This document shows, piece by piece, positions 1-49,256 of a DNA stretch of 49,256 nucleotides. The translations under genes were made by a program, and so were the position numbers. The stretch is taken from assembly GCA_964448615.1 (NCBI GenBank), contig CAYUWH010000001.1, forward strand, positions 54,146-103,401, written 5' to 3'. The stretch comes from an uncultured Candidatus Peribacteria bacterium (lineage in GTDB: Bacteria; Patescibacteriota; Gracilibacteria; Peribacterales; Peribacteraceae). Numbering within the stretch: the stretch's first letter is position 1; each line of letters starts with the position of its first letter. A model generated the notes under the pieces. It was not told the origin of the DNA. It ran no database searches and saw only the letters and a list, made by a program, of their open reading frames with translations.

Positions 1-76
1 CTGCCAAGATGGCGATGATACCGATGACGAGGAGCAGTTCGATGAGGGTGAAACCCTTGTGCTGCCTCGAATGCAT
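1..76 (-). CDS. type IV pilin / pseudopilin, N-terminal fragment (gene runs off left edge)
   Basis: Reverse complement of 1-76 reads MHSRQHKGFTLIELLLVIGIIAILA. This is a prepilin signal (G|FTLIE with Glu at +5) followed by a hydrophobic helix. It is absent from the ORF track because the window edge truncates it. Confidence 0.75.
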   Translation of the reverse strand, partial: MHSRQHKGFTLIELLLVIGIIAILA

Positions 77-145
77 TGAGTTACTCATAAAAGTAAAAGA
101 GGGAAGAGAAGAAGCGAGAACAAAAACGTTCAGATGCGCTCTGGC

Positions 146-174
146 ATTATAACCACTCGATATTCTCGCTTCGA
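146..174 (-). promoter_or_regulatory. candidate promoter of the edge pilin gene
   Basis: The minus strand reads TCGAAG (169-174), N17, TATAAT (146-151), with a leader of about 60 nt to the ATG at 76. A 10-bp perfect palindrome TGACGCGTCA lies at 185-194 just upstream. Confidence 0.35.
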
Positions 175-219
175 TTTTTTATCTTGACGCGTCAGCACAA
201 CATGACATCTTGCAGCACT

Positions 220-852
220 TTATGGACATTGCAAATCAGTTGATGCCAGAAGGCAAGCACCCGCTTCGCACACTTCCCATTGATACGTTCCGCCAGCGAC
301 ACATGCCGGCGCGGAGCAGCCGCAGCTGTCTCCTGTCACAACATCATCCGGCAACAAATTGAACGCTCCTTCAAATACACGATTGTAACTGTGCGGTTGC
401 TGCAGGCGAATCGTGCGTGACACTTTGAAGGAAACTTGCACGCTCTGACGCGTATCCGACGCGGAGGTATTGCGCACGACGAAATCCAATACCGCGATTT
501 GCGATGAGCTGACGATCTGCTGCGTGGAATGACGGACAATCACGAGCGAACCGCTCTGTATGCCGATAATGATCGGATTGGTGACGCCCGATCCGGTTTG
601 CAGCGCAAGTACCGCTCCGGTCGCTCCGCGTGCTGGACTAAGCACACGCTCGGCTTGGCGGATACGGAGTGCAATATTTTGCATCATCTGGCCGCCGTTT
701 TCTTCTACGGTAGCGACGGTCTGTTGCAAGAGACGATTCTCCGTCGACATGAAGAGCACCGGCAAGATGATCGCCACGACAAGACTCAAGATCGCGATGA
801 ATAACAACAATTCAACAAGCGTCGTGCCGGTGCGATGAACATGATAGTTCAT
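220..852 (-). CDS. pseudopilin-like protein (prepilin-type N-terminus, Cys-rich C-terminal tail)
   Basis: The N-terminus MNYHVHRTG|TTLVELLLFIAILSL has a G-x4-E prepilin motif plus a TM helix. The stop overlaps the upstream gene by 4 nt within the pilus operon. Confidence 0.7.
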   Translation of the reverse strand: MNYHVHRTGTTLVELLLFIAILSLVVAIILPVLFMSTENRLLQQTVATVEENGGQMMQNIALRIRQAERVLSPARGATGAVLALQTGSGVTNPIIIGIQSGSLVIVRHSTQQIVSSSQIAVLDFVVRNTSASDTRQSVQVSFKVSRTIRLQQPHSYNRVFEGAFNLLPDDVVTGDSCGCSAPACVAGGTYQWEVCEAGACLLASTDLQCP

Positions 853-1271
853 GAACAGAGGGTGAATGCATCGGTTTCACGCCAGGTATCAATCATGGTT
901 ATCGGCAGTAAGCGCTTCACCTTTACTTCCACACGACGCACGCTGTCGCCGCTCCTTCCCAGCACGCAAATCGTACGCTCCACATTTTCCGCTCCTCCGA
1001 TGGAATAAATCTGACACGTGCCACGTGCAAACGTAATGGTCTGCTCACCGATGTAAGAAGGGTCCTGGCGCAGACTGTGCAGCGAACGCTCCACGCATGA
1101 CTGCGCGTATTCCCACGCCTGCGTGGTCTCCACCACTGTCGCGCCATTCTGCTGAGCGGCAAGACCGAGCAGGATCATGGAGATCGTCGTGGCAGAGGCG
1201 ATCGCTCCGATCGACAGCACGCTCAGGAGGAAAATATAGCCGGGACGGGAGGAGAACTGGCGCATCAGCAA
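849..1271 (-). CDS. pilus-operon membrane-anchored protein (PilX-like, no Glu+5)
   Basis: It has an N-terminal hydrophobic anchor (PGYIFLLSVLSIGAIASATTISMILLGL). Both neighbours overlap it, consistent with translational coupling in the operon. Confidence 0.55.
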   Translation of the reverse strand: MLMRQFSSRPGYIFLLSVLSIGAIASATTISMILLGLAAQQNGATVVETTQAWEYAQSCVERSLHSLRQDPSYIGEQTITFARGTCQIYSIGGAENVERTICVLGRSGDSVRRVEVKVKRLLPITMIDTWRETDAFTLCS

Positions 1272-2716
1272 GAACCGGTACCGGCACCGGGTTTGAAAAT
1301 GTAAAGCGTGTTATCGGAGAGAAAGAATATCCTGTCCTTCACGGTGCTGTAGAATAAATGCTTTCCCGCATTTGAGGAGAGGGTATAGGACGCGAGTTCC
1401 GTGAGAGAGGCATCGTTCATTTTCATGACCTGGAACGCTTTCCATTTTTGCCGCGTCGCGGCGAATGCGTAACACCCCGTGGAATCGGATGTGACTCCCA
1501 CCACGCTGCCGCTGGTTTCGCGATACCACGGACCGGACGGCGCCGCCGGGCCGCCCGATTCCGGAATGCGCAGCATGACCAGTTCTTGAATGCCGGTGCC
1601 ACGCTGACGCCCAAGTAAAGCGGATGTGCCATGAAGCGCAATCGCCAGTCCGTCTTCCGTGCCGCTGATATTGGAACCGGTCGCAAATCTCATACTGCCC
1701 GAACTAAAAACGGTGACGACACGTAATTCACCCGTGTCATCCGCGCTGGCAAGATATGCGGACGTTCCGGTAAGGCCGAGATCGGCGATGTTCGCGGTAT
1801 CATCCAATGTGCTGCGCAGTACGATCGACCCGCTGTTACTGATATCGAACCAATGGATTTCTTTTTCGCCGGGCGTCGCGCTGTACGTCGCGCCGACAAA
1901 GAGGGAGGCTCCCCACGCACGCAACGTACGCCCGCGAGCGGTTCCCGGAAGATCATAGCTCGTGACGAGCGACACGGTCGGCAGCGATCCGATGTTGTAC
2001 ACTTTTAATTCTCCATTCGCGTCATCGGTCAACATGTAGAGACGCTTGCCGCGCACCGCGAGTTGATACACGGAATATCCCACGTTCAGCGAAGGATTCA
2101 CACGGACCGGATTGGTGAGATCCGATACATCGTAGACGTATAATCCATTGCCTCCTCCGGCTATGTCGCCGGCAATCAACGCATAATTTCCCGTGACGTA
2201 CACGTTGCTGAAATTCGGCGTTCCGGCCTCTGTCACACTTCCTTCCACGGTCACTGAACTCCAGTTGCCAACTTGCCGGGAACTGCGCCAATCCGCCAGT
2301 TCGGTGGAAATCAGGATACTCCCAGAATGCTGGTAGCCGTGTTGCCACATGCTGCGCGCATTCACGAGCAAGCCCGTTGAAGCGGATGTGATGTACACCC
2401 ATGTCGTGTAACTGCCGGTGCTGACCGTCAGTGATCCACTGAAAATCCATGCTCCCGCGGCATTAATCGTCACGCCGTGCTGACCGGTTGCGACACTGGA
2501 AAACGATGTGTCACGCATTGAACGGACACCTTCGATCGAACGCTCCGCAAGATAGGAGGATCGTATGCGGTCTCCTCCTAAAATCGAATTCTCCTGCCCC
2601 GAAATCATCACTAACCCCACCGCAAACATGAAGAGCGAGAAGACGCTGATTCCGAGCAAGACTTCCAGCAGCAGGAAACCGCGATGTTGCCGTTGGCGGC
2701 GATGAAACCAGTTCAT
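1265..2716 (-). CDS. large pseudopilin with beta-propeller-like repeat body
   Basis: The N-terminus RG|FLLLEVLLGISVF matches a prepilin motif with Glu+5. The body has repeated strands such as LYVYDVSDLTNPVRV and LKVYNIGSLPTV, resembling LVIVD-type propeller repeats. Confidence 0.7.
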   Translation of the reverse strand: MNWFHRRQRQHRGFLLLEVLLGISVFSLFMFAVGLVMISGQENSILGGDRIRSSYLAERSIEGVRSMRDTSFSSVATGQHGVTINAAGAWIFSGSLTVSTGSYTTWVYITSASTGLLVNARSMWQHGYQHSGSILISTELADWRSSRQVGNWSSVTVEGSVTEAGTPNFSNVYVTGNYALIAGDIAGGGNGLYVYDVSDLTNPVRVNPSLNVGYSVYQLAVRGKRLYMLTDDANGELKVYNIGSLPTVSLVTSYDLPGTARGRTLRAWGASLFVGATYSATPGEKEIHWFDISNSGSIVLRSTLDDTANIADLGLTGTSAYLASADDTGELRVVTVFSSGSMRFATGSNISGTEDGLAIALHGTSALLGRQRGTGIQELVMLRIPESGGPAAPSGPWYRETSGSVVGVTSDSTGCYAFAATRQKWKAFQVMKMNDASLTELASYTLSSNAGKHLFYSTVKDRIFFLSDNTLYIFKPGAGTGSC

Positions 2717-2723
2717 GCTTTAA

Positions 2724-3938
2724 TCACGAGCAAGTGCCGACCTGCGTGAAGGTGAGGAGCAGGACGGCATCTTGGAAATCGGCGGACGCCGGCATGGGAT
2801 TACCGATCGAACCAAGCTCGACCAAGTAGAGAATTTCATATTCTCCGATCTGCACCTTGTTATTCACATCGATGTACGGCTGTAAATAGGCCTTGAGACT
2901 CTGTTGATTGCTGAATGCAGGATAGTTCGGCAAGGAATCTCCGTCGCGCAATGTCAGGAAATGTCCGCTTTGATCGTTGCTGATGTACGATTGATCGAAT
3001 GTCAGCCAGCCGTTCTTTTTGTAGTACCCGCGAATCTTCGTAATCACTTTTGAATTGGCCGCCAAATTGGAAACAGTCTGTGTTTCACCCCCGTCGATAT
3101 CGTTGCCGCCAAAAAGATTCGTATACGATGATCCGTTCATTGTCTTCTTGTACGACGCATACACATTGATATCAGGACCGCCCGCGCCGTACGTGATTTG
3201 ACTGCCAATCACTTTAAACTTCACGTTCGCAGTGGCCGTCGTGGTGATGGTTTTGTCAGCATCGACGTGAATCAGATTTTCACAGGAAGGTGCTGCACTG
3301 CTTGCGGCGCTGCTTGCCGCCGATGAGGCCGCAGAACTCGACACGGCGCTTGATGACGCCACGCTTGAAGCGGCACTTGATCCGCCAGGACAGTTGCCAA
3401 GCGTATCGCCATGCGATTGATGTGCAGGCCAGGCATTATCGGAGATCGTCAGTGTATGGGGATTGCTTCCGCTGGGTTTATGACAAACAGTAATGACATC
3501 CGTGGAATTCACCACCACGCCCGACTTTTCCACTGTAATCAAAATGCTCCGCTGATCCCCGGTCAGCGACGTCAGTGTGATGCTTCCCGTGGCACTCGGC
3601 GCTCCTTCCACCTTGGAATAATCGACTTCCAGCAATCCGGTTGTCGTGATGGTCGACGGCATCGGGTAGACCTCATCGTACTGCGGGTCCCGCTCAAGAT
3701 AACTCTTGCCTTTGTAGAGCGTACCGTTCGGCACATAGAACCCCCAATTTTCGTCTTGCTTACCGGATTGAGAAAGGATTTTTGCGCGCGTCAGCCCTTG
3801 GGTCGCTTGTTCCGTGGCGAGGTTGAGATCGCTACGAACTTGATACTCATGGTAGAGCGGAGCCATCACCATGAGCAATGTGGCAAAAATCGCAATGACC
3901 AAGAGGATTTCAATGACAGTAAAGGCGGCGCGCTTCAT
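2724..3938 (-). CDS. large pseudopilin (GspH/FimT-like N-terminus, Ser/Ala linker, C-terminal domain)
   Basis: The N-terminus is MKRAA|FTVIEILLVIAIFATLL. It contains a Cys-bracketed segment CHKPSGSNPHTLTISDNAWPAHQSHGDTLGNC, followed by a low-complexity SSAASSVASSSAVSSSAASSAASSAASSAA linker. Confidence 0.75.
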   Translation of the reverse strand: MKRAAFTVIEILLVIAIFATLLMVMAPLYHEYQVRSDLNLATEQATQGLTRAKILSQSGKQDENWGFYVPNGTLYKGKSYLERDPQYDEVYPMPSTITTTGLLEVDYSKVEGAPSATGSITLTSLTGDQRSILITVEKSGVVVNSTDVITVCHKPSGSNPHTLTISDNAWPAHQSHGDTLGNCPGGSSAASSVASSSAVSSSAASSAASSAASSAAPSCENLIHVDADKTITTTATANVKFKVIGSQITYGAGGPDINVYASYKKTMNGSSYTNLFGGNDIDGGETQTVSNLAANSKVITKIRGYYKKNGWLTFDQSYISNDQSGHFLTLRDGDSLPNYPAFSNQQSLKAYLQPYIDVNNKVQIGEYEILYLVELGSIGNPMPASADFQDAVLLLTFTQVGTCS

Positions 3939-4012
3939 AATGCGCCGATTGTACCCCGAGGAGAGAGAACAACGAGCGATGCATGTAAAAAATGATTGAC
4001 TAGTCGCACGGA

Positions 4013-5299
4013 TCAGTGCCCGACGTTTCCGACGATACTATAAATCGGAACGATGATCGCAAACGCGATGGTCCCCACGAGCGCACCGATAAAAAGAAGC
4101 AGCATCGGCTCCAAAATCAACGGAAGTTTCTGTGCGGTATCGGTCGCCTTCTTGTCGTAGATATCGGCAATCTTGAGCGTGATTTCCGCCAGCGCGCCCG
4201 ATCTTTCTCCCGTAATCACTAGCTGTTGCACGGAAGGCGGCAATAATTTTTCGCTGCGCTTGATCAGCGTGAAACTCTTGGCAAACGAATCACCGAGCTG
4301 AATGTGCTCCAGCATTTTGGCGTACAACTTGCGATACGCCATGATCGGCGTCACATGCACGAGCGATTGCATCGCTTCCACCACGGGAACGCCCGCCTTG
4401 AGCAATCCTCCGAGAATCACGCCGAAGCGCGCGATCGTCGCCTCGCGCGCAAGCTGCCCAATGCCCGGGATGCGAAACATCACCCACTGCGTGACAATGC
4501 AGAAATTCGTGAATTTCGAGAGCAACGTAACACCCACGAACAAAGCGATCATCGACGGAATGAAGATGTAGCCATACGTGGAGAAGAGATTCGTGAAGAG
4601 AATGATCATGCGCGTCGCAAACGGCAGCGGCACGTTCAAGGATGTTAGCACGCCGAGCAATTGCGGCAGCACGAACATGCCAAGACCCACGACGACGACG
4701 AACATCAGAATCATCACGATGCTCGGATAAATCATGGCCATTTTCACTTTCGATCGCAACGCATGATCTTTTTCCTCTTGGAGCGCCAAATACTCGACGT
4801 TCTCCGCCAAGTTCCCCGCTTCTTCGCCGATACGCACGAGCGCGAGCGCATGTGGCGAGAAAAACGATTCCTGCTCCATCGCCCGCCAAAGCGGATATCC
4901 GTTTTCCACCGCATCAATCATTCGCTGAATCAGTTTTTTCATCGGCTTGGTTCTTGTTTCTTTTTGCAGTGTTCTCATCGAATCGATCAAGGACAACCCC
5001 GCACCAAGCATCGTGCCGAGATTCTGCACAAACTGTTCGCGATCCTTGCCCAAACCAATATTCTTGAATGATGCGAGGAACGCCGCCAGTTTGCTCGGTG
5101 ATTTATTGATAACGATCTTTTTCTTCGGTGCAGATTCCACTGGCACAGCAGTGGCCACGACAGCAGGTGCCTCCTGCGGCGTCATGGCAGGCTGAGATGG
5201 CTTCTTCGGAGCATCGGGTGGCAGAATTTTTCCCTGCGCCTCGGGCTCGGGAGCGACCGGCTCCTCGGCTTTGGCCGGCGTTTTACTGTTCTTTTTCAT
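4013..5299 (-). CDS. pilC: type IV pilus / T2SS platform protein, GspF/PilC family
   Basis: The polytopic protein has the duplicated GspF-type cytoplasmic domain pattern. It has a Pro/Ala-rich N-terminal extension of about 90 aa and overlaps pilB by 17 nt. Confidence 0.9.
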   Translation of the reverse strand: MKKNSKTPAKAEEPVAPEPEAQGKILPPDAPKKPSQPAMTPQEAPAVVATAVPVESAPKKKIVINKSPSKLAAFLASFKNIGLGKDREQFVQNLGTMLGAGLSLIDSMRTLQKETRTKPMKKLIQRMIDAVENGYPLWRAMEQESFFSPHALALVRIGEEAGNLAENVEYLALQEEKDHALRSKVKMAMIYPSIVMILMFVVVVGLGMFVLPQLLGVLTSLNVPLPFATRMIILFTNLFSTYGYIFIPSMIALFVGVTLLSKFTNFCIVTQWVMFRIPGIGQLAREATIARFGVILGGLLKAGVPVVEAMQSLVHVTPIMAYRKLYAKMLEHIQLGDSFAKSFTLIKRSEKLLPPSVQQLVITGERSGALAEITLKIADIYDKKATDTAQKLPLILEPMLLLFIGALVGTIAFAIIVPIYSIVGNVGH

Positions 5300-7082
5300 G
5301 GGCGTGCAGGAACATGTCCGGAGGATTTGCGACGCGAATCAATTCTTCAAGCGTCGTGACACCGGCTTTCATTTTTTCGAATCCGTCTTCAAAGAGCAGC
5401 TTCATACCCTGTTTGCGCGCCTCAGTAATGATATCGGCGCTGGTGGCGCGCGAGATGATGAGCTTCTCGATTTCCGGCGTAATCTCCAGCAGTTCATGAA
5501 TACCCATACGGCCCGAGTATCCGATGCCGCCGCACGCTTCACATCCCTTTCCTTTATAAAGAAGGATCGGGCCGTCTTTCTTAGGGAAGTAACGGGAGAG
5601 CCCTGGGAAGATTTTTTCGATTTCCGCCGGCGTGGCGCTGTAGCTGTAACGGCAGCGCGGACAAATGCGACGCAAAAGCCGCTGTGAGATGACGACTTCG
5701 AGCGTGGAAGCAAGCAAGAACGGTTCGACTCCCATTTCGAGCAAACGAGGGATCGAGGTACCGGCATCGTTCGCGTGCAGTGTTGAGAACATCAAGTGTC
5801 CCGTAAGCGCGGCGTTCACGGCGATACTCGCGGTTTCGCCGTCGCGGATTTCACCGACGAGAATGATGTTCGGGTCCTGGCGCATGAGGGCGCGCAGTCC
5901 TTTTGCGAATGTCAATTCCGCTTCCGGATTCACCTGGATGTGATTGATTCCCGGAACTTTATATTCGACAGGATCTTCGATCGTCGAGATGTTCACGTCC
6001 TCGTGATTGCGGATTTTCATCAAGGCGTACAGCGTGGTGGATTTTCCCGAACCCGTCGGGCCGCAGGTCAGGATCATACCGAACGGCTTGTAGCTCGCGC
6101 GCTCGAGAATTTGGCGGTTTTTATCGGAGAAGCCGAGATCGGTCAGTGTCAGCGTACGCACGTATTCGGAAAGCAGACGCATCACGATTTTTTCACCGTC
6201 GACGACGGGTACGATCGAGACACGAATGTCCATGGTGTTGCCGTTGGGGAGTTCGTAGCGGATCGCGCCGTCCTGCGCGCAGAAGTGTTCGTCAATTTTC
6301 ATGTTGCTCGCAATCTTCACGCGGTTTACCACGCCCTCGAAATATTCCTTTGGAATGCGGCCGGCTTCATGGAGCACGCCATCCACGCGGAAACGAACGA
6401 GCACCTCCTTTTCTTGCGGCTCGAAGTGAATGTCCGACGCTCTCAATGCGATGGCATCGGTGAAAATTTGTTCCAAAATTTCCGGGGCGACTTTGTGCTG
6501 CGCTTCGATGATTTGCTGGAAGCGCGTGGCAAGCGGCTTGCGATAGTGACTGAAGAAGGATTCGATGCCTTTCTTGGAAGCGTACACGAACTCGATTTTT
6601 CCTTTGTATTCCTGACGATCTTCCGTTTTCTTTTTAGCGAAAAATCCGCGCGCGGCCGTTTTGCGGCTCGTTTTTTTGACGGCGGATTCTTCGGATTCCG
6701 GGAAGAGCGCGACCGCCTGCCCCAGGTTCTTGCGGATCGCATCCTCCAAATTCTTATTCCCCGGATCGGATGTCGCGACTGTCACCCCCGCATCGGTCTG
6801 ACTGACGACCAAAGCGGAATACGTTCGCGCGATATCTTCCGGCAGCAATGCCACGAGCTGCGCGGAAGGCGGCTTGGACTCGATGTTGAAATACGGCAAG
6901 TGGTAGTGTTCCGCGATTGCACTCTCGTACAAATCTTGATTGAGCAGTTCAAGTTCGAACAACGCATCCTTCAGGCTCACGTTATGCGCCTTGCAGTGAG
7001 CTTCAGCCAGTTTGCAATCTTCCTCACTGACGTAATTCAGTTCCAGAAGCGCCTTTTTAAGATCTGCATCGGTTAAGGCCAT
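5283..7082 (-). CDS. pilB: type IV pilus assembly ATPase, GspE/PilB family
   Basis: It has Walker A GPTGSGKSTTLYA, the Asp/His boxes, and a tetracysteine motif CPRC...CEAC. The N-terminal domain looks like the MshEN type. Confidence 0.93.
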   Translation of the reverse strand: MALTDADLKKALLELNYVSEEDCKLAEAHCKAHNVSLKDALFELELLNQDLYESAIAEHYHLPYFNIESKPPSAQLVALLPEDIARTYSALVVSQTDAGVTVATSDPGNKNLEDAIRKNLGQAVALFPESEESAVKKTSRKTAARGFFAKKKTEDRQEYKGKIEFVYASKKGIESFFSHYRKPLATRFQQIIEAQHKVAPEILEQIFTDAIALRASDIHFEPQEKEVLVRFRVDGVLHEAGRIPKEYFEGVVNRVKIASNMKIDEHFCAQDGAIRYELPNGNTMDIRVSIVPVVDGEKIVMRLLSEYVRTLTLTDLGFSDKNRQILERASYKPFGMILTCGPTGSGKSTTLYALMKIRNHEDVNISTIEDPVEYKVPGINHIQVNPEAELTFAKGLRALMRQDPNIILVGEIRDGETASIAVNAALTGHLMFSTLHANDAGTSIPRLLEMGVEPFLLASTLEVVISQRLLRRICPRCRYSYSATPAEIEKIFPGLSRYFPKKDGPILLYKGKGCEACGGIGYSGRMGIHELLEITPEIEKLIISRATSADIITEARKQGMKLLFEDGFEKMKAGVTTLEELIRVANPPDMFLHAHEKEQ

Positions 7083-7114
7083 GGGCTGAGTTGGTAGTTT
7101 GTAGTGAGTAGTTT

Positions 7115-7534
7115 TTAGAGAAGTTCTTTGACCGCCTTCACGATGTCCGCAAGCGGCGCGTTGGATTTCACGAGATAATTTTTCGCACCCAATTCTTCTG
7201 CTTTTTTGCGATCCTCATCCTGTCCCAAGTTCGAGAGCACGATGACGATGGGCTTCGATTTACTGCTCTTGAGTTGCTCCAAAATCGTGAAGCCGTCTAC
7301 TTCGGGAAGAATCAAATCGAGGAGAATCATGTCGTATTTTCCACTGAGTGCCTCTTTCAATCCTTCGCCTCCCGTGGCAGCGACAAACGTTTCATAGCCC
7401 TCATGATCCATTTTGAGTTTGAGGGCATGGGCAAGCGGACGCTCATCTTCCACGATCAGAATCTTTGCGTTTTTGCCTGCTTTTGTTTCTGTTTTTGGCT
7501 TCGGGGTCATAACAAGAAAGATGTTGAAATCCAT
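7115..7534 (-). CDS. stand-alone response-regulator receiver domain protein
   Basis: It reads ILIVEDE...MILLDLILPEVDG...VLSNLG...AKNYLVKS, a CheY-like fold with a phospho-acceptor Asp. The start may instead be the ATG at 7510 (MTPKPK). Confidence 0.85.
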   Translation of the reverse strand: MDFNIFLVMTPKPKTETKAGKNAKILIVEDERPLAHALKLKMDHEGYETFVAATGGEGLKEALSGKYDMILLDLILPEVDGFTILEQLKSSKSKPIVIVLSNLGQDEDRKKAEELGAKNYLVKSNAPLADIVKAVKELL

Positions 7535-7617
7535 TCAGTATAGCAAAAATAAGGGATTTTAACAATACCCCGATCCCGCACAAAGGCTGTGTTTGGCCGC
7601 ATGAAACAGGGGATATA

Positions 7618-7646
7618 TTGCTCATATTGCCATTTTATGTTATAGT
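7618..7646 (+). promoter_or_regulatory. sigma70-like promoter of 69-aa ORF
   Basis: The promoter is TTGCTC (7618-7623), N17, TATAGT (7641-7646). It is followed by a 6-bp leader hairpin CTACGG/CCGTAG (7654-7672) and the SD AAAGGAG (7684-7690). Confidence 0.5.
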
Positions 7647-7694
7647 AATATTACTACGGTAGTTCGCCGTAGATTCGATCCTTAAAGGAGTCTG

Positions 7695-7904
7695 ATGATG
7701 TTGAAAGCTCTGGTCGCAGTGGTTCTGGTGCTGGCCGCGTTCGTCCTGCTGGCGCCGCTGGCGGCGTTCGTGACGACCGGCATGGTCGTCGCGACGGGGT
7801 ACGCCCTGTTGCGCAAGACCCCGCAGCGCCGCTGTCCGGAATTGCCGGGCAGCGGCGAATACCACCGGCCGCTCCTCGAGCCTCTCGAGGAACGCATCGG
7901 CTAG
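7695..7904 (+). CDS. small hydrophobic protein (69 aa), GC-rich orphan
   Basis: A strong SD lies 4-5 nt before the ATG. The N-terminus is predicted membrane-spanning (LKALVAVVLVLAAFVLLAPLAAFVTTGMVVATGYALL). All frames are open because the patch is GC-rich, so coding status is not certain. Confidence 0.45.
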   Translation: MMLKALVAVVLVLAAFVLLAPLAAFVTTGMVVATGYALLRKTPQRRCPELPGSGEYHRPLLEPLEERIG

Positions 7905-7922
7905 ACTCTCGAAGGGTCACAT

Positions 7923-7953
7923 CCGCCCCTCTCCGGAGGGGCGGGTTCGTTGT
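7923..7953. terminator. GC-rich hairpin between convergent small ORF and fic
   Basis: The hairpin is CCGCCCCTC-TCCG-GAGGGGCGG (7923-7944), followed by a T-rich stretch GTTCGTTGTG. Confidence 0.5.
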
Positions 7954-7975
7954 GCATAAAATAAATATTAAGCAA

Positions 7976-9325
7976 TCAGCCAAACAATGTTTCTAATTGT
8001 TGCGTACCAGAAAAATAATGAGCATGACTTCGTTTTGTGCTCCGGACAAAGCCTAACTCTTTCAAAATTTTAAGATCATGAATTGCTGTTAATCTAGAGA
8101 TTTGATTTATATGCATATGCATCTTAATTGATGTTTCACCATCCTCATTCTTGTGAAGATATTGAAGCAGATTTATTTGTCGTTCGTTTAGTTTAAATTT
8201 ATCAACAGCAGTCGCATGCATTTGCTTGTTCTTCTGGGCCTTTTCTTTCACATAAGACTCAAAATCTTTAATTGCTACGTCTATTTTTTGCATGTGAAAA
8301 TCAATGAAATACGTTAGATCCAACTCATCTTGCTCTGCAAAAACGTATGCATTTCTATATTGGACAGGGGAGAGCCTAATTGCTTTGGATATGGGGTAAT
8401 AGGAAAATGCCCAATAATCTTTTCTTAGCAAATACCAGTAAAATAGCACTCTCGCCAATCTGCCATTTCCATCTGTAAATGGATGTAAGTATCCAATCCA
8501 AAAATGTAGCATTATTGCTTTAATGACTGGATGAATAAAGGCTTCATCAGATTCATCATTTGCGAAGGCAATCAACTTCTTGATTTCCTGCTCAACAAAA
8601 TGCATCGGAGGAGCTGTGTGATATACGATTCCAGAAGCCTGATCCATAACGACAATATGATCTTCTTCCGTTCTCCATCGCTCAATTTTACCAGTATTTA
8701 CTAAATCCTTAGTAAGCATCGCATGCATATCAATCAATGATTCAAATGTTAGTTTTTTGCCCTTCATTTCTTCTTCCACCTTTTTCATCGTTAAATAATT
8801 ATTGAGAATCATATTTTCTGATTCATTTTTCGGCTTTCTTTGCTCTCTTAAAAATTTCTTTGCATATTCCCGAGTGGTGTTTGCCCCTTCCAGCTGAGAC
8901 GAAGCTATTGCTTCTTCCATAATTCCTCTCATGAGCAATTTATACTTTAATTTTTCATCTATCTCGCTCGGATGTTCAACCATGAGAGTACCACCTGAAT
9001 TTAGATCTACTTCATGAAAGAATTTTTCTAATTTTGGAAGCTTAATCCATGTAAAATTGTGACCCTCTTCATTTTGCATCTCTGTTTTTTGAGCTGCACC
9101 CTTCCTCATAATTTTGACTGCTGTCCAAAATTCTTCCTTTGTAAAATCTTCGGGTACGAGATGCTCTTTTCTTTTAAAATCGATCCAAGCTAAATAAGTC
9201 TCATTTGGGCCATATGCATTCACTTTTTTGATCAATTCTTGAATATTGTGCTTTTCGAATAGCTTCAAAAAAACATCTTTTACTTCAATGCCTTTCATGT
9301 CTGGCTGTTCTAGCTTGTAAAGCAT
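7976..9325 (-). CDS. fic: Fic family protein (class II type with N-terminal inhibitory helix, C-terminal winged-helix-like region)
   Basis: It has the canonical Fic motif HPFTDGNGRLAR and the inhibitory motif SSQLEG, which fits (S/T)xxxE(G/N). The gene is markedly AT-rich compared with its flanks. Confidence 0.9.
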   Translation of the reverse strand: MLYKLEQPDMKGIEVKDVFLKLFEKHNIQELIKKVNAYGPNETYLAWIDFKRKEHLVPEDFTKEEFWTAVKIMRKGAAQKTEMQNEEGHNFTWIKLPKLEKFFHEVDLNSGGTLMVEHPSEIDEKLKYKLLMRGIMEEAIASSQLEGANTTREYAKKFLREQRKPKNESENMILNNYLTMKKVEEEMKGKKLTFESLIDMHAMLTKDLVNTGKIERWRTEEDHIVVMDQASGIVYHTAPPMHFVEQEIKKLIAFANDESDEAFIHPVIKAIMLHFWIGYLHPFTDGNGRLARVLFYWYLLRKDYWAFSYYPISKAIRLSPVQYRNAYVFAEQDELDLTYFIDFHMQKIDVAIKDFESYVKEKAQKNKQMHATAVDKFKLNERQINLLQYLHKNEDGETSIKMHMHINQISRLTAIHDLKILKELGFVRSTKRSHAHYFSGTQQLETLFG

Positions 9326-9345
9326 AACTGTATAAATTTAACTCT

Positions 9346-9373
9346 ATTATACACCTTTAGGATGGTTTTACAA
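9346..9373 (-). promoter_or_regulatory. fic promoter
   Basis: The minus strand reads TTGTAA (9368-9373), N16, TG-n-TATAAT (9346-9351), with about 14 nt of leader to the ATG at 9325. Confidence 0.55.
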
Positions 9374-9389
9374 GTATAAATGTATAATT

Positions 9390-9418
9390 TATACAGTAAC
9401 TATACAGTAACTATACAG
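9390..9418. repeat. three CTGTATA boxes spaced 11 nt apart upstream of the fic promoter
   Basis: TATACAG occurs on the plus strand at 9390, 9401 and 9412. An inverted fourth copy lies at 9328-9334, between the -10 box and the ATG. Confidence 0.7.
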
Positions 9419-10015
9419 CTACAAACTCCTTCTCCCCGCGATCGCTTCTTTCAAGGTAACTTGATCCGCGAATTCGATATCCGCACCCATCGGCAATCCG
9501 TGTGCCAAGCGTGTGACAGCGGGAACGACCGATTTCAGCTGCTCACGTAAATACGTCGCGGTCGCTTCCCCTTCGATATCCGGATCCGTCGCAACGATTA
9601 CTTCTCGGATGCCGCCTGCGCGCGCACGCTCAATGAGCTCGCGGATTTTCAGCTGTTCCGGACCCATGCCATCAATGGGGGAGAGGACACCATGCAACAC
9701 GTGATACAAACCGCGGTATCCGGTTTTTTCAAATGCAATCACTTCGAGCGGCTCTTCCACTACAAGCAGCATCGACGCATCGCGCTGACCATCACGACAT
9801 AATTCACACGTTTCTTCCGTAGTCACCATCTGGCATTCACGGCAATAGCGAAGCTGGGATTTTAAATCCAGGAGCGATCTTCCGAGTACCTCCGGCGACG
9901 CGCGCGAACTGCGCAGCAAATGAAACACTAAACGCTCCGCGCTCTTTGGCCCGATGCCGGGGAGTTTGGAGAACTCCTCGATGGTTTTGCGAATTTGCGG
10001 AGGTAGCAACGACAT
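9419..10015 (-). CDS. recR: recombination protein RecR
   Basis: It has the HhH motif LPGIGPKSAERL, a C4 zinc finger CRECQ...CELC, and a Toprim domain (ATDPDIEGEATA). Confidence 0.93.
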   Translation of the reverse strand: MSLLPPQIRKTIEEFSKLPGIGPKSAERLVFHLLRSSRASPEVLGRSLLDLKSQLRYCRECQMVTTEETCELCRDGQRDASMLLVVEEPLEVIAFEKTGYRGLYHVLHGVLSPIDGMGPEQLKIRELIERARAGGIREVIVATDPDIEGEATATYLREQLKSVVPAVTRLAHGLPMGADIEFADQVTLKEAIAGRRSL

Positions 10016-10105
10016 GGCGAGAGGATACCGAAGAAACCGAGGATACCGAAGAGTCCGAAGAAGAATTTTCCAATCCTCGGACTCCTCGGCTTCTTCGGAC
10101 TCTTC
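10016..10105. repeat. intercistronic hairpin built from 9-nt tandem units (copy A)
   Basis: The left arm is GAGGATACC GAAGAAACC GAGGATACC GAAGAGTCC GAAGAAG. The right arm is TCCTCGGAC TCCTCGGCT TCTTCGGAC TCTTC. It fills the entire smpB-recR gap. Confidence 0.8.
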
Positions 10106-10546
10106 TCATACGTCCAACCCTTTCTTCATCCTCCGTTCCACATCCCTCTCTTTAATCTTTGCCCGTTTATCCACCGTCTTTCTTCCGCGTGCGATGCCGA
10201 GCACTATCTTGATGTATTTTCCGACGTGCACTTCCAACGGAATAATCGCTATCCCTTTTTCCGCACTGAGCGCCTCGAGTTTTGCAACCTCGTCTTTCTT
10301 GAGAAGCAAAGGACGATCGTGCCCCGGATCGTAGCCTTCAAGACCGGAGGCAAACGCGTATTTCATAATTTTCGCGCTCTTGAGGATCGGTTTTCCCTGC
10401 CAAAAACTGACGTACGATCCGCGCAGATCCACGTGTCCCAGCCTGCACGATTTCACTTCATGTCCGGTCAGCACCATGCCGGCCTCCACCGTATCGGTGA
10501 TCTCATAATCGAAACGCGCGCGGCGGTTTTGAGCGACAGTTTTCAT
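10106..10546 (-). CDS. smpB: SsrA-binding protein SmpB
   Basis: It reads NRRARFDYEI...EAGMVLTGHEVKS...LLLKKDE and has a basic C-terminal tail, which is typical of SmpB. Confidence 0.93.
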   Translation of the reverse strand: MKTVAQNRRARFDYEITDTVEAGMVLTGHEVKSCRLGHVDLRGSYVSFWQGKPILKSAKIMKYAFASGLEGYDPGHDRPLLLKKDEVAKLEALSAEKGIAIIPLEVHVGKYIKIVLGIARGRKTVDKRAKIKERDVERRMKKGLDV

Positions 10547-10612
10547 GGATGCATACCAGCATAGCTGCTGGATTGCTCGTTCTGAAGGGGAGTTTTGACG
10601 AATCCGATTTTC

Positions 10613-10640
10613 TTGATGTAATCACTAAAAATTGTATGAT
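10613..10640 (+). promoter_or_regulatory. candidate promoter of Nudix gene
   Basis: The promoter is TTGATG (10613-10618), N16, TATGAT (10635-10640). Confidence 0.4.
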
Positions 10641-10685
10641 GTCATCAGAGACCGTTCTTTTCACACAGAAAGGAAGGAGAACGTC

Positions 10686-11201
10686 ATGAAGCGATCCGTC
10701 GGATTGCTCGTCGCCGTTCGGCTCGAAGGAGAGCTGTACATCGCCCTCCAGCGCCGCGGCAAGTGGAAGTGGAAGAAGGGCAAACTCGAAAAGGAATCGT
10801 ATCCCGGCGGCTGCCAGGTGCTTGCTCACGGAGGCCTGGAAGACGGCGAGGATTTCCTGGCCGCACTGATGCGCGAGATGCGCGAAGAGCTTGGCATTCG
10901 CTTCCGTGACGTCGTCCTGCACGAACACGACCGGGGCAACGTGCAACTCCTGCACTCCATCCAAACGGAGGAACAGGAAGTGCAAACCTTCGGCCTGCAG
11001 ATGGAGCCGTATCTGCTGGAAGTGATCCAGTTCCATGCTGGCACCGGCGGCCTCGAGCTGGTCACGCGCCACCATCATCTGCGCAACCTGAAGGATCCCT
11101 GCTTCTCCAAGCAATACGGCGTCACGGACCGGGAAATCTACGCCCTGTTCCCTGATGAAATCGAGGCTGTGAAGAAAGCATTTGAGCGATATTCCTCCTA
11201 A
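10686..11201 (+). CDS. Nudix hydrolase
   Basis: It has a perfect Nudix box, GGLEDGEDFLAALMREMREELGI, matching Gx5Ex7REUxEExGU. A strong SD GGAAGGAGA (10672-10680) lies about 5 nt upstream of the ATG at 10686. The annotated upstream TTG start at 10632 is unlikely. Confidence 0.85.
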   Translation: MKRSVGLLVAVRLEGELYIALQRRGKWKWKKGKLEKESYPGGCQVLAHGGLEDGEDFLAALMREMREELGIRFRDVVLHEHDRGNVQLLHSIQTEEQEVQTFGLQMEPYLLEVIQFHAGTGGLELVTRHHHLRNLKDPCFSKQYGVTDREIYALFPDEIEAVKKAFERYSS

Positions 11202-11217
11202 AGAATCCCGCTCTCTG

Positions 11218-11250
11218 GGCCTTACCTCCATGGTAAGGTCCATTTTTTGG
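11218..11250 (+). terminator. rho-independent terminator of Nudix gene
   Basis: A 10-bp stem GGGCCTTACC/GGTAAGGTCC is followed by TTTTTT (11244-11249). Confidence 0.75.
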
Positions 11251-11330
11251 TTGTAAAACGCTAATTGGCGACGTTTTTCAATTTCTTACGGATTAATTGA
11301 CAAAAACACCGAAATTGGTACTATTTACTT

Positions 11331-11470
11331 GGTCTGCGCGTATCCCTTCCGTCTTCGGGTGGAAGCGGTTACCCGTTCATCGGGGAAAACAAGAAGTACT
11401 GCAGACTTTGAACCACGGGCTCTCGCCTCTACAACCTAGCCGCGAGGGCCCGCTTCATACTGCAATTTTT
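11331..11470 (+). ncRNA. candidate small structured RNA of unknown class
   Basis: A promoter is present: TTGACA (11297-11302), N16, TACTAT (11319-11324). The closing stem is GGUCUGC/GCAGACU (11331-37 with 11401-07). An 8-bp stem with a UUCG tetraloop lies at 11346-11365, and an 11-bp stem at 11416-26 with 11442-52. A U-run follows at 11466-70. The only ORF here starts at the TTG of the -35 box. Confidence 0.3.
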
Positions 11471-11495
11471 CCACCCTGATCCGGCCCATTCTCGA

Positions 11496-12085
11496 CCCTC
11501 ATCCGCCGCGCCGAGCGCGGCACCTTCTCCCGTGAGCGGGAGAAGGAGGAAGAGTTGTTATTTTTAAGATCATAGCTCCATGCAGCCAAATAAGGTGATA
11601 TGATGATCTGCTATGTTTCACACACCCTCTCGGCGCTCTAGTCAGAGAGAAGAAAAAATTGTGTATGCAAAAAGACTGCGGCGGCGCGCAACTCCTGCGG
11701 AGGAGTTTCTGTGGAAAGCCATCAGAGCAAGGAAATGCAGTGGAATTAAATTCCGAAGACAAGTCCCTTTTGGTCCATATATCGTTGATTTCTGCGCATT
11801 AGATCTGCGTCTGATTATTGAAATTGATGGAGAAATTCATCATAACCAACAAGAGGCAGATGCAGCGCGACAAACTCTACTGGAAGAACGGGGTTTCCGT
11901 GTTCTACGCTTCAGCAATACACAAGTGTTCTTTGAACTTCAAAGTACTTTAGAAGTAATAAGCACAGTTGCAGAACAGCAACTTCTCCTTCTCCCGCTCA
12001 CGGGAGAAGGTGGCTCCGCAGAGCCGGATGAGGGTGGAAGGGCATAATGAGAAAATGCCCCGCTCGGCGGGGCGGATGAGGGCGG
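11496..12085. mobile_element. DUF559 endonuclease cassette bounded by ~55-bp inverted repeats
   Basis: The left end is 11496-11551 (CCCTCATCCGCCGCGCCGAGCGCGGCACCTTCTCCCGTGAGCGGGAGAAGGAGGAAG). The right end is its near-exact reverse complement at 11982-12037. An additional solo end module lies at 12057-12085. Confidence 0.65.
11613..12047 (+). CDS. DUF559 (Vsr-like endonuclease fold) protein
   Basis: It reads AKRLRRRATPAEEFLWKAIRARK..GIKFRRQVPFGPYIVDFCA....LIIEIDGEIH...D..R...L...GFRVLRFSN..V, matching the DUF559 signature. The C-terminal tail LLPLTGEGGSAEPDEGG is read from the terminal repeat. Confidence 0.85.
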   Translation: MFHTPSRRSSQREEKIVYAKRLRRRATPAEEFLWKAIRARKCSGIKFRRQVPFGPYIVDFCALDLRLIIEIDGEIHHNQQEADAARQTLLEERGFRVLRFSNTQVFFELQSTLEVISTVAEQQLLLLPLTGEGGSAEPDEGGRA

Positions 12086-12101
12086 AGAAAGTGAGCGCTC
12101 A

Positions 12102-12860
12102 CTAAAATCCAAATACGCGGAGAATTTCTTCACCATACACAAACGCCAGTATCGTCCCCATCACCAAAAATGGTCCGAAGGCGATGCTCTGTCCTGCCTT
12201 GGTTTTCTGCAGCAGCAATCCCGCGACGGCAAATGTCGCACCAATGATATACGCCGCCATCAGCGCGACGAGCATGAGCTGCCATGATGAAAGAAATAAC
12301 CCCATCGCACCGGCGAGCAACACATCTCCGCTCCCTACCCAGCGTCCTTTACTGACCGCCCACTGCAATCCGAAAAACGCGAGACCGATCAATGCCCCGC
12401 CGAACGCAAGGTCGCCGAGCCACCAATGCAGCGCCAGACCCATGATGGCGACAAGCAAGGAAAGGATATCGGGAATGGATTGCGTATGCGCGTCGATCAC
12501 CGCGATCAGCAGAAGCGCCCAGAGTCCGAATGCCGTCCACACGGCCGAGAGCGGCGACTCTGGAAATAGCGCAATTGCAAGCCAAAAAAGAATGGCGCTC
12601 GCACTTTCCACGAGCGGATACTGCCAGGAAATCCTATGATGACAGCCGCTGCATTTTCCTTCGAGCAAAAGAAAACTGATGACGGGAATCAGTTCATGAA
12701 GACGAATCGTTTTCCCGCAATAGGGGCAATGACTCCGTCCGCCAATACTCCGCTCTTCCGGCAGGCGCGCAATCAGCACATTTCCAAAACTCCCGAAGAT
12801 CAATCCGGCAATCGCAAACAACGTGGGGAGAAACCAGGCCGGCAGCGACTCAAGCAGCAC
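12102..12860 (-). CDS. pilD: prepilin peptidase (A24 family)
   Basis: The N-terminal region has a CPYC...CSGC zinc motif. The body is polytopic and contains the conserved Asp-bearing segments IAVIDA and GSGDVLL. Confidence 0.9.
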   Translation of the reverse strand: MLLESLPAWFLPTLFAIAGLIFGSFGNVLIARLPEERSIGGRSHCPYCGKTIRLHELIPVISFLLLEGKCSGCHHRISWQYPLVESASAILFWLAIALFPESPLSAVWTAFGLWALLLIAVIDAHTQSIPDILSLLVAIMGLALHWWLGDLAFGGALIGLAFFGLQWAVSKGRWVGSGDVLLAGAMGLFLSSWQLMLVALMAAYIIGATFAVAGLLLQKTKAGQSIAFGPFLVMGTILAFVYGEEILRVFGF

Positions 12861-12878
12861 GGTCCCGAGTATACCGTC

Positions 12879-13148
12879 TCATTTCTGCTCTGTCCTCTCT
12901 TGCATAATCTCTCTGGCGCGCGCGCCGATTTTGGCGAATGCTTCTTTTTGTGCCTCATCGGAAAGTGCAGGAGCGGATTCTACTGCTTGCGGCTTCAACA
13001 AATTTGCCTCAATCGCAGGCACTGAGAATTTAACCAGTTCATACATTCCCATCGCCACAATCACGCCGACCGCGGAGCCGCAAAGCTGTTTCCACAGAGG
13101 GGGTTTCGCGTTTTTGTCGTTGGATGTGTGTGTCATATTTCTTCTCAT
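12879..13148 (-). CDS. small single-pass membrane protein
   Basis: It has one TM helix (LCGSAVGVIVAMGMYELV) and sits 18 nt upstream of pilD. The start could be the second ATG (MTHTS). Confidence 0.45.
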   Translation of the reverse strand: MRRNMTHTSNDKNAKPPLWKQLCGSAVGVIVAMGMYELVKFSVPAIEANLLKPQAVESAPALSDEAQKEAFAKIGARAREIMQERTEQK

Positions 13149-13232
13149 TATAGCAAAAATTTATAAATTTGCATAGAGACACCTTTGTAGCGGACCTTAC
13201 GTAAGGTCCGCTATCACGCATTATTGAAATCC

Positions 13233-13616
13233 TTATTTCTTCCTCTTGAAGCTGCTCTTATGGAGATGCGGTTCAAACGGCTCTGCACGCTCAATAGGGC
13301 AGGGAAGGCTTGCTTCGGAGAGACCCGGGGGTAAATGCTGATCATAGCCCAAAATAAGGAGATCAGGCTTGAGGTCACGCAGCGGACGCGAGAAATCATG
13401 CGCATCACCGAGAACTACCGTGGCGCGAGGAAATGCGGCACGCACGGCAGCCGCCCGCTCCTCCTCCGTATGATCAGGCAACAAATTCTTAATCTTCCGC
13501 ACGTTTTCATCTCGCGCAATCACGACAAACAACTCTCCCTTCTTCTGCGCTTGGGATAAATAGGAAAGATGGCCAGGATGGAGATGGTCGAAGGTACCGA
13601 AGGTTAAGACACGCAT
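13233..13616 (-). CDS. cytidylyltransferase-like nucleotidyltransferase (HxGH family; RibL/TagD-like)
   Basis: The N-terminus GTFDHLHPGH carries the (H/T)xGH motif of the nucleotidyl-transferase alpha/beta phosphodiesterase superfamily. The protein is short, a single domain. Confidence 0.8.
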   Translation of the reverse strand: MRVLTFGTFDHLHPGHLSYLSQAQKKGELFVVIARDENVRKIKNLLPDHTEEERAAAVRAAFPRATVVLGDAHDFSRPLRDLKPDLLILGYDQHLPPGLSEASLPCPIERAEPFEPHLHKSSFKRKK

Positions 13617-13717
13617 GAGAAGAGTTCGAAGAAACCGAGGATACCGAGGAGTCCGAGGAAATGAAAATACACATCCTTGGACTCTTCGGCTTCTTCGGAC
13701 TCATCGGATTCCTCTGA
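13617..13717. repeat. intercistronic 9-nt-unit hairpin (copy B, homologous to 10016-10105)
   Basis: The left arm is GAAGAGTTC GAAGAAACC GAGGATACC GAGGAGTCC GAGGAAA. The right arm is TCCTTGGAC TCTTCGGCT TCTTCGGAC TCATCGGAT TCCTCTG. It fills the whole gap between a stop codon (13718) and a start codon (13616). Confidence 0.8.
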
Positions 13718-15751
13718 TCATTTCGTCAAATCTACTACATGCACCCGTTTCGCATCGAGTACATAGAGATGCCCATCATCCGTATCGACATAGAGATCTT
13801 TCAGTTCACTGACCTGATCTCCTTCGAGTACATATTGCTTCAGATACACCGATTCTCCGTTGGGTCCGCCATCGCCCAACACGATGATGCGGGAATGCAC
13901 CGGATCAAGGAGGTAGAAATTACCCGAAGCCACTTTGAAAATTTTTGTCGTGTCCTTGAGCAGATCACCGGGCGCTTTGCGAATGACGAAGGGCTTGTTC
14001 TCGCCACGGAAGAGTTTCATGAGCACGCCTCCTTCTTTGAGCACGTAGACGTCACCGTCGATCGCGAAATCGAGCGCGCCGGTCAAGTCGCCGTTCACGT
14101 TGTATTCCACGGGCGCGGAGTAGCGGTTACTCAAACGTTCATACTTGTAGATCTGCTTCTTCTCGGGAGAAAGGATGTAGACGTAGCGGAGATACGTTTG
14201 CAGCGCGCGGCCGGTAGCCCAGCCTGCGGGATCTTCGGTCTTCACGGAAGTCGGCTGACCGCTCTGCACCTCAATAACGCTGTTGTTCTTTGTGAGGAAG
14301 ACCATGTTCTGGAAGCGTCCGAAGAATTCGCCGTCGATAATCAAATCCTGATCCGTGATCTTAAGCGGATCATCCACGGAGTTCAGCAATACGCGATAAA
14401 TGGACTGTCGATCGAAAACCGTGAATTCGCCGTCACCAATGCCGATGATACCTTGCGCGGCGACATCGGGGGATTTGGCCGCGATGTTCGCGACGATCCG
14501 CGGCGAGAGACGGACGATGTTGTTGATCTCCTCCTTCTTGGCACGGATTTTATCAAGCAGATCGAGCGCCTGCATGCGGAAAAGACCGCTCTCGTTATCC
14601 ATCACTTGCTTCGCCTTTTCTTCAGCGCGGGTGAGAATGGCATTGGCGGCATCGATATCGCCGATGATGCGGCGATTGTCGGCCGTCTGCACCTCGGTGT
14701 TGATTTCTTTCACCAAGCCCTCAAGTTCCGTTTTCGTTTTGCTGCGCTGACTGGAGGTAAAGAGATGCACCAACATCCAAATGACTATCAAGAGGGCCAC
14801 TGCAATCGCAATGAGGAGCAGATGGGCGCGCTGGCGGCGTTTGGGATGCTTAAGATCCGCCAGCAATCCTGAAAAACGCTCCCGAACCGTAGCGATCCAG
14901 TGTGAGGAACGCACTTTGGCGAGCGCCGAGGCGCTGCGCTTCATGGCAGTACCGCCTTTGGCGGACCAAGATTTCAGAGAAGCGAGAGACGGAGCCGATT
15001 TCATGGTCGGCAATCCTGTCGGCAACATCGCGCGGAGCTTGCCCAGCATTGCGGATGTTTCAGAGCGCTGATGCCTGCGAGGAAGATGCCGCTCTCTGCG
15101 CGCGTGTACGGATTCCACGGGAGCATCTTCGACGACTTCCGCAGATGGATCGAGCTGCGCCGTGGCCAAGGCAGCGTGGTCGCTCTCGCTCTCCAGCATC
15201 TTGATGAGCAGATCCAGGGGCTCAGATTGTTCGGCCGTCTTTGCGAGCTGTGCGGGCGTGAGCGTGCGGAGCAACCGCTGTGAAGAAAGCACGAGTGTAT
15301 CGCGTCTCTCGAGTTGACCGCTTGCGATATGCACAAAGGCAGGCGTGGATTTTCCGCTGGAATATTCCGTAATCTGGCTCGCGAGCCCGCTGCGGATCAA
15401 ATACGCCTCCGCGCGACCGGCATGCGAGACATGCAGCATGTGGTTGGGCTCCAAAATGGCGACGATCATGTGCACATCATCGATCACTTGCGATACGATC
15501 AATCCTTTGAGAAGACCGTTGAGCTCCTTAAGGGTGCCATCGAGACGCTGCGAAGCATCGCCCTCGGTCTCTAAGAGTGAATGCTTCACGACCATTTCGC
15601 ACTCGCGCTCCACGGTCTTCGCATCACGGTTTTTCGCATGTACTTCCATTAAAAAACACACCGTCTCCCCGTGATGGGACGTAAATTGGTGCGCGTTCAA
15701 ACTCGCATCACGCGGGGCCTTCGTGGATCCTGTGCGGATCGTAAGTTCCAT
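13718..15751 (-). CDS. large single-pass membrane protein: cytoplasmic N-domain (PP2C/SpoIIE-like?) plus extracytoplasmic repeat domain
   Basis: The ORF is long and intact, with a central TM helix (AHLLLIAIAVALLIVIWMLVHLF). The C-terminal part has beta-strand repeats. The likely start is the ATG at 15751 (MELTIRTG); the ORF remains open up to 15844. Confidence 0.7.
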   Translation of the reverse strand: MELTIRTGSTKAPRDASLNAHQFTSHHGETVCFLMEVHAKNRDAKTVERECEMVVKHSLLETEGDASQRLDGTLKELNGLLKGLIVSQVIDDVHMIVAILEPNHMLHVSHAGRAEAYLIRSGLASQITEYSSGKSTPAFVHIASGQLERRDTLVLSSQRLLRTLTPAQLAKTAEQSEPLDLLIKMLESESDHAALATAQLDPSAEVVEDAPVESVHARRERHLPRRHQRSETSAMLGKLRAMLPTGLPTMKSAPSLASLKSWSAKGGTAMKRSASALAKVRSSHWIATVRERFSGLLADLKHPKRRQRAHLLLIAIAVALLIVIWMLVHLFTSSQRSKTKTELEGLVKEINTEVQTADNRRIIGDIDAANAILTRAEEKAKQVMDNESGLFRMQALDLLDKIRAKKEEINNIVRLSPRIVANIAAKSPDVAAQGIIGIGDGEFTVFDRQSIYRVLLNSVDDPLKITDQDLIIDGEFFGRFQNMVFLTKNNSVIEVQSGQPTSVKTEDPAGWATGRALQTYLRYVYILSPEKKQIYKYERLSNRYSAPVEYNVNGDLTGALDFAIDGDVYVLKEGGVLMKLFRGENKPFVIRKAPGDLLKDTTKIFKVASGNFYLLDPVHSRIIVLGDGGPNGESVYLKQYVLEGDQVSELKDLYVDTDDGHLYVLDAKRVHVVDLTK

Positions 15752-15851
15752 ACAGGTGGGTAGGGTACTCTGGAGTGGGAATCGAACGCAAACCCATCGA
15801 TTTGCTAGTCTGGCTTGAGTGATGTTCAGTGTGCTTTCTATCAATGAAAAT

Positions 15852-15930
15852 AGGGTGACAAAAGGGACAAGAGGGACAAGAGTATATTGATTACCCTTGT
15901 CACCCTTGTACCACCTTTCCCCCTTGTTCC
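15852..15930. repeat. hairpin built from 9-nt tandem units (type C)
   Basis: The left arm is AGGGTGACA AAAGGGACA AGAGGGACA AGAG. After the loop, the right arm is CCCTTGTCA CCCTTGTAC CACCTTTCC CCCTTGTTCC. It lies in the divergent region between the 677-aa gene and rnj. Confidence 0.7.
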
Positions 15931-16082
15931 TTTTTATGTTTTTAAGGTTCTAATACAAACTTCACATGTAAAAATTCGTTATCTGTAAGCCATAAAATCA
16001 TTATGTCGACAAAAGGGGTTGCTCTTTCTTGCCTTAAAGAGTAGGATGAGGGTATCTCGTTATTTTTCCAAGAAAAGTTCAC

Positions 16083-18011
16083 ATGAAATCGGTAAAGCAA
16101 TGGTTGACCCGCTCTGTCGGGAGCAACCAGCCTTCTCCTGCCGTGCAGCAGAAAGGACAAGACTCGTCGAATCCCTGGATTCCCTCGGACTCACCAACTC
16201 CTTCTCCTAACTCAGGACAAGCGAAACCTACAGCAACGCCTTCTCCTGCTCCGGCCCATCGGCCTCAGCAGCAGTCTCAACGACAGCAGACTCCCTCTTC
16301 AAGACAGCCTCAGCCAGAAACGCAGCCGCAAGACCTTCCAAAAGGCGCGGGCTTGCGACTCTATCCGCTCGGCGGCTTCGAACAGATCGGACGCAACTGT
16401 TTCGTCATCGATGTCGATGGTGATTTATACATCATCGACCTCGGACTGCAGTTCCCGGACGAAGACATGTTGGGTATCGACTACTTGATCCCGGACTTCT
16501 CGGGCCTTCGCGGTCGCGAGAACCGGATCAAAGCGGTGCTCTTCACACACGGCCACCTCGACCACATCGGTGCGGTGCAGCACGTGCTTCCTCAATTGCA
16601 CTTCCCGCCGTGCTTCGGCACCAAGCTCACGATGGCGTTCGTGAAAAAGCGCCTCGATGAAGAGCAGATTACTTCCAAGGCCCGCCTGAACACGGTGGCC
16701 TACGGCCAGAAAGTGCGAATCGGAAAAGTGGAAGTGGAATTCTTCCGCGTCACGCACTCGATTCCGGATTCCGCCGGCATCGCGGTGCATACGCCGTACG
16801 GCACCATCGTGCATACCGGCGACTTTAAGTTCGACCTGACGCCGATGAACGAACCGCCCGCTGATTTTCAGCGGCTCTCGGAGCTCGGACAGAAAGGCGT
16901 GCTCGCGATTATCGCGGACTCGACGAATGCCATGAAGCCCGGCAACTCCAAAAGCGAAAAGGAGATCGCCATGAACCTGAACGATCTTATCAAGAACGCG
17001 AAGGGGCGCGTGATCGTCTCCACGTTCTCCTCGCTCCTCAACCGTTTGCAACAGGTGATCGACACCGCACGCGAGATGGGCCGCAAGGTCTATATCTCGG
17101 GCCGCAGCATGGAAACGAACATCGAGATCGCGCAGAACTTGGGTTATCTCAAGGCTCCCCGCGGATTGGTGCGCAAAGTCGGACCGGGCATGGAAAAATT
17201 GCCGGACCGCGAAGTGCTCATTATCACGACCGGCAGTCAAGGCGAAGAAATGGCCGCTCTCTCCCGCATGGGACTCGGCACGCACCGCCATGTGAACGTG
17301 AAAAAAGGCGACACCGTGATCCTCAGCTCAAACCCCATCGTGGGTAACGAGCGCGCGGTCGCGAAGGTCGTCAACAACCTGCACATGAAGGGCGCATCCG
17401 TGAAGACCAATATGGAGCTCTCGCTCCACGTCACGGGTCACGGCCATGCGAACGACATCTTGCTCATGCACCGCCTCGTACGCGCTAAACATGTGATCCC
17501 TGAACACGGCGAAGCGTATATGAAGACCGCGCATGCGGACTTGGCCAAGAGCATCGGCTACGCCGACAATCAGATCCACTTGCTCGCCAACGGCGAAATC
17601 CTGGAATTTGATAAGGAAGGCAATGCTCGACGCAGCAAGCACAAGATCACGTATCACGATGTAATCATCGATGGACGCGGTTCCGCAGGCGAAGGCCAGC
17701 GCGTGCTGAACGACCGTAAGATCATGAGCGGAGGCGGCGCACTCATCGTGCTCTTTAAGGTCTACAGTGAAAGCAAGCGACTTGTCGGCGATCCCGATGT
17801 GATCTCACGCGGATTGATCTACGGCTCCGAACAGACGGATATCTCTCGCGAGATTATCCAGGCTGCCAAGAAGGCGTATGAGGAAGAACTCAATCGCGGA
17901 GAGACTGACCGCAAGGCCTTCAAACGGGCCGTCACCGGCGCCCTCTATCGTTATTTCGACCGCAAATTGGACCGCGAACCGATGGTGATCCCGTTGTTTG
18001 TGGAGGTGTAA
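16083..18011 (+). CDS. rnj: ribonuclease J
   Basis: It has the metallo-beta-lactamase motif FTHGHLDHIGA, a beta-CASP region and a C-terminal domain. A Gln/Pro/Ser-rich N-terminal extension of about 95 aa precedes the catalytic core. Confidence 0.92.
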   Translation: MKSVKQWLTRSVGSNQPSPAVQQKGQDSSNPWIPSDSPTPSPNSGQAKPTATPSPAPAHRPQQQSQRQQTPSSRQPQPETQPQDLPKGAGLRLYPLGGFEQIGRNCFVIDVDGDLYIIDLGLQFPDEDMLGIDYLIPDFSGLRGRENRIKAVLFTHGHLDHIGAVQHVLPQLHFPPCFGTKLTMAFVKKRLDEEQITSKARLNTVAYGQKVRIGKVEVEFFRVTHSIPDSAGIAVHTPYGTIVHTGDFKFDLTPMNEPPADFQRLSELGQKGVLAIIADSTNAMKPGNSKSEKEIAMNLNDLIKNAKGRVIVSTFSSLLNRLQQVIDTAREMGRKVYISGRSMETNIEIAQNLGYLKAPRGLVRKVGPGMEKLPDREVLIITTGSQGEEMAALSRMGLGTHRHVNVKKGDTVILSSNPIVGNERAVAKVVNNLHMKGASVKTNMELSLHVTGHGHANDILLMHRLVRAKHVIPEHGEAYMKTAHADLAKSIGYADNQIHLLANGEILEFDKEGNARRSKHKITYHDVIIDGRGSAGEGQRVLNDRKIMSGGGALIVLFKVYSESKRLVGDPDVISRGLIYGSEQTDISREIIQAAKKAYEEELNRGETDRKAFKRAVTGALYRYFDRKLDREPMVIPLFVEV

Positions 18012-18054
18012 CAACATTAACCGTATCACACGCATTTTTAATCCAAACATCGAT

Positions 18055-18083
18055 GTAGAGACGTCCAAATTGGACGTCTCTAC
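18055..18083. repeat. GTAGAGACG palindromic hairpin repeat (copy 1)
   Basis: The sequence is GTAGAGACGTCCAA-A-TTGGACGTCTCTAC, a perfect 14-bp stem. Confidence 0.85.
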
Positions 18084-18150
18084 ACCACGATCCACCACCA
18101 AACCATTATTAATCCATTATTTTATTTAACCAATTCAACGAAATTATTTT

Positions 18151-18768
18151 ATGAAAAACCACAACACCAACAACACCGGTCTTCGCCCTGAACCAAGGCG
18201 AAGCCGCCTGGTTCAGGGCTACGCCCGACAGGCCGGCACATCTCAACATTCCCGACACCCTCGTAAACATTCCGTCCGTACCGTTGGGAAACGCAATTAC
18301 GCCTTCATCGATAGCCAGAACGTCAACCGTTCGGTGCGAGCACAAGGATGGAATCTCGATTGGAAAGAATTCCGACGCTATCTGCAAACACAGCAAGATG
18401 TCACGAAAGCTCTTCTCTTTATCGGTTTCATCGAAGGCAATCAGCCTCTCTACGATGAACTCAATAAGGCGGGATTCACCGTCATCTTCAAACCGACGGT
18501 GGAAATCAAGAAGGACGGCGAGATCACCGTGAAAGGCAACATCGATACCGACTTGGTTCTCCATGCGATGATCGAGCACGATAACTATGATCGCGCGGTG
18601 ATCGTCTCCGGAGATGGAGACTTCTACGGACTTGCGGAACATCTTGATCAGGAAGGAAAACTCAAAACCCTTCTTGTTCCAAGTTCTCGCCGCTATTCCA
18701 CACTGCTCAAGGAGTTCCAGCCACACATTGTGGGGATGGATACATTAAGAGCGTCGTTGGAGCGATGA
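18151..18768 (+). CDS. NYN-domain (LabA-like, PIN-fold) protein with repeat-derived N-terminal extension
   Basis: It reads NYAFIDSQNV...DTDLVLHAM...VIVSGDGDF, typical of NYN/LabA. The first ~48 aa include a translated GC-rich repeat (18182-18234). Confidence 0.8.
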   Translation: MKNHNTNNTGLRPEPRRSRLVQGYARQAGTSQHSRHPRKHSVRTVGKRNYAFIDSQNVNRSVRAQGWNLDWKEFRRYLQTQQDVTKALLFIGFIEGNQPLYDELNKAGFTVIFKPTVEIKKDGEITVKGNIDTDLVLHAMIEHDNYDRAVIVSGDGDFYGLAEHLDQEGKLKTLLVPSSRRYSTLLKEFQPHIVGMDTLRASLER

Positions 18769-18843
18769 TTGACAAAACTCAAATCGAGAGGAAAATATCA
18801 TCGGGTTTGAACCACATCGTTCTTTGCAGGAAGGAGACACATC

Positions 18844-19212
18844 ATGAAGCCACTCTTCCTCGTGCTCCATGCCAAGCAGGCAAATGCGAAAAAGAACCGG
18901 AAGGGTCTGAGGGCTGGCCTCGCTGTGAGCAACTTGCTCGTGCGCTGGGGCTTCCAACGTCTCATCGTCCGCCGGCAGGATCTGACACACCACGGCACCA
19001 CACCCGCGAAGGGAAGCCTTCTGACCCTGCGGAACACCGGCGAGTTTCTTGAGCTGCAATCACAGCTTGAGGACAGCGTCCAGATCATCGCCTGGAGCAA
19101 CAGCTTCGAGATGGTCATCACGGACACGGGCCTGGAGTTCGTGGGCACGTTTCAGCACTCCGCATACCTTGAACCGCGCCTCATCATCCGCGTGCAGCCG
19201 ATGAAGGCCTAA
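18844..19212 (+). CDS. hypothetical protein (122 aa)
   Basis: A strong SD AGGAAGGAGA (18829-18838) precedes the ATG. TTGACA is present at 18769-18774. The gene has its own terminator and no recognisable motif. Confidence 0.5.
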   Translation: MKPLFLVLHAKQANAKKNRKGLRAGLAVSNLLVRWGFQRLIVRRQDLTHHGTTPAKGSLLTLRNTGEFLELQSQLEDSVQIIAWSNSFEMVITDTGLEFVGTFQHSAYLEPRLIIRVQPMKA

Positions 19213-19223
19213 TCAAACCCCAC

Positions 19224-19256
19224 GCCCCGTCGCTCACGAGCAACGGGGCATTTTTA
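19224..19256 (+). terminator. rho-independent terminator
   Basis: The stem GCCCCGT/ACGGGGC (19224-30 with 19243-49) is followed by TTTTT. Confidence 0.7.
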
Positions 19257-19308
19257 GAAACACTCCATTTTCCTTCCTATCTCACGCTCGATCCCTATAC
19301 TCCGCCCC

Positions 19309-20415
19309 ATGGATCCACGCGCGACCAAGCTGGCGGAAGTACTCGTCGACCACTCTGTGTGCGCCGCACCGGGGGACAATATTTTGATCGCCGCATCGGA
19401 CCAATGTTCGATGGACTTGCTTCATGAATGCTACCGCTTGTGTTTGGAGCGGGGAGCGAACGTGGATCTCGATATTCTCAATGTGCAGTGCTATTTGGGC
19501 AGAGCGGATGCGGGCGGGATTTTGAAAACATTCCTGACAACCGCGCCCGCGTCACAACTCAATCGCATTCCCGATCTCGCGCAGAGCAAGATCGCGTGGG
19601 CAACCAAGACCATCCGCATTACCAGCATTCATGACCCCACTTTCCTTGGAGGGGTACCCCCGGAGCGCGTTGCTGAGTGGCAGCATATTGTGTCCCCCGC
19701 CATGGACAACATCACCTCCAAAGATTGGGTGCTCACAAAGTTTCCGACAGAAGCCTACGCAAAAGGAGCGGGCATGACGATGCAGGAATTTATCGACTAT
19801 TACTACAACGCGTGCTGCGCCGATTACCAAGCGCTGGGGGATAGCATTAAGCCTCTTCAAGATGCGTTCGATGCCGGCTCCCGTGTGCGGATTCTTGGAC
19901 CGGGTACGGATATTTTATTAGGCATCGAAGGACGATTGGCGGCAGGCGCGATTTCGGGAAAGCACAACATTCCCGATGGCGAGTGCTTCCTTGGGCCGGA
20001 AGAGGACATCACGGAGGGGCACATTACGTTTGAGGAAGATCAGATCTATGACGGCAACGAAATGGGGGGCATTTTCCTCCGCTTCGAACGAGGGCAAATC
20101 GTGGAAGCACATGCCAAGAAGGGCGATGCATTTTTCCAATCATTGCTTGATAACCATCCGGACAATCGCCGCTTGGGAGAACTTGGGATCGGGATGAATC
20201 CGAATATCACGCGTTACAGCAAGAACACGCTCTTTGATGAAAAGATCAAAGGGACGATCCACATGGCGCTTGGGAGATCGTACAAATACGAACGCGGTGG
20301 CGGGCGCAACGGCGGATCCATTCACTGGGATTTGGTGAAAGACCTTCGCCTGCCGGGAACCGAAATGCGGATCGATGATCAGATTGTGATGAAGGATGGA
20401 ACGTTGATCTTGTGA
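19309..20415 (+). CDS. M29-family aminopeptidase (AmpS/AmpT/PepS-like)
   Basis: The C-terminal core RRLGELGIG...NTLFDEKIKGTIHMALG...SIHWDLV resembles the metal-binding signature of M29 aminopeptidases. A -10 box TATACT ends 7 nt before the ATG. Confidence 0.85.
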   Translation: MDPRATKLAEVLVDHSVCAAPGDNILIAASDQCSMDLLHECYRLCLERGANVDLDILNVQCYLGRADAGGILKTFLTTAPASQLNRIPDLAQSKIAWATKTIRITSIHDPTFLGGVPPERVAEWQHIVSPAMDNITSKDWVLTKFPTEAYAKGAGMTMQEFIDYYYNACCADYQALGDSIKPLQDAFDAGSRVRILGPGTDILLGIEGRLAAGAISGKHNIPDGECFLGPEEDITEGHITFEEDQIYDGNEMGGIFLRFERGQIVEAHAKKGDAFFQSLLDNHPDNRRLGELGIGMNPNITRYSKNTLFDEKIKGTIHMALGRSYKYERGGGRNGGSIHWDLVKDLRLPGTEMRIDDQIVMKDGTLIL

Positions 20416-20416
20416 A

Positions 20417-20444
20417 TAAAAAAAGGCCACTCTCTTGAGTGGCC
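20417..20444 (-). terminator. rho-independent terminator (T-run on minus strand)
   Basis: The hairpin is GGCCACTC-TCTT-GAGTGGCC (20425-20444). On the plus strand it is preceded by AAAAAAAA, which reads as a U-run for the minus-strand 103-aa gene. It may also stop the aminopeptidase transcript. Confidence 0.7.
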
Positions 20445-20455
20445 GGCTTGTCGCG

Positions 20456-20767
20456 CTATTGCTCGTAACATTCCTTCACGACAATGCTCAGAATCTTGTC
20501 CAGGGAAAGACGCTTGTCCCCGAGGTATAAAAACATACAGCGCGTCTCGTAAACCGGATCATCCGGCCTGCAGACCCCAAAATGCAGAAAAAGGCCTGAC
20601 AGACGATCTTCAGTGGCTTGCGTGGCGTATCCCAGAAAACAGGCATCCTGCTGGTCGGACAATCCCTCAAGCAGATGGACGTCATACCGCAGTTCATATC
20701 GGCCCCACCACCCCTGCATCCGGATATGCACCTTCGCGAGTAATACCATTTTTTCCTCCCGCAGCAT
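20456..20767 (-). CDS. hypothetical protein (103 aa)
   Basis: The ORF has a matched terminator but no recognisable motif. The start could be at Met7. Confidence 0.4.
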   Translation of the reverse strand: MLREEKMVLLAKVHIRMQGWWGRYELRYDVHLLEGLSDQQDACFLGYATQATEDRLSGLFLHFGVCRPDDPVYETRCMFLYLGDKRLSLDKILSIVVKECYEQ

Positions 20768-20818
20768 CCCCCTTCCATTGATACGGAAGGTATCGTGAAA
20801 AAGGGATTCCGAGGGAGG

Positions 20819-21181
20819 ATGCTGCCAAAGATCACGGATATTTTACAAGTTGATGCAGGAGATGCAATAACTCCAGAATTTGCGTGCCCATTCAAACTGG
20901 CAACGTCGTCGCGACAGGTGTATGAAAGAGATATGCTGAAAACCCCCGACGCTATTTTGGAGCCCACACCGTTAGTGGAAGCACCCGCCTCCGTGTTGGA
21001 AACGCATGCGAATGCCCCCTTGCAGGTGGGAGAAGAAGTGATGTTCCGGGAGAAGCTGCATATCGTCACCCAAACACATCAGACAAAACACGCACTCTGG
21101 GTGTTACTGCAGCAGGTCGATGATGCCTCCAAACAACATTGGCGTATCGACGGACCGAAATTGCGGGAACAACGGCAATGA
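20819..21181 (+). CDS. hypothetical protein (~120 aa)
   Basis: The ORF is divergent from the 103-aa gene. The ATG at 20819 is preferred over the GTG at 20795. No motif is recognised. Confidence 0.35.
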   Translation: MLPKITDILQVDAGDAITPEFACPFKLATSSRQVYERDMLKTPDAILEPTPLVEAPASVLETHANAPLQVGEEVMFREKLHIVTQTHQTKHALWVLLQQVDDASKQHWRIDGPKLREQRQ

Positions 21182-21198
21182 ACATTGATCTTGTAATT

Positions 21199-21251
21199 GT
21201 AGAGACGTCCAATGGTTCGGCATGGCTCACCACAGGTTTGGACGTCTCTAC
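21199..21251. repeat. GTAGAGACG hairpin repeat (copy 2, with 29-nt insert in the loop)
   Basis: The arms are GTAGAGACGTCC ... GGACGTCTCTAC. The loop is AATGGTTCGGCATGGCTCACCACAGGTTT. Confidence 0.8.
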
Positions 21252-21338
21252 ACAAAAGATTAACCTACATTTCACACCACCCGCCCTTTTACCTGCCATC
21301 CCTCGAACGGCGTTCTGCCTTCGCCCGCTGCGGCGGGG

Positions 21339-22493
21339 CTACGGCCGACAGGCCCCTTTCATTTTCCATCCTTCAAAAGGTGTCCACTGACATTTACTGT
21401 GCAATTCTTTTCCATGGATGATCCATTCTTTGTCCGGATCAATCTCAATACTCTCACCGCCTTCTTCGGGCATCGCTTTTCCTAGATTAAAAATACGATT
21501 GGGATTCGTGAAGCACAAACGCACAATGTCTTCATAGGAAAAATTCACCACAGGACGCGGCGAAGAGGGATGCGGCCAGCCACCGGCAGCAACCGTCAGC
21601 AAGAGCGGCAGCATCGTCTCGACGCCTGGCACGCCGCTCGGCGCCTTGAGCGGTTCGGGGTTCTGCTTTTCTTCGAACGTATGCGGTGCGTGATCGGTGG
21701 AGATGCAATCGACGGTACCATCGGCGATACCCTCCCACAGCGCTTCAAGATGATCACGGGAACGAATCGGCGGGTTCATTTTCATCAAGGTTCCAAGCGT
21801 TTCGTAATCATCCGTCGTGAGGAAGAGATGATGTGGCGTCACTTCACACGTCACGGAAATTCCTTTTGCCTTTGCACTGCGCACAAGCGCGATGCCGCCT
21901 TCGGTAGAAAGATGGGCAATGTGGAGATGCGTACCGTACTGCTCCGCCAAGCCGATTGCATATTCGATTGCGGTTACTTCGGAATGCGAGGGGCGCACGA
22001 GGGAATGCGCGGCGATATCCGTACGCGTGTTCTGCGCCGCGGCAGCACCGTTGATCTCAGGATCTTCGCAGTGCGCCACGAGAGTCACTCCGTATTCTTT
22101 GCATGCCTGGAAGATCTCCGGGACGATGCCGCCCTCCACTTTCTGATTCCCCGTCGAGTGATCGAGATAGAGCTTCACGCCGCAGCATCGCGCACGCAAG
22201 CGCTGCATTTCCGCACTGTCGCTCGCCATTAATTCACGAAACGCGGCGAGGTGGATCGCTTCGGTAATGCCGAAGAAAAAATGCAGATCACAATCGGTTA
22301 TGTCGTTTGCGCGTCGCACCTTATCCGCAAATGCCGCCACGGTGACCGTCGGGGGATTGGTGTTGGGCATCTCGCAGACCGTCAGCACTCCTCCGGCGCG
22401 CGCGGAAGCGGCCTCGGTTTGCATCGTCGCTTTATGTTCCAAGCCGGGTTCGCGGAAATGTACGTGACAGTCGATGAGGCCGGGGAATTTCAT
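21339..22493 (-). CDS. pyrC: dihydroorotase
   Basis: It has the motif DCHVHFREPG (HxH) and an amidohydrolase fold, and overlaps pyrB by 4 nt. The last 4 codons are read from an inserted repeat. Confidence 0.9.
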   Translation of the reverse strand: MKFPGLIDCHVHFREPGLEHKATMQTEAASARAGGVLTVCEMPNTNPPTVTVAAFADKVRRANDITDCDLHFFFGITEAIHLAAFRELMASDSAEMQRLRARCCGVKLYLDHSTGNQKVEGGIVPEIFQACKEYGVTLVAHCEDPEINGAAAAQNTRTDIAAHSLVRPSHSEVTAIEYAIGLAEQYGTHLHIAHLSTEGGIALVRSAKAKGISVTCEVTPHHLFLTTDDYETLGTLMKMNPPIRSRDHLEALWEGIADGTVDCISTDHAPHTFEEKQNPEPLKAPSGVPGVETMLPLLLTVAAGGWPHPSSPRPVVNFSYEDIVRLCFTNPNRIFNLGKAMPEEGGESIEIDPDKEWIIHGKELHSKCQWTPFEGWKMKGACRP

Positions 22494-23431
22494 GGGAGCA
22501 ACAGGGAGAGAAGCGCCATGCGCATGAGCACACCGTTACGAGCCTGACGGAAGTACGCGGCATTGGGCAGCACATCGACATCTTCCGCAATTTCTCCCAC
22601 GCGCGGCAACGGATCCATGATCAACACTTCTTTGCCCTTCAGCATGTCAGCCGTGACACGGTACGCTTTGCGGAATTGCTCGGCATCTTCCTCGGGTTTC
22701 AATCTCTCTTTCTGTAACCGATTCATGTAGAGCACATCTGCATCGAGGCCTTCTTGGAGATCGGCGGTCTCGGCGTATGCCACTCCCAACGCTTTCAGTT
22801 TCCCTAAGAAATCAGGCGCGGCACGCAGGCTTTCGGGACTGATAAACGTGAAGCGGTTCCCGGGATACATACTCAGCATCAGCGCGAGCGAGCGAATCGT
22901 TCGTGAGTGAAGTGGATCACAGGCGAATGCGACGTGCAGTTGTTCGAGTGTCCCACGTTCTTTGCGGATGGTATAGAGATCAAGAAGTGCTTGAGTCGGG
23001 TGTTCGTTTCCGCCATCTCCCGCATTGATGAACGGCACATCGGTGACGGACATCGCTCTGGCCGCCGAGCCTTGCTCGGGATGGCGCATGCAGATGATAT
23101 CGCTATAACCGCATGCCATGCGGATGGTGTCCTCGATCGATTCGCCTTTCGCGAGCGAGCTTGATTGCACACCATCAACCGTGATCACCTGCCCGCCGAG
23201 GCGTTGCATGGCGGACTCAAAACTGAGGCGCGTGCGGGTGCTCGGCTCAAAAAACAGGCTCGCCAAAATTTTTCCTTTTAATCGTTCGTCTCCTCCTTTT
23301 GCGAGCACCTTTTCCATCTCCGCCGCTTGCGAAAGCAGAAGATCGGCATCATTGCGGGACACCTGCGCGATCGACACGAGGGACGTAAACGAGAGAGACA
23401 TTAGCGGCATTGTAACGATCCTGGTCCGCAA
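22490..23431 (-). CDS. pyrB: aspartate carbamoyltransferase catalytic subunit
   Basis: It has the motifs FFEPSTRTRLSFE, HPTQALLD and PLPR. The start may be at 23401 or 23410 rather than 23431. Confidence 0.92.
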   Translation of the reverse strand: MRTRIVTMPLMSLSFTSLVSIAQVSRNDADLLLSQAAEMEKVLAKGGDERLKGKILASLFFEPSTRTRLSFESAMQRLGGQVITVDGVQSSSLAKGESIEDTIRMACGYSDIICMRHPEQGSAARAMSVTDVPFINAGDGGNEHPTQALLDLYTIRKERGTLEQLHVAFACDPLHSRTIRSLALMLSMYPGNRFTFISPESLRAAPDFLGKLKALGVAYAETADLQEGLDADVLYMNRLQKERLKPEEDAEQFRKAYRVTADMLKGKEVLIMDPLPRVGEIAEDVDVLPNAAYFRQARNGVLMRMALLSLLLP

Positions 23432-23442
23432 GTCATCATCAA

Positions 23443-24966
23443 ATGCGCTACACTCCTCTCATGTCGATCGGCCCTCGCCACCAGCCGTCAGAGGAAATAA
23501 ATCCAGCAAGAGGCTCCGGCCGACAGGCTAAGGCAATCGCAACATCAACGCTGTGGCAGATGGGCAGCCAGATCGTGATGGCGGCTCTCAGTATCATCAC
23601 GGTGAAGTTCGTGACGATGGGGCTCTCGATGGAGCTGGCGGGATACTACAACTCCGCATACGGGTATCTGCAGATCTTCGGCATTCTGGCGGATTTCGGA
23701 TTGTATGCCGTCGCCGTGAAAGAACTCTCTAAGAGCAAGGACAGGGAGCGCACACTTGGCACATTGCTGACGCTACGTTGCATCATTACGTTGCTGTCAC
23801 TGGGTGCCGCGGTCGTCATTGCGTGGATCATCCCGGCCTGGCAGGGCACACCGCTCCCGATGGGCATATTCATCGCGGCATTCGTGCCGTTCTTCACCTT
23901 GTTGGCAGGCATCATCCGCTCGGTTTTTCAGGTGGAATACCGGATGCACTTCGTCTTCATTGCGGAAGTCTTTCAGCGCATCGTCACCGTTTCGGCGATC
24001 GGGGTGTTGATTTGGATGGGAGTCCGCCAGAGCACGGACCCGATGATGTACGAACTCTTCTTGTTGATCGGCAGCATTGGCGCGTTGTTCCTATTTTTGG
24101 TGTCGCTCTTCTACGGCAACCGCCTGATTCCACTGCGGCCACACCTCGATCGCACACTGCTCAAAGAAATGCTGATCTCTGCCGCGCCCTATGGCATCGC
24201 GTTTTTCTGCACGACACTCTATCGCCAGTTCGATGTGACAATGATTGCGCTGCTCCGACCGGACTTCGCCGTGCAGAACGCCTATTACGGCTTCGTGCAG
24301 CGGATGATGGACATGGCGTATCTGCTCCCGACGTTTCTTCTGAATTCCACACTCCCGATTTTGAGTGAGCGTGATACGAAGGGGGAGGACACGCGCGGAC
24401 TGTTGGGAAAAACATTCTTCCTGATTCTCCTCATCGGCACGATCGCGCTGCTGTTCTCCGTACTCTGGAGCCGGCCGTTGATGCAACTGCTCACGAGTGA
24501 TGCGTATCTGAGCACGCCGGATCATCCCGGTGCCGACACTGCCCTGCGCCTGCTTTCCCTCTCAATGTTCTTCAACGGCATCATCCTCTTTGGCTTCTAC
24601 TCACTGCTCACGAAACACGTGTGGAAACCGCTGGTTGTCACGCTCGCGATCGGATCCATTCTCTCGTTGGTGCTGAACTTTTTGCTCATTCCAGAGCTCG
24701 GATTCGTCGGTGCTTCGTACACGTCAATTATCGTCCATGCACTGCTCGCGATCTTGCTTCTTCCCCAAAGTTTGAAGGTACTCCCTATGCGTCTTACCGG
24801 CATGCAGATCCGACAATGGCTTCTTTTTGGAGTCGGACTCGCCGCATTCTTAGTGGTCACCGCACCGTTCCTGACTTCTTCTCTCTACACCGCGCTTGGA
24901 TTAGTCGTGGCGATTCCGGTGATGGGGGGGATGGCGTGGGGGGTGGGGATACGGAAGAGCATGTAA
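23443..24966 (+). CDS. polysaccharide/lipid-linked oligosaccharide flippase, MOP superfamily (Wzx/MurJ-like)
   Basis: The protein is about 500 aa with 12-14 predicted TM helices and the typical N-terminal W..G.......I pattern. The start codon is uncertain. Confidence 0.75.
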   Translation: MRYTPLMSIGPRHQPSEEINPARGSGRQAKAIATSTLWQMGSQIVMAALSIITVKFVTMGLSMELAGYYNSAYGYLQIFGILADFGLYAVAVKELSKSKDRERTLGTLLTLRCIITLLSLGAAVVIAWIIPAWQGTPLPMGIFIAAFVPFFTLLAGIIRSVFQVEYRMHFVFIAEVFQRIVTVSAIGVLIWMGVRQSTDPMMYELFLLIGSIGALFLFLVSLFYGNRLIPLRPHLDRTLLKEMLISAAPYGIAFFCTTLYRQFDVTMIALLRPDFAVQNAYYGFVQRMMDMAYLLPTFLLNSTLPILSERDTKGEDTRGLLGKTFFLILLIGTIALLFSVLWSRPLMQLLTSDAYLSTPDHPGADTALRLLSLSMFFNGIILFGFYSLLTKHVWKPLVVTLAIGSILSLVLNFLLIPELGFVGASYTSIIVHALLAILLLPQSLKVLPMRLTGMQIRQWLLFGVGLAAFLVVTAPFLTSSLYTALGLVVAIPVMGGMAWGVGIRKSM

Positions 24967-24968
24967 AA

Positions 24969-25165
24969 CCCTCATCCACCGCTCTTTGCGGCACCTTCTC
25001 CCATACCCCTCATCCCCAACCCTTCTCCCTGGGGGAGAAGGGAGCACTATTATGAGAATTATAAGGTTTGGGAAAGCATTTCATTCAACAAGACGATACT
25101 GCTTATTGACGTCACCTTCTCCCGAAAACGGGAGAAGGTCCCGCCGCAGCGGGGGATGAGGGCGG
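24969..25165. mobile_element. gene-less (MITE-like) derivative of the DUF559 cassette, copy 2
   Basis: It shares the end modules CCCTCATCC...CACCTTCTCCC and CACCTTCTCCCGAAAACGGGAGAAGGTCCCGCCGCAGCGGGGGATGAGGGCGG. The core is homologous to 45241-45383. Confidence 0.7.
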
Positions 25166-25219
25166 TTGCCTCAAACACCCAAACGTGCTACAATAAGAAG
25201 AAACTTTCACACAAACACC

Positions 25220-26488
25220 ATGAGACCTTCACGTATGGCCATCTCACTTGTCCTGGCAATTATCCCTCTCGGCGTTGCACTCGCAGCACCGGGTAATGTG
25301 ACGGGCATCAAAGGGGAGCTGCTCAATGGCAAGGTGCACGTAAGCTGGCAGAAGCCGGCGGGGGAGGAACCCGTTTCGTATCGCATTTTCTATTCTCGCG
25401 CGTCGATTTTGGAACAAAACGGTCTGTACGATGATTTTGAAACTGTCCCGGCCTCCTCAACCGAATTCACGTTTGCATCATTGCCCTATACGACGCCGGC
25501 ATTGTACGTATCCGTGTTAGCCGTGGATGATAAAGGAGAGGAGAGCCCGCTCTTTATGGAAGAAACGCGCATCAGCATTGATGGCAGCGCCGCGCCTGCG
25601 CCGTCGTCTTCACAGACCGCATCCTCAGTCGCGCAGCAAGAAACGTCTTCATCGCCCGCCATGGGGAACGGCGTTGTACGCTTGCTCACGGCAAAAGCAG
25701 TTTCCGCCACGGGCGTCCTGCTTACCTTCTCACATGATACGGAAGTGGACCCATCCAACGCAGCCGAGGCATTCGTCATCCGCGATGCCAGCGGCTCAAC
25801 ACTGCGCATTGTGCGCATGGTGATTCTCGGCACGGGCGTCACGCTCCATACGACGATGCAGGAACAAGGACGCGTCTACCGCCTTGAGGCATCGGCCTCT
25901 GCAGTGATGGGCAAAGATGCGGAAGGAAAGACGTTGCCACTCGATCCTCTGCAGGAACAGGTGCTCTTCAGCGGTCATGAAACCGGCGCGCCGTTCGGAT
26001 CGCTTTCCTCTTCGCAGCCGACAGTATCGTCCTCGGTGCCCAGTGCCGCTGCACAGGATGTGTACGGCCTGAATGTGCGTGGAGTCCCGATGGGCGCTAC
26101 GTATAGGGTGGAAGCGACCTGGCAGCCCTCCGATGCCGACGTGCGTGAATACCACGTGTCGCAAACCCGTGACGGCGGACGCACCTACAGCGATCCGCAG
26201 ATCGTCGCGCCTTCCGTCACCGCCATCAAGATTTCTAATGTTCCGAGCGGGTCCTTTGGATTGAAGGTCCAGGCGATGCTCTTCGACGGCATGATGTCTC
26301 GCGGCGTTGCCCAGAACATCACTCTGCCACAGTTGGAGAACGATCCTCCCCGCATTATCGGGCCGATCCAAGCTCCGGGAAAGGACGACGAACTCCCGCA
26401 AACGGGTCTCGCTCTCTTGCTCCCGATGCTAGCTGCGGGTGCGGGCGCCGGCTTGCGCATCGCAAAACAGAGGAAACAGAGAGCCTAA
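25220..26488 (+). CDS. LPXTG-anchored surface protein with FN3-like domains
   Basis: It has a signal peptide (MRPSRMAISLVLAIIPLGVALA). The C-terminal sorting signal is LPQTG, then a hydrophobic stretch, then a basic tail RIAKQRKQRA. The ORF-track start at 25166 lies inside the repeat. Confidence 0.8.
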   Translation: MRPSRMAISLVLAIIPLGVALAAPGNVTGIKGELLNGKVHVSWQKPAGEEPVSYRIFYSRASILEQNGLYDDFETVPASSTEFTFASLPYTTPALYVSVLAVDDKGEESPLFMEETRISIDGSAAPAPSSSQTASSVAQQETSSSPAMGNGVVRLLTAKAVSATGVLLTFSHDTEVDPSNAAEAFVIRDASGSTLRIVRMVILGTGVTLHTTMQEQGRVYRLEASASAVMGKDAEGKTLPLDPLQEQVLFSGHETGAPFGSLSSSQPTVSSSVPSAAAQDVYGLNVRGVPMGATYRVEATWQPSDADVREYHVSQTRDGGRTYSDPQIVAPSVTAIKISNVPSGSFGLKVQAMLFDGMMSRGVAQNITLPQLENDPPRIIGPIQAPGKDDELPQTGLALLLPMLAAGAGAGLRIAKQRKQRA

Positions 26489-26505
26489 GACGCTAAGATG
26501 GTCTT

Positions 26506-27366
26506 GTGACATCTTCGTCAAATCGATGGTTGTTTGTCCTTGCGCTGCTCGTGCTTGTGCTCGGGGTTTTTGTGGCATGGCGCGAGTACCGGCTTGCAAA
26601 TCCGGGTGCACTGGAAGTGCATGTATTGGATGTCGGCCAAGGCGACAGTATTTTCATGGTCAGCCCCACAGGCAAGCAAGTGCTGATCGACGGCGGCCCG
26701 AATCTCGCCACGCTCAGGGGACTCGGAAAGTACATGCCCTTCTTTGACCGTTCGATCGATCTGCTGGTGCTCAGTCATCCGGACCTCGATCACATCGCCT
26801 CCTTTCCGGAGGTACTGCGGCGGTATCAGGTGAAGTCCGTGCTTATGACGGGCATCGATACCTCTTCGTCGCGGTATCAGGAATTTCTCTCGCTGCTGCC
26901 GCGCGAGAACGCGCAGATTTTACTGAGCGACAAAACCGATACGATCGACTTGGGCGACGGCGTAAAGCTCTCGGTGTTGTGGCCGAAAGAATCTCTCTAC
27001 AACGTGCGCCCGAAGAGTCCCAATAATACCTCGATTCTGCTGCGTGCGACCTTCGGCAGTTCTTCTTTGCTCTTTACGGGGGATATGGAACTGCCCGAGG
27101 AGAATGCCATCGTGAAAGCCGGCATTGATCTTAATGCTGATATCCTGAAAATCGCGCATCATGGGAGCAAGACCTCCACTTCAACCGGCTTTCTGTTGAA
27201 GGTAAATCCTTCGCTCGCCATCATCTCTGTCAGCGCTACCAACACGTACGGACATCCTCATCCCATCGTCATGAATCGCCTCCGTCACTTTGGGATTCCC
27301 GTGAGAATGACTTCGCAGGAAGGGGATATTAATTTAACATTCACTCAATCTCATATAGGTAATTGA
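26506..27366 (+). CDS. ComEC/Rec2-related metallo-beta-lactamase domain protein (no channel domain)
   Basis: It has an N-terminal TM helix followed by HVLDVGQGDS...VLSHPDLDHI...KIAHHGS. The start codon is GTG. Confidence 0.85.
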   Translation: MTSSSNRWLFVLALLVLVLGVFVAWREYRLANPGALEVHVLDVGQGDSIFMVSPTGKQVLIDGGPNLATLRGLGKYMPFFDRSIDLLVLSHPDLDHIASFPEVLRRYQVKSVLMTGIDTSSSRYQEFLSLLPRENAQILLSDKTDTIDLGDGVKLSVLWPKESLYNVRPKSPNNTSILLRATFGSSSLLFTGDMELPEENAIVKAGIDLNADILKIAHHGSKTSTSTGFLLKVNPSLAIISVSATNTYGHPHPIVMNRLRHFGIPVRMTSQEGDINLTFTQSHIGN

Positions 27367-27847
27367 ACATTGTAGTCACATGTTTGCGAACATCAGAAAA
27401 ATCACTTTTGTTCCACTTGGATCTATCTCCAATAATGCTTGCTAAATTATAAAGAAATAATGCATGTGGCTCCTGAATATTTCCATTATTTTCCCAGTTA
27501 TGAAGAGGAAATGTGACCTCAAGAATTTTTTGATATCCTTTTTCTGTCCAATTCAAAATTTTGATGTCATTTTTTGCCAGAAATAACATAAGCGTAGTAA
27601 TTGCTAATCTTTTATTACCATTATGAAAATATTGAGATCCAGCAATACTAGTAATGAGATATGATGCTTTTTCAAAGAAAGTTGAATAGTATTCATCTTG
27701 CTGCGCAAAGCATAAAACTTTTTCTAGCTCTGCTATACCTGATAATTCTGATAAATAATCAGCCGTTGGCTCATTTTCTGTAAGTGCATTTTTAATATAT
27801 GGAAATCCAATTAAAACAAAATCTTCCTTCGTTAAATATTTTATCAT
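27341..27847 (-). CDS. Doc/Fic-fold toxin-like protein with non-canonical active-site motif
   Basis: It aligns to the Doc core at SQYFHNGNKRLA; the Doc consensus is HxFx(D/N)(A/G)NKR. The gene is AT-rich and has an ATGA overlap with the upstream small ORF. Confidence 0.75.
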   Translation of the reverse strand: MIKYLTKEDFVLIGFPYIKNALTENEPTADYLSELSGIAELEKVLCFAQQDEYYSTFFEKASYLITSIAGSQYFHNGNKRLAITTLMLFLAKNDIKILNWTEKGYQKILEVTFPLHNWENNGNIQEPHALFLYNLASIIGDRSKWNKSDFSDVRKHVTTMFNYLYEIE

Positions 27848-28005
27848 TTTTTGGCTAACTCACGAATAAGAGCACGGTAGCTTTCATCCCATTTATTAAT
27901 ATCGCGAGGGACTTTTTTAAAGCCTTGATCTTTAACAATCGATCCGATTTTTTGATCGAGTGTCTGCTCTTTTTGGGCCTTGGATTTCCAAAACCATAAA
28001 TTCAT
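27844..28005 (-). CDS. putative antitoxin (53 aa)
   Basis: The small ORF is translationally coupled (ATGA) to the Doc-like gene. The start is chosen at the ATG at 28005; the longer 124-aa version runs into the divergent promoter. Confidence 0.5.
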   Translation of the reverse strand: MNLWFWKSKAQKEQTLDQKIGSIVKDQGFKKVPRDINKWDESYRALIRELAKK

Positions 28006-28116
28006 GAATCTATTATAAGAATGTACGTACAAAATACAAGAATTTGAGCTAATACCTCTATCTAAGCAATTTGTGCTCCCTTCGCTTCCCAAAGCCAAAT
28101 CCGCTATACTCCCCCC

Positions 28117-29430
28117 ATGCACGTCCTCCTCCTTGTAGCGGGCCAGTCGCAGCGGTTTTGGCCGCTGGCTGACAAATCGCAGTTTCCCGTTTGCGGGAAA
28201 CCGTTGATGCTGTGGCAACTAGAGAGATTGAAAGCCGCAGGATGCGACGATATAACGGTCGTCGCCGGTCCGCATAATTTGGAAAAGACCAAAGCACTTG
28301 TGCCGGACATGCAGGTCTTAATGCAAGAAGACATGTCTCTCGGCACGCGCGGCGCGCTCCTCAGTGCGCTTCCGCATATTCCAGAGGGGCCGGTCATGAT
28401 TGTGGCGGGGACGGACCTTGTGGAAACATCTGCGTATCAAGACGTGATCACTGCGTCCCGCAAGTCGGGCGTAGATGGCGCGATCTTGGGAAAGAAGATG
28501 GAAACCTATTTCCCGGGGGGCTACATGACGCTCGACGGAGAGCGTGTGATCGATATCAAAGAAAAACCGGGGAAGGGCAATGAGCCGAGCGAATTTGTAA
28601 ATATCGTGGTACATGTGCATAACGACCGCGATGCATTGTGGTCAACACTGAACAACATTGCGGATCTCAAAGGAGATGGCTACTCGCAAACTGAACAACA
28701 ACTCTTTACAAACAAGCACTACGTCGCCGTGCCCTGCACGGGTTCGTGGAAGTTTGTGAAGTATCCGTGGAACATGCTCGATGTGATGGAAGAATTGCTC
28801 AAAAATGTGAAGGAGCAAGTCATTCATCCCACTGCCAAAATTCACCCGACTGCCGTCATCGAAGGGCCAGTGCACATCGGCGAAGGCGCAGTGCTGTATC
28901 CGCACACCGTAGTGGTTGGGCCGGCGACCATTGGTAAGCATGTTGAGGTCCGTTACCACTCCACCATCCGCGGCGGCAGCATCGGCGATTACTGCGTGAT
29001 CGGCGGCCACTCGGAGGTGAAAGGATCGATCCTGCACTCACATGTGTGGACGCACCAGAATTACATCGGCGACTGTGTGATTGGGGAAAATGTGTCGTTC
29101 GGTTCCGGATTCGTCACAGGAAATCTTCGCCTTGATGAGCAAGAAGTGACATCGGTGGTGCGCCAAGAAAAAATCGGAACGGGCCGCCAGAAATTTGGGG
29201 CGGCGATCGGCAACGATGTGCGCATCGGTTTTCATTCCGGCACAAACCCCGGCGTGAAGATCGGCGGCGGCACCTTCATCGGCGCACATTGTTTTCTTCC
29301 GAACGACGTAGCCGACAAGAGTTTTGTCCGTCTCAAAGACGGGGAGTTATTCACATCGCAGAATACGAGCGACGTTCCAAAACCCTCGTTGCGCGACCAA
29401 CATCGCGGGGATTTAAAGCCAAAATCCTGA
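28117..29430 (+). CDS. sugar-phosphate nucleotidyltransferase with C-terminal left-handed beta-helix (GlmU/GCD1-like)
   Basis: The N-terminus LLVAGQSQRFWPL fits the NTP-transferase G-x-G-x-R type. Hexapeptide repeats occupy the C-terminal half. A -10 box TATACT ends 6 nt before the ATG. Confidence 0.85.
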   Translation: MHVLLLVAGQSQRFWPLADKSQFPVCGKPLMLWQLERLKAAGCDDITVVAGPHNLEKTKALVPDMQVLMQEDMSLGTRGALLSALPHIPEGPVMIVAGTDLVETSAYQDVITASRKSGVDGAILGKKMETYFPGGYMTLDGERVIDIKEKPGKGNEPSEFVNIVVHVHNDRDALWSTLNNIADLKGDGYSQTEQQLFTNKHYVAVPCTGSWKFVKYPWNMLDVMEELLKNVKEQVIHPTAKIHPTAVIEGPVHIGEGAVLYPHTVVVGPATIGKHVEVRYHSTIRGGSIGDYCVIGGHSEVKGSILHSHVWTHQNYIGDCVIGENVSFGSGFVTGNLRLDEQEVTSVVRQEKIGTGRQKFGAAIGNDVRIGFHSGTNPGVKIGGGTFIGAHCFLPNDVADKSFVRLKDGELFTSQNTSDVPKPSLRDQHRGDLKPKS

Positions 29431-29447
29431 AAGAGTGCGCACAAAAC

Positions 29448-29776
29448 TTATCCACAGAGCCTGTGGATAACTCTGGGAAACAGTTCCCCACATGTATGAG
29501 ATAGTTTTCCACGTTCTATTTGATAGTTGGCTAACAGAAGCCATTCTTTTAGCTTTTGCTTTGTGAAGCCATTCTTTCCCACTTCTCCACGAGTTATCCA
29601 CACCCCTCCCACATCATTCTTTTGCGCAAGATTATGCGTTTTGCAGAGAATTCTTTGTTTGAAGAAACTTTACAAGACTCTTCCACAGCATACACTGTGA
29701 ATTGTGTAGTGTTTGTAAAGCGTCATTATGATTACTAATTCAATAAATATATTTATTTATTTACTTATATAGAGTC
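29448..29776. promoter_or_regulatory. candidate oriC / DnaA-box cluster upstream of dnaN
   Basis: Three perfect DnaA boxes are present: TTATCCACA at 29448-56, its inverted copy TGTGGATAA at 29462-70, and TTATCCACA at 29594-602. Several 2-mismatch boxes occur as well. A 13-nt direct repeat GAAGCCATTCTTT lies at 29537 and 29565. An AT-rich tract spans 29733-29770. Confidence 0.6.
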
Positions 29777-30931
29777 ATGAAGTTCCTGTGCAAAACCTCG
29801 GATCTCTTACAGAGTCTGCAGCAAGTGAGTCGTGCAATTAGTTCACAACAAGCACTTCCGATTTTGGGAAATATTTTATGTAAAGTTTCAGGAACAAGCT
29901 GCACAGTGAGCGCGACGGATTTGGAACTCAGCATCATCACATCGTTTGACGCGAAGATTGAGCGCGAAGGAAGTATCACACTTCCCGCGAAAGCGATTTT
30001 AAACTTCGCGCAATACAACAGTGATCCGGATGTGACGATTGAAGTGGTGGATGGCACGCAAGTGAAACTGAGTTCGGCACATGGAAAATCGGTACTCTCC
30101 GGTGAGGCTGCGTCGCAGTATCCGGTGATTCCGGAAATTGAGCAGAAGACAGGGTTTTCATTGGAAGCAGGTTCTTTCCTGGAGGCATTGCATCTTGTGA
30201 CATTTGCTTCGGCAAAGACAAGTTTGCGTCCTGTTCTTTCGGGGGTGTTTCTGAAAATTGAGAAAGAGAACATGACGGTGGTGGCAACAGATAGTTATCG
30301 CTTATCGGAGTACAAACTTCCGTTACAGACGGCGGAAGAGCTTTCCTGTATCGTTCCGGTGAAAGTGTTGGAAGAATTGAAGACGGTGCTCGGTTCTAAA
30401 AAAGGAACGAGTACGAAAGATGTGGCCGAGGAAGGTGTGTCCAAAGAAAAATCCGTTCCCATGGTGGAGGTAAAATTGAGTCAGCAGCAAATTGAAATTC
30501 GTGCGGGCGGCACGCGCCTGATCTCGCGTCTTATTGAAGGAAAATTTCCGCCGTACCAAGAAATTATTCCAAAACAAACCGGAACCATGGTCACAATGTC
30601 GAACAAAGAATTGGCTGTTGCCGTGAAGCGCATGCACTACTTCGCGAAGGAGGTGAACAACAACATCACCTTCACCTTCGGGTCCGGCCAGGCGCATCTT
30701 GTCACCCCACAAACACCAATTGGAAAAGATGAAGCGACCATCACGGCGGAGACCGAAGGTGCTGAAGGAAAGATTGCGTTAAGCTCCTCGTACCTTTTGG
30801 ATTTTTTGGGACACATCGATGAGGATCAATTGAAGATCGCAGTGATGGACAGCATGCATCCAGCGGTGTTCCGGTTGCCTCTGAACGATAGGTTCTTGCA
30901 CCTTATAATGCCATTAAGGATCCAGGAATGA
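29777..30931 (+). CDS. dnaN: DNA polymerase III beta sliding clamp
   Basis: The protein is 384 aa with a three-domain clamp pattern and a typical N-terminus (MKF.C....L...L..V). Confidence 0.92.
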   Translation: MKFLCKTSDLLQSLQQVSRAISSQQALPILGNILCKVSGTSCTVSATDLELSIITSFDAKIEREGSITLPAKAILNFAQYNSDPDVTIEVVDGTQVKLSSAHGKSVLSGEAASQYPVIPEIEQKTGFSLEAGSFLEALHLVTFASAKTSLRPVLSGVFLKIEKENMTVVATDSYRLSEYKLPLQTAEELSCIVPVKVLEELKTVLGSKKGTSTKDVAEEGVSKEKSVPMVEVKLSQQQIEIRAGGTRLISRLIEGKFPPYQEIIPKQTGTMVTMSNKELAVAVKRMHYFAKEVNNNITFTFGSGQAHLVTPQTPIGKDEATITAETEGAEGKIALSSSYLLDFLGHIDEDQLKIAVMDSMHPAVFRLPLNDRFLHLIMPLRIQE

Positions 30932-30933
30932 CG

Positions 30934-31016
30934 TCGTCGTGTACTCGTATACTCGCACCTAAATTTCACTCATTCCGCACGAGTACACCAGTATACGAGT
31001 ATTCGAGTATACGAAG
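30934..31016. repeat. hairpin built from 8-9-nt tandem units (type D)
   Basis: The left arm is GTGTACTCG TATACTCG. The right arm is CGAGTACAC CAGTATACGAGTA TTCGAGTATACG. It lies immediately after the dnaN stop. Confidence 0.7.
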
Positions 31017-31120
31017 CCGTAAAACACCCTTGGCTTCCACCTGTGTTAGGTCTATAATACAATCAATCCCCCCCAGAGGATCCGCGACAAATTCGTCGCA
31101 TTTTTCTGTTTTTTAGGTAG

Positions 31121-34100
31121 ATGAAACCATCGCTCCTCATCGGTCGCGAAACACATCACGACCTTGCTAACCTGCTTCAGGCGCACGGGGATTTGGTGAT
31201 TTCCGGCGCTTCAAACGAAACCGCAAAGGCGATGCTGCTTTCACATATTCTTTCTTTCAAAGAATATCCGACGTTATTGGTGACGGAAGATGAAGCGACG
31301 ATGGAGGGGTGGCATCACTGGCTCGAGTTTTTTGGAAAGCGTGTTGCTCTTCTTCCACAGATCCTGACGGAAACCGAGAAGGGCGCGGAGCTTTCGGTGT
31401 ATGCGTTGCAGCAATTTTTGCGCTTCATGCAGGGTGAACAAGGCGTGTATTTGGCGCCGCGCGAGGTGTGGGATGCGCCGTTCCCGTTCTACAAAGAATT
31501 GGAAGATAATGCGGTTACGTTGAAGGTGGGCCAAGAAATCGCCTTTACCGGGTTTGTGGAACAGCTCTTGGAAAAGGGCTACACGCACAGCCCGGAGATC
31601 CGTCTGGAACCCGGAGAGTATCATCGCGCCGGAGATACGCTGGATATTTTTCCAATCCAATCGCTCTGCGCGATGCGGATCTTGTTCAAGTTTGACGTCA
31701 TTGAAAAAATTCTTGCCGTCGACAGTGATGATCCAAGCAAGGCGACGGATGCTGGGAAATCAATCTCGGTGTTCCCGGTCCATTACGAACGCACATCCCC
31801 ACTTGCATCACAGTTGCCGAAGGAATCGCTCCTCGTTCTCGACGATCAAGACGATACCGATAAACCTGAGAAGGTCCGGACATTGCGCTACACATCTTTT
31901 CCCGAAGCAGCCAAACACCACGCGCACCTCCGCTATCTCTCTGTCCTTAAGTTTTATACCCTCACAGACTTCCTCAACGATCTTAAAGACAAGCTCAATC
32001 AAGGATGGAGCCTCTTGATCGTGACGCGGCGTATCGAAGAATTGCGCAATATTTTCACGGAAGAGCACATTCCGTTTCATCAAGATGATGAGCGCAAGGC
32101 GGGAACGATCACGCTCGTGGAAAGCGGAGAAGAGGACTTGCTTCCCCACTCGATTCAAAATCCGGATCTGCACTGCGCGCTCCTCACCGACCGCGAAATT
32201 TTCAGTTTGCGCAAATCGGGCAAGCAGCGATCCGTGCAGAAGCTCGCGCTCGATTTCCTTACCTCGCTCTCGGCTGGCGATTACGTGGTGCACATGGAAC
32301 ACGGCATCGGACGCTTTGAAGGGATGACCCAGAAAGTGATCGATGAAACCACGCGCGAATATTTGGAACTCACCTACGCCGAGGGCGACAAACTCTTCGT
32401 CCCCGTCGACCAAGCCGACAAGCTCAGCAAGTACGTGCATGAGGAAGGCACGGAGCCGACGCTCACGCGTTTGGGTCAGAGCGAATGGAAGAAAGTCACC
32501 GAACGCATCAAGAAAGAAACAAAAGAAGTCGCGAAGGAATTGCTCGTGCTGTACGCCAAGCGTGCGCAGGCGAAGGGGTATGCGTTCAGTGATGACACGT
32601 CGGATTACAAAAAATTCGAAGAGGCGTTCCCCTACACCGAGACGCCCGGTCAGCGCAAAGCGATCGAAGATATTAAGCGCGACATGGAAGACACGCACCC
32701 GATGGATCGTCTCGTGTGCGGAGACGTGGGATTCGGCAAGACCGAAGTCGCGATGCGCGCCGCCTTCAAAGCGGTACAGGGCGGCAAGCAAGTCGCGGTC
32801 GTCGCGCCGATCACCATCTTGGCCGACCAGCACTACCACAACTTCCGCGAGCGCATGAAGGACTTTCCAGTGAGGATCGAAATGTTGAGCCGCTTCCGCA
32901 CCGCGAAAGAGCAAACCCAGATCATCGAAAAACTGCGCAAAGGAGATATCGACATCATCATCGGTACGCATCGCTTGCTCCAGGAAGATGTCGGATTTTT
33001 GAATCTGGGACTTGTTGTTGTGGATGAAGAGCAGAGATTCGGCGTGAAGCAGAAAGAGAAGTTCAAGCAGCTGCGCGCATCGGTGGATATTCTCACACTC
33101 ACCGCTACCCCGATTCCTCGCACGCTGAATTTAGGTCTGCACAAACTGCGCGACATCACCACGATCACCACGCCGCCGCCCGGCCGCCTGCCAATCATCA
33201 CCGAGGTTCGCAAGTATGCCGACGGCCTTATTCGTCAGGCCATCGTCACCGAGATCGAGCGCAAGGGACAGTGTTTCGTGCTGCACAATCGCGTGGAGAC
33301 GATCGATGCGTTCGCCATGAAACTCCGCCGCATCGTACCTGAGGCGAAATTCGTCGTCGCGCACGGTCAGCTCAAGCCGGAAGATTTGGAGTCCCGCATC
33401 CTCTCGTTCAAAGAAGGAAAGTTCGACGTACTCGTCAGCTCGACGATCATCGAGAACGGCATCGACCTCCCGCGCGCCAACACATTGATCGTGAACGAGG
33501 CCGAGCGCTTCGGCCTCGCGCAGCTGTACCAGCTCCGTGGACGCGTGGGACGCGGCAAGGTGCAGGCCTTCGCATATTTGCTCTACCATACCCAAAAATT
33601 AAAGGACGACGCTAAGAAGCGCCTCCGTGCGATCGTGGAGGCATGCGAGCTCGGCTCCGGCTTCCAGGTGGCGATGCGCGACTTGGAAATCCGCGGCGCG
33701 GGAGAAATTCTCGGCGTCAGTCAGTCGGGCACCATGCAGACCGTCGGCGTCAGCCACTACCTGCGCATGTTGAAAAACGCCGTGGAAGAATTGAAGGCCG
33801 GCGGCGATGCGGGAGCCGAGCTAGAAGAGAACGTGGAAATCCTGCTTCCGATCGAAGCGCTGTTGCCCTCGTACTACATCCCGGACAGCGGCGAGAAAAT
33901 TTCCGTCTACCAAAAGCTTGCGAGCAGCGAGAGCAATGAAATGTTGGATGAATTCGAAGTGGACCTGCGCGAGGAATACGGCGAGTTGCCGCGCCAAGTA
34001 AAAAACCTGTTTGCGGTCTTGCGTCTCAAGCTTGTCTGCCGCAAAGCCGGTGTTGTCCGCATCAAGGCCGAAGAGCGCGGACGTGATGGCAAGGATATCG

Positions 34101-34333
34101 TCCTCACCCTCTCCCCCCGCGTGACGGCCGCCGAGATCATGAAGCTCCTCCAGCTCAATCCTCAATGGAAAATCAGCTCCAATACCCTGCGTATCGCTGA
34201 ATCTGAATTAGCTCGTAAGGCTGGCAAAACCGATTGGATGCCGGAATTGACCTCAGAAATTGCGGTCTTGGAGAGAGTAAAACCCGTCAAAGCGGCGAAA
34301 AAGACGAAAGATGAGGATTTTGAGGAGGAATAA
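31121..34333 (+). CDS. mfd: transcription-repair coupling factor
   Basis: The protein is 1070 aa. It has a CarD-like region, the helicase motifs GDVGFGKTEVA and DEEQRFGV, and a TRG/C-terminal domain. Confidence 0.95.
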   Translation: MKPSLLIGRETHHDLANLLQAHGDLVISGASNETAKAMLLSHILSFKEYPTLLVTEDEATMEGWHHWLEFFGKRVALLPQILTETEKGAELSVYALQQFLRFMQGEQGVYLAPREVWDAPFPFYKELEDNAVTLKVGQEIAFTGFVEQLLEKGYTHSPEIRLEPGEYHRAGDTLDIFPIQSLCAMRILFKFDVIEKILAVDSDDPSKATDAGKSISVFPVHYERTSPLASQLPKESLLVLDDQDDTDKPEKVRTLRYTSFPEAAKHHAHLRYLSVLKFYTLTDFLNDLKDKLNQGWSLLIVTRRIEELRNIFTEEHIPFHQDDERKAGTITLVESGEEDLLPHSIQNPDLHCALLTDREIFSLRKSGKQRSVQKLALDFLTSLSAGDYVVHMEHGIGRFEGMTQKVIDETTREYLELTYAEGDKLFVPVDQADKLSKYVHEEGTEPTLTRLGQSEWKKVTERIKKETKEVAKELLVLYAKRAQAKGYAFSDDTSDYKKFEEAFPYTETPGQRKAIEDIKRDMEDTHPMDRLVCGDVGFGKTEVAMRAAFKAVQGGKQVAVVAPITILADQHYHNFRERMKDFPVRIEMLSRFRTAKEQTQIIEKLRKGDIDIIIGTHRLLQEDVGFLNLGLVVVDEEQRFGVKQKEKFKQLRASVDILTLTATPIPRTLNLGLHKLRDITTITTPPPGRLPIITEVRKYADGLIRQAIVTEIERKGQCFVLHNRVETIDAFAMKLRRIVPEAKFVVAHGQLKPEDLESRILSFKEGKFDVLVSSTIIENGIDLPRANTLIVNEAERFGLAQLYQLRGRVGRGKVQAFAYLLYHTQKLKDDAKKRLRAIVEACELGSGFQVAMRDLEIRGAGEILGVSQSGTMQTVGVSHYLRMLKNAVEELKAGGDAGAELEENVEILLPIEALLPSYYIPDSGEKISVYQKLASSESNEMLDEFEVDLREEYGELPRQVKNLFAVLRLKLVCRKAGVVRIKAEERGRDGKDIVLTLSPRVTAAEIMKLLQLNPQWKISSNTLRIAESELARKAGKTDWMPELTSEIAVLERVKPVKAAKKTKDEDFEEE

Positions 34334-34355
34334 TTGCGCAATTGCTTAAAGTATT

Positions 34356-34384
34356 TTGCGTCAAAACGCGTTTTCATGTATAAT
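34356..34384 (+). promoter_or_regulatory. promoter of the 901-aa gene with embedded palindrome
   Basis: The promoter is TTGCGT (34356-61), N17, TATAAT (34379-84). The spacer contains the 12-bp perfect palindrome AAAACGCGTTTT (34363-74). The ATG lies 11 nt after the -10 box. Confidence 0.65.
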
Positions 34385-34395
34385 AAAAAGATTTC

Positions 34396-37101
34396 ATGTG
34401 TCACATCCACAACCAATTCGGCACACAAGTACCAGGACGTGAACAACGTTTAGTATTTTTGGCGAATGAAGGCGCGCCTCTTAGCAGATTGCTCGGGCTC
34501 GGCATGATGTCGATTGACGAGCATATGGCGCTCAAGGAATCACCCGAACTTTTTGCAAAACACAACACTGAAGCGCGGCAGAAAAATGCGACCCAAGAAA
34601 CGCAAAAAACCCAGGATCTCTTGAAAAATATCGCCCAAAGAGCGTTCGATCGCGAAGTGAATGAAAAAAAGCGCTCCCCGGAAGATGCGTTGAGGGCAAT
34701 AAAATTGTGGTTCCATGACATTGCGGAAGTTCGCTTGGTTGCGTTCCGCCTTGGCGCGGATGGCAAGACATTGGAAGTAATACCGGCGCCCAAGGAAATC
34801 ACGGAAATCCCTGATGCGAACAACACCCAGACTTCTTTGCTTGAAGCACAAACAAAAGAGGCCGAGAAAAAGTACCGCGATATTGCATGGAGCGCTGATG
34901 TTACCCCGCAACAAAAACTCGATGCCTTTTCCGCGATGCAGGCTGCTCGCGAGGCCGAGCTGAGCCACTTGAAAGCGTCGTTGGTGACCGACCTCTCTCA
35001 CATTCCTGCTGAGCAACGGACGATGAACACGATGAGAGAATGGCGAATTAATGAGATCAATATTTACCATCCGTCCGACGAAAAAAACAGAGATACCCTC
35101 AAGAAAAATATCGAGATCGCCGCGCGTGCAGAAAGGCTTGAAAAGGCTAAGGCCGAGACGGTGAAAACAACTGCCGCATTGTGGGATGCCGGATTTACTA
35201 TGCGGACCACAACGGTGACGGAAACAGTGCCGGCCCGTTCAAGAACGCATTATGAATTTTTCACCGGGCAGTCAAAACCCAAGCCTACCTCCGTTGAAAA
35301 ACAAGTGACCAATACAGTGAAGCGCAACTTGGAAGAGCGCCGTGAGCCCAAATACAGAGAAGCACTTATGGCACACATCAACGCATCCAAGGCGGAGATC
35401 GCGATCATTGCGGAGAAGGGGCTCATGGAGGGGGGCTTGAGCAAAGAGGAGCAAGATCGCGTTGCATTGCTGCAGGCATCACTGGAAAAACATGAAGAGG
35501 ATTTAAAGGAGATTCAATCAAGCCTGGTGCTGACGCAGGAGGAGGAAGATGAACGTGCCCTGTCTCCCTCTGATCGTCGCAAGCGCGCGGGTCTTCAGTT
35601 GTTGCGAAAAGCCATGAATGATAAGACCGTGAATGTGAACATTAGTGATGATGAATCCAGGGTGACTATCGTTGGGCACAAAGGAAAAGATTGGATGGAA
35701 TTGGAATTCACGGGGGACAAATGGCAATTAACAAATGTGAACAGTTATCGCACGGAACCTGCACCCGATGGGCTTTTGAATGAGGGATATAAAATGATCA
35801 ATCGCATTACAGACATGGATTCTGCGGGAAAGGTGTTTATCGGAAGCATTGATTATTCTGTTGTTGGTACGCATAAGTTCATAACAGGCTATGATTTTGA
35901 GAAAGAAAGAAACAAGTCCGCAGTGCTTTGTAATCAAATTGCAAAAGGCTGTTTGGCCCTCAACGATCTCGATTTCGCAGCACCCAAGCCGACAACCGCT
36001 TCGCATCTCGCAGTCAGGCCCATTCCACTTGATCCGCCAAAACCTGAGGTAATTGATGCACAAAGACAGAGTGCGCTGAAGGGGAAGACCGAAGCGCTTT
36101 CGGCGACTTGGAACACTGAAAGAAAGAAAGAAGATCTCTCCGCACAAGAAAAATTGTGGATCCTCGATCCCCTTATTGCAGCTACGGAGGAAGAATTGCG
36201 TCTCCATCAAAGTGCTTCCAAGCAGGATGATGCTGTGCAGGAGAGAATGAAAGTGCTTCAGCGTTTGCTGGATCAATGCATGGCGGACCGGGCGGGGCTT
36301 ATGAAATTTAAATGCAAAGAGTCCACCGATGCCGCCGAAAAGACCCATAAAGAAAAGCCCACCCCAGAGACGTGGCGTGTTCTTGTCGACAATGCGATGG
36401 TGGAACGAAATGTTCTTCTCAGTTTCCCGTCTGGCTCGGACTATGAAGTGGAACGTCTTGCAGTCCTTAAAACACTAATGGATGAAGGACAGACACATGA
36501 AGAATCAGCAACTCCCCAAGAAACGGCGGCAATCACGAAAGAAATTATGGTGGCAAGAACAGCTTCTCAAAAAGCGGAAGATCGCATGCGCGTCCTCTTG
36601 ACGATGTTCCAGCCGATGGATGGCCGCAAGGTGTCCTTTCCTGCAGGGGTGGCGGCTTACTATCTTGCGGTGAAAGACGATATCGTCAGAGCGCATGACA
36701 TGGAGTATCGCGCGCTCTTGCGGCAGTCTCCGGCTACGAGAAAAGCTACAGGAAATGCGGAGCGATTCTCCCAATTAGAGAAGGCTATCCCACAAGAAAT
36801 AGCCGATCGTGAGCAGCAGTACGCATTGATGTTGATGGATAAATCCAATACGGCATCGAAGATTGTGGAGCAGCGTAGAAAAAACAATCCTCAAATGCTG
36901 CCCGATGCCCTTGCTCATTGTGTGAAGACGTTGCAAGTAGAATATGAGAACTTTCAGGCAAAGAGGCATGAACCGGAAGAGCGGCACCAAGCGGATCTTG
37001 GTCGCGCAAGGCTTTTGTTGTCCATCATTAAGGATATGCGCAAAGAGCGGCAGGATTTGCTCCAAAAAGCCCTGACAAGCCAAGGGAATGGCGGGGCGTA
37101 A
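34396..37101 (+). CDS. large orphan protein (901 aa), predicted mostly helical, no signal peptide or TM
   Basis: The ORF is long and intact with its own promoter. It shares two modules with the 431-aa ORF at 37523-38818. Confidence 0.75.
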   Translation: MCHIHNQFGTQVPGREQRLVFLANEGAPLSRLLGLGMMSIDEHMALKESPELFAKHNTEARQKNATQETQKTQDLLKNIAQRAFDREVNEKKRSPEDALRAIKLWFHDIAEVRLVAFRLGADGKTLEVIPAPKEITEIPDANNTQTSLLEAQTKEAEKKYRDIAWSADVTPQQKLDAFSAMQAAREAELSHLKASLVTDLSHIPAEQRTMNTMREWRINEINIYHPSDEKNRDTLKKNIEIAARAERLEKAKAETVKTTAALWDAGFTMRTTTVTETVPARSRTHYEFFTGQSKPKPTSVEKQVTNTVKRNLEERREPKYREALMAHINASKAEIAIIAEKGLMEGGLSKEEQDRVALLQASLEKHEEDLKEIQSSLVLTQEEEDERALSPSDRRKRAGLQLLRKAMNDKTVNVNISDDESRVTIVGHKGKDWMELEFTGDKWQLTNVNSYRTEPAPDGLLNEGYKMINRITDMDSAGKVFIGSIDYSVVGTHKFITGYDFEKERNKSAVLCNQIAKGCLALNDLDFAAPKPTTASHLAVRPIPLDPPKPEVIDAQRQSALKGKTEALSATWNTERKKEDLSAQEKLWILDPLIAATEEELRLHQSASKQDDAVQERMKVLQRLLDQCMADRAGLMKFKCKESTDAAEKTHKEKPTPETWRVLVDNAMVERNVLLSFPSGSDYEVERLAVLKTLMDEGQTHEESATPQETAAITKEIMVARTASQKAEDRMRVLLTMFQPMDGRKVSFPAGVAAYYLAVKDDIVRAHDMEYRALLRQSPATRKATGNAERFSQLEKAIPQEIADREQQYALMLMDKSNTASKIVEQRRKNNPQMLPDALAHCVKTLQVEYENFQAKRHEPEERHQADLGRARLLLSIIKDMRKERQDLLQKALTSQGNGGA

Positions 37102-37113
37102 CAGTGCTTTAGT

Positions 37114-37142
37114 TTGCTCTAAAACGCGTTATAAGGTATAAT
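37114..37142 (+). promoter_or_regulatory. promoter of the 119/431-aa operon, paralogous to 34356-34384
   Basis: The promoter is TTGCTC (37114-19), N17, TATAAT (37137-42). AAAACGCGTT lies at 37121-30, in exactly the same register relative to the -35 box as in the 901-aa promoter. Confidence 0.65.
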
Positions 37143-37161
37143 GAAATGATTTATTCGCTCT

Positions 37162-37521
37162 ATGGACCCAACACAAACAACCGCCGGCGACCCATCCGAT
37201 GCTTCCTCTAACCCACTGGTACGTGGGCAGGAGATTTACGATCAGATCATGGCAGAAGTGGAGCCTGAGTTGGTGACCGCGACATTGGCAACGCTGGGCG
37301 AAAAATACAAAGACGAAACGCCGGAGCAGGCCCAAGCACGCGCCGTGCGTTACGAGGCGGCTTTTGCGGAGTACGACAAGCGCTACGCAACCTACATGGC
37401 AGATCTCTCTGGCAAAGTTCATTCCCTCCAGCGCACAGTGCGTGCGGGTATTGAGACGGATGATCGAAAAGAGGAAGAGAATGCGCTGACTTCTTTGGAA
37501 AATTCCATTACATCCGCCTGA
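37162..37521 (+). CDS. small acidic helical protein (119 aa)
   Basis: Its stop lies 1 nt before the start of the 431-aa ORF, indicating translational coupling. No known motif is recognised. Confidence 0.6.
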   Translation: MDPTQTTAGDPSDASSNPLVRGQEIYDQIMAEVEPELVTATLATLGEKYKDETPEQAQARAVRYEAAFAEYDKRYATYMADLSGKVHSLQRTVRAGIETDDRKEEENALTSLENSITSA

Positions 37522-37522
37522 T

Positions 37523-38818
37523 ATGCGTTTCACCTTTCCACAATTCTCGGTGTCGTTCGCAGAGCGGAGGATGGTGTGGTATGGCCCTGAAGCGCCACCG
37601 CCTGTTCCCGCCACGCCGGAGGCTACCGCTGATCGCCCCAAAATGGATTTAACGGCACTGCGAAATAACGCAGAAGTACGTGGTAAAAGTGCGGGAGAAG
37701 CCACTAAGGCTCACGAGAAAACATTGGAGGATCTTGCGCAGAAACACTTCGATATCTTAGTGAAAAAGATAAAACCGGAAGAGGCTGTCAAGCAAATCCA
37801 GGATGAATTCAAAGCCGAAGGTATTCAACTCGTGAATGTCCGCCTCGCGCCTGATGGAAAGACTCTTCAGGTTACGCCCGCGAAGCCGCTTTCTCCCACA
37901 GCTCAAGAGCTGAAAAATTTGGGAGAAGAATTGAAGACCCAGATTGAAGCCTTGAAAGATCCGGGTGATCCCAACGATAAGCTGGGTAATCTTGCAAATA
38001 AGGCAGGAGCGATTATGGCGATTCTCGGCACGATGACCAAAATGATGGAGGTCGCGACGAAGGGCGTAAAACCGGTAGAAATGCTTACGCAGAGAATGGA
38101 GGATGTGCAGGATCCGGAAGCGGAAGGAAAGAAGGTCGCCGCGGAATTGCAAAAACTCTCAGGATTGCCTCCCACTGAAGCGATCAATACTCAGATAAAA
38201 ACGCTGCGCACGTATCAGGCGGAACTCGTCAAAGAGCAGGCCAAACGCACGAAGCTCGTTACTGATAATGCTAATGGTAAAACGATGAAACTTGCGGGCG
38301 GGGTGATTTCCATTGATTTCGCGGATGAGACAGCCGTCGGGCAGATTAAAAACATTTTCGAGGCAAAAAAGGAATTGATTCAAAGCTCCGCCTTTAAAAC
38401 TGAGGGTAAAACATTGAATATCACGGTTCCCCCGAACTTTTGGCAGAGTGCCAATAGCCCTGGTGTTATCATTCAGGCGATTGCAAGTATGGATGGCAGA
38501 AGTACTGCTGAAACCTTGAATAGTGATATTACGAAGTTCAAGGGTATTGAGTTGATGAAAAATTCAGGGTTGCCTCCCGCTACAGTGGGTTTGCTAGATA
38601 CATACACGATTCCAGTTGCAGAAGGCGGCGACTACCCTAACTTAGAACTGAGATATTCTCCAGGAGAGGGAGGATGGTTACTGAATAATGCGGATGCACA
38701 ATTTACGCCGGTGGCACGGCCTGATAAAGATTTATATCAGAATGCGCCAACAGGTTCTGCAAAAGAGAAGGCCAACACACTGATCAAAGCGATCCTTGCG
38801 CTGAATCCACAAAAATAA
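37523..38818 (+). CDS. orphan protein (431 aa), paralogue of the 901-aa protein
   Basis: The shared N-module reads EDLAQKHFD..PEEAVKQI....VRLAPDGKTLQVTPAKP, against KNIAQRAFD..PEDALRAI....FRLGADGKTLEVIPAPK in the 901-aa protein. The shared C-module reads LELRYSPGEGGWLLNN....ANTLIKAILALN, against MELEFTGDKWQLTNVN....CNQIAKGCLALN. Confidence 0.75.
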   Translation: MRFTFPQFSVSFAERRMVWYGPEAPPPVPATPEATADRPKMDLTALRNNAEVRGKSAGEATKAHEKTLEDLAQKHFDILVKKIKPEEAVKQIQDEFKAEGIQLVNVRLAPDGKTLQVTPAKPLSPTAQELKNLGEELKTQIEALKDPGDPNDKLGNLANKAGAIMAILGTMTKMMEVATKGVKPVEMLTQRMEDVQDPEAEGKKVAAELQKLSGLPPTEAINTQIKTLRTYQAELVKEQAKRTKLVTDNANGKTMKLAGGVISIDFADETAVGQIKNIFEAKKELIQSSAFKTEGKTLNITVPPNFWQSANSPGVIIQAIASMDGRSTAETLNSDITKFKGIELMKNSGLPPATVGLLDTYTIPVAEGGDYPNLELRYSPGEGGWLLNNADAQFTPVARPDKDLYQNAPTGSAKEKANTLIKAILALNPQK

Positions 38819-38829
38819 GCGTTCGTCGC

Positions 38830-39162
38830 CTATGCCGCGACGTGTCGCCCTTGGAGTTCGATGGGATGCTGATTCATCTTGCTCAAGATTTCCCACACTT
38901 TGTGATACACAAATCGTTGCAGTTTTACCGGTAATTGCCGGATTGTTTCTTGTATGAACTCAGGATTACAGTCGGGACCCATTGGTGCGAGCAGCGCTTG
39001 CAACCGGTGTTCCAAGCGTTCACGGGAAGTTTCCAGGATCACGACAAACGCATCGAGTGCCGCTTCATGCAGCGCTTCAGCGTGTTCCGCCAGACAGAGA
39101 GAATCAGGGCGAATACTCATAGGCACATGAAATGCCTGCTTTATCTTATCTCCAATTGACAA
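38830..39162 (-). CDS. hypothetical protein (96-110 aa)
   Basis: The ORF is convergent with the 431-aa gene. The start is either the TTG at 39162 or the ATG at 39120. No motif is recognised. Confidence 0.4.
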   Translation of the reverse strand: MSIGDKIKQAFHVPMSIRPDSLCLAEHAEALHEAALDAFVVILETSRERLEHRLQALLAPMGPDCNPEFIQETIRQLPVKLQRFVYHKVWEILSKMNQHPIELQGRHVAA

Positions 39163-39263
39163 ATTTATATTTCATTTTGCCAAGTGATTAAATGTACCAT
39201 ATTCTCTTTCAGAGAAAATCGTTCTTTCGCAGCATTTCTGTTTTCAGGGAAAGGAATTCGCAC

Positions 39264-39734
39264 ATGCATCAGCAGCAGAAGAAAGCGCCGATCAGGGTGA
39301 GCATTCGACCGATGATCCGGCGCGATATCCCAAGGCTCTTAGAGATTGAGAGCGTGTGTTTTGAGCACCCGTGGCAGGAGAAGGATTTTTTATTCTGCTT
39401 GCGTCAGCGCAACTGCAACGGAATCGTGGCAGAAGACGAAAATTTTTTTGTGATCGGATACATGCTCTTCAATACCTCGAAACTTCGTTGCAACCTCCTC
39501 AATATCGCTGTCGATCCCAGATTTCAGCGTCGCGGTGTGGGCACCAAAATGTTATGCTGGCTGCAGGGCAAGATCGGAGAGGGGCGCTGGTGCGCGTTAC
39601 GATGTGATGTTTGGGAGACGAATCTCGGCACGCAGCTCTTCCTGAAGGGCTTGGGATTTGAGGCTGTGAGAATTTTGCGCAACCAGTACGATGATACCGA
39701 TCAGGATACGTTTCGGTTCGAATATTCTCTCTGA
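39264..39734 (+). CDS. GNAT N-acetyltransferase, RimI-like
   Basis: It reads IRPM...DIPRLLEIE..CFEHPW....F, and has the acetyl-CoA motif VDPRFQRRGVGTKML. The start is chosen at the ATG at 39264. Confidence 0.8.
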   Translation: MHQQQKKAPIRVSIRPMIRRDIPRLLEIESVCFEHPWQEKDFLFCLRQRNCNGIVAEDENFFVIGYMLFNTSKLRCNLLNIAVDPRFQRRGVGTKMLCWLQGKIGEGRWCALRCDVWETNLGTQLFLKGLGFEAVRILRNQYDDTDQDTFRFEYSL

Positions 39735-39757
39735 AGACAGTGGCAATTTTTTGCCAA

Positions 39758-39795
39758 AGACCCCTGCACTATTCGGATGCAGGGGTCTTTTTTTG
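39758..39795 (+). terminator. rho-independent terminator
   Basis: The stem AGACCCCTGCA/TGCAGGGGTCT is followed by TTTTTTT. A small hairpin TGGCAA-TTTT-TTGCCA precedes it at 39741-56. Confidence 0.8.
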
Positions 39796-39848
39796 TAGCA
39801 CGGGTGCCTCGTTATTTCTTTCCTGCTTCACTCCAGTATTCTTTCCCC

Positions 39849-41525
39849 ATGTTCTCTGTCCGTTCGCGCGATACGGCGCTCGGCATCATCCTTGCCCTTG
39901 GCGTGAGCGTTGTTCTCAATTTGCCGCTGTGGCATGCGTTGATCATCACTGACGAAGCGCGAAGGCCCGACGTCATCAGTGAGAGTTCGGATGAAGAGTT
40001 TTATCTCACACGCATTCGGGAGGTTGCAGATGGACACACACGTGCGGGACATCCGTATCTCTACGAGCGGCGCGATCAGGCGTACCCACTCGGGAATTTT
40101 TGGGAAGTGATCGTGAGCAGCCCCATGCGCTTGGGATTCTCTCTGAAAACGACGTCGCTCATGACCGATGCGGTGTTTCCATTCCTCCTGGCATTGCTGC
40201 TTTGGATCGCGGTCCGGCCGATTCTGCCGCAACGGCGCTGGAGGACGCTCTTGATCTTCACCCTCTTCCTCGGGTGGGAACTCTTTTGGTGGAAGCGTCC
40301 GATCAGTCCGCAGGCGACCATGGTTTTACCATTGCTCTATTTCTGGGCATTTTTTCATCTCAAAAGAGAAACACTTTGGCTCACCATTATCCGTAGTGCG
40401 CTCATTGGCCTGATGATTCATTCCTACTCGTTTCACTGGACGTACTGTCTGGGTGCGGAAGGACTTCTGACGTTGTTGCTTCTGGCAACGGATGAAACCT
40501 GGGCCATGCGCCTCAAGCGCGTTGCAGCTGCTGCCATTCCTTTTCTCCTCATTGCATCGCCGTGGATTCTCATGATGCTTTCCCTGCACGGAAATGTGGA
40601 ATACGCCCAAACGCTCGAGCGTCTCGGCATGCTGCGTCGTCGCTTTCCAGCGGGCATTGTGCTGCAACTCTTCATTCTTGGTGCAGGGCTTCTGACACTC
40701 CTCGCGAGACGTACTTCCCGTGATAAAGACACATCTACGGGATTATTCGTGTTGCTTGGCGCGGGGCTCGTCATGCTTAATCAAATGCTGATCACGGGGC
40801 AGGAAGCGGAGTTCTCAAGCCACTATCGACAGATCATCTTCTTCCCTTTGTGGATTGCGGTGATATGGTCGTGTTCAATTCTGCTGCGATCACAGGTCAT
40901 TCTTTCGCGCGTGATTCCTGTGGTTGCCTTGATCGTCGTCGGTGTGCAAACAGTGCGGGCTACTCAACAACACTGGATTGGATTCGAGGAGAAGCGAAGC
41001 GATGCCATCGTGCGTGAAACCCGGATGGAATGGATGGGTGCTCTCAATACAATTCCGGGGCAGCAGGTCGTTCTGACCGATGAATTCGTCGCGCATGACC
41101 TGACCGTCTATACGTCGCATTATCCGTTCTTCATGAGTGAGACGCATTTGTATTTGATGGATAATGACACACTGATGAGACGCCTTGCGGTCCAGCGCGC
41201 GCTTGTTCCGGACTTTGTCTATGGATCTCGCGCGCTCGTCGGTGCATCCGCTTTGAACCAGGCTTTGCACGCGCAGACGCTTTGCAGAATACAGTTGCTG
41301 CTATTCATGCGTCATGAGCCTTGTGCGTACAAGCCCGAGGATTTTCTTCCGGAGCGTTGGCACTATGTGATGAATGTGAACCCGACGGATACGGAGATCC
41401 TGAATACGTTGAAAGATGCACATGTCACGCAGGTGATGCTGAAAAAAATTCCTGCAGTCATTCAACCGTTTATAAAAAACCAACGGCGGGTCGGAGGGTA
41501 CGCGCTGGCGGATGTTGTGTGGTGA
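39849..41525 (+). CDS. polytopic membrane protein (possible GT-C-like glycosyltransferase), function unknown
   Basis: It has about 10 or more hydrophobic helices followed by a soluble C-terminal domain. The start is placed downstream of the terminator that sits inside the longer ORF-track version. Confidence 0.65.
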   Translation: MFSVRSRDTALGIILALGVSVVLNLPLWHALIITDEARRPDVISESSDEEFYLTRIREVADGHTRAGHPYLYERRDQAYPLGNFWEVIVSSPMRLGFSLKTTSLMTDAVFPFLLALLLWIAVRPILPQRRWRTLLIFTLFLGWELFWWKRPISPQATMVLPLLYFWAFFHLKRETLWLTIIRSALIGLMIHSYSFHWTYCLGAEGLLTLLLLATDETWAMRLKRVAAAAIPFLLIASPWILMMLSLHGNVEYAQTLERLGMLRRRFPAGIVLQLFILGAGLLTLLARRTSRDKDTSTGLFVLLGAGLVMLNQMLITGQEAEFSSHYRQIIFFPLWIAVIWSCSILLRSQVILSRVIPVVALIVVGVQTVRATQQHWIGFEEKRSDAIVRETRMEWMGALNTIPGQQVVLTDEFVAHDLTVYTSHYPFFMSETHLYLMDNDTLMRRLAVQRALVPDFVYGSRALVGASALNQALHAQTLCRIQLLLFMRHEPCAYKPEDFLPERWHYVMNVNPTDTEILNTLKDAHVTQVMLKKIPAVIQPFIKNQRRVGGYALADVVW

Positions 41526-41556
41526 CATGGCTTGCCATAAGGACCGCAGGTCCGAA

Positions 41557-41642
41557 TGGTGCCGGGGAGAGGACTTGAACCTCCATGGGATTGCTCCCGC
41601 CAGCTCCTAAGGCTGGTGCGTCTGCCATTTCGCCACCCCGGC
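41557..41642 (-). tRNA. tRNA-Leu (anticodon UAG), CCA encoded
   Basis: The reverse complement is GCCGGGGTGGCGAAATGGCAGACGCACCAGCCTTAGGAGCTGGCGGGAGCAATCCCATGGAGGTTCAAGTCCTCTCCCCGGCACCA. It has a 7-bp acceptor stem and the anticodon stem CCAGC/GCTGG with loop CTTAGGA. It also has a long variable arm and a T-loop TTCAAGT. Confidence 0.9.
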
Positions 41643-41693
41643 AATTACGCAATTAAAGCTATTGTGGATGCAATGCTGCAAAGTGGCAAGCGG

Positions 41694-42536
41694 CTATTCG
41701 GACTGCGGGTCCCCGATTCCCTTCAGTTCACTGAATCGAATATGTTCCGCCTGCGCCTTGCGATCGATCGCCTTCTTTTCCGCGCGAGCGCGGTCCCTCT
41801 TTTCCTGGGCGATAGCTTCCGAGCGAAGGTGTTCCATGTTCGCATGCAGCTCCAGCTGGCGATTTCTACTCTCTGCTTCCGCCTCCGCAATGGCGCGCCT
41901 TCTGCGCATTTCTATCTCACTGTCACTGCCTTCTTTCTTGTTTTTCAGAGCGCGTTTGGCATGGAGACTCTCGGTCTCCGCCAGATCTCTTTTGCGCTTC
42001 TCTTCCGCAAGGATTGCCGCTCGCTGCCGCCTCTCCTCCTTCTCGATCGTTGCCAGTTTTTCCTTCGCCTGTTGTTCGGCATGTCGTTCCTCGCGTTGCA
42101 TAGTGTGCTCTGCCTCTTTCTTCGCTTCTTCCTCTTGATGATGCGCCGTTCTCCGCTTGGTCGCCAACCGCTGCATGACGGCATGCTCGTGTAACTCGCG
42201 AAGTCGCTGCGTGCGTTTGTCATCCTCCTCTTTCAGCTTTGCTTTTTTCTCTTCTTCTTGCCGAACTTCTTCTTGATGCTTTCTTGCGGCATCTGCTTCC
42301 GTGCGCCGTTCCTTGCGCTTCTCGGTTCGTCGTTCCCTAATATCTTCAGACTTCTGCTGCTGAATTGCCGTCTCTCCTTCGATTGCGGATTTCATCGTTG
42401 TCTCCGATACCGCTTGATCGGCTCTTCGCTTTTCCATCGCTGCTTTCTCGGTTTCGATCATTGCATTGCGTGCATCAATGATCTTTTGGATTGCCTCTTT
42501 GCGTTCATCGGGGGTGGGCATGGGGGGATTGTACAT
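41694..42536 (-). CDS. E/K/R-rich coiled-coil-like protein (280 aa)
   Basis: The ORF is highly charged and low in complexity. Long open frames on the opposite strand are composition artefacts. Confidence 0.55.
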   Translation of the reverse strand: MYNPPMPTPDERKEAIQKIIDARNAMIETEKAAMEKRRADQAVSETTMKSAIEGETAIQQQKSEDIRERRTEKRKERRTEADAARKHQEEVRQEEEKKAKLKEEDDKRTQRLRELHEHAVMQRLATKRRTAHHQEEEAKKEAEHTMQREERHAEQQAKEKLATIEKEERRQRAAILAEEKRKRDLAETESLHAKRALKNKKEGSDSEIEMRRRRAIAEAEAESRNRQLELHANMEHLRSEAIAQEKRDRARAEKKAIDRKAQAEHIRFSELKGIGDPQSE

Positions 42537-42546
42537 GACGTACTAA

Positions 42547-42573
42547 TAGAGACGCCCATGAAGGGCGTCTCTA
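42547..42573. repeat. GTAGAGACG hairpin repeat (copy 3)
   Basis: The hairpin is TAGAGACGCCC-ATGAA-GGGCGTCTCTA, followed by CATCAATGGTTT. Confidence 0.85.
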
Positions 42574-42588
42574 CATCAATGGTTTATG

Positions 42589-44355
42589 TCACAATGATTC
42601 AATCACCTTAATGCCGAGCTCTTCAATTTGTTTCGTGGGCATCTGGGACGGGGCGCCCAGCATCAAATCTTTCGCGCGTTGGTCTTTGGGATACGCGATA
42701 ACCTCGCGGATGTTGGGTTCGTTGGCGAAAATCATGACGAGGCGATCGAATCCCCACGCGATACCCGCGTGTGGCGGAGCGCCGAATTGGAAGGCGCGAA
42801 GCATGTGGCCGAATCGTCGCTCGGCGTCTTCGGCGGTGATACCGAGAATATCGAACACGCGCTTCTGGAGGGATTGCTCGTGGATGCGCACGCTGCCGCC
42901 GCCGACTTCGTAGCCGTTGAGGACAATGTCATAGGCCTGCGCTTTTGCCTTCAGCGGATCAGTGTCGATCAATGCTTCGCTCTCTTTGTTCGGGCGCGTG
43001 AAGGGGTGATGCACTGCCGCCACGCCGCCGGTCTCTTTGTCCTTCTCAAACATCGGGAAATCCGTGACCCAGAGATACGCGAAGACCTTGGGGTCGGCAA
43101 GATTTCTGCGTGTCGCAATCTCTTTGCGCACGGCGCCGAGGCTCGTACAGGCGGTTTCCCATTGGTCGGCTGTGAACAGGAGGATGTCCCCATTCTGGAG
43201 GCCGCATGCTTCGGCAATCTTGGCGCTCACATCCGGCCCCAGTTTTTCCACCGGCACACCTTCAAGTTTGCCTTCTTGCTTCTTGATCCAAGCCAAGCCT
43301 TTTGCTTCATAAATCTTCGCAACCTCGGTCAGGTCATCAATCTCCTTGCGGGAGAATGCTGCGCCTTCCGGTACGCGCAACGCCTTCACGACTCCTGCCG
43401 CCTTTACTGCATTGGCGAAGACGCCGAAACCGCAATCTTTGCAAAGGTCGGTGACATCCGTGAATGTCAGATCGTAACGAATATCCGGCTTATCGGAACC
43501 ATAGTTGTTCATCACTTCCTCAAACGTGAAGCGGGGGAACGGGGTTGTTTGAATCTTCACATCGGGACGCAGAGACTTCGTGATCTCGATCAATGCCTGT
43601 TCCGTGAGACCCATAATGTCGGAGGCCTCCACGAAGGACATCTCCACGTCGACTTGCGTGAATTCCGGCTGACGGTCTCCTCTCTGATCTTCATCGCGGA
43701 AGCAGCGCGCGATTTGCATATAGCGATCGAGACCCGCGATCATCGTCAACTGCTTCAATTGCTGTGGTGACTGAGGCAGCACATAGAAGTTTCCGTGATG
43801 CAGGCGGCTGGGCACGAGATATTCGCGTGAGCCTTCCGGCGTTCCTTTGATGAGAATCGGCGTCTCAATCTCGATGAAATCACGGTCGTAGAAGAAGCGG
43901 CGAATCTGCTGCGCCATCTGATGACGCAAAATCATATTATGGCGCATGCGGTCTCGGCGCAGGTCCAGATAGCGATAGGTCAGGCGGAGCTCTTCGTTGG
44001 GATCTTTTTCCAGATCAATCTCAAAGGGCGGCGTGAGCGCTTCGTTCAAAACCGTCAGTTTCTGTGCGACCACTTCGATGTGACCCGTGGGGTTATTGTC
44101 GCGTTCGGCTCCGGCAAGGCGCTTGCGGACGGAGCCTTCAATTTTGAGCACCCATTCCGTGCGCAACTGTTCGGCACTCGTAAAGATGTCTTTATTTTCC
44201 GGCTGGAACACGATTTGCGTGATGCCATAACGATCGCGGAGATCGATGAAGATCAAGCCGCCGTGATCGCGTCGGCGATGAACCCACCCGCAGAGGGTGG
44301 CCGGCTGGTCAGCATGGGTGGGGCGAAGTTCCCCGCAGGTGTGAGTGCGAAACAT
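42589..44355 (-). CDS. aspS: aspartate--tRNA ligase
   Basis: It has an N-terminal OB fold (GWVHRRRDHGGLIFIDLRD) and the class II motifs (FRDEDQRGDRQPEFTQ, GGGSVRIH). The length is the bacterial-type 588 aa. Confidence 0.95.
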   Translation of the reverse strand: MFRTHTCGELRPTHADQPATLCGWVHRRRDHGGLIFIDLRDRYGITQIVFQPENKDIFTSAEQLRTEWVLKIEGSVRKRLAGAERDNNPTGHIEVVAQKLTVLNEALTPPFEIDLEKDPNEELRLTYRYLDLRRDRMRHNMILRHQMAQQIRRFFYDRDFIEIETPILIKGTPEGSREYLVPSRLHHGNFYVLPQSPQQLKQLTMIAGLDRYMQIARCFRDEDQRGDRQPEFTQVDVEMSFVEASDIMGLTEQALIEITKSLRPDVKIQTTPFPRFTFEEVMNNYGSDKPDIRYDLTFTDVTDLCKDCGFGVFANAVKAAGVVKALRVPEGAAFSRKEIDDLTEVAKIYEAKGLAWIKKQEGKLEGVPVEKLGPDVSAKIAEACGLQNGDILLFTADQWETACTSLGAVRKEIATRRNLADPKVFAYLWVTDFPMFEKDKETGGVAAVHHPFTRPNKESEALIDTDPLKAKAQAYDIVLNGYEVGGGSVRIHEQSLQKRVFDILGITAEDAERRFGHMLRAFQFGAPPHAGIAWGFDRLVMIFANEPNIREVIAYPKDQRAKDLMLGAPSQMPTKQIEELGIKVIESL

Positions 44356-44400
44356 AGTAGGCGATTATAAGCAGATTTATGATTGTTTCGATAGGTGATA

Positions 44401-44429
44401 TTGACAATATATAAAAGTTAATTCATTAT
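44401..44429 (+). promoter_or_regulatory. sigma70-like promoter of second 69-aa ORF
   Basis: The promoter is TTGACA (44401-06), N17, CATTAT (44424-29). A 7-bp leader hairpin GGTGGAA/TTCCACC follows at 44436-52, then the SD AAAGGAG at 44473-79. Confidence 0.5.
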
Positions 44430-44487
44430 AACATTGGTGGAAAGGTTCCACCTCAGTTCTGTAACAGACAGCAAAGGAGTCAGAAGC

Positions 44488-44697
44488 ATGTCGATTCTGG
44501 GGTTCGTGAGCGTTGTGGTGATGCTGGTCCTGATCGGTGGCGGCTTTGTGGTGGCCCTCATGGCTGCCAAGAAGATCGCCCCGATCACCACCGATAGCGA
44601 CGTCGTCGCGACCGTCGGTGGCGGGTTCGTGCAGTTATACCTGGCGGCGCACATGGTGGTCGTGCCGCTCTTGGCCATCGCCCCGCTGATCAAGTAG
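44488..44697 (+). CDS. small hydrophobic protein (69 aa), GC-rich orphan
   Basis: A strong SD precedes the ATG. Two hydrophobic segments are present (ILGFVSVVVMLVLIGGGFVVALMAA and FVQLYLAAHMVVVPLLAIAPLI). The start is chosen at the ATG at 44488. Confidence 0.45.
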   Translation: MSILGFVSVVVMLVLIGGGFVVALMAAKKIAPITTDSDVVATVGGGFVQLYLAAHMVVVPLLAIAPLIK

Positions 44698-44756
44698 ACC
44701 CCTGCTGTCCCTGCGCGCTTCTTCAATCGAGGGAGCGCGCTTCTTCAATATTTCAT

Positions 44757-45221
44757 TTATGGATTCCTTCTCTCTTTCTCAAAGAGTTTTGTGAGTTCTT
44801 CCTTAAATTCTTCCACATCTTTGAATTCGCGGTGCACGGAAGCAAAGCGGATGTAGGCGACTTGATCGAGTTTGCGCAATTCCTTCATCACATCATTGCC
44901 GATGGTCGAAGAGAGGACTTCCGCTTTATTGGCAGCCCATTTTTCTTCGAGTTTTGTGAGGAGAGAATCAACCTGTTCCTGTGAAATAGCGCGCTTGGTG
45001 CAGGCGATCCAGATGCCGCGTTCGATTTTCGCGCGCTGATAGGGTTCGCGCGTGCCGTCGCGCTTCACGACGATCAGGGAGCTCATTTCCTGACGCTCGA
45101 AGGTGGTGAAACGGTGCGCACATTTGGGACATTCGCGCCTGCGTCGCACGGCCCTGCCTTCCTCGCTCAAACGGGAATCGATCACCGCGGTGTCCTCTGA
45201 TTTGCAATGAGGGCAATGCAT
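44757..45221 (-). CDS. nrdR: transcriptional repressor NrdR
   Basis: It reads MHCPHCKSEDTAVIDSR...CPKCAHRFTTFE, a zinc ribbon followed by an ATP-cone. The ORF-track start at 45248 reads into the adjacent repeat. Confidence 0.9.
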   Translation of the reverse strand: MHCPHCKSEDTAVIDSRLSEEGRAVRRRRECPKCAHRFTTFERQEMSSLIVVKRDGTREPYQRAKIERGIWIACTKRAISQEQVDSLLTKLEEKWAANKAEVLSSTIGNDVMKELRKLDQVAYIRFASVHREFKDVEEFKEELTKLFEKERRNP

Positions 45222-45240
45222 CGGGGGGGATTGTAGCACA

Positions 45241-45383
45241 CCCCTCATCCCCAGCCCTTCCCCCTAAGGGGGAAGGGGGCACTACCGTCAGAGTTGTAAG
45301 ATCTTGGCAAATATTTCATTCAACGAGACGATGACGTTTATTCAAGTCACCTTCTCCCTAAGGGAGAAGGTCGGGATGAGGGG
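45241..45383. mobile_element. gene-less (MITE-like) derivative of the DUF559 cassette, copy 3
   Basis: It is homologous along its length to the core of 24969-25165. It fills the dnaE-nrdR intergenic gap. Confidence 0.7.
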
Positions 45384-45398
45384 AAATAGTGGAATATT

Positions 45399-48300
45399 TT
45401 ACACCGCCGACGTTGCATGCTTTGCAATTGCCTCTTCCACCTGACGTTCCACAATCGGAGACATGGTGATGGTCAACGGTAAGGGCACGACCTGTTCGCC
45501 GATTTTTAATTGCACCTTTTCGGAACCGGGAAAGGTTTGGAAAATCGTTTTCAGATCCAGCAATAATTGTTTCGGGGCGCGGGCGGGTAATGGGATGGTG
45601 TGGATGGAGATGGATGATTCTTGTGAGGCTGAGACGCCCAATTTGGGCGTCTGTACATCAATGGTTTCGGCCGCCATGAGTGGCAGGCCGAGTTGTTTTA
45701 GAGCGTCGTTCATCGGGCATCCTTTGAGGATCCATTGTGCAATGGGCCCAAAGAAATCGTCGCCCTGGTCCGGCGTTTGGAGTTTTACCTTCTCGCCGGC
45801 GATCACGTTGCCTTCTTCGTCCGTGAGCTCGATCGCATCATCTTCCTCCAATGTTTTGCGCATGACCGAGATGCCGCGCTTCGCTTCCTCTTCGTCGAAT
45901 GTTCCGTCTTCTTTCGCGCGCTGCACCATCCCGCTCAAGCTGGAACGCTTGATCGTCTCGGCGCGCATTTGCAATTGCCCCATGCGCAAGTCGACGGTGC
46001 CGCCCACCACCAAAACCGTGTCCGGCGTTTCGATCATCGCGGCATTTTCCGCGTAGGTGCGCGGGAACAGGGTGACTTCCATTTTGCCGGTCGGATCTTC
46101 CAGCATCAGGATCGCCATCGTCTCCCCCTTTTTTGTGCGGATTTTCTTGATGCCTTCCTGAATGCCCGCGACCGTAATCTTCTTTCCCACTTCCTTCAGG
46201 GTCAAATTCCCGATCAGCTGCGCTTTTCGGGAAATATACTTCGTCAAACCTGCGAGCGGATGGCTCGAGACATACATGCCGAGCGTCTCTTTCTCCCACT
46301 GCAATTTCTGCGCGGGGGTGGCGGGAGGTGTGTGCGGAAACTCGATCGTCGTCGTCTCGATGGCGGAGCCAAGCATGCCGAACATGTCGGTTTGCTCCGA
46401 CGCGCTTTCACCCGCTCCTTTGTTGTAATCCGTCACGAGCTCGTAGTGCTCCACAAGCGTGCGGCGCTCCGCGAGTGAATCAAGCCCGCCGGATTTCGCC
46501 ATCGATTCGATCAATTTTTTATTGAGGATTTTGGTAGGCAGCCTGCGCGCGAAATCTTCAATGGACACGAACCGGCCGTTTTTTTTGCGTTCCTCGATCA
46601 ACAGATCCACCGAGCTTTCTCCCACTCCTTTGACTGCGGTGAGACCGAATCGAATCGACCAACGGCCACCCTCTTCTTTTGGCGGAATGGCGGCGAATTG
46701 GCTGAACGATTCATTCACGTCCGGCGGCAATACATCGATGCCCATCGCGCGGCATTCCTCAATTTCGATCATGATACGGTCGGTGTCGTCGGCATCGGAA
46801 CTGAGCAATGACGCCATGAACTCCGCCGGGAAATTCGCTTTCAAATACGCGGTTTCATAGGCGATGCGCGCGTACCCCACCGCGTGCGATTTGTTGAAGC
46901 CGTAGCCCGCGAACGGCGTGATGACATCGTCGAAGATCTGCTCCGCCAGTTTTTGCTGATAGCCCTTCGCGACGGCGCCCTTCAAAAATTTATCGCGCTG
47001 CGCATCGAGCTCCTTCTTGATCTTTTTACCGATCGCACGGCGGAGCAAGTCGGCTTCACCGAGGCTGAAGCCCGCGAACACCTGGGCAATCTGGAGGATT
47101 TGTTCCTGATACACGCCGATGCCGTACGTGGGTTCGAGCACGGGGCGAAGATCATCATGCACATATTTCACCTCTTCCTTACCGTGCTTGCGCTTCACGT
47201 AACTGGGGATCCACTCCATCGGACCCGGACGATATAAAGACACCATAGCCGTGATATCGGCGAATTCAGTCGGCTTGAGCTGGCGGAGATAGCGGCGCAT
47301 GCCGCCGGATTCCAACTGGAACACGCCGGTTGTGTCGCCGTGTTGGAGGAGTGAAAACGTCTTTTTGTCATCGAGAGGGATATTCGTGATATCGAGCTCA
47401 ATGCCGCGCGTCGCTTTGATGATCTTCAGGCTCGTTTGAATGACCGTGAGGTTCATCAGTCCGAGGAAGTCCATTTTGAGGAGGCCCAGCGACTCGAGAG
47501 GTTTTGCCGAGAACTGCGTGATGATCACATGCTCGTCTTTCGGGGCGCGCTGGACGGCGGTGTAGTTCACCGCGGGCTTTGGCGTGATGATCACACCGCA
47601 TGCGTGCACGGAAACGTGACGCGCTTTTCCTTCGAGCTTCAAGGCGTTGTCGATGACTTTGCGGTAGAGCTCATTGCTGTTGTAGGCGGCTTTGAGTTCA
47701 TCCGTCTCGAGCGCTTCTTTGAGCTTGGTGCCGGGTTTTTCCGGAATCAGTTTCGCGAGCGTGTTCATTTCGAGGAACGGAATCCCGAAGCTGCGACCGA
47801 CGTCTTTCACGGCGGCTCTCGCCGCGAGCGTTCCGAACGTACAAATCTGCACGACGCGATCGCTTCCGTATTTTTCGCGCACGTATTCCAACACTTCATC
47901 GCGGCGGTTATCGGCGAAGTCCAAGTCGATATCAGGCATCGAGATGCGTTCCGGATTGAGGAAGCGTTCGAAGAGCAATCCGTGCGGAATCGGGTCGACG
48001 CCCGTGATACCCAGCACGTACGACACCATTGATCCCGCGGCCGATCCACGACCCGGTCCCACGGTGATGCCGCGGCGCTTCGCTTCGTTCACGAAATCCT
48101 GCACGATGAGGAAGTACCCGGAAAAGCCCACTTGCTTGATGATCTTGAGTTCGTACTCCAAACGATCAAGAAGTTCCGGTGTGCCTTCGCCGTACTTCGT
48201 TTTGAAGCCTTCTTTGCAGAGAGTGGTCAGATAGTCTTCTTCGGAGACACCTTCGGGCGTGGGGAATCGGGGAATCTGATTCTTTCCGAATTCAAACGCG

Positions 48301-49130
48301 ACATTGCAACGGTCGGCGATCACACGCGTGTTGGTGAGCGCTTCGGGCACATGCGCGAAGGCCTTCTCCATTTCCTCGAACGGGCGCATCGAGAAATCGG
48401 TGTCTCGCATGCTGAAGCGTCCGGGGTCGTTGATGTTTGCGGCTTTTTGAATGCAGAGCAAAATGTCATGGGCCTCGGCGTCATCGGTACGACAGTAGTG
48501 ACTATTGCAACTCGCGACGACGGGAACGTTCAATTCCGTTCCCCATTTGATCAATTGTTGATTCACTTCGGCCTGGCCCGTGACATTCGGGAGATCCATC
48601 AATTCGAAATAGAGATTGTCGTGTCCGAAGAATCCGCGATAGTCCTCCACAAGTTTTTTGATTCTGTCGCCGTCTTCCATCAATGCTGCCTGGGGGATTG
48701 CACCCGAAATCGGTCCTGAGAGCGCGATCAATCCCTTGCCGTATTTCGTGAGGAGTTCGGCATCGACACGCGGTTTGTAGTACATGCCTTCGAGCGCGGA
48801 GAGCGTCGCGAGTTCGAGCAGATTCTGGTATCCCTCCTGATTCTCCGCAAGAAGCGTGAGCGGGTAGCTCTTGGTATCCGTTCCGCTTTCTTTATCCATG
48901 CGTGTGCGCGCGGCAACGTAGACGGTCATGCCAAGAATGGGTTTGAGGCCGTGCTTCTGGGCATACTGATAAAACTCAATCAGGCCGTACACGTGTCCTT
49001 TGTCCGTTAAACCCACCGCGGTTTGCCCCAATTCTTTGGCACGTAGCACGATTTCCTCGGGGCTTGGTAGCGCCTCGAGAAGGGAGTACGTGCTATGGCA
49101 ATGGAGGTGGACAAAATCGTTGGGATTCAC
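45399..49130 (-). CDS. dnaE: DNA polymerase III alpha subunit
   Basis: It has the PHP domain (HLHCHSTYSLL), the polymerase core, HhH and OB domains. A C-terminal extension of about 190 aa contains a translated hairpin repeat. Confidence 0.95.
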   Translation of the reverse strand: MNPNDFVHLHCHSTYSLLEALPSPEEIVLRAKELGQTAVGLTDKGHVYGLIEFYQYAQKHGLKPILGMTVYVAARTRMDKESGTDTKSYPLTLLAENQEGYQNLLELATLSALEGMYYKPRVDAELLTKYGKGLIALSGPISGAIPQAALMEDGDRIKKLVEDYRGFFGHDNLYFELMDLPNVTGQAEVNQQLIKWGTELNVPVVASCNSHYCRTDDAEAHDILLCIQKAANINDPGRFSMRDTDFSMRPFEEMEKAFAHVPEALTNTRVIADRCNVAFEFGKNQIPRFPTPEGVSEEDYLTTLCKEGFKTKYGEGTPELLDRLEYELKIIKQVGFSGYFLIVQDFVNEAKRRGITVGPGRGSAAGSMVSYVLGITGVDPIPHGLLFERFLNPERISMPDIDLDFADNRRDEVLEYVREKYGSDRVVQICTFGTLAARAAVKDVGRSFGIPFLEMNTLAKLIPEKPGTKLKEALETDELKAAYNSNELYRKVIDNALKLEGKARHVSVHACGVIITPKPAVNYTAVQRAPKDEHVIITQFSAKPLESLGLLKMDFLGLMNLTVIQTSLKIIKATRGIELDITNIPLDDKKTFSLLQHGDTTGVFQLESGGMRRYLRQLKPTEFADITAMVSLYRPGPMEWIPSYVKRKHGKEEVKYVHDDLRPVLEPTYGIGVYQEQILQIAQVFAGFSLGEADLLRRAIGKKIKKELDAQRDKFLKGAVAKGYQQKLAEQIFDDVITPFAGYGFNKSHAVGYARIAYETAYLKANFPAEFMASLLSSDADDTDRIMIEIEECRAMGIDVLPPDVNESFSQFAAIPPKEEGGRWSIRFGLTAVKGVGESSVDLLIEERKKNGRFVSIEDFARRLPTKILNKKLIESMAKSGGLDSLAERRTLVEHYELVTDYNKGAGESASEQTDMFGMLGSAIETTTIEFPHTPPATPAQKLQWEKETLGMYVSSHPLAGLTKYISRKAQLIGNLTLKEVGKKITVAGIQEGIKKIRTKKGETMAILMLEDPTGKMEVTLFPRTYAENAAMIETPDTVLVVGGTVDLRMGQLQMRAETIKRSSLSGMVQRAKEDGTFDEEEAKRGISVMRKTLEEDDAIELTDEEGNVIAGEKVKLQTPDQGDDFFGPIAQWILKGCPMNDALKQLGLPLMAAETIDVQTPKLGVSASQESSISIHTIPLPARAPKQLLLDLKTIFQTFPGSEKVQLKIGEQVVPLPLTITMSPIVERQVEEAIAKHATSAV
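45631..45666. repeat. GTAGAGACG-family hairpin (copy 4) inside the dnaE reading frame
   Basis: The hairpin AGACGCCCAA-T-TTGGGCGTCT is followed by GTACATCAATGGTTT, the same tail as copy 3. It is translated as ETIDVQTPKLGVS. Confidence 0.8.
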
Positions 49131-49187
49131 GAACGTATCATATCATAAAATCCCAAAATTGGTCCTCGATATACACAAATTTATCGT

Positions 49188-49216
49188 GTAGAGACGTGCA
49201 AATTGCACGTCTCTAC
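49188..49216. repeat. GTAGAGACG palindromic hairpin repeat (copy 5)
   Basis: The sequence is GTAGAGACGTGCAA-A-TTGCACGTCTCTAC, located upstream of dnaE. Confidence 0.85.
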
Positions 49217-49256
49217 AAGGTGGAGACAATTATTTGCAAATCGTGAAATCCTACGT

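What the first reader, a model, noticed from the sequence alone, without database searches (positions are those of the whole stretch)
11496..12085. DUF559 (Vsr-fold) endonuclease carried in a cassette with ~55-bp terminal inverted repeats
The DUF559 ORF is bracketed by near-perfect inverted copies of CCCTCATCC-GCCGCGCCGAGCGCGG-CACCTTCTCCC-GTGAGC-GGGAGAAGG at 11496-11551 and 11982-12037. Each end is itself a pair of hairpins. A third solo end module lies at 12057-12085. The C-terminus of the protein (LLPLTGEGGSAEPDEGG) is translated from the repeat. Two shorter copies elsewhere in the window lack the gene. Together this looks like an autonomous/non-autonomous mobile element family. DUF559 proteins are normally annotated only as conserved hypothetical endonucleases.
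Basis: partly seen in the sequence, partly recalled or inferred. Interest (0 to 1): 0.7.

Follow-up and report, generated by a model that had tools for sequence, protein, structure and literature searches.

The report
Nuclease gene framed by triplex-hairpin repeats
A tiny gene for a DNA-cutting enzyme of unknown role (DUF559) lies between inverted copies of a long-known but unexplained bacterial repeat (BoxC/PIT/TMECO "triplex motif"). The same gene-plus-repeat unit recurs across many phyla, including E. coli, and looks like a small selfish cassette, so the enzyme is a candidate for what spreads these repeats.

Summary
An intact DUF559 (Vsr-fold) nuclease ORF (11613-12047) is bracketed by inverted hairpin modules. 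A solo module follows it, and two gene-less module pairs lie elsewhere in the window.

The ends are not private terminal repeats. They are variants of the BoxC/PIT/TMECO "intrastrand triplex motif" (PMC4666352), for which no associated mobility gene has been reported.

The pairing with the gene is general:
- In 80 homologous loci from many phyla, 79 carry such a hairpin within 200 nt of the gene and 58 carry one on both sides. Background is 0.12 per kb.
- E. coli ycjD reads into such a hairpin.

Evidence for mobility:
- Relatives that keep the window's gene order lack the whole ~633-nt block.
- Elsewhere, ~405-510-bp hairpin-gene-hairpin units 71-90% identical sit in unrelated flanks.

Evidence that tempers this:
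- The gene-less pairs are not deletion derivatives of the cassette.
- No target-site duplication is seen.
- In E. coli the gene is single-copy at a fixed locus, and repeat counts are higher in strains that carry it.

Best reading: a REP/RAYT-like partnership between a nuclease and its repeats that spreads through host repair. I found no paper describing it. Nuclease activity on the repeats is untested.

The parts
11471..11485 (+). Relic of a module tail (CCACCCTGATCCGGC), the inverted partner type of the cassette's right end.
   Evidence: pair I3: 94% complementary to 12023-12039. It lies just after the terminator of the upstream small-RNA-like region.
11496..11546 (+). Left end module. Tail' CCCTCATCC (11496-11504), mini-hairpin GCCGCGC-cga-GCGCGGC (11505-11521), and the pyrimidine/purine hairpin CCTTCTCCCG-tgag-CGGGAGAAGG (11523-11546).
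   Evidence: Aligned with the seven other module copies.
11613..12047 (+). DUF559 (Vsr-fold, YcjD-like) nuclease ORF of 144 aa. The conserved core is residues 17-119. The last ~20 residues are encoded by the right module.
   Evidence: Pfam PF04480, E=3e-35. D59, E70, D72 and H76 invariant. PDB 3HRL E=8e-40 and 3R3P E=1.6e-4.
11987..12037 (+). Right end module, inverted. Hairpin 11987-12010, mini-hairpin GGCTC-cgca-GAGCC (12012-12025), tail GGATGAGGG (12026-12034), then TGG.
   Evidence: The tail is the mirror image of the purine arm GGGAGAAGG.
12057..12085 (+). Solo partial module. Mini-hairpin GCCCCGC-tcg-GCGGGGC plus tail GGATGAGGG, with no large hairpin. Read on the minus strand it looks like a terminator for the peptidase gene.
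   Evidence: pair I1 (85% complementary to 11489-11529).
24969..25165 (.). Gene-less element A. A truncated extra left module (24969-25003), then tail'-hairpin (25007-25042), a ~70-nt spacer, and hairpin / mini-hairpin / tail (25115-25162).
   Evidence: The spacer is about 80% identical to that of element B.
45241..45385 (.). Gene-less element B. Tail'-hairpin (45242-45281), a ~68-nt spacer, and hairpin-tail (45350-45382). It fills the dnaE-nrdR intergenic space.

Best explanation
The locus is a compact selfish cassette. It consists of a YcjD-like DUF559 nuclease gene bounded by inverted copies of a BoxC/PIT/TMECO-type module. Each module is a pyrimidine-run/purine-run hairpin followed by a purine 'tail' that mirrors the hairpin's purine arm.

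The cassette was added between a small-RNA-like terminator and the 3' end of the prepilin-peptidase gene.

Proposed mechanism (inferred, not shown):
1. The nuclease recognises the module, in folded or duplex form, and nicks or cuts at or next to it.
2. Host recombinational repair or template switching, using another module-bearing locus as donor, copies modules into new sites.
3. When the donor is a gene-bearing pair, the gene is copied as well.

Gene-bearing pairs are therefore the 'autonomous' form. Solo modules and gene-less pairs are dependants of the nuclease, as REP/REPIN sequences are of RAYT transposases.

Shown here: the anatomy, the generality of the gene-module association, presence/absence of the block, and discrete cassettes in unrelated flanks.
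Inferred: that the nuclease acts on the modules, and that repair does the copying.
For: Association.
- 79 of 80 homologous loci from many phyla carry such a hairpin within 200 nt of the gene core, and 58 of 80 carry one on both sides. Background in the far flanks is 0.12 per kb (63 hairpins in 515 kb).
- Many homologues end in module-encoded peptides such as PSPL..GEG and PHPDPLPQAGEGE.
- E. coli YcjD ends ..SPSP* inside such a hairpin, and a full TMECO lies ~250 nt downstream of its stop.

The two ends of a cassette are true inverted copies of each other. Hairpin centres are identical in 33% of 58 cassettes, against 1.2% for random pairings.

Mobility.
- Syntenic relatives have 240-337 nt and no DUF559 or module where the window has 900 nt.
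- L031 and L067 share 437 bp at 90% identity that ends at the hairpin edges, with no similarity in the flanks. The same holds for L035/L067 and L065/L079; L030/L078 share a 511-bp block in unrelated flanks.
- L058 has three tandem copies, one of them frameshifted.

Enzyme.
- The catalytic residues are conserved.
- The profile matches the homing endonuclease I-Bth0305I, PDB 3R3P, at E=1.6e-4.

Dependence hint from E. coli.
- ycjD is present in 3378 of 5426 complete genomes and is single-copy.
- In a spread sample, ycjD-positive records hold 7-19 matching places (median 12).
- ycjD-negative records hold 1-10, and 617 genomes have no match at all.
- Published counts are 19-30 TMECO in K-12, BL21, HS, ATCC 8739, IAI1, E24377A, W, 55989 and APEC O78, and 1-2 in CFT073, UTI89, IHE3034, S88 and JJ1886.
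- ycjD is reported present in phylogroups A, B1 and C and replaced by the eef operon in B2.
- At the hrpB-mrcB spacer, the TMECO pair is present in MG1655 and absent in the ycjD-negative strain AR_0017.
Against: - No biochemical evidence shows that any DUF559 protein binds or cuts these modules.
- No target-site duplication or defined target is seen.
- Because modules are similar everywhere, similarity ending at module edges is equally expected if modules are pre-existing targets or homology arms rather than part of the moving DNA.
- The gene-less pairs in the window do not derive from this cassette.
- In many lineages the gene sits at a conserved site and is single-copy.
- The E. coli correlation is confounded by phylogeny. 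O157:H7 lacks ycjD yet keeps about 10 copies.
- The 80 loci are the best matches to a query whose C-terminus is itself module-encoded. This could inflate the downstream count, but not the upstream count of 65 of 80.
- The window's relatives are only 59-68% identical in the neighbouring protein, so loss in the relatives rather than gain here is not excluded.
Confidence: 0.5

Rival explanations
1. A free-standing homing-endonuclease gene that parasitises pre-existing module pairs. The modules spread or persist for other reasons. The nuclease cuts empty pairs, and repair copies only the gene into them, with the modules serving as target and homology arms.
For: The fold and profile link to the homing endonuclease I-Bth0305I. 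The gene fills the space between the two modules exactly. Gene-less inverted pairs exist in the window and in E. coli. The same intergenic site, acnD-prpF, is occupied in distant Proteobacteria. Similarity ending at module edges fits homology arms.
Against: It does not explain why module abundance follows ycjD presence in E. coli. It does not explain why syntenic relatives of the window lack modules as well as the gene. Gene-less pairs are heterotypic and carry their own conserved spacer. Both polarities of module occur relative to the gene.
Confidence: 0.2
2. A host-function nuclease. It is either a solitary Vsr-like mismatch-repair enzyme, or an enzyme that processes hairpin or triplex structures to protect replication. 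The flanking modules would be incidental, or would act as terminators or regulators.
For: A DUF559 protein of Caulobacter (VsrA) causes a methylation-dependent SOS response and is proposed to act in very-short-patch repair. ycjD is single-copy, fixed in position and conserved in E. coli. The solo module looks like a terminator.
Against: No cytosine methyltransferase gene lies near the window gene (gene table). This reading gives no reason for inverted copies with matching loops on both sides of the gene in most phyla. It also does not account for tandem and pseudogenised copies or for cassettes in unrelated flanks. PIT elements showed no promoter or terminator activity in E. coli, as cited in PMC4666352.
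Confidence: 0.12
3. Passive cargo. The modules are recombination-prone repeats that capture and shuffle whatever lies between them, and DUF559 has an unrelated role such as defence or addiction.
For: TMECO loci are unusually rearranged among E. coli strains (PMC4666352). A pair collapses to a single hairpin in strain N5D43.
Against: The association with this one gene family is near-universal, at 79 of 80 loci. Cassette size is tight, median 448 bp. There is no significant match to defence-system models: the best PADLOC hit has E=0.008 with no qualifying stretch. The gene is rare on plasmids (47 of 72,556 records) and phages (3 of 50,697 records).
Confidence: 0.08

Closest known systems
BoxC / PIT / TMECO intrastrand triplex motif repeats (E. 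coli and many bacteria; PMC4666352; also described as a G-quadruplex-hairpin switch, PMC5100583)
   Same: The architecture is the same: a 9-nt pyrimidine arm, a short loop, a purine arm, a second loop, and a second purine block that mirrors the first. The repeats are intergenic and occur singly or as inverted pairs. Element B's right end has the canonical 3-nt second loop.
   Different: The window's arm is CCTTCTCCC with tail GGATGAGGG, which does not fit the published pattern CCCTCNCCC...GGGNGAGGG. In most copies the second loop is expanded to 12-17 nt and forms its own mini-hairpin. The published work reported no associated mobility gene. Here the repeats frame a nuclease gene.
REP sequences / REPINs and their RAYT (TnpA-REP) transposases
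   Same: A small gene flanked by inverted copies of the same hairpin repeat that is dispersed through the genome. Dispersed copies often occur as inverted doublets with a spacer. The gene can be single-copy and vertically inherited while the repeats are numerous, as with E. coli ycjD.
   Different: RAYTs are HUH/Y1 single-strand transposases. This protein is a Vsr-fold, PD-(D/E)XK-type nuclease with no known joining activity. The repeat has a mirror-repeat tail instead of the REP GTAG-type motif. In some phyla the gene itself is multi-copy and in tandem.
I-Bth0305I (EDxHD / Vsr-like homing endonuclease; PDB 3R3P)
   Same: The catalytic domain is detectably homologous (profile E=1.6e-4). This is a precedent for the fold driving repair-mediated gene spread.
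   Different: I-Bth0305I is encoded in a group I intron and, from my own knowledge, has an extra DNA-binding domain. The protein here is free-standing and single-domain, lies in intergenic DNA, and is framed by repeats.
Vsr and the Vsr-like VsrA of Caulobacter (PMC12907096)
   Same: Same fold. VsrA carries a DUF559 domain and damages DNA in vivo.
   Different: No linked cytosine methyltransferase is present here. The repeat framing is not part of the Vsr paradigm.
IS200/IS605 and MITEs
   Same: Very small size, hairpin-forming ends, and gene-less short relatives.
   Different: There is no Y1 or DDE transposase and no target-site duplication. The short elements are not internal deletions of the long one.

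Membership tests
DUF559 (PF04480), YcjD-like subfamily | Significant match to the family profile across the domain. | tested here: met
   E=3e-35, residues 17-119 against profile positions 5-107 of 109; the NCBIfam YcjD equivalog model matches at 70 bits, below its 218-bit cut-off, so this is the same family but not an E. coli YcjD equivalog.
DUF559 (PF04480), YcjD-like subfamily | Conserved Vsr-type catalytic residues (D...E-x-D-G..H). | tested here: met
   D59, E70, D72, G73 and H76 are invariant in 23 sequences including the window protein; 3HRL at E=8e-40.
BoxC/PIT/TMECO triplex motif | Pyrimidine 9-mer, 3-6 nt loop, complementary purine 9-mer. | tested here: met
   six full hairpins in the window, with arms CCTTCTCCC or CCTTCCCCC and loops of 3-6 nt.
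BoxC/PIT/TMECO triplex motif | A second purine block able to form a purine-motif triplex, that is, a mirror of the first purine arm. | tested here: met
   Window: GGGAGAAGG paired with GGATGAGGG. Across the loci, among 125 asymmetric arms the mirror fit is better in 85, the direct fit in 16, with 24 ties.
BoxC/PIT/TMECO triplex motif | Published sequence pattern CCCTCNCCC N3-6 GGGNGAGGG N3 GGGNGAGGG. | tested here: not met
   The arm is CCTTCTCCC. The second loop is 12-17 nt with a mini-hairpin in the cassette ends and 3 nt only in element B's right end. It is a sequence variant, not a literal match.
BoxC/PIT/TMECO triplex motif | Actual triplex formation. | not testable with these tools
   It was shown in vitro only for the E. 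coli sequence (PMC4666352).
REP/RAYT (REPIN) system | The associated gene is an HUH/Y1 transposase. | tested here: not met
   only DUF559 and MTES_1575 nuclease models match.
REP/RAYT (REPIN) system | The gene is flanked by inverted copies of the dispersed repeat, and the repeats also occur as inverted doublets. | tested here: met
   80 adjacent hairpin pairs less than 250 nt apart occur in the loci.
Homing endonuclease gene | A nuclease of a known homing-endonuclease fold. | tested here: met
   3R3P ('mobile intron protein') at E=1.6e-4.
Homing endonuclease gene | The cognate empty site is cleaved by the encoded enzyme. | not testable with these tools
   Empty or gene-less sites exist, but cleavage is unknown.
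Insertion sequence / MITE with terminal inverted repeats | Target-site duplication at the element borders. | tested here: not met
   None is seen at the window borders, in 58 cassettes, or at the E. coli filled and empty alleles.
Insertion sequence / MITE with terminal inverted repeats | Short elements are internal-deletion derivatives of the long one. | tested here: not met
   the spacer-to-cassette-interior score is reached by 69 of 500 shuffles.
Vsr very-short-patch repair | Genetic linkage to a C5-cytosine methyltransferase. | tested here: not met
   The neighbours are RecR, SmpB, NUDIX, peptidase A24, CTP_transf_like and RNase J. Linkage is not obligatory: VsrA is unlinked.

The most novel reading that the evidence does not exclude
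A new class of minimal autonomous mobile element, about 0.4-0.6 kb and smaller than IS200. Its only protein is a Vsr-fold nuclease that recognises ends capable of forming a hairpin and triplex. This nuclease would be the missing agent that has seeded BoxC/PIT/TMECO repeats across bacterial phyla, including the roughly 20-30 copies in E. coli K-12, with YcjD as the responsible enzyme.
Probability: 0.3. Interest if true: 0.9.

Novelty: new variant of a known kind. Interest (0 to 1): 0.75.

Why it matters
BoxC/PIT/TMECO repeats have been known in E. coli since the 1990s and occur in many bacteria. Their origin, function and means of spread remain unexplained. The main survey looked for linked mobility genes and reported none.

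It includes E. coli YcjD.

Linking the two gives each a testable function in a model organism:
- Does YcjD cut TMECO DNA?
- Do TMECO copies move or decay depending on ycjD?

If confirmed, this would add a nuclease-only, repair-dependent way for repeats to proliferate, alongside the HUH-transposase REP/RAYT system. It could also account for the genomic instability reported at these sites.

Tried and rejected
- Rfam at gathering and permissive thresholds: no family covers the ends or the region.
- Metagenome scan with the conserved core of the short elements: 17 hits, all unrelated chance matches.
- Short elements as deletion derivatives of the cassette: rejected.
- Target-site duplications: none found.
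- Defence-system models: no meaningful hit.
- Carriage on plasmids or phages as the vehicle: rare, and mostly on megaplasmids.
- Empty site for element B through NrdR relatives: synteny is not conserved because dnaE is not upstream there, so the test is uninformative. Those relatives' contigs (17.8 kb in all) contain no such hairpins, which is too little sequence to be significant.
- The first attempt at a locus search with a 23-sequence alignment failed for lack of a conserved stretch. A 9-sequence alignment worked.
- The first guess at the E. coli pair position was wrong. It was corrected from Table 1 of PMC4666352.
- Per-genome presence/absence of TM loci could not be extracted from the supplementary Table S5.
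- Literature searches (DUF559, ycjD, boxC, intrastrand triplex, potential intrastrand triplex, Vsr-like plus mobile element) found no paper linking the gene family to the repeats.

Full report
**What is in the window**

ORF 11613-12047 (+) encodes a 144-aa protein that matches Pfam DUF559 at E=3e-35. Its Vsr-type catalytic residues are invariant among relatives (D59, E70, D72, H76).

The ORF is bracketed by two inverted modules.
- Left, 11496-11546: CCCTCATCC, then a GC-rich mini-hairpin, then CCTTCTCCCG-tgag-CGGGAGAAGG.
- Right, 11987-12034: the inverse order.
- The 26-nt hairpin core is identical in both. Shuffled sequence gave 0 matches. The 9-nt CCCTCATCC/GGATGAGGG is also identical.
- The mini-hairpin between them differs in sequence while still pairing. 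The repeat is therefore real but not 'near-perfect over 55 bp'.

The right module encodes the last ~20 residues of the protein.

Additional pieces flank the cassette.
- A solo mini-hairpin plus tail lies at 12057-12085. It matches the left end better than the cassette's own right end does.
- A tail relic lies at 11471-11485. It matches the right-end type. The site therefore carries interleaved remains of two pairs.

A detector for pyrimidine-run/purine-run hairpins finds exactly six in the 49 kb. They form three inverted pairs: the cassette and the gene-less elements at 24969-25165 and 45241-45385. All eight full or partial modules align with an invariant CCCTCATCC.

**The ends are a known repeat**

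A literature search on the motif strings led to Holder et al. 2015 (PMC4666352).
- The module is a variant of the repeat first called BoxC, then PIT, then TMECO: CCCTCNCCC N3-6 GGGNGAGGG N3 GGGNGAGGG.
- It forms an intrastrand purine-motif triplex in vitro.
- It has 23 copies in E. coli K-12, five of them as inverted pairs, and 3,610 copies in 262 proteobacterial genomes.
- The authors state that they never found linked transposases or integrases. The text does not mention endonucleases, ycjD or Vsr.
- A second paper treats the same motif as a G-quadruplex-hairpin switch and also mentions no linked gene.

The window's version differs in two ways. The arm is CCTTCTCCC, and the second loop is usually expanded into a mini-hairpin.

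Across 228 modules in the fetched loci, the tail follows the mirror image of the purine arm rather than a direct copy. Among 125 asymmetric arms the mirror fits better in 85, the direct copy in 16, with 24 ties. Examples are GGGGGAAGG with GGATGGGGG and GGGAGAAGG with GGATGAGGG. This is the geometry expected for the triplex fold. The counts are not phylogenetically independent.

**The protein**

- The nearest relatives are only about 50% identical and come from many phyla.
- A family profile matches PDB 3HRL, an uncharacterised Neisseria 'endonuclease-like protein', at E=8e-40.
- It also matches 3R3P, the catalytic domain of the group I intron homing endonuclease I-Bth0305I, at E=1.6e-4.
- A published classification places Vsr, DUF559 and that homing enzyme in one cluster.
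- The only in vivo data I found concern a DUF559 protein of Caulobacter, VsrA. It causes a methylation-dependent SOS response.

**The gene-repeat association is general**

I fetched 80 genome loci encoding relatives. They come from Proteobacteria, Chloroflexota, Planctomycetota, Elusimicrobia, Nitrospirae, Desulfobacterota, Peregrinibacteria and others.

| Hairpin within 200 nt of the gene core | Loci (of 80) |
|---|---|
| Upstream | 65 |
| Downstream | 72 |
| Both sides | 58 |
| At least one side | 79 |

- The background in the far flanks is 0.12 per kb.
- The usual order is hairpin-tail, gene, tail'-hairpin (43 of 80). The window's order, tail'-hairpin, gene, hairpin-tail, is seen in 5 of 80.
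- The two ends of one cassette are true inverted copies. Hairpin centres are identical in 33% of cassettes against 1.2% for random pairings.
- The median hairpin-to-hairpin length is 448 bp.
- Many homologues end in module-encoded peptides.
- E. coli YcjD ends ..SPSP* inside a degenerate hairpin. About 70 nt downstream of its stop there is a partial duplicate of its own 3' end, followed by a full TMECO.

One caveat applies. The loci were ranked against a query whose tail is itself module-encoded, which could favour downstream modules. The upstream count is not affected.

**Evidence for mobility**

- The organism is Peribacteria/Peregrinibacteria-like.
- Three relatives, 59-68% identical in the neighbouring peptidase, keep the gene order CTP-transferase-like, small ORF, peptidase A24, NUDIX-like, SmpB, RecR. 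They have only 240-337 nt where the window has 900 nt, and no DUF559 gene is called there.
- In L101, the one relative with DNA available, the terminator of a conserved small-RNA-like region abuts the peptidase stop codon, and the locus contains no such hairpins. In the window, 11469-12101 (~633 nt) is extra.
- In other phyla, proteins up to 97% identical lie in unrelated flanks.
  - L031 and L067 share 437 bp at 90% DNA identity, from one outer hairpin edge to the other.
  - L035/L067 share 424 bp and L065/L079 share 405 bp.
  - L030/L078 share a 511-bp block at 71% identity, also in unrelated flanks.
- L058 has three tandem cassettes. One is frameshifted, and an insertion sequence lies between two of them.

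**Evidence that tempers this**

- Many loci are orthologous across genera. Examples are Pseudomonas, Alcanivorax, Desulfobacterales, and a site between acnD and prpF shared by distant Proteobacteria.
- E. coli ycjD is single-copy at one locus in 3378 of 5426 complete genomes.
- No target-site duplication is visible.
- The gene is rare on plasmids and phages.

**The gene-less elements**

- Elements A and B share about 80% identical ~70-nt spacers and heterotypic ends.
- Their interiors do not resemble the cassette interior: 69 of 500 shuffles reach the observed score. They are copies of one short element that shares only the modules with the cassette.
- In E. coli the hrpB-mrcB spacer has three alleles:
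  - an inverted TMECO pair in MG1655;
  - a single tail-less hairpin in N5D43;
  - nothing in AR_0017, a strain without ycjD and with a single partial TMECO-like match.

**Dependence hint from E. coli**

- A chimeric ycjD+TMECO query sampled 60 records evenly down the ranking.

| Group | Matching places per record |
|---|---|
| ycjD-positive (41 full records) | 7-19, median 12 (this count includes the ycjD match itself) |
| ycjD-negative (18 records) | 1-10 |
| Genomes with no match at all | 617 |

- Published counts agree:
  - 19-30 TMECO in K-12, BL21, HS, ATCC 8739, IAI1, E24377A, W, 55989 and APEC O78;
  - 1-2 in CFT073, UTI89, IHE3034, S88, APEC O1 and JJ1886;
  - 11 in O157:H7.
- An independent study reports ycjD in phylogroups A, B1 and C and its replacement by eefRABCD in B2 and ST11. 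The assignment of named strains to phylogroups is from my own knowledge.
- The trend is confounded by phylogeny.

**Mechanism**

- A ~110-aa nuclease domain cannot by itself join DNA, so I do not propose classical transposition.
- The best-supported model is that the nuclease recognises the module and nicks or cuts there, and that host repair or template switching copies modules, and the gene when the donor carries it, into new sites. This is REP/RAYT logic with a different enzyme, or equivalently a homing-like process acting on a dispersed repeat.
- The steps 'nuclease acts on modules' and 'repair does the copying' are inferences.
- The main rival is a homing-endonuclease gene that merely targets pre-existing pairs. 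The edge-of-module boundaries do not discriminate between the two, because the modules could equally be homology arms.
- The lesser rivals (a host repair or structure-processing enzyme, or passive cargo between recombinogenic repeats) explain the near-universal, matched, two-sided framing poorly.

**Novelty**

- Both components are known. I found no paper that links them, although subscription literature was not searchable.
- I rate it a new variant of a known kind, namely a nuclease-associated dispersed repeat system.
- Its main value is that it is directly testable in E. coli K-12.

Noticed in passing
window 11297-11468 (+): A sigma70-like promoter (TTGACA-16-TACTAT, preceded by TG) is followed by a ~150-nt region that ends in a hairpin plus T-run. 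Its position, between the NUDIX-like gene and the peptidase, is conserved, and relatives L101 and L102 show compensatory pairs (for example GTCTGC/GCAGAC against ATCTGG/CCAGAT). No Rfam family matches. It is a candidate unnamed small RNA.
   Followed up: partly
window, eight module copies: 11496-11546, 11987-12037, 12057-12085, 24969-25003, 25007-25042, 25115-25162, 45242-45281, 45350-45382: The second loop of the module holds a mini-hairpin whose stem differs in every copy but stays paired: CCGCGC/GCGCGG, GGCTC/GAGCC, CCCCGC/GCGGGG, CCCGC/GCGGG and CCGC/GCGG. In some copies it is absent. CCCTCATCC is invariant throughout.
   Followed up: partly
L081 (E. coli K-12 NC_000913.3 1351000-1351410, minus strand): Downstream of ycjD there is a ~45-nt partial duplicate of the ycjD 3' end, followed by a full TMECO. 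Upstream of ycjD there is no module, only an unrelated 16-nt inverted repeat.
   Followed up: no
L107, L108, L109 (E. coli hrpB-mrcB spacer): Three alleles exist: an inverted TMECO pair, a single tail-less hairpin (apparent deletion between the two palindromic hairpins), and neither. About 12 nt on each side also differ between the filled and empty alleles, and no target duplication is present.
   Followed up: partly
L058 1540-4500 (Dehalococcoidia chromosome OZ220748.1): Three tandem DUF559 cassettes with heterotypic ends. The first is frameshifted, and an insertion-sequence-like ORF lies between the second and third. Arrays of hairpins with 20-nt spacers surround them.
   Followed up: no
L064 3935-4400, and L003, L023, L033, L038, L044, L059, L062, L069, L072: In many Gamma- and Betaproteobacteria the cassette occupies the same intergenic site. 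In L064 this site lies between an AcnD-type aconitase and prpF in the methylcitrate operon (Pfam check). The other loci were assigned to the same site by flank similarity only.
   Followed up: partly
window 12057-12082 (minus strand): Read on the minus strand, the solo module's mini-hairpin followed by ATTTTCTCAT matches a terminator pattern. It lies 29 nt after the stop codon of the prepilin-peptidase gene.
   Followed up: no
E. coli genomes collection: Five ycjD matches and 62 TMECO matches lie on plasmids. The ycjD locus alternates with the eefRABCD efflux operon between fabI and sapF (PMC12817139).
   Followed up: no

Follow-up and report, generated by a model that had tools for sequence, protein, structure and literature searches.

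The locus between mfd and aspS in a genome of Candidatus Peribacteria (CPR) is a member of a gene-pair family, so far undescribed, that occurs in Peribacteria and has new components. The system is anchored by a conserved small protein, 119 aa long in this genome, together with a motif of ∼30 residues at the N-terminus of the large protein, and not by the 75-aa N-module that two large proteins of the locus have in common. Otherwise the large proteins are mosaics of helical and disordered segments that are not homologous; between close relatives these segments are shuffled and, at the C-terminal end, replaced. Because of the co-conservation of the two parts and the coupling of their genes, the small protein is read as a dedicated adaptor or chaperone, and the large proteins as its polymorphic clients. 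On this reading, which has a probability of roughly 0.55, the locus comprises one complete cassette of a two-gene module specific to Peribacteria, made up of the 119-aa and 431-aa genes, and a partner-less paralogue of 901 aa. A preliminary description had called the locus an orphan; the syntenic site between mfd and aspS is occupied in many Peribacteria.

Gene content of the locus

Candidatus Peribacteria are tiny, uncultured CPR bacteria. The window (the whole 49,256-nucleotide stretch of DNA analysed here) has the gene order dnaN-mfd-901-119-431-…-aspS-nrdR-dnaE, and its Mfd is 65-75% identical to those of metagenome-assembled Peribacteria and Peregrinibacteria genomes. Three genes lie on the + strand, encoding (i) a 901-aa large protein (34396-37101), a paralogue without a small gene of its own, (ii) the 119-aa small acidic helical protein (37162-37521), the family anchor, and (iii) a 431-aa large protein (37523-38818), the gene of which is translationally coupled to the 119-aa gene. 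Their codon-usage scores are 0.14-0.26, with 0.14 for the 901-aa ORF (antisense ORFs have negative values) and 0.21 for the 431-aa ORF, whereas a convergent ORF of 110 aa (38830-39162, - strand) scores close to zero (0.009). This last ORF, previously described as a partner of ∼100 aa, has no homologue in any related locus, and its only PADLOC match (LmuA, E=0.001) is not significant; it is unlikely to be a gene and does not belong to the system. Conservation of the neighbourhood holds for one of the two proposed small partners, the 119-aa gene, which is recurrent in relatives.

Profile and structure searches place the proteins in no known family: the four ORFs have no family match in Pfam, NCBIfam, PADLOC or PHROGs, and the model of the 119-aa protein has none in Foldseek. 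The 901-aa protein matches only itself, both among 5.8 billion clustered proteins and among 1.84 billion representatives searched exhaustively with phmmer, and has no match in Pfam or among PDB sequences. Ordinary homology and PDB sequence searches with the 431-aa protein returned nothing, and its AF2 model, calculated from a three-row alignment, has a pLDDT of 49, too low for a fold search. Neither large protein has a recognisable transmembrane helix, in agreement with the preliminary description: the Kyte-Doolittle maxima of 1.13 (901-aa) and 1.06 (431-aa) are below transmembrane strength. In the 431-aa protein the hydrophobicity maximum falls in a predicted amphipathic hydrophobic helix at residues 153-178 (…KAGAIMAILGTMTKMMEVATKG; 37979..38056, + strand). 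The genes pilB and pilC lie 27 kb from the locus, and no secretion machinery is adjacent to it.

A promoter-like element precedes both the 901-aa gene and the 119-aa gene. The first copy (34356..34384, + strand) consists of TTGCGT, a 17-nt spacer with the palindrome AAAACGCGTTTT, and TATAAT; the 901-aa ATG follows 11 nt past the -10 box, and the mRNA would therefore be nearly leaderless. The second copy (37114..37142, + strand) consists of TTGCTC, a 17-nt spacer with AAAACGCGTT, and TATAAT. The upstream regions of the two genes are ∼80% identical over ∼50 nt, and the exact 10-mer AAAACGCGTT has two sites only in the whole window, one 5' of the 901-aa gene and the other at 37121. The element upstream of the 901-aa gene was not called by a consensus promoter scanner, and cassettes of other genomes have no conserved AAAACGCGTT element ahead of them. 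No small gene precedes the 901-aa gene, which begins after a 62-nt gap behind mfd; its product is a partner-less paralogue in the family, with a duplicated promoter-like element.

The two large proteins had been described as sharing two modules, and the N-terminal one is borne out. BLASTP aligns residues 55-131 of the 901-aa protein with residues 47-120 of the 431-aa protein (42% identity, E=2e-10), phmmer gives E=1.6e-9, and Smith-Waterman alignment scores 122, where shuffles score 30±5. This N-module covers residues 54-133 of the 901-aa protein (34555..34794, + strand) and residues 46-122 of the 431-aa protein (37658..37888, + strand), where AF2 predicts two helices and then a beta hairpin (H57-79, H85-98, E104-108, E115-119; pLDDT 57-74). 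The 431-aa N-module is weakly similar to the first-cassette large proteins of two related loci, L003 and L004 (tblastn E=0.001 and 0.004). It had been thought a conserved head of the family; it is restricted to the source genome and a few near relatives. The other module, said to link the 431-aa C-terminus to the middle of the 901-aa protein, was rejected, being at chance level in three tests: BLASTP gives E=19, Smith-Waterman alignment of the segments originally picked by hand scores 29 against 24.4±4.4 (p=0.16), and an HMM from look-alike segments in relatives matches the 901-aa site at decoy level only (5.3 bits).

The gene-pair family across Peribacteria

The 119-aa protein is acidic (pI 4.4), and its family comprises 59 database clusters (E between 1e-52 and 1e-29), with 68 copies in the fetched loci. 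It matches the A3 HMM with E=5.7e-45, the 119-aa sequence itself being part of the A3 alignment; tblastn with the 119-aa protein, which is independent of this HMM, matches loci L003-L008 with E=7e-29 to 8e-14. The AF2 model (pLDDT 88) has a short helix at residues 18-33 and one long helix at residues 54-118, and this long exposed helix would suit a hetero-complex. With this confident model Foldseek found no match in the PDB (best E=7.4) or BFVD, and the small-family profile has no match among PDB sequences. Pfam gives scattered sub-threshold matches only among 58 small proteins (DUF7812 in 12, DUF3348 in 8, WXG100 in 4), and PADLOC gives only a weak, non-significant match of the 119-aa protein to ZorG/DUF3348 (E=0.009).

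Downstream of nearly every copy of the small gene lies a tightly coupled large ORF, ∼180-1060 aa long where complete. The gap between the two is -4 to +6 nt in 38 of the 50 non-redundant pairs. In the window, the TGA of the 119-aa gene (37519-37521) lies 1 nt from the 431-aa ATG; the coupling given in the preliminary description stands, with the correction that the small gene is upstream of the large gene and not after it. Particular subtypes of the small protein co-vary with particular partner types.

Some small genes at first appeared partner-less, and most of these cases were resolved by an HMM of the N-terminal motif. This motif (…F…[K/R]-E-x-R-L-[I/L]-x-F…P) is found in nearly all the downstream ORFs, within the first ∼40 residues, and is directly followed by a Pro/Glu-rich hydrophilic linker. 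The HMM was built from 49 large proteins, with the window sequences left out, and searched against 7464 ORFs, where it matches residues 1-38 of the 431-aa protein (MRFTFPQFSVSFAERRMVWYGPEAPPP…; 37523..37636, + strand) with E=1.2e-4. The public gene call starts at M17, giving 415 aa; from the alignment of the motif to residues 1-38, the correct start is 37523. For the 901-aa protein, residues 1-28 align to the HMM with E=8, weak on its own, and the putative motif there (MCHIHNQFGTQVPGREQRLVFLANEGAP; 34396..34485, + strand) draws its support from where it lies and from how the protein aligns with the 431-aa protein.

The usual position of the family is directly 3' of mfd, with one to three cassettes, and the synteny glmU-dnaN-mfd-[cassettes]-…-aspS-nrdR-dnaE is found in about 20 contigs. 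Tandem cassettes occur in relatives at two or three per contig, and partner-less large paralogues are present elsewhere, two in L093 and one in L103. Other cassettes neighbour rpoC, ftsA/ftsZ or the spc ribosomal operon, and a HEPN/MNT pair adjoins one cassette. Viral contigs contain no relatives of the family. The family is not mentioned in the Ca. Peribacter genome paper (PMC4736985), and the PTD-repeat protein in the Gracilibacteria hypervariable-gene paper (PMC6851277) is different from it.

The mosaic structure of the large proteins is seen in two pairs of loci. L007 and L008 encode Mfd proteins that are 95.7% identical (dS 1.18). Their large genes are about 94-95% identical in columns 100-200, with a dS of 0.13, and 20-40% identical past the central helix, where their nucleotide sequences (36-43%) can no longer be aligned. 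Within this one close pair, which does not include the window genes, the large gene has had its C-terminal half replaced. Module order differs between L059 and L061. A central amphipathic-helix domain (…L.M.G.D…nkFMG…K.KG) occurs in 11-13 of 51 large proteins; with its HMM the two large window proteins do not rise above decoys, and the domain is therefore not universal in the family. Against PDB sequences its profile gives weak designed-ankyrin (DARPin) and ApoE noise only. In relatives the helix is amphipathic and below transmembrane strength; helix 153-178 of the 431-aa protein may correspond to it, an equivalence drawn by eye because the HMM match is not significant.

Proposed function and alternatives

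The small protein would use a conserved face of its helices, aromatic and acidic, to bind the N-terminal motif of the partner with which it is co-translated, and as a dedicated adaptor or chaperone it would stabilise or target this client. It may also act in trans on paralogues that lack a partner, among them the 901-aa protein. Tandem duplication would have given rise to the 901-aa unit and the 119/431 unit, which share the promoter-like element and the N-module; the small gene would then have been lost from the first copy, the 901-aa unit. The variable C-terminal regions of the large proteins would carry the diversifying function, most likely by interacting with the envelope of the cell, with a host or with the environment. 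No other step of the proposal is as weak, and the housekeeping setting of the cassettes fits an intracellular role equally well.

Such an intracellular role, in which the large proteins form a cytoplasmic scaffold that is membrane-peripheral or related to division or the nucleoid, and that the small protein nucleates or caps, is possible though rather unlikely. Divergence would then reflect low constraint on disordered and coiled regions and not diversifying selection. The large proteins have no export signal (signal peptide, transmembrane helix, LPXTG and conserved C-terminal signal are all absent), and they are Cys-poor (median 0.19%); exported proteins of Ca. Peribacter were described as often Cys-rich (PMC4736985). 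Cassettes beside dnaN-mfd, rpoC, ftsA/ftsZ and the spc operon, short partners of 177-221 aa that resemble low-complexity charged tails, and a central helix that is amphipathic and not of transmembrane strength also fit a scaffold. The divergence, however, is not uniform drift: in L007/L008 a conserved block abuts an unalignable one, with a jump in dS. Modules are also shuffled between genomes, and tandem amplification and paralogue arrays would be unusual for a housekeeping scaffold. A previously unknown form of targeting in Peribacteria and Peregrinibacteria, in which the adaptor reads the N-terminal peptide and sends a repertoire of mosaic, recombining proteins to the surface or to a partner cell without a Sec signal, is unlikely; if true, it would be a polymorphic host-interaction system specific to CPR bacteria, with components that have no relatives elsewhere.

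The preliminary description saw in the locus the layout of polymorphic effector or adaptor families. The arrangement agrees with this (a conserved N-terminus, divergent C-termini, a small partner, tandem cassettes and shuffling), but no effector domain and no conserved immunity-like gene were found. Delivered toxins, with swappable C-terminal domains, a small secretion adaptor and immunity genes after the large gene, are accordingly very improbable. The replaced C-termini behind a conserved N-terminus, the adaptor-like gene upstream, the tandem copies and the partner-less paralogues would all suit them. The strict form of this reading is nevertheless unsupported, because Pfam detects no toxin, effector, enzyme or other domain in any of 48 large proteins (0/48, with isolated single-member coiled-coil noise only), and because no conserved small gene that might confer immunity lies 3' of the large gene, where the genes vary by locus. 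Hallmarks of T6SS, T7SS, CDI and Rhs were not found, and the locus sits at a syntenic site of the core genome and does not resemble an island.

A toxin-antitoxin or anti-phage defence system, with the small upstream gene as antitoxin or sensor and the large protein as effector, is more improbable still. A small upstream gene with a 4-nt overlap does resemble type II toxin-antitoxin operons, and the weak ZorG/DUF3348 match and the HEPN/MNT pair beside one cassette point the same way. Against this, PADLOC gives no significant match, DUF3348 matches 8 of 58 small proteins and only weakly, the large proteins have no enzymatic domain, and the family is absent from viral contigs and fixed in its core-genome position. 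That the genes are fast-evolving orphans, adjacent by accident and forming no functional unit, might be suggested by the lack of homologues of the 901-aa and 431-aa proteins outside the source genome in ordinary searches, but this is already refuted because adjacency, coupling and N-motif recur in about 50 independent pairs from diverged genomes.

An apparent orphan pair is turned into a definable family by the small-protein profile, the N-terminal motif and the syntenic site. The family is kept in streamlined Peribacteria genomes, amplified in tandem and diversified through recombination. CPR bacteria account for much of bacterial diversity, and most are thought to be attached to other cells; to our knowledge, the molecules that mediate this attachment are largely unknown. 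If the large proteins of the proposed adaptor/chaperone system serve at the surface or in host interaction, this family would show where Peribacteria evolve fastest, and the small protein and its peptide would form a simple, testable recognition module. Intracellular scaffolds would still be unusual, pairing a conserved adaptor with a client under almost no constraint.

Comparison with known systems

Polymorphic toxins (CDI, Rhs, LXG, MafB) resemble the cassettes in that the N-terminal part is conserved and the C-terminal part can be exchanged, and in their tandem arrays and recombination; the cassettes differ in having no toxin domain, immunity gene or known demarcation motif, and in their core-genome location. 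In T3SS class I chaperones, T6SS Eag/DUF1795 and T7SSb LXG-Lap pairs, a small acidic partner is likewise encoded beside its client, the N-terminal region of which it is presumed to recognise. However, the T3SS chaperones CesT and SycE have an alpha/beta dimer fold, whereas the AF2 model of the 119-aa protein is all-alpha with one 65-residue helix. LXG, PAAR and Rhs domains are absent from the 48 large proteins, and the cassette has no cognate secretion system nearby.

The chaperones of Tat substrates (TorD/DmsD/NarJ) are helical proteins that bind a short Arg-containing N-terminal peptide, as proposed for the small protein, and E-R-R-L-x-F in the cassette motif loosely resembles the Tat motif S/T-R-R-x-F-L-K. 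Only 20 of 50 cassette members have a second Arg, the motif is followed by the Pro/Glu-rich linker in place of a hydrophobic h-region, no small protein matches a TorD family in Pfam, and the clients have no cofactor domain. A Tat signal was rejected by eye on the missing h-region, and a double-glycine leader because GG is not conserved.

The PE/PPE pairs of mycobacteria, substrates of ESX/type VII secretion, differ from the cassettes in several respects. The cassette host is a CPR bacterium, and no ESX/EssC machinery is seen within the window. No cassette protein has a PE, PPE or WXG100 match in Pfam above threshold (the four weak WXG100 matches among 58 small proteins, best E=0.0032, are below the curated cut-off), and W-x-G is not conserved in alignment A3. 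The conserved part of the cassette large protein is a peptide of ∼30 residues, as against a PPE domain of ∼180 aa. The arrangement is nevertheless alike: in both, a small helical gene lies immediately 5' of a larger gene and is coupled to it, the C-terminal extension of the larger protein varies strongly and recombines whereas its N-terminus is conserved, and there are many paralogues, some of them unpaired.

The coupled gene pair and its conserved parts

All four open reading frames of the locus are present: the 901-aa (34396-37101, +), 119-aa (37162-37521, +), 431-aa (37523-38818, +) and 110-aa (38830-39162, −) frames, which the preliminary description had speculatively read as an orphan polymorphic effector or adaptor family, with two paralogues, shared modules and small partners. 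The coupling of the small and large genes holds (37521 is the last base of the 119-aa gene and 37523 the first of the 431-aa gene), as does the N-module common to the two large proteins (901-aa residues 54-133, 431-aa residues 46-122): BLASTP aligns 78 residues at 42% identity (E = 2e-10), and a Smith-Waterman score of 122 compares with 30 ± 5 for shuffled sequences. A second shared module, proposed between the 431-aa C-terminus and the middle of the 901-aa protein, is unsupported: BLASTP gives E = 19, the originally proposed segments score 29 against 24.4 ± 4.4 (Smith-Waterman, p = 0.16), and an HMM made from look-alike segments of relatives scores the 901-aa site at decoy level only. This ‘module’ corresponds to a short amphipathic helix (…A-N/Q-x-Φ-Φ-x-K-Φ-x-x-L…) at the end of, or within, many large proteins, such as window 431-aa residues 413-427 and the C-termini of the L059 799-aa protein and the L007 and L008 proteins (L numbers denote related loci from other genomes), frequently with a ‘Φ-x-Φ-x-F/Y…G-x-W’ hairpin before it; the recurrence was judged by eye, without statistical support. 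The convergent 110-aa frame is no longer regarded as part of the system: its codon-usage score is ∼0, against 0.14-0.26 for the three plus-strand genes, and a homologue was found in none of the relatives.

The conserved element of the locus is the small protein. In tblastn searches of Mfd-anchored loci it recurs downstream of mfd in 1-3 copies per locus; neither large window protein recurs there. A profile search with the small protein fused to the partner's N-terminus recovered 59 small-protein clusters (E 1e-52 to 1e-29), all unnamed or ‘hypothetical’ and, where an organism is named, from Peribacteria; with a metagenome scan added, the loci contain 68 small genes, and the small/large family is absent from viral contigs. 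The AF2 model of the 119-aa protein, built on a 58-sequence alignment, is confident (pLDDT 88), with a short helix (18-33), two turns and a single 65-residue helix (54-118). None of the 59 clusters has a Pfam domain, a Pfam search gave scattered sub-threshold hits only, and nothing similar was returned by sequence-profile comparison with the PDB or by Foldseek against the PDB and BFVD; the fold of the small protein is new, as are the sequences of the components.

Nearly every small gene is followed by a large one, the gap being −4 to +6 nt in 38 of 50 non-redundant pairs, and most of the apparently partner-less small genes were assigned a partner by a motif HMM. The complete large proteins, or clients, span roughly 180-1060 aa and are mostly mutually unalignable in all-against-all phmmer comparison. 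What they have in common is an N-terminal motif: an aromatic/His-rich start, [K/R]-E-x-R-L-[I/L]-x-F and a Pro-rich linker. A central domain of ∼80-110 aa that surrounds an amphipathic helix (‘nkFMG…K.KG’) occurs in 11-13 of 51 large proteins and is not significant in those of the window. The large proteins are Cys-poor, none of the 48 scanned has a Pfam domain, most lack a segment of transmembrane strength, and no LPXTG or common C-terminal signal was found. The parts conserved family-wide are only the small protein and the first ∼30 residues of its partner. Small-protein subtypes track partner types; the ‘IPTGxELYD…TTEG’ subtype, for example, accompanies partners of 177-221 aa.

The two large proteins of the window

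The motif HMM, built without window sequences and searched against 7464 ORFs, matches residues 1-38 of the 431-aa protein (E = 1.2e-4). Because the family motif aligns there, the true start is the upstream ATG at 37523 and the public gene call, which begins at M17 (37571, 415 aa), is too short; this is probably why a word-index search with the 431-aa protein gave no self-match. Its AF2 model, from a three-row alignment, is poor (pLDDT 49), with secondary structure that agrees with two helices and a hairpin in the N-module and a helix at 153-178. In the 901-aa protein the motif aligns to residues 1-28 at E = 8 only, and its probable family membership rests mainly on position and on N-module homology with the 431-aa protein; among 1.84 billion representative proteins it matched only itself.

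Upstream of the 901-aa gene, and again upstream of the 119/431 pair, stands a copy of one promoter-like element, in which a 17-nt spacer separates a TTGC-type −35 box from TATAAT. The spacer carries AAAACGCGTT, of which these are the only two exact copies in the window, and the two regions share ∼80% identity across 50 nt. Other genomes do not conserve the element. Since element copies are shared and the N-modules are 42% identical, the sequences point to a tandem duplication, after which the first (901-aa) copy probably lost its small gene.

Gene neighbourhood and paralogues

In the window the locus lies downstream of GlmU, DnaN and Mfd, and is followed by a GNAT acetyltransferase, a 582-aa ORF (39777-41525, +; no Pfam family, a sequence that looks multi-pass membrane), tRNA-Leu, AspRS, NrdR and DnaE. 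As the Mfd is 65-75% identical to that of Candidatus Peribacteria, Peribacteraceae and Peregrinibacteria MAGs, the organism is a CPR bacterium, with the standard genetic code. The order glmU-dnaN-mfd-(1-3 cassettes)-…-aspS-nrdR-dnaE recurs in about 20 contigs, a cassette being one small gene and its large partner; more distant members lie after rpoC, adjoining ftsA/ftsZ or in the spc ribosomal-protein region. Adjoining aspS in the window is an extremely charged (K/E/R-rich) 280-aa protein (41694-42536, −) without a Pfam hit; L007, L008 and L026 have ORFs of 310-314 aa at this position, with an N-terminus that looks similar by eye.

Other loci also have motif-bearing large paralogues without a small partner: there are two in L093 and a single one in L103. 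The four-large-gene array of L093 (795-6241, −; 8538-13805, +) has on its minus strand two paralogues with the motif (1431 and 383 aa), the shorter ending in a tail-anchor-like hydrophobic helix, and on its plus strand one cassette and a further 891-aa ORF. In L061 (1496-1810) and L023 (14259-14615) a different small helical gene (104-118 aa), of a second type that looks unrelated, precedes a motif-bearing large gene that comes first after mfd; phmmer detects no homology between these two small proteins, nor between either and the 119-aa family, though by eye the two look alike. On a JGI contig of P0015, a HEPN/nucleotidyltransferase (MNT) toxin-antitoxin pair (942-1636) lies directly upstream of a two-cassette array.

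Elsewhere in the window, adjacent PilC-like (T2SSF, E = 5e-47) and PilB-like (T2SSE, E = 2e-118, MshEN domain) genes (4013-7082, −) are a type IV pilus or T2SS-like assembly pair, with two ORFs upstream that have no Pfam match (1265-2716 and 2724-3938, both −). A 449-aa Fic/DOC-domain protein (7976-9325, −) lies in a low-GC stretch (36% at 8001-9000 against ∼53% for the window) that may be a horizontally acquired island; a second such stretch (38%, 27001-28000) overlaps a 168-aa ORF (27341-27847, −). A 440-aa protein (25166-26488, +) has a fibronectin type III domain (E = 4.5e-6).

Mosaic clients and their possible role

The related loci L007 and L008 come from close relatives (Mfd 95.7% identical, dS 1.18), and the genes flanking their cassettes are 71-90% identical. 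Across columns 100-200 their large genes share 95% identity at a dS of 0.13; past the central helix (‘…LLQSIKDGSY’) identity falls to 20-40%, with saturated dS and 36-43% nucleotide identity. Because a near-identical block adjoins a diverged one, this one genome pair indicates localised replacement, probably by recombination, rather than uniform drift. Module order also differs between the L059 and L061 large proteins. The system is a conserved, coupled gene pair with mosaic, recombining clients.

The small protein would be a dedicated adaptor or chaperone that binds the N-terminal peptide of its client and that partner-less paralogues would use in trans; the variable client regions would serve a diversifying role, perhaps in interactions with the envelope or the host. 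The main rival is an intracellular scaffold under weak sequence constraint, to which the missing export signals of the large proteins and the housekeeping gene neighbourhood lend weight, but which sits poorly with block-wise replacement in the large genes and with tandem amplification of cassettes. Toxin-immunity and defence-system readings both fail their defining tests.

The family itself is real and can be defined, extends across the lineage and evolves in a striking way; its components are new in sequence and its arrangement is of a familiar kind. The cassette layout is closest to PE/PPE pairs, chaperone-effector modules and adaptor-polymorphic-protein modules; none of the defining domains of these systems is present here.
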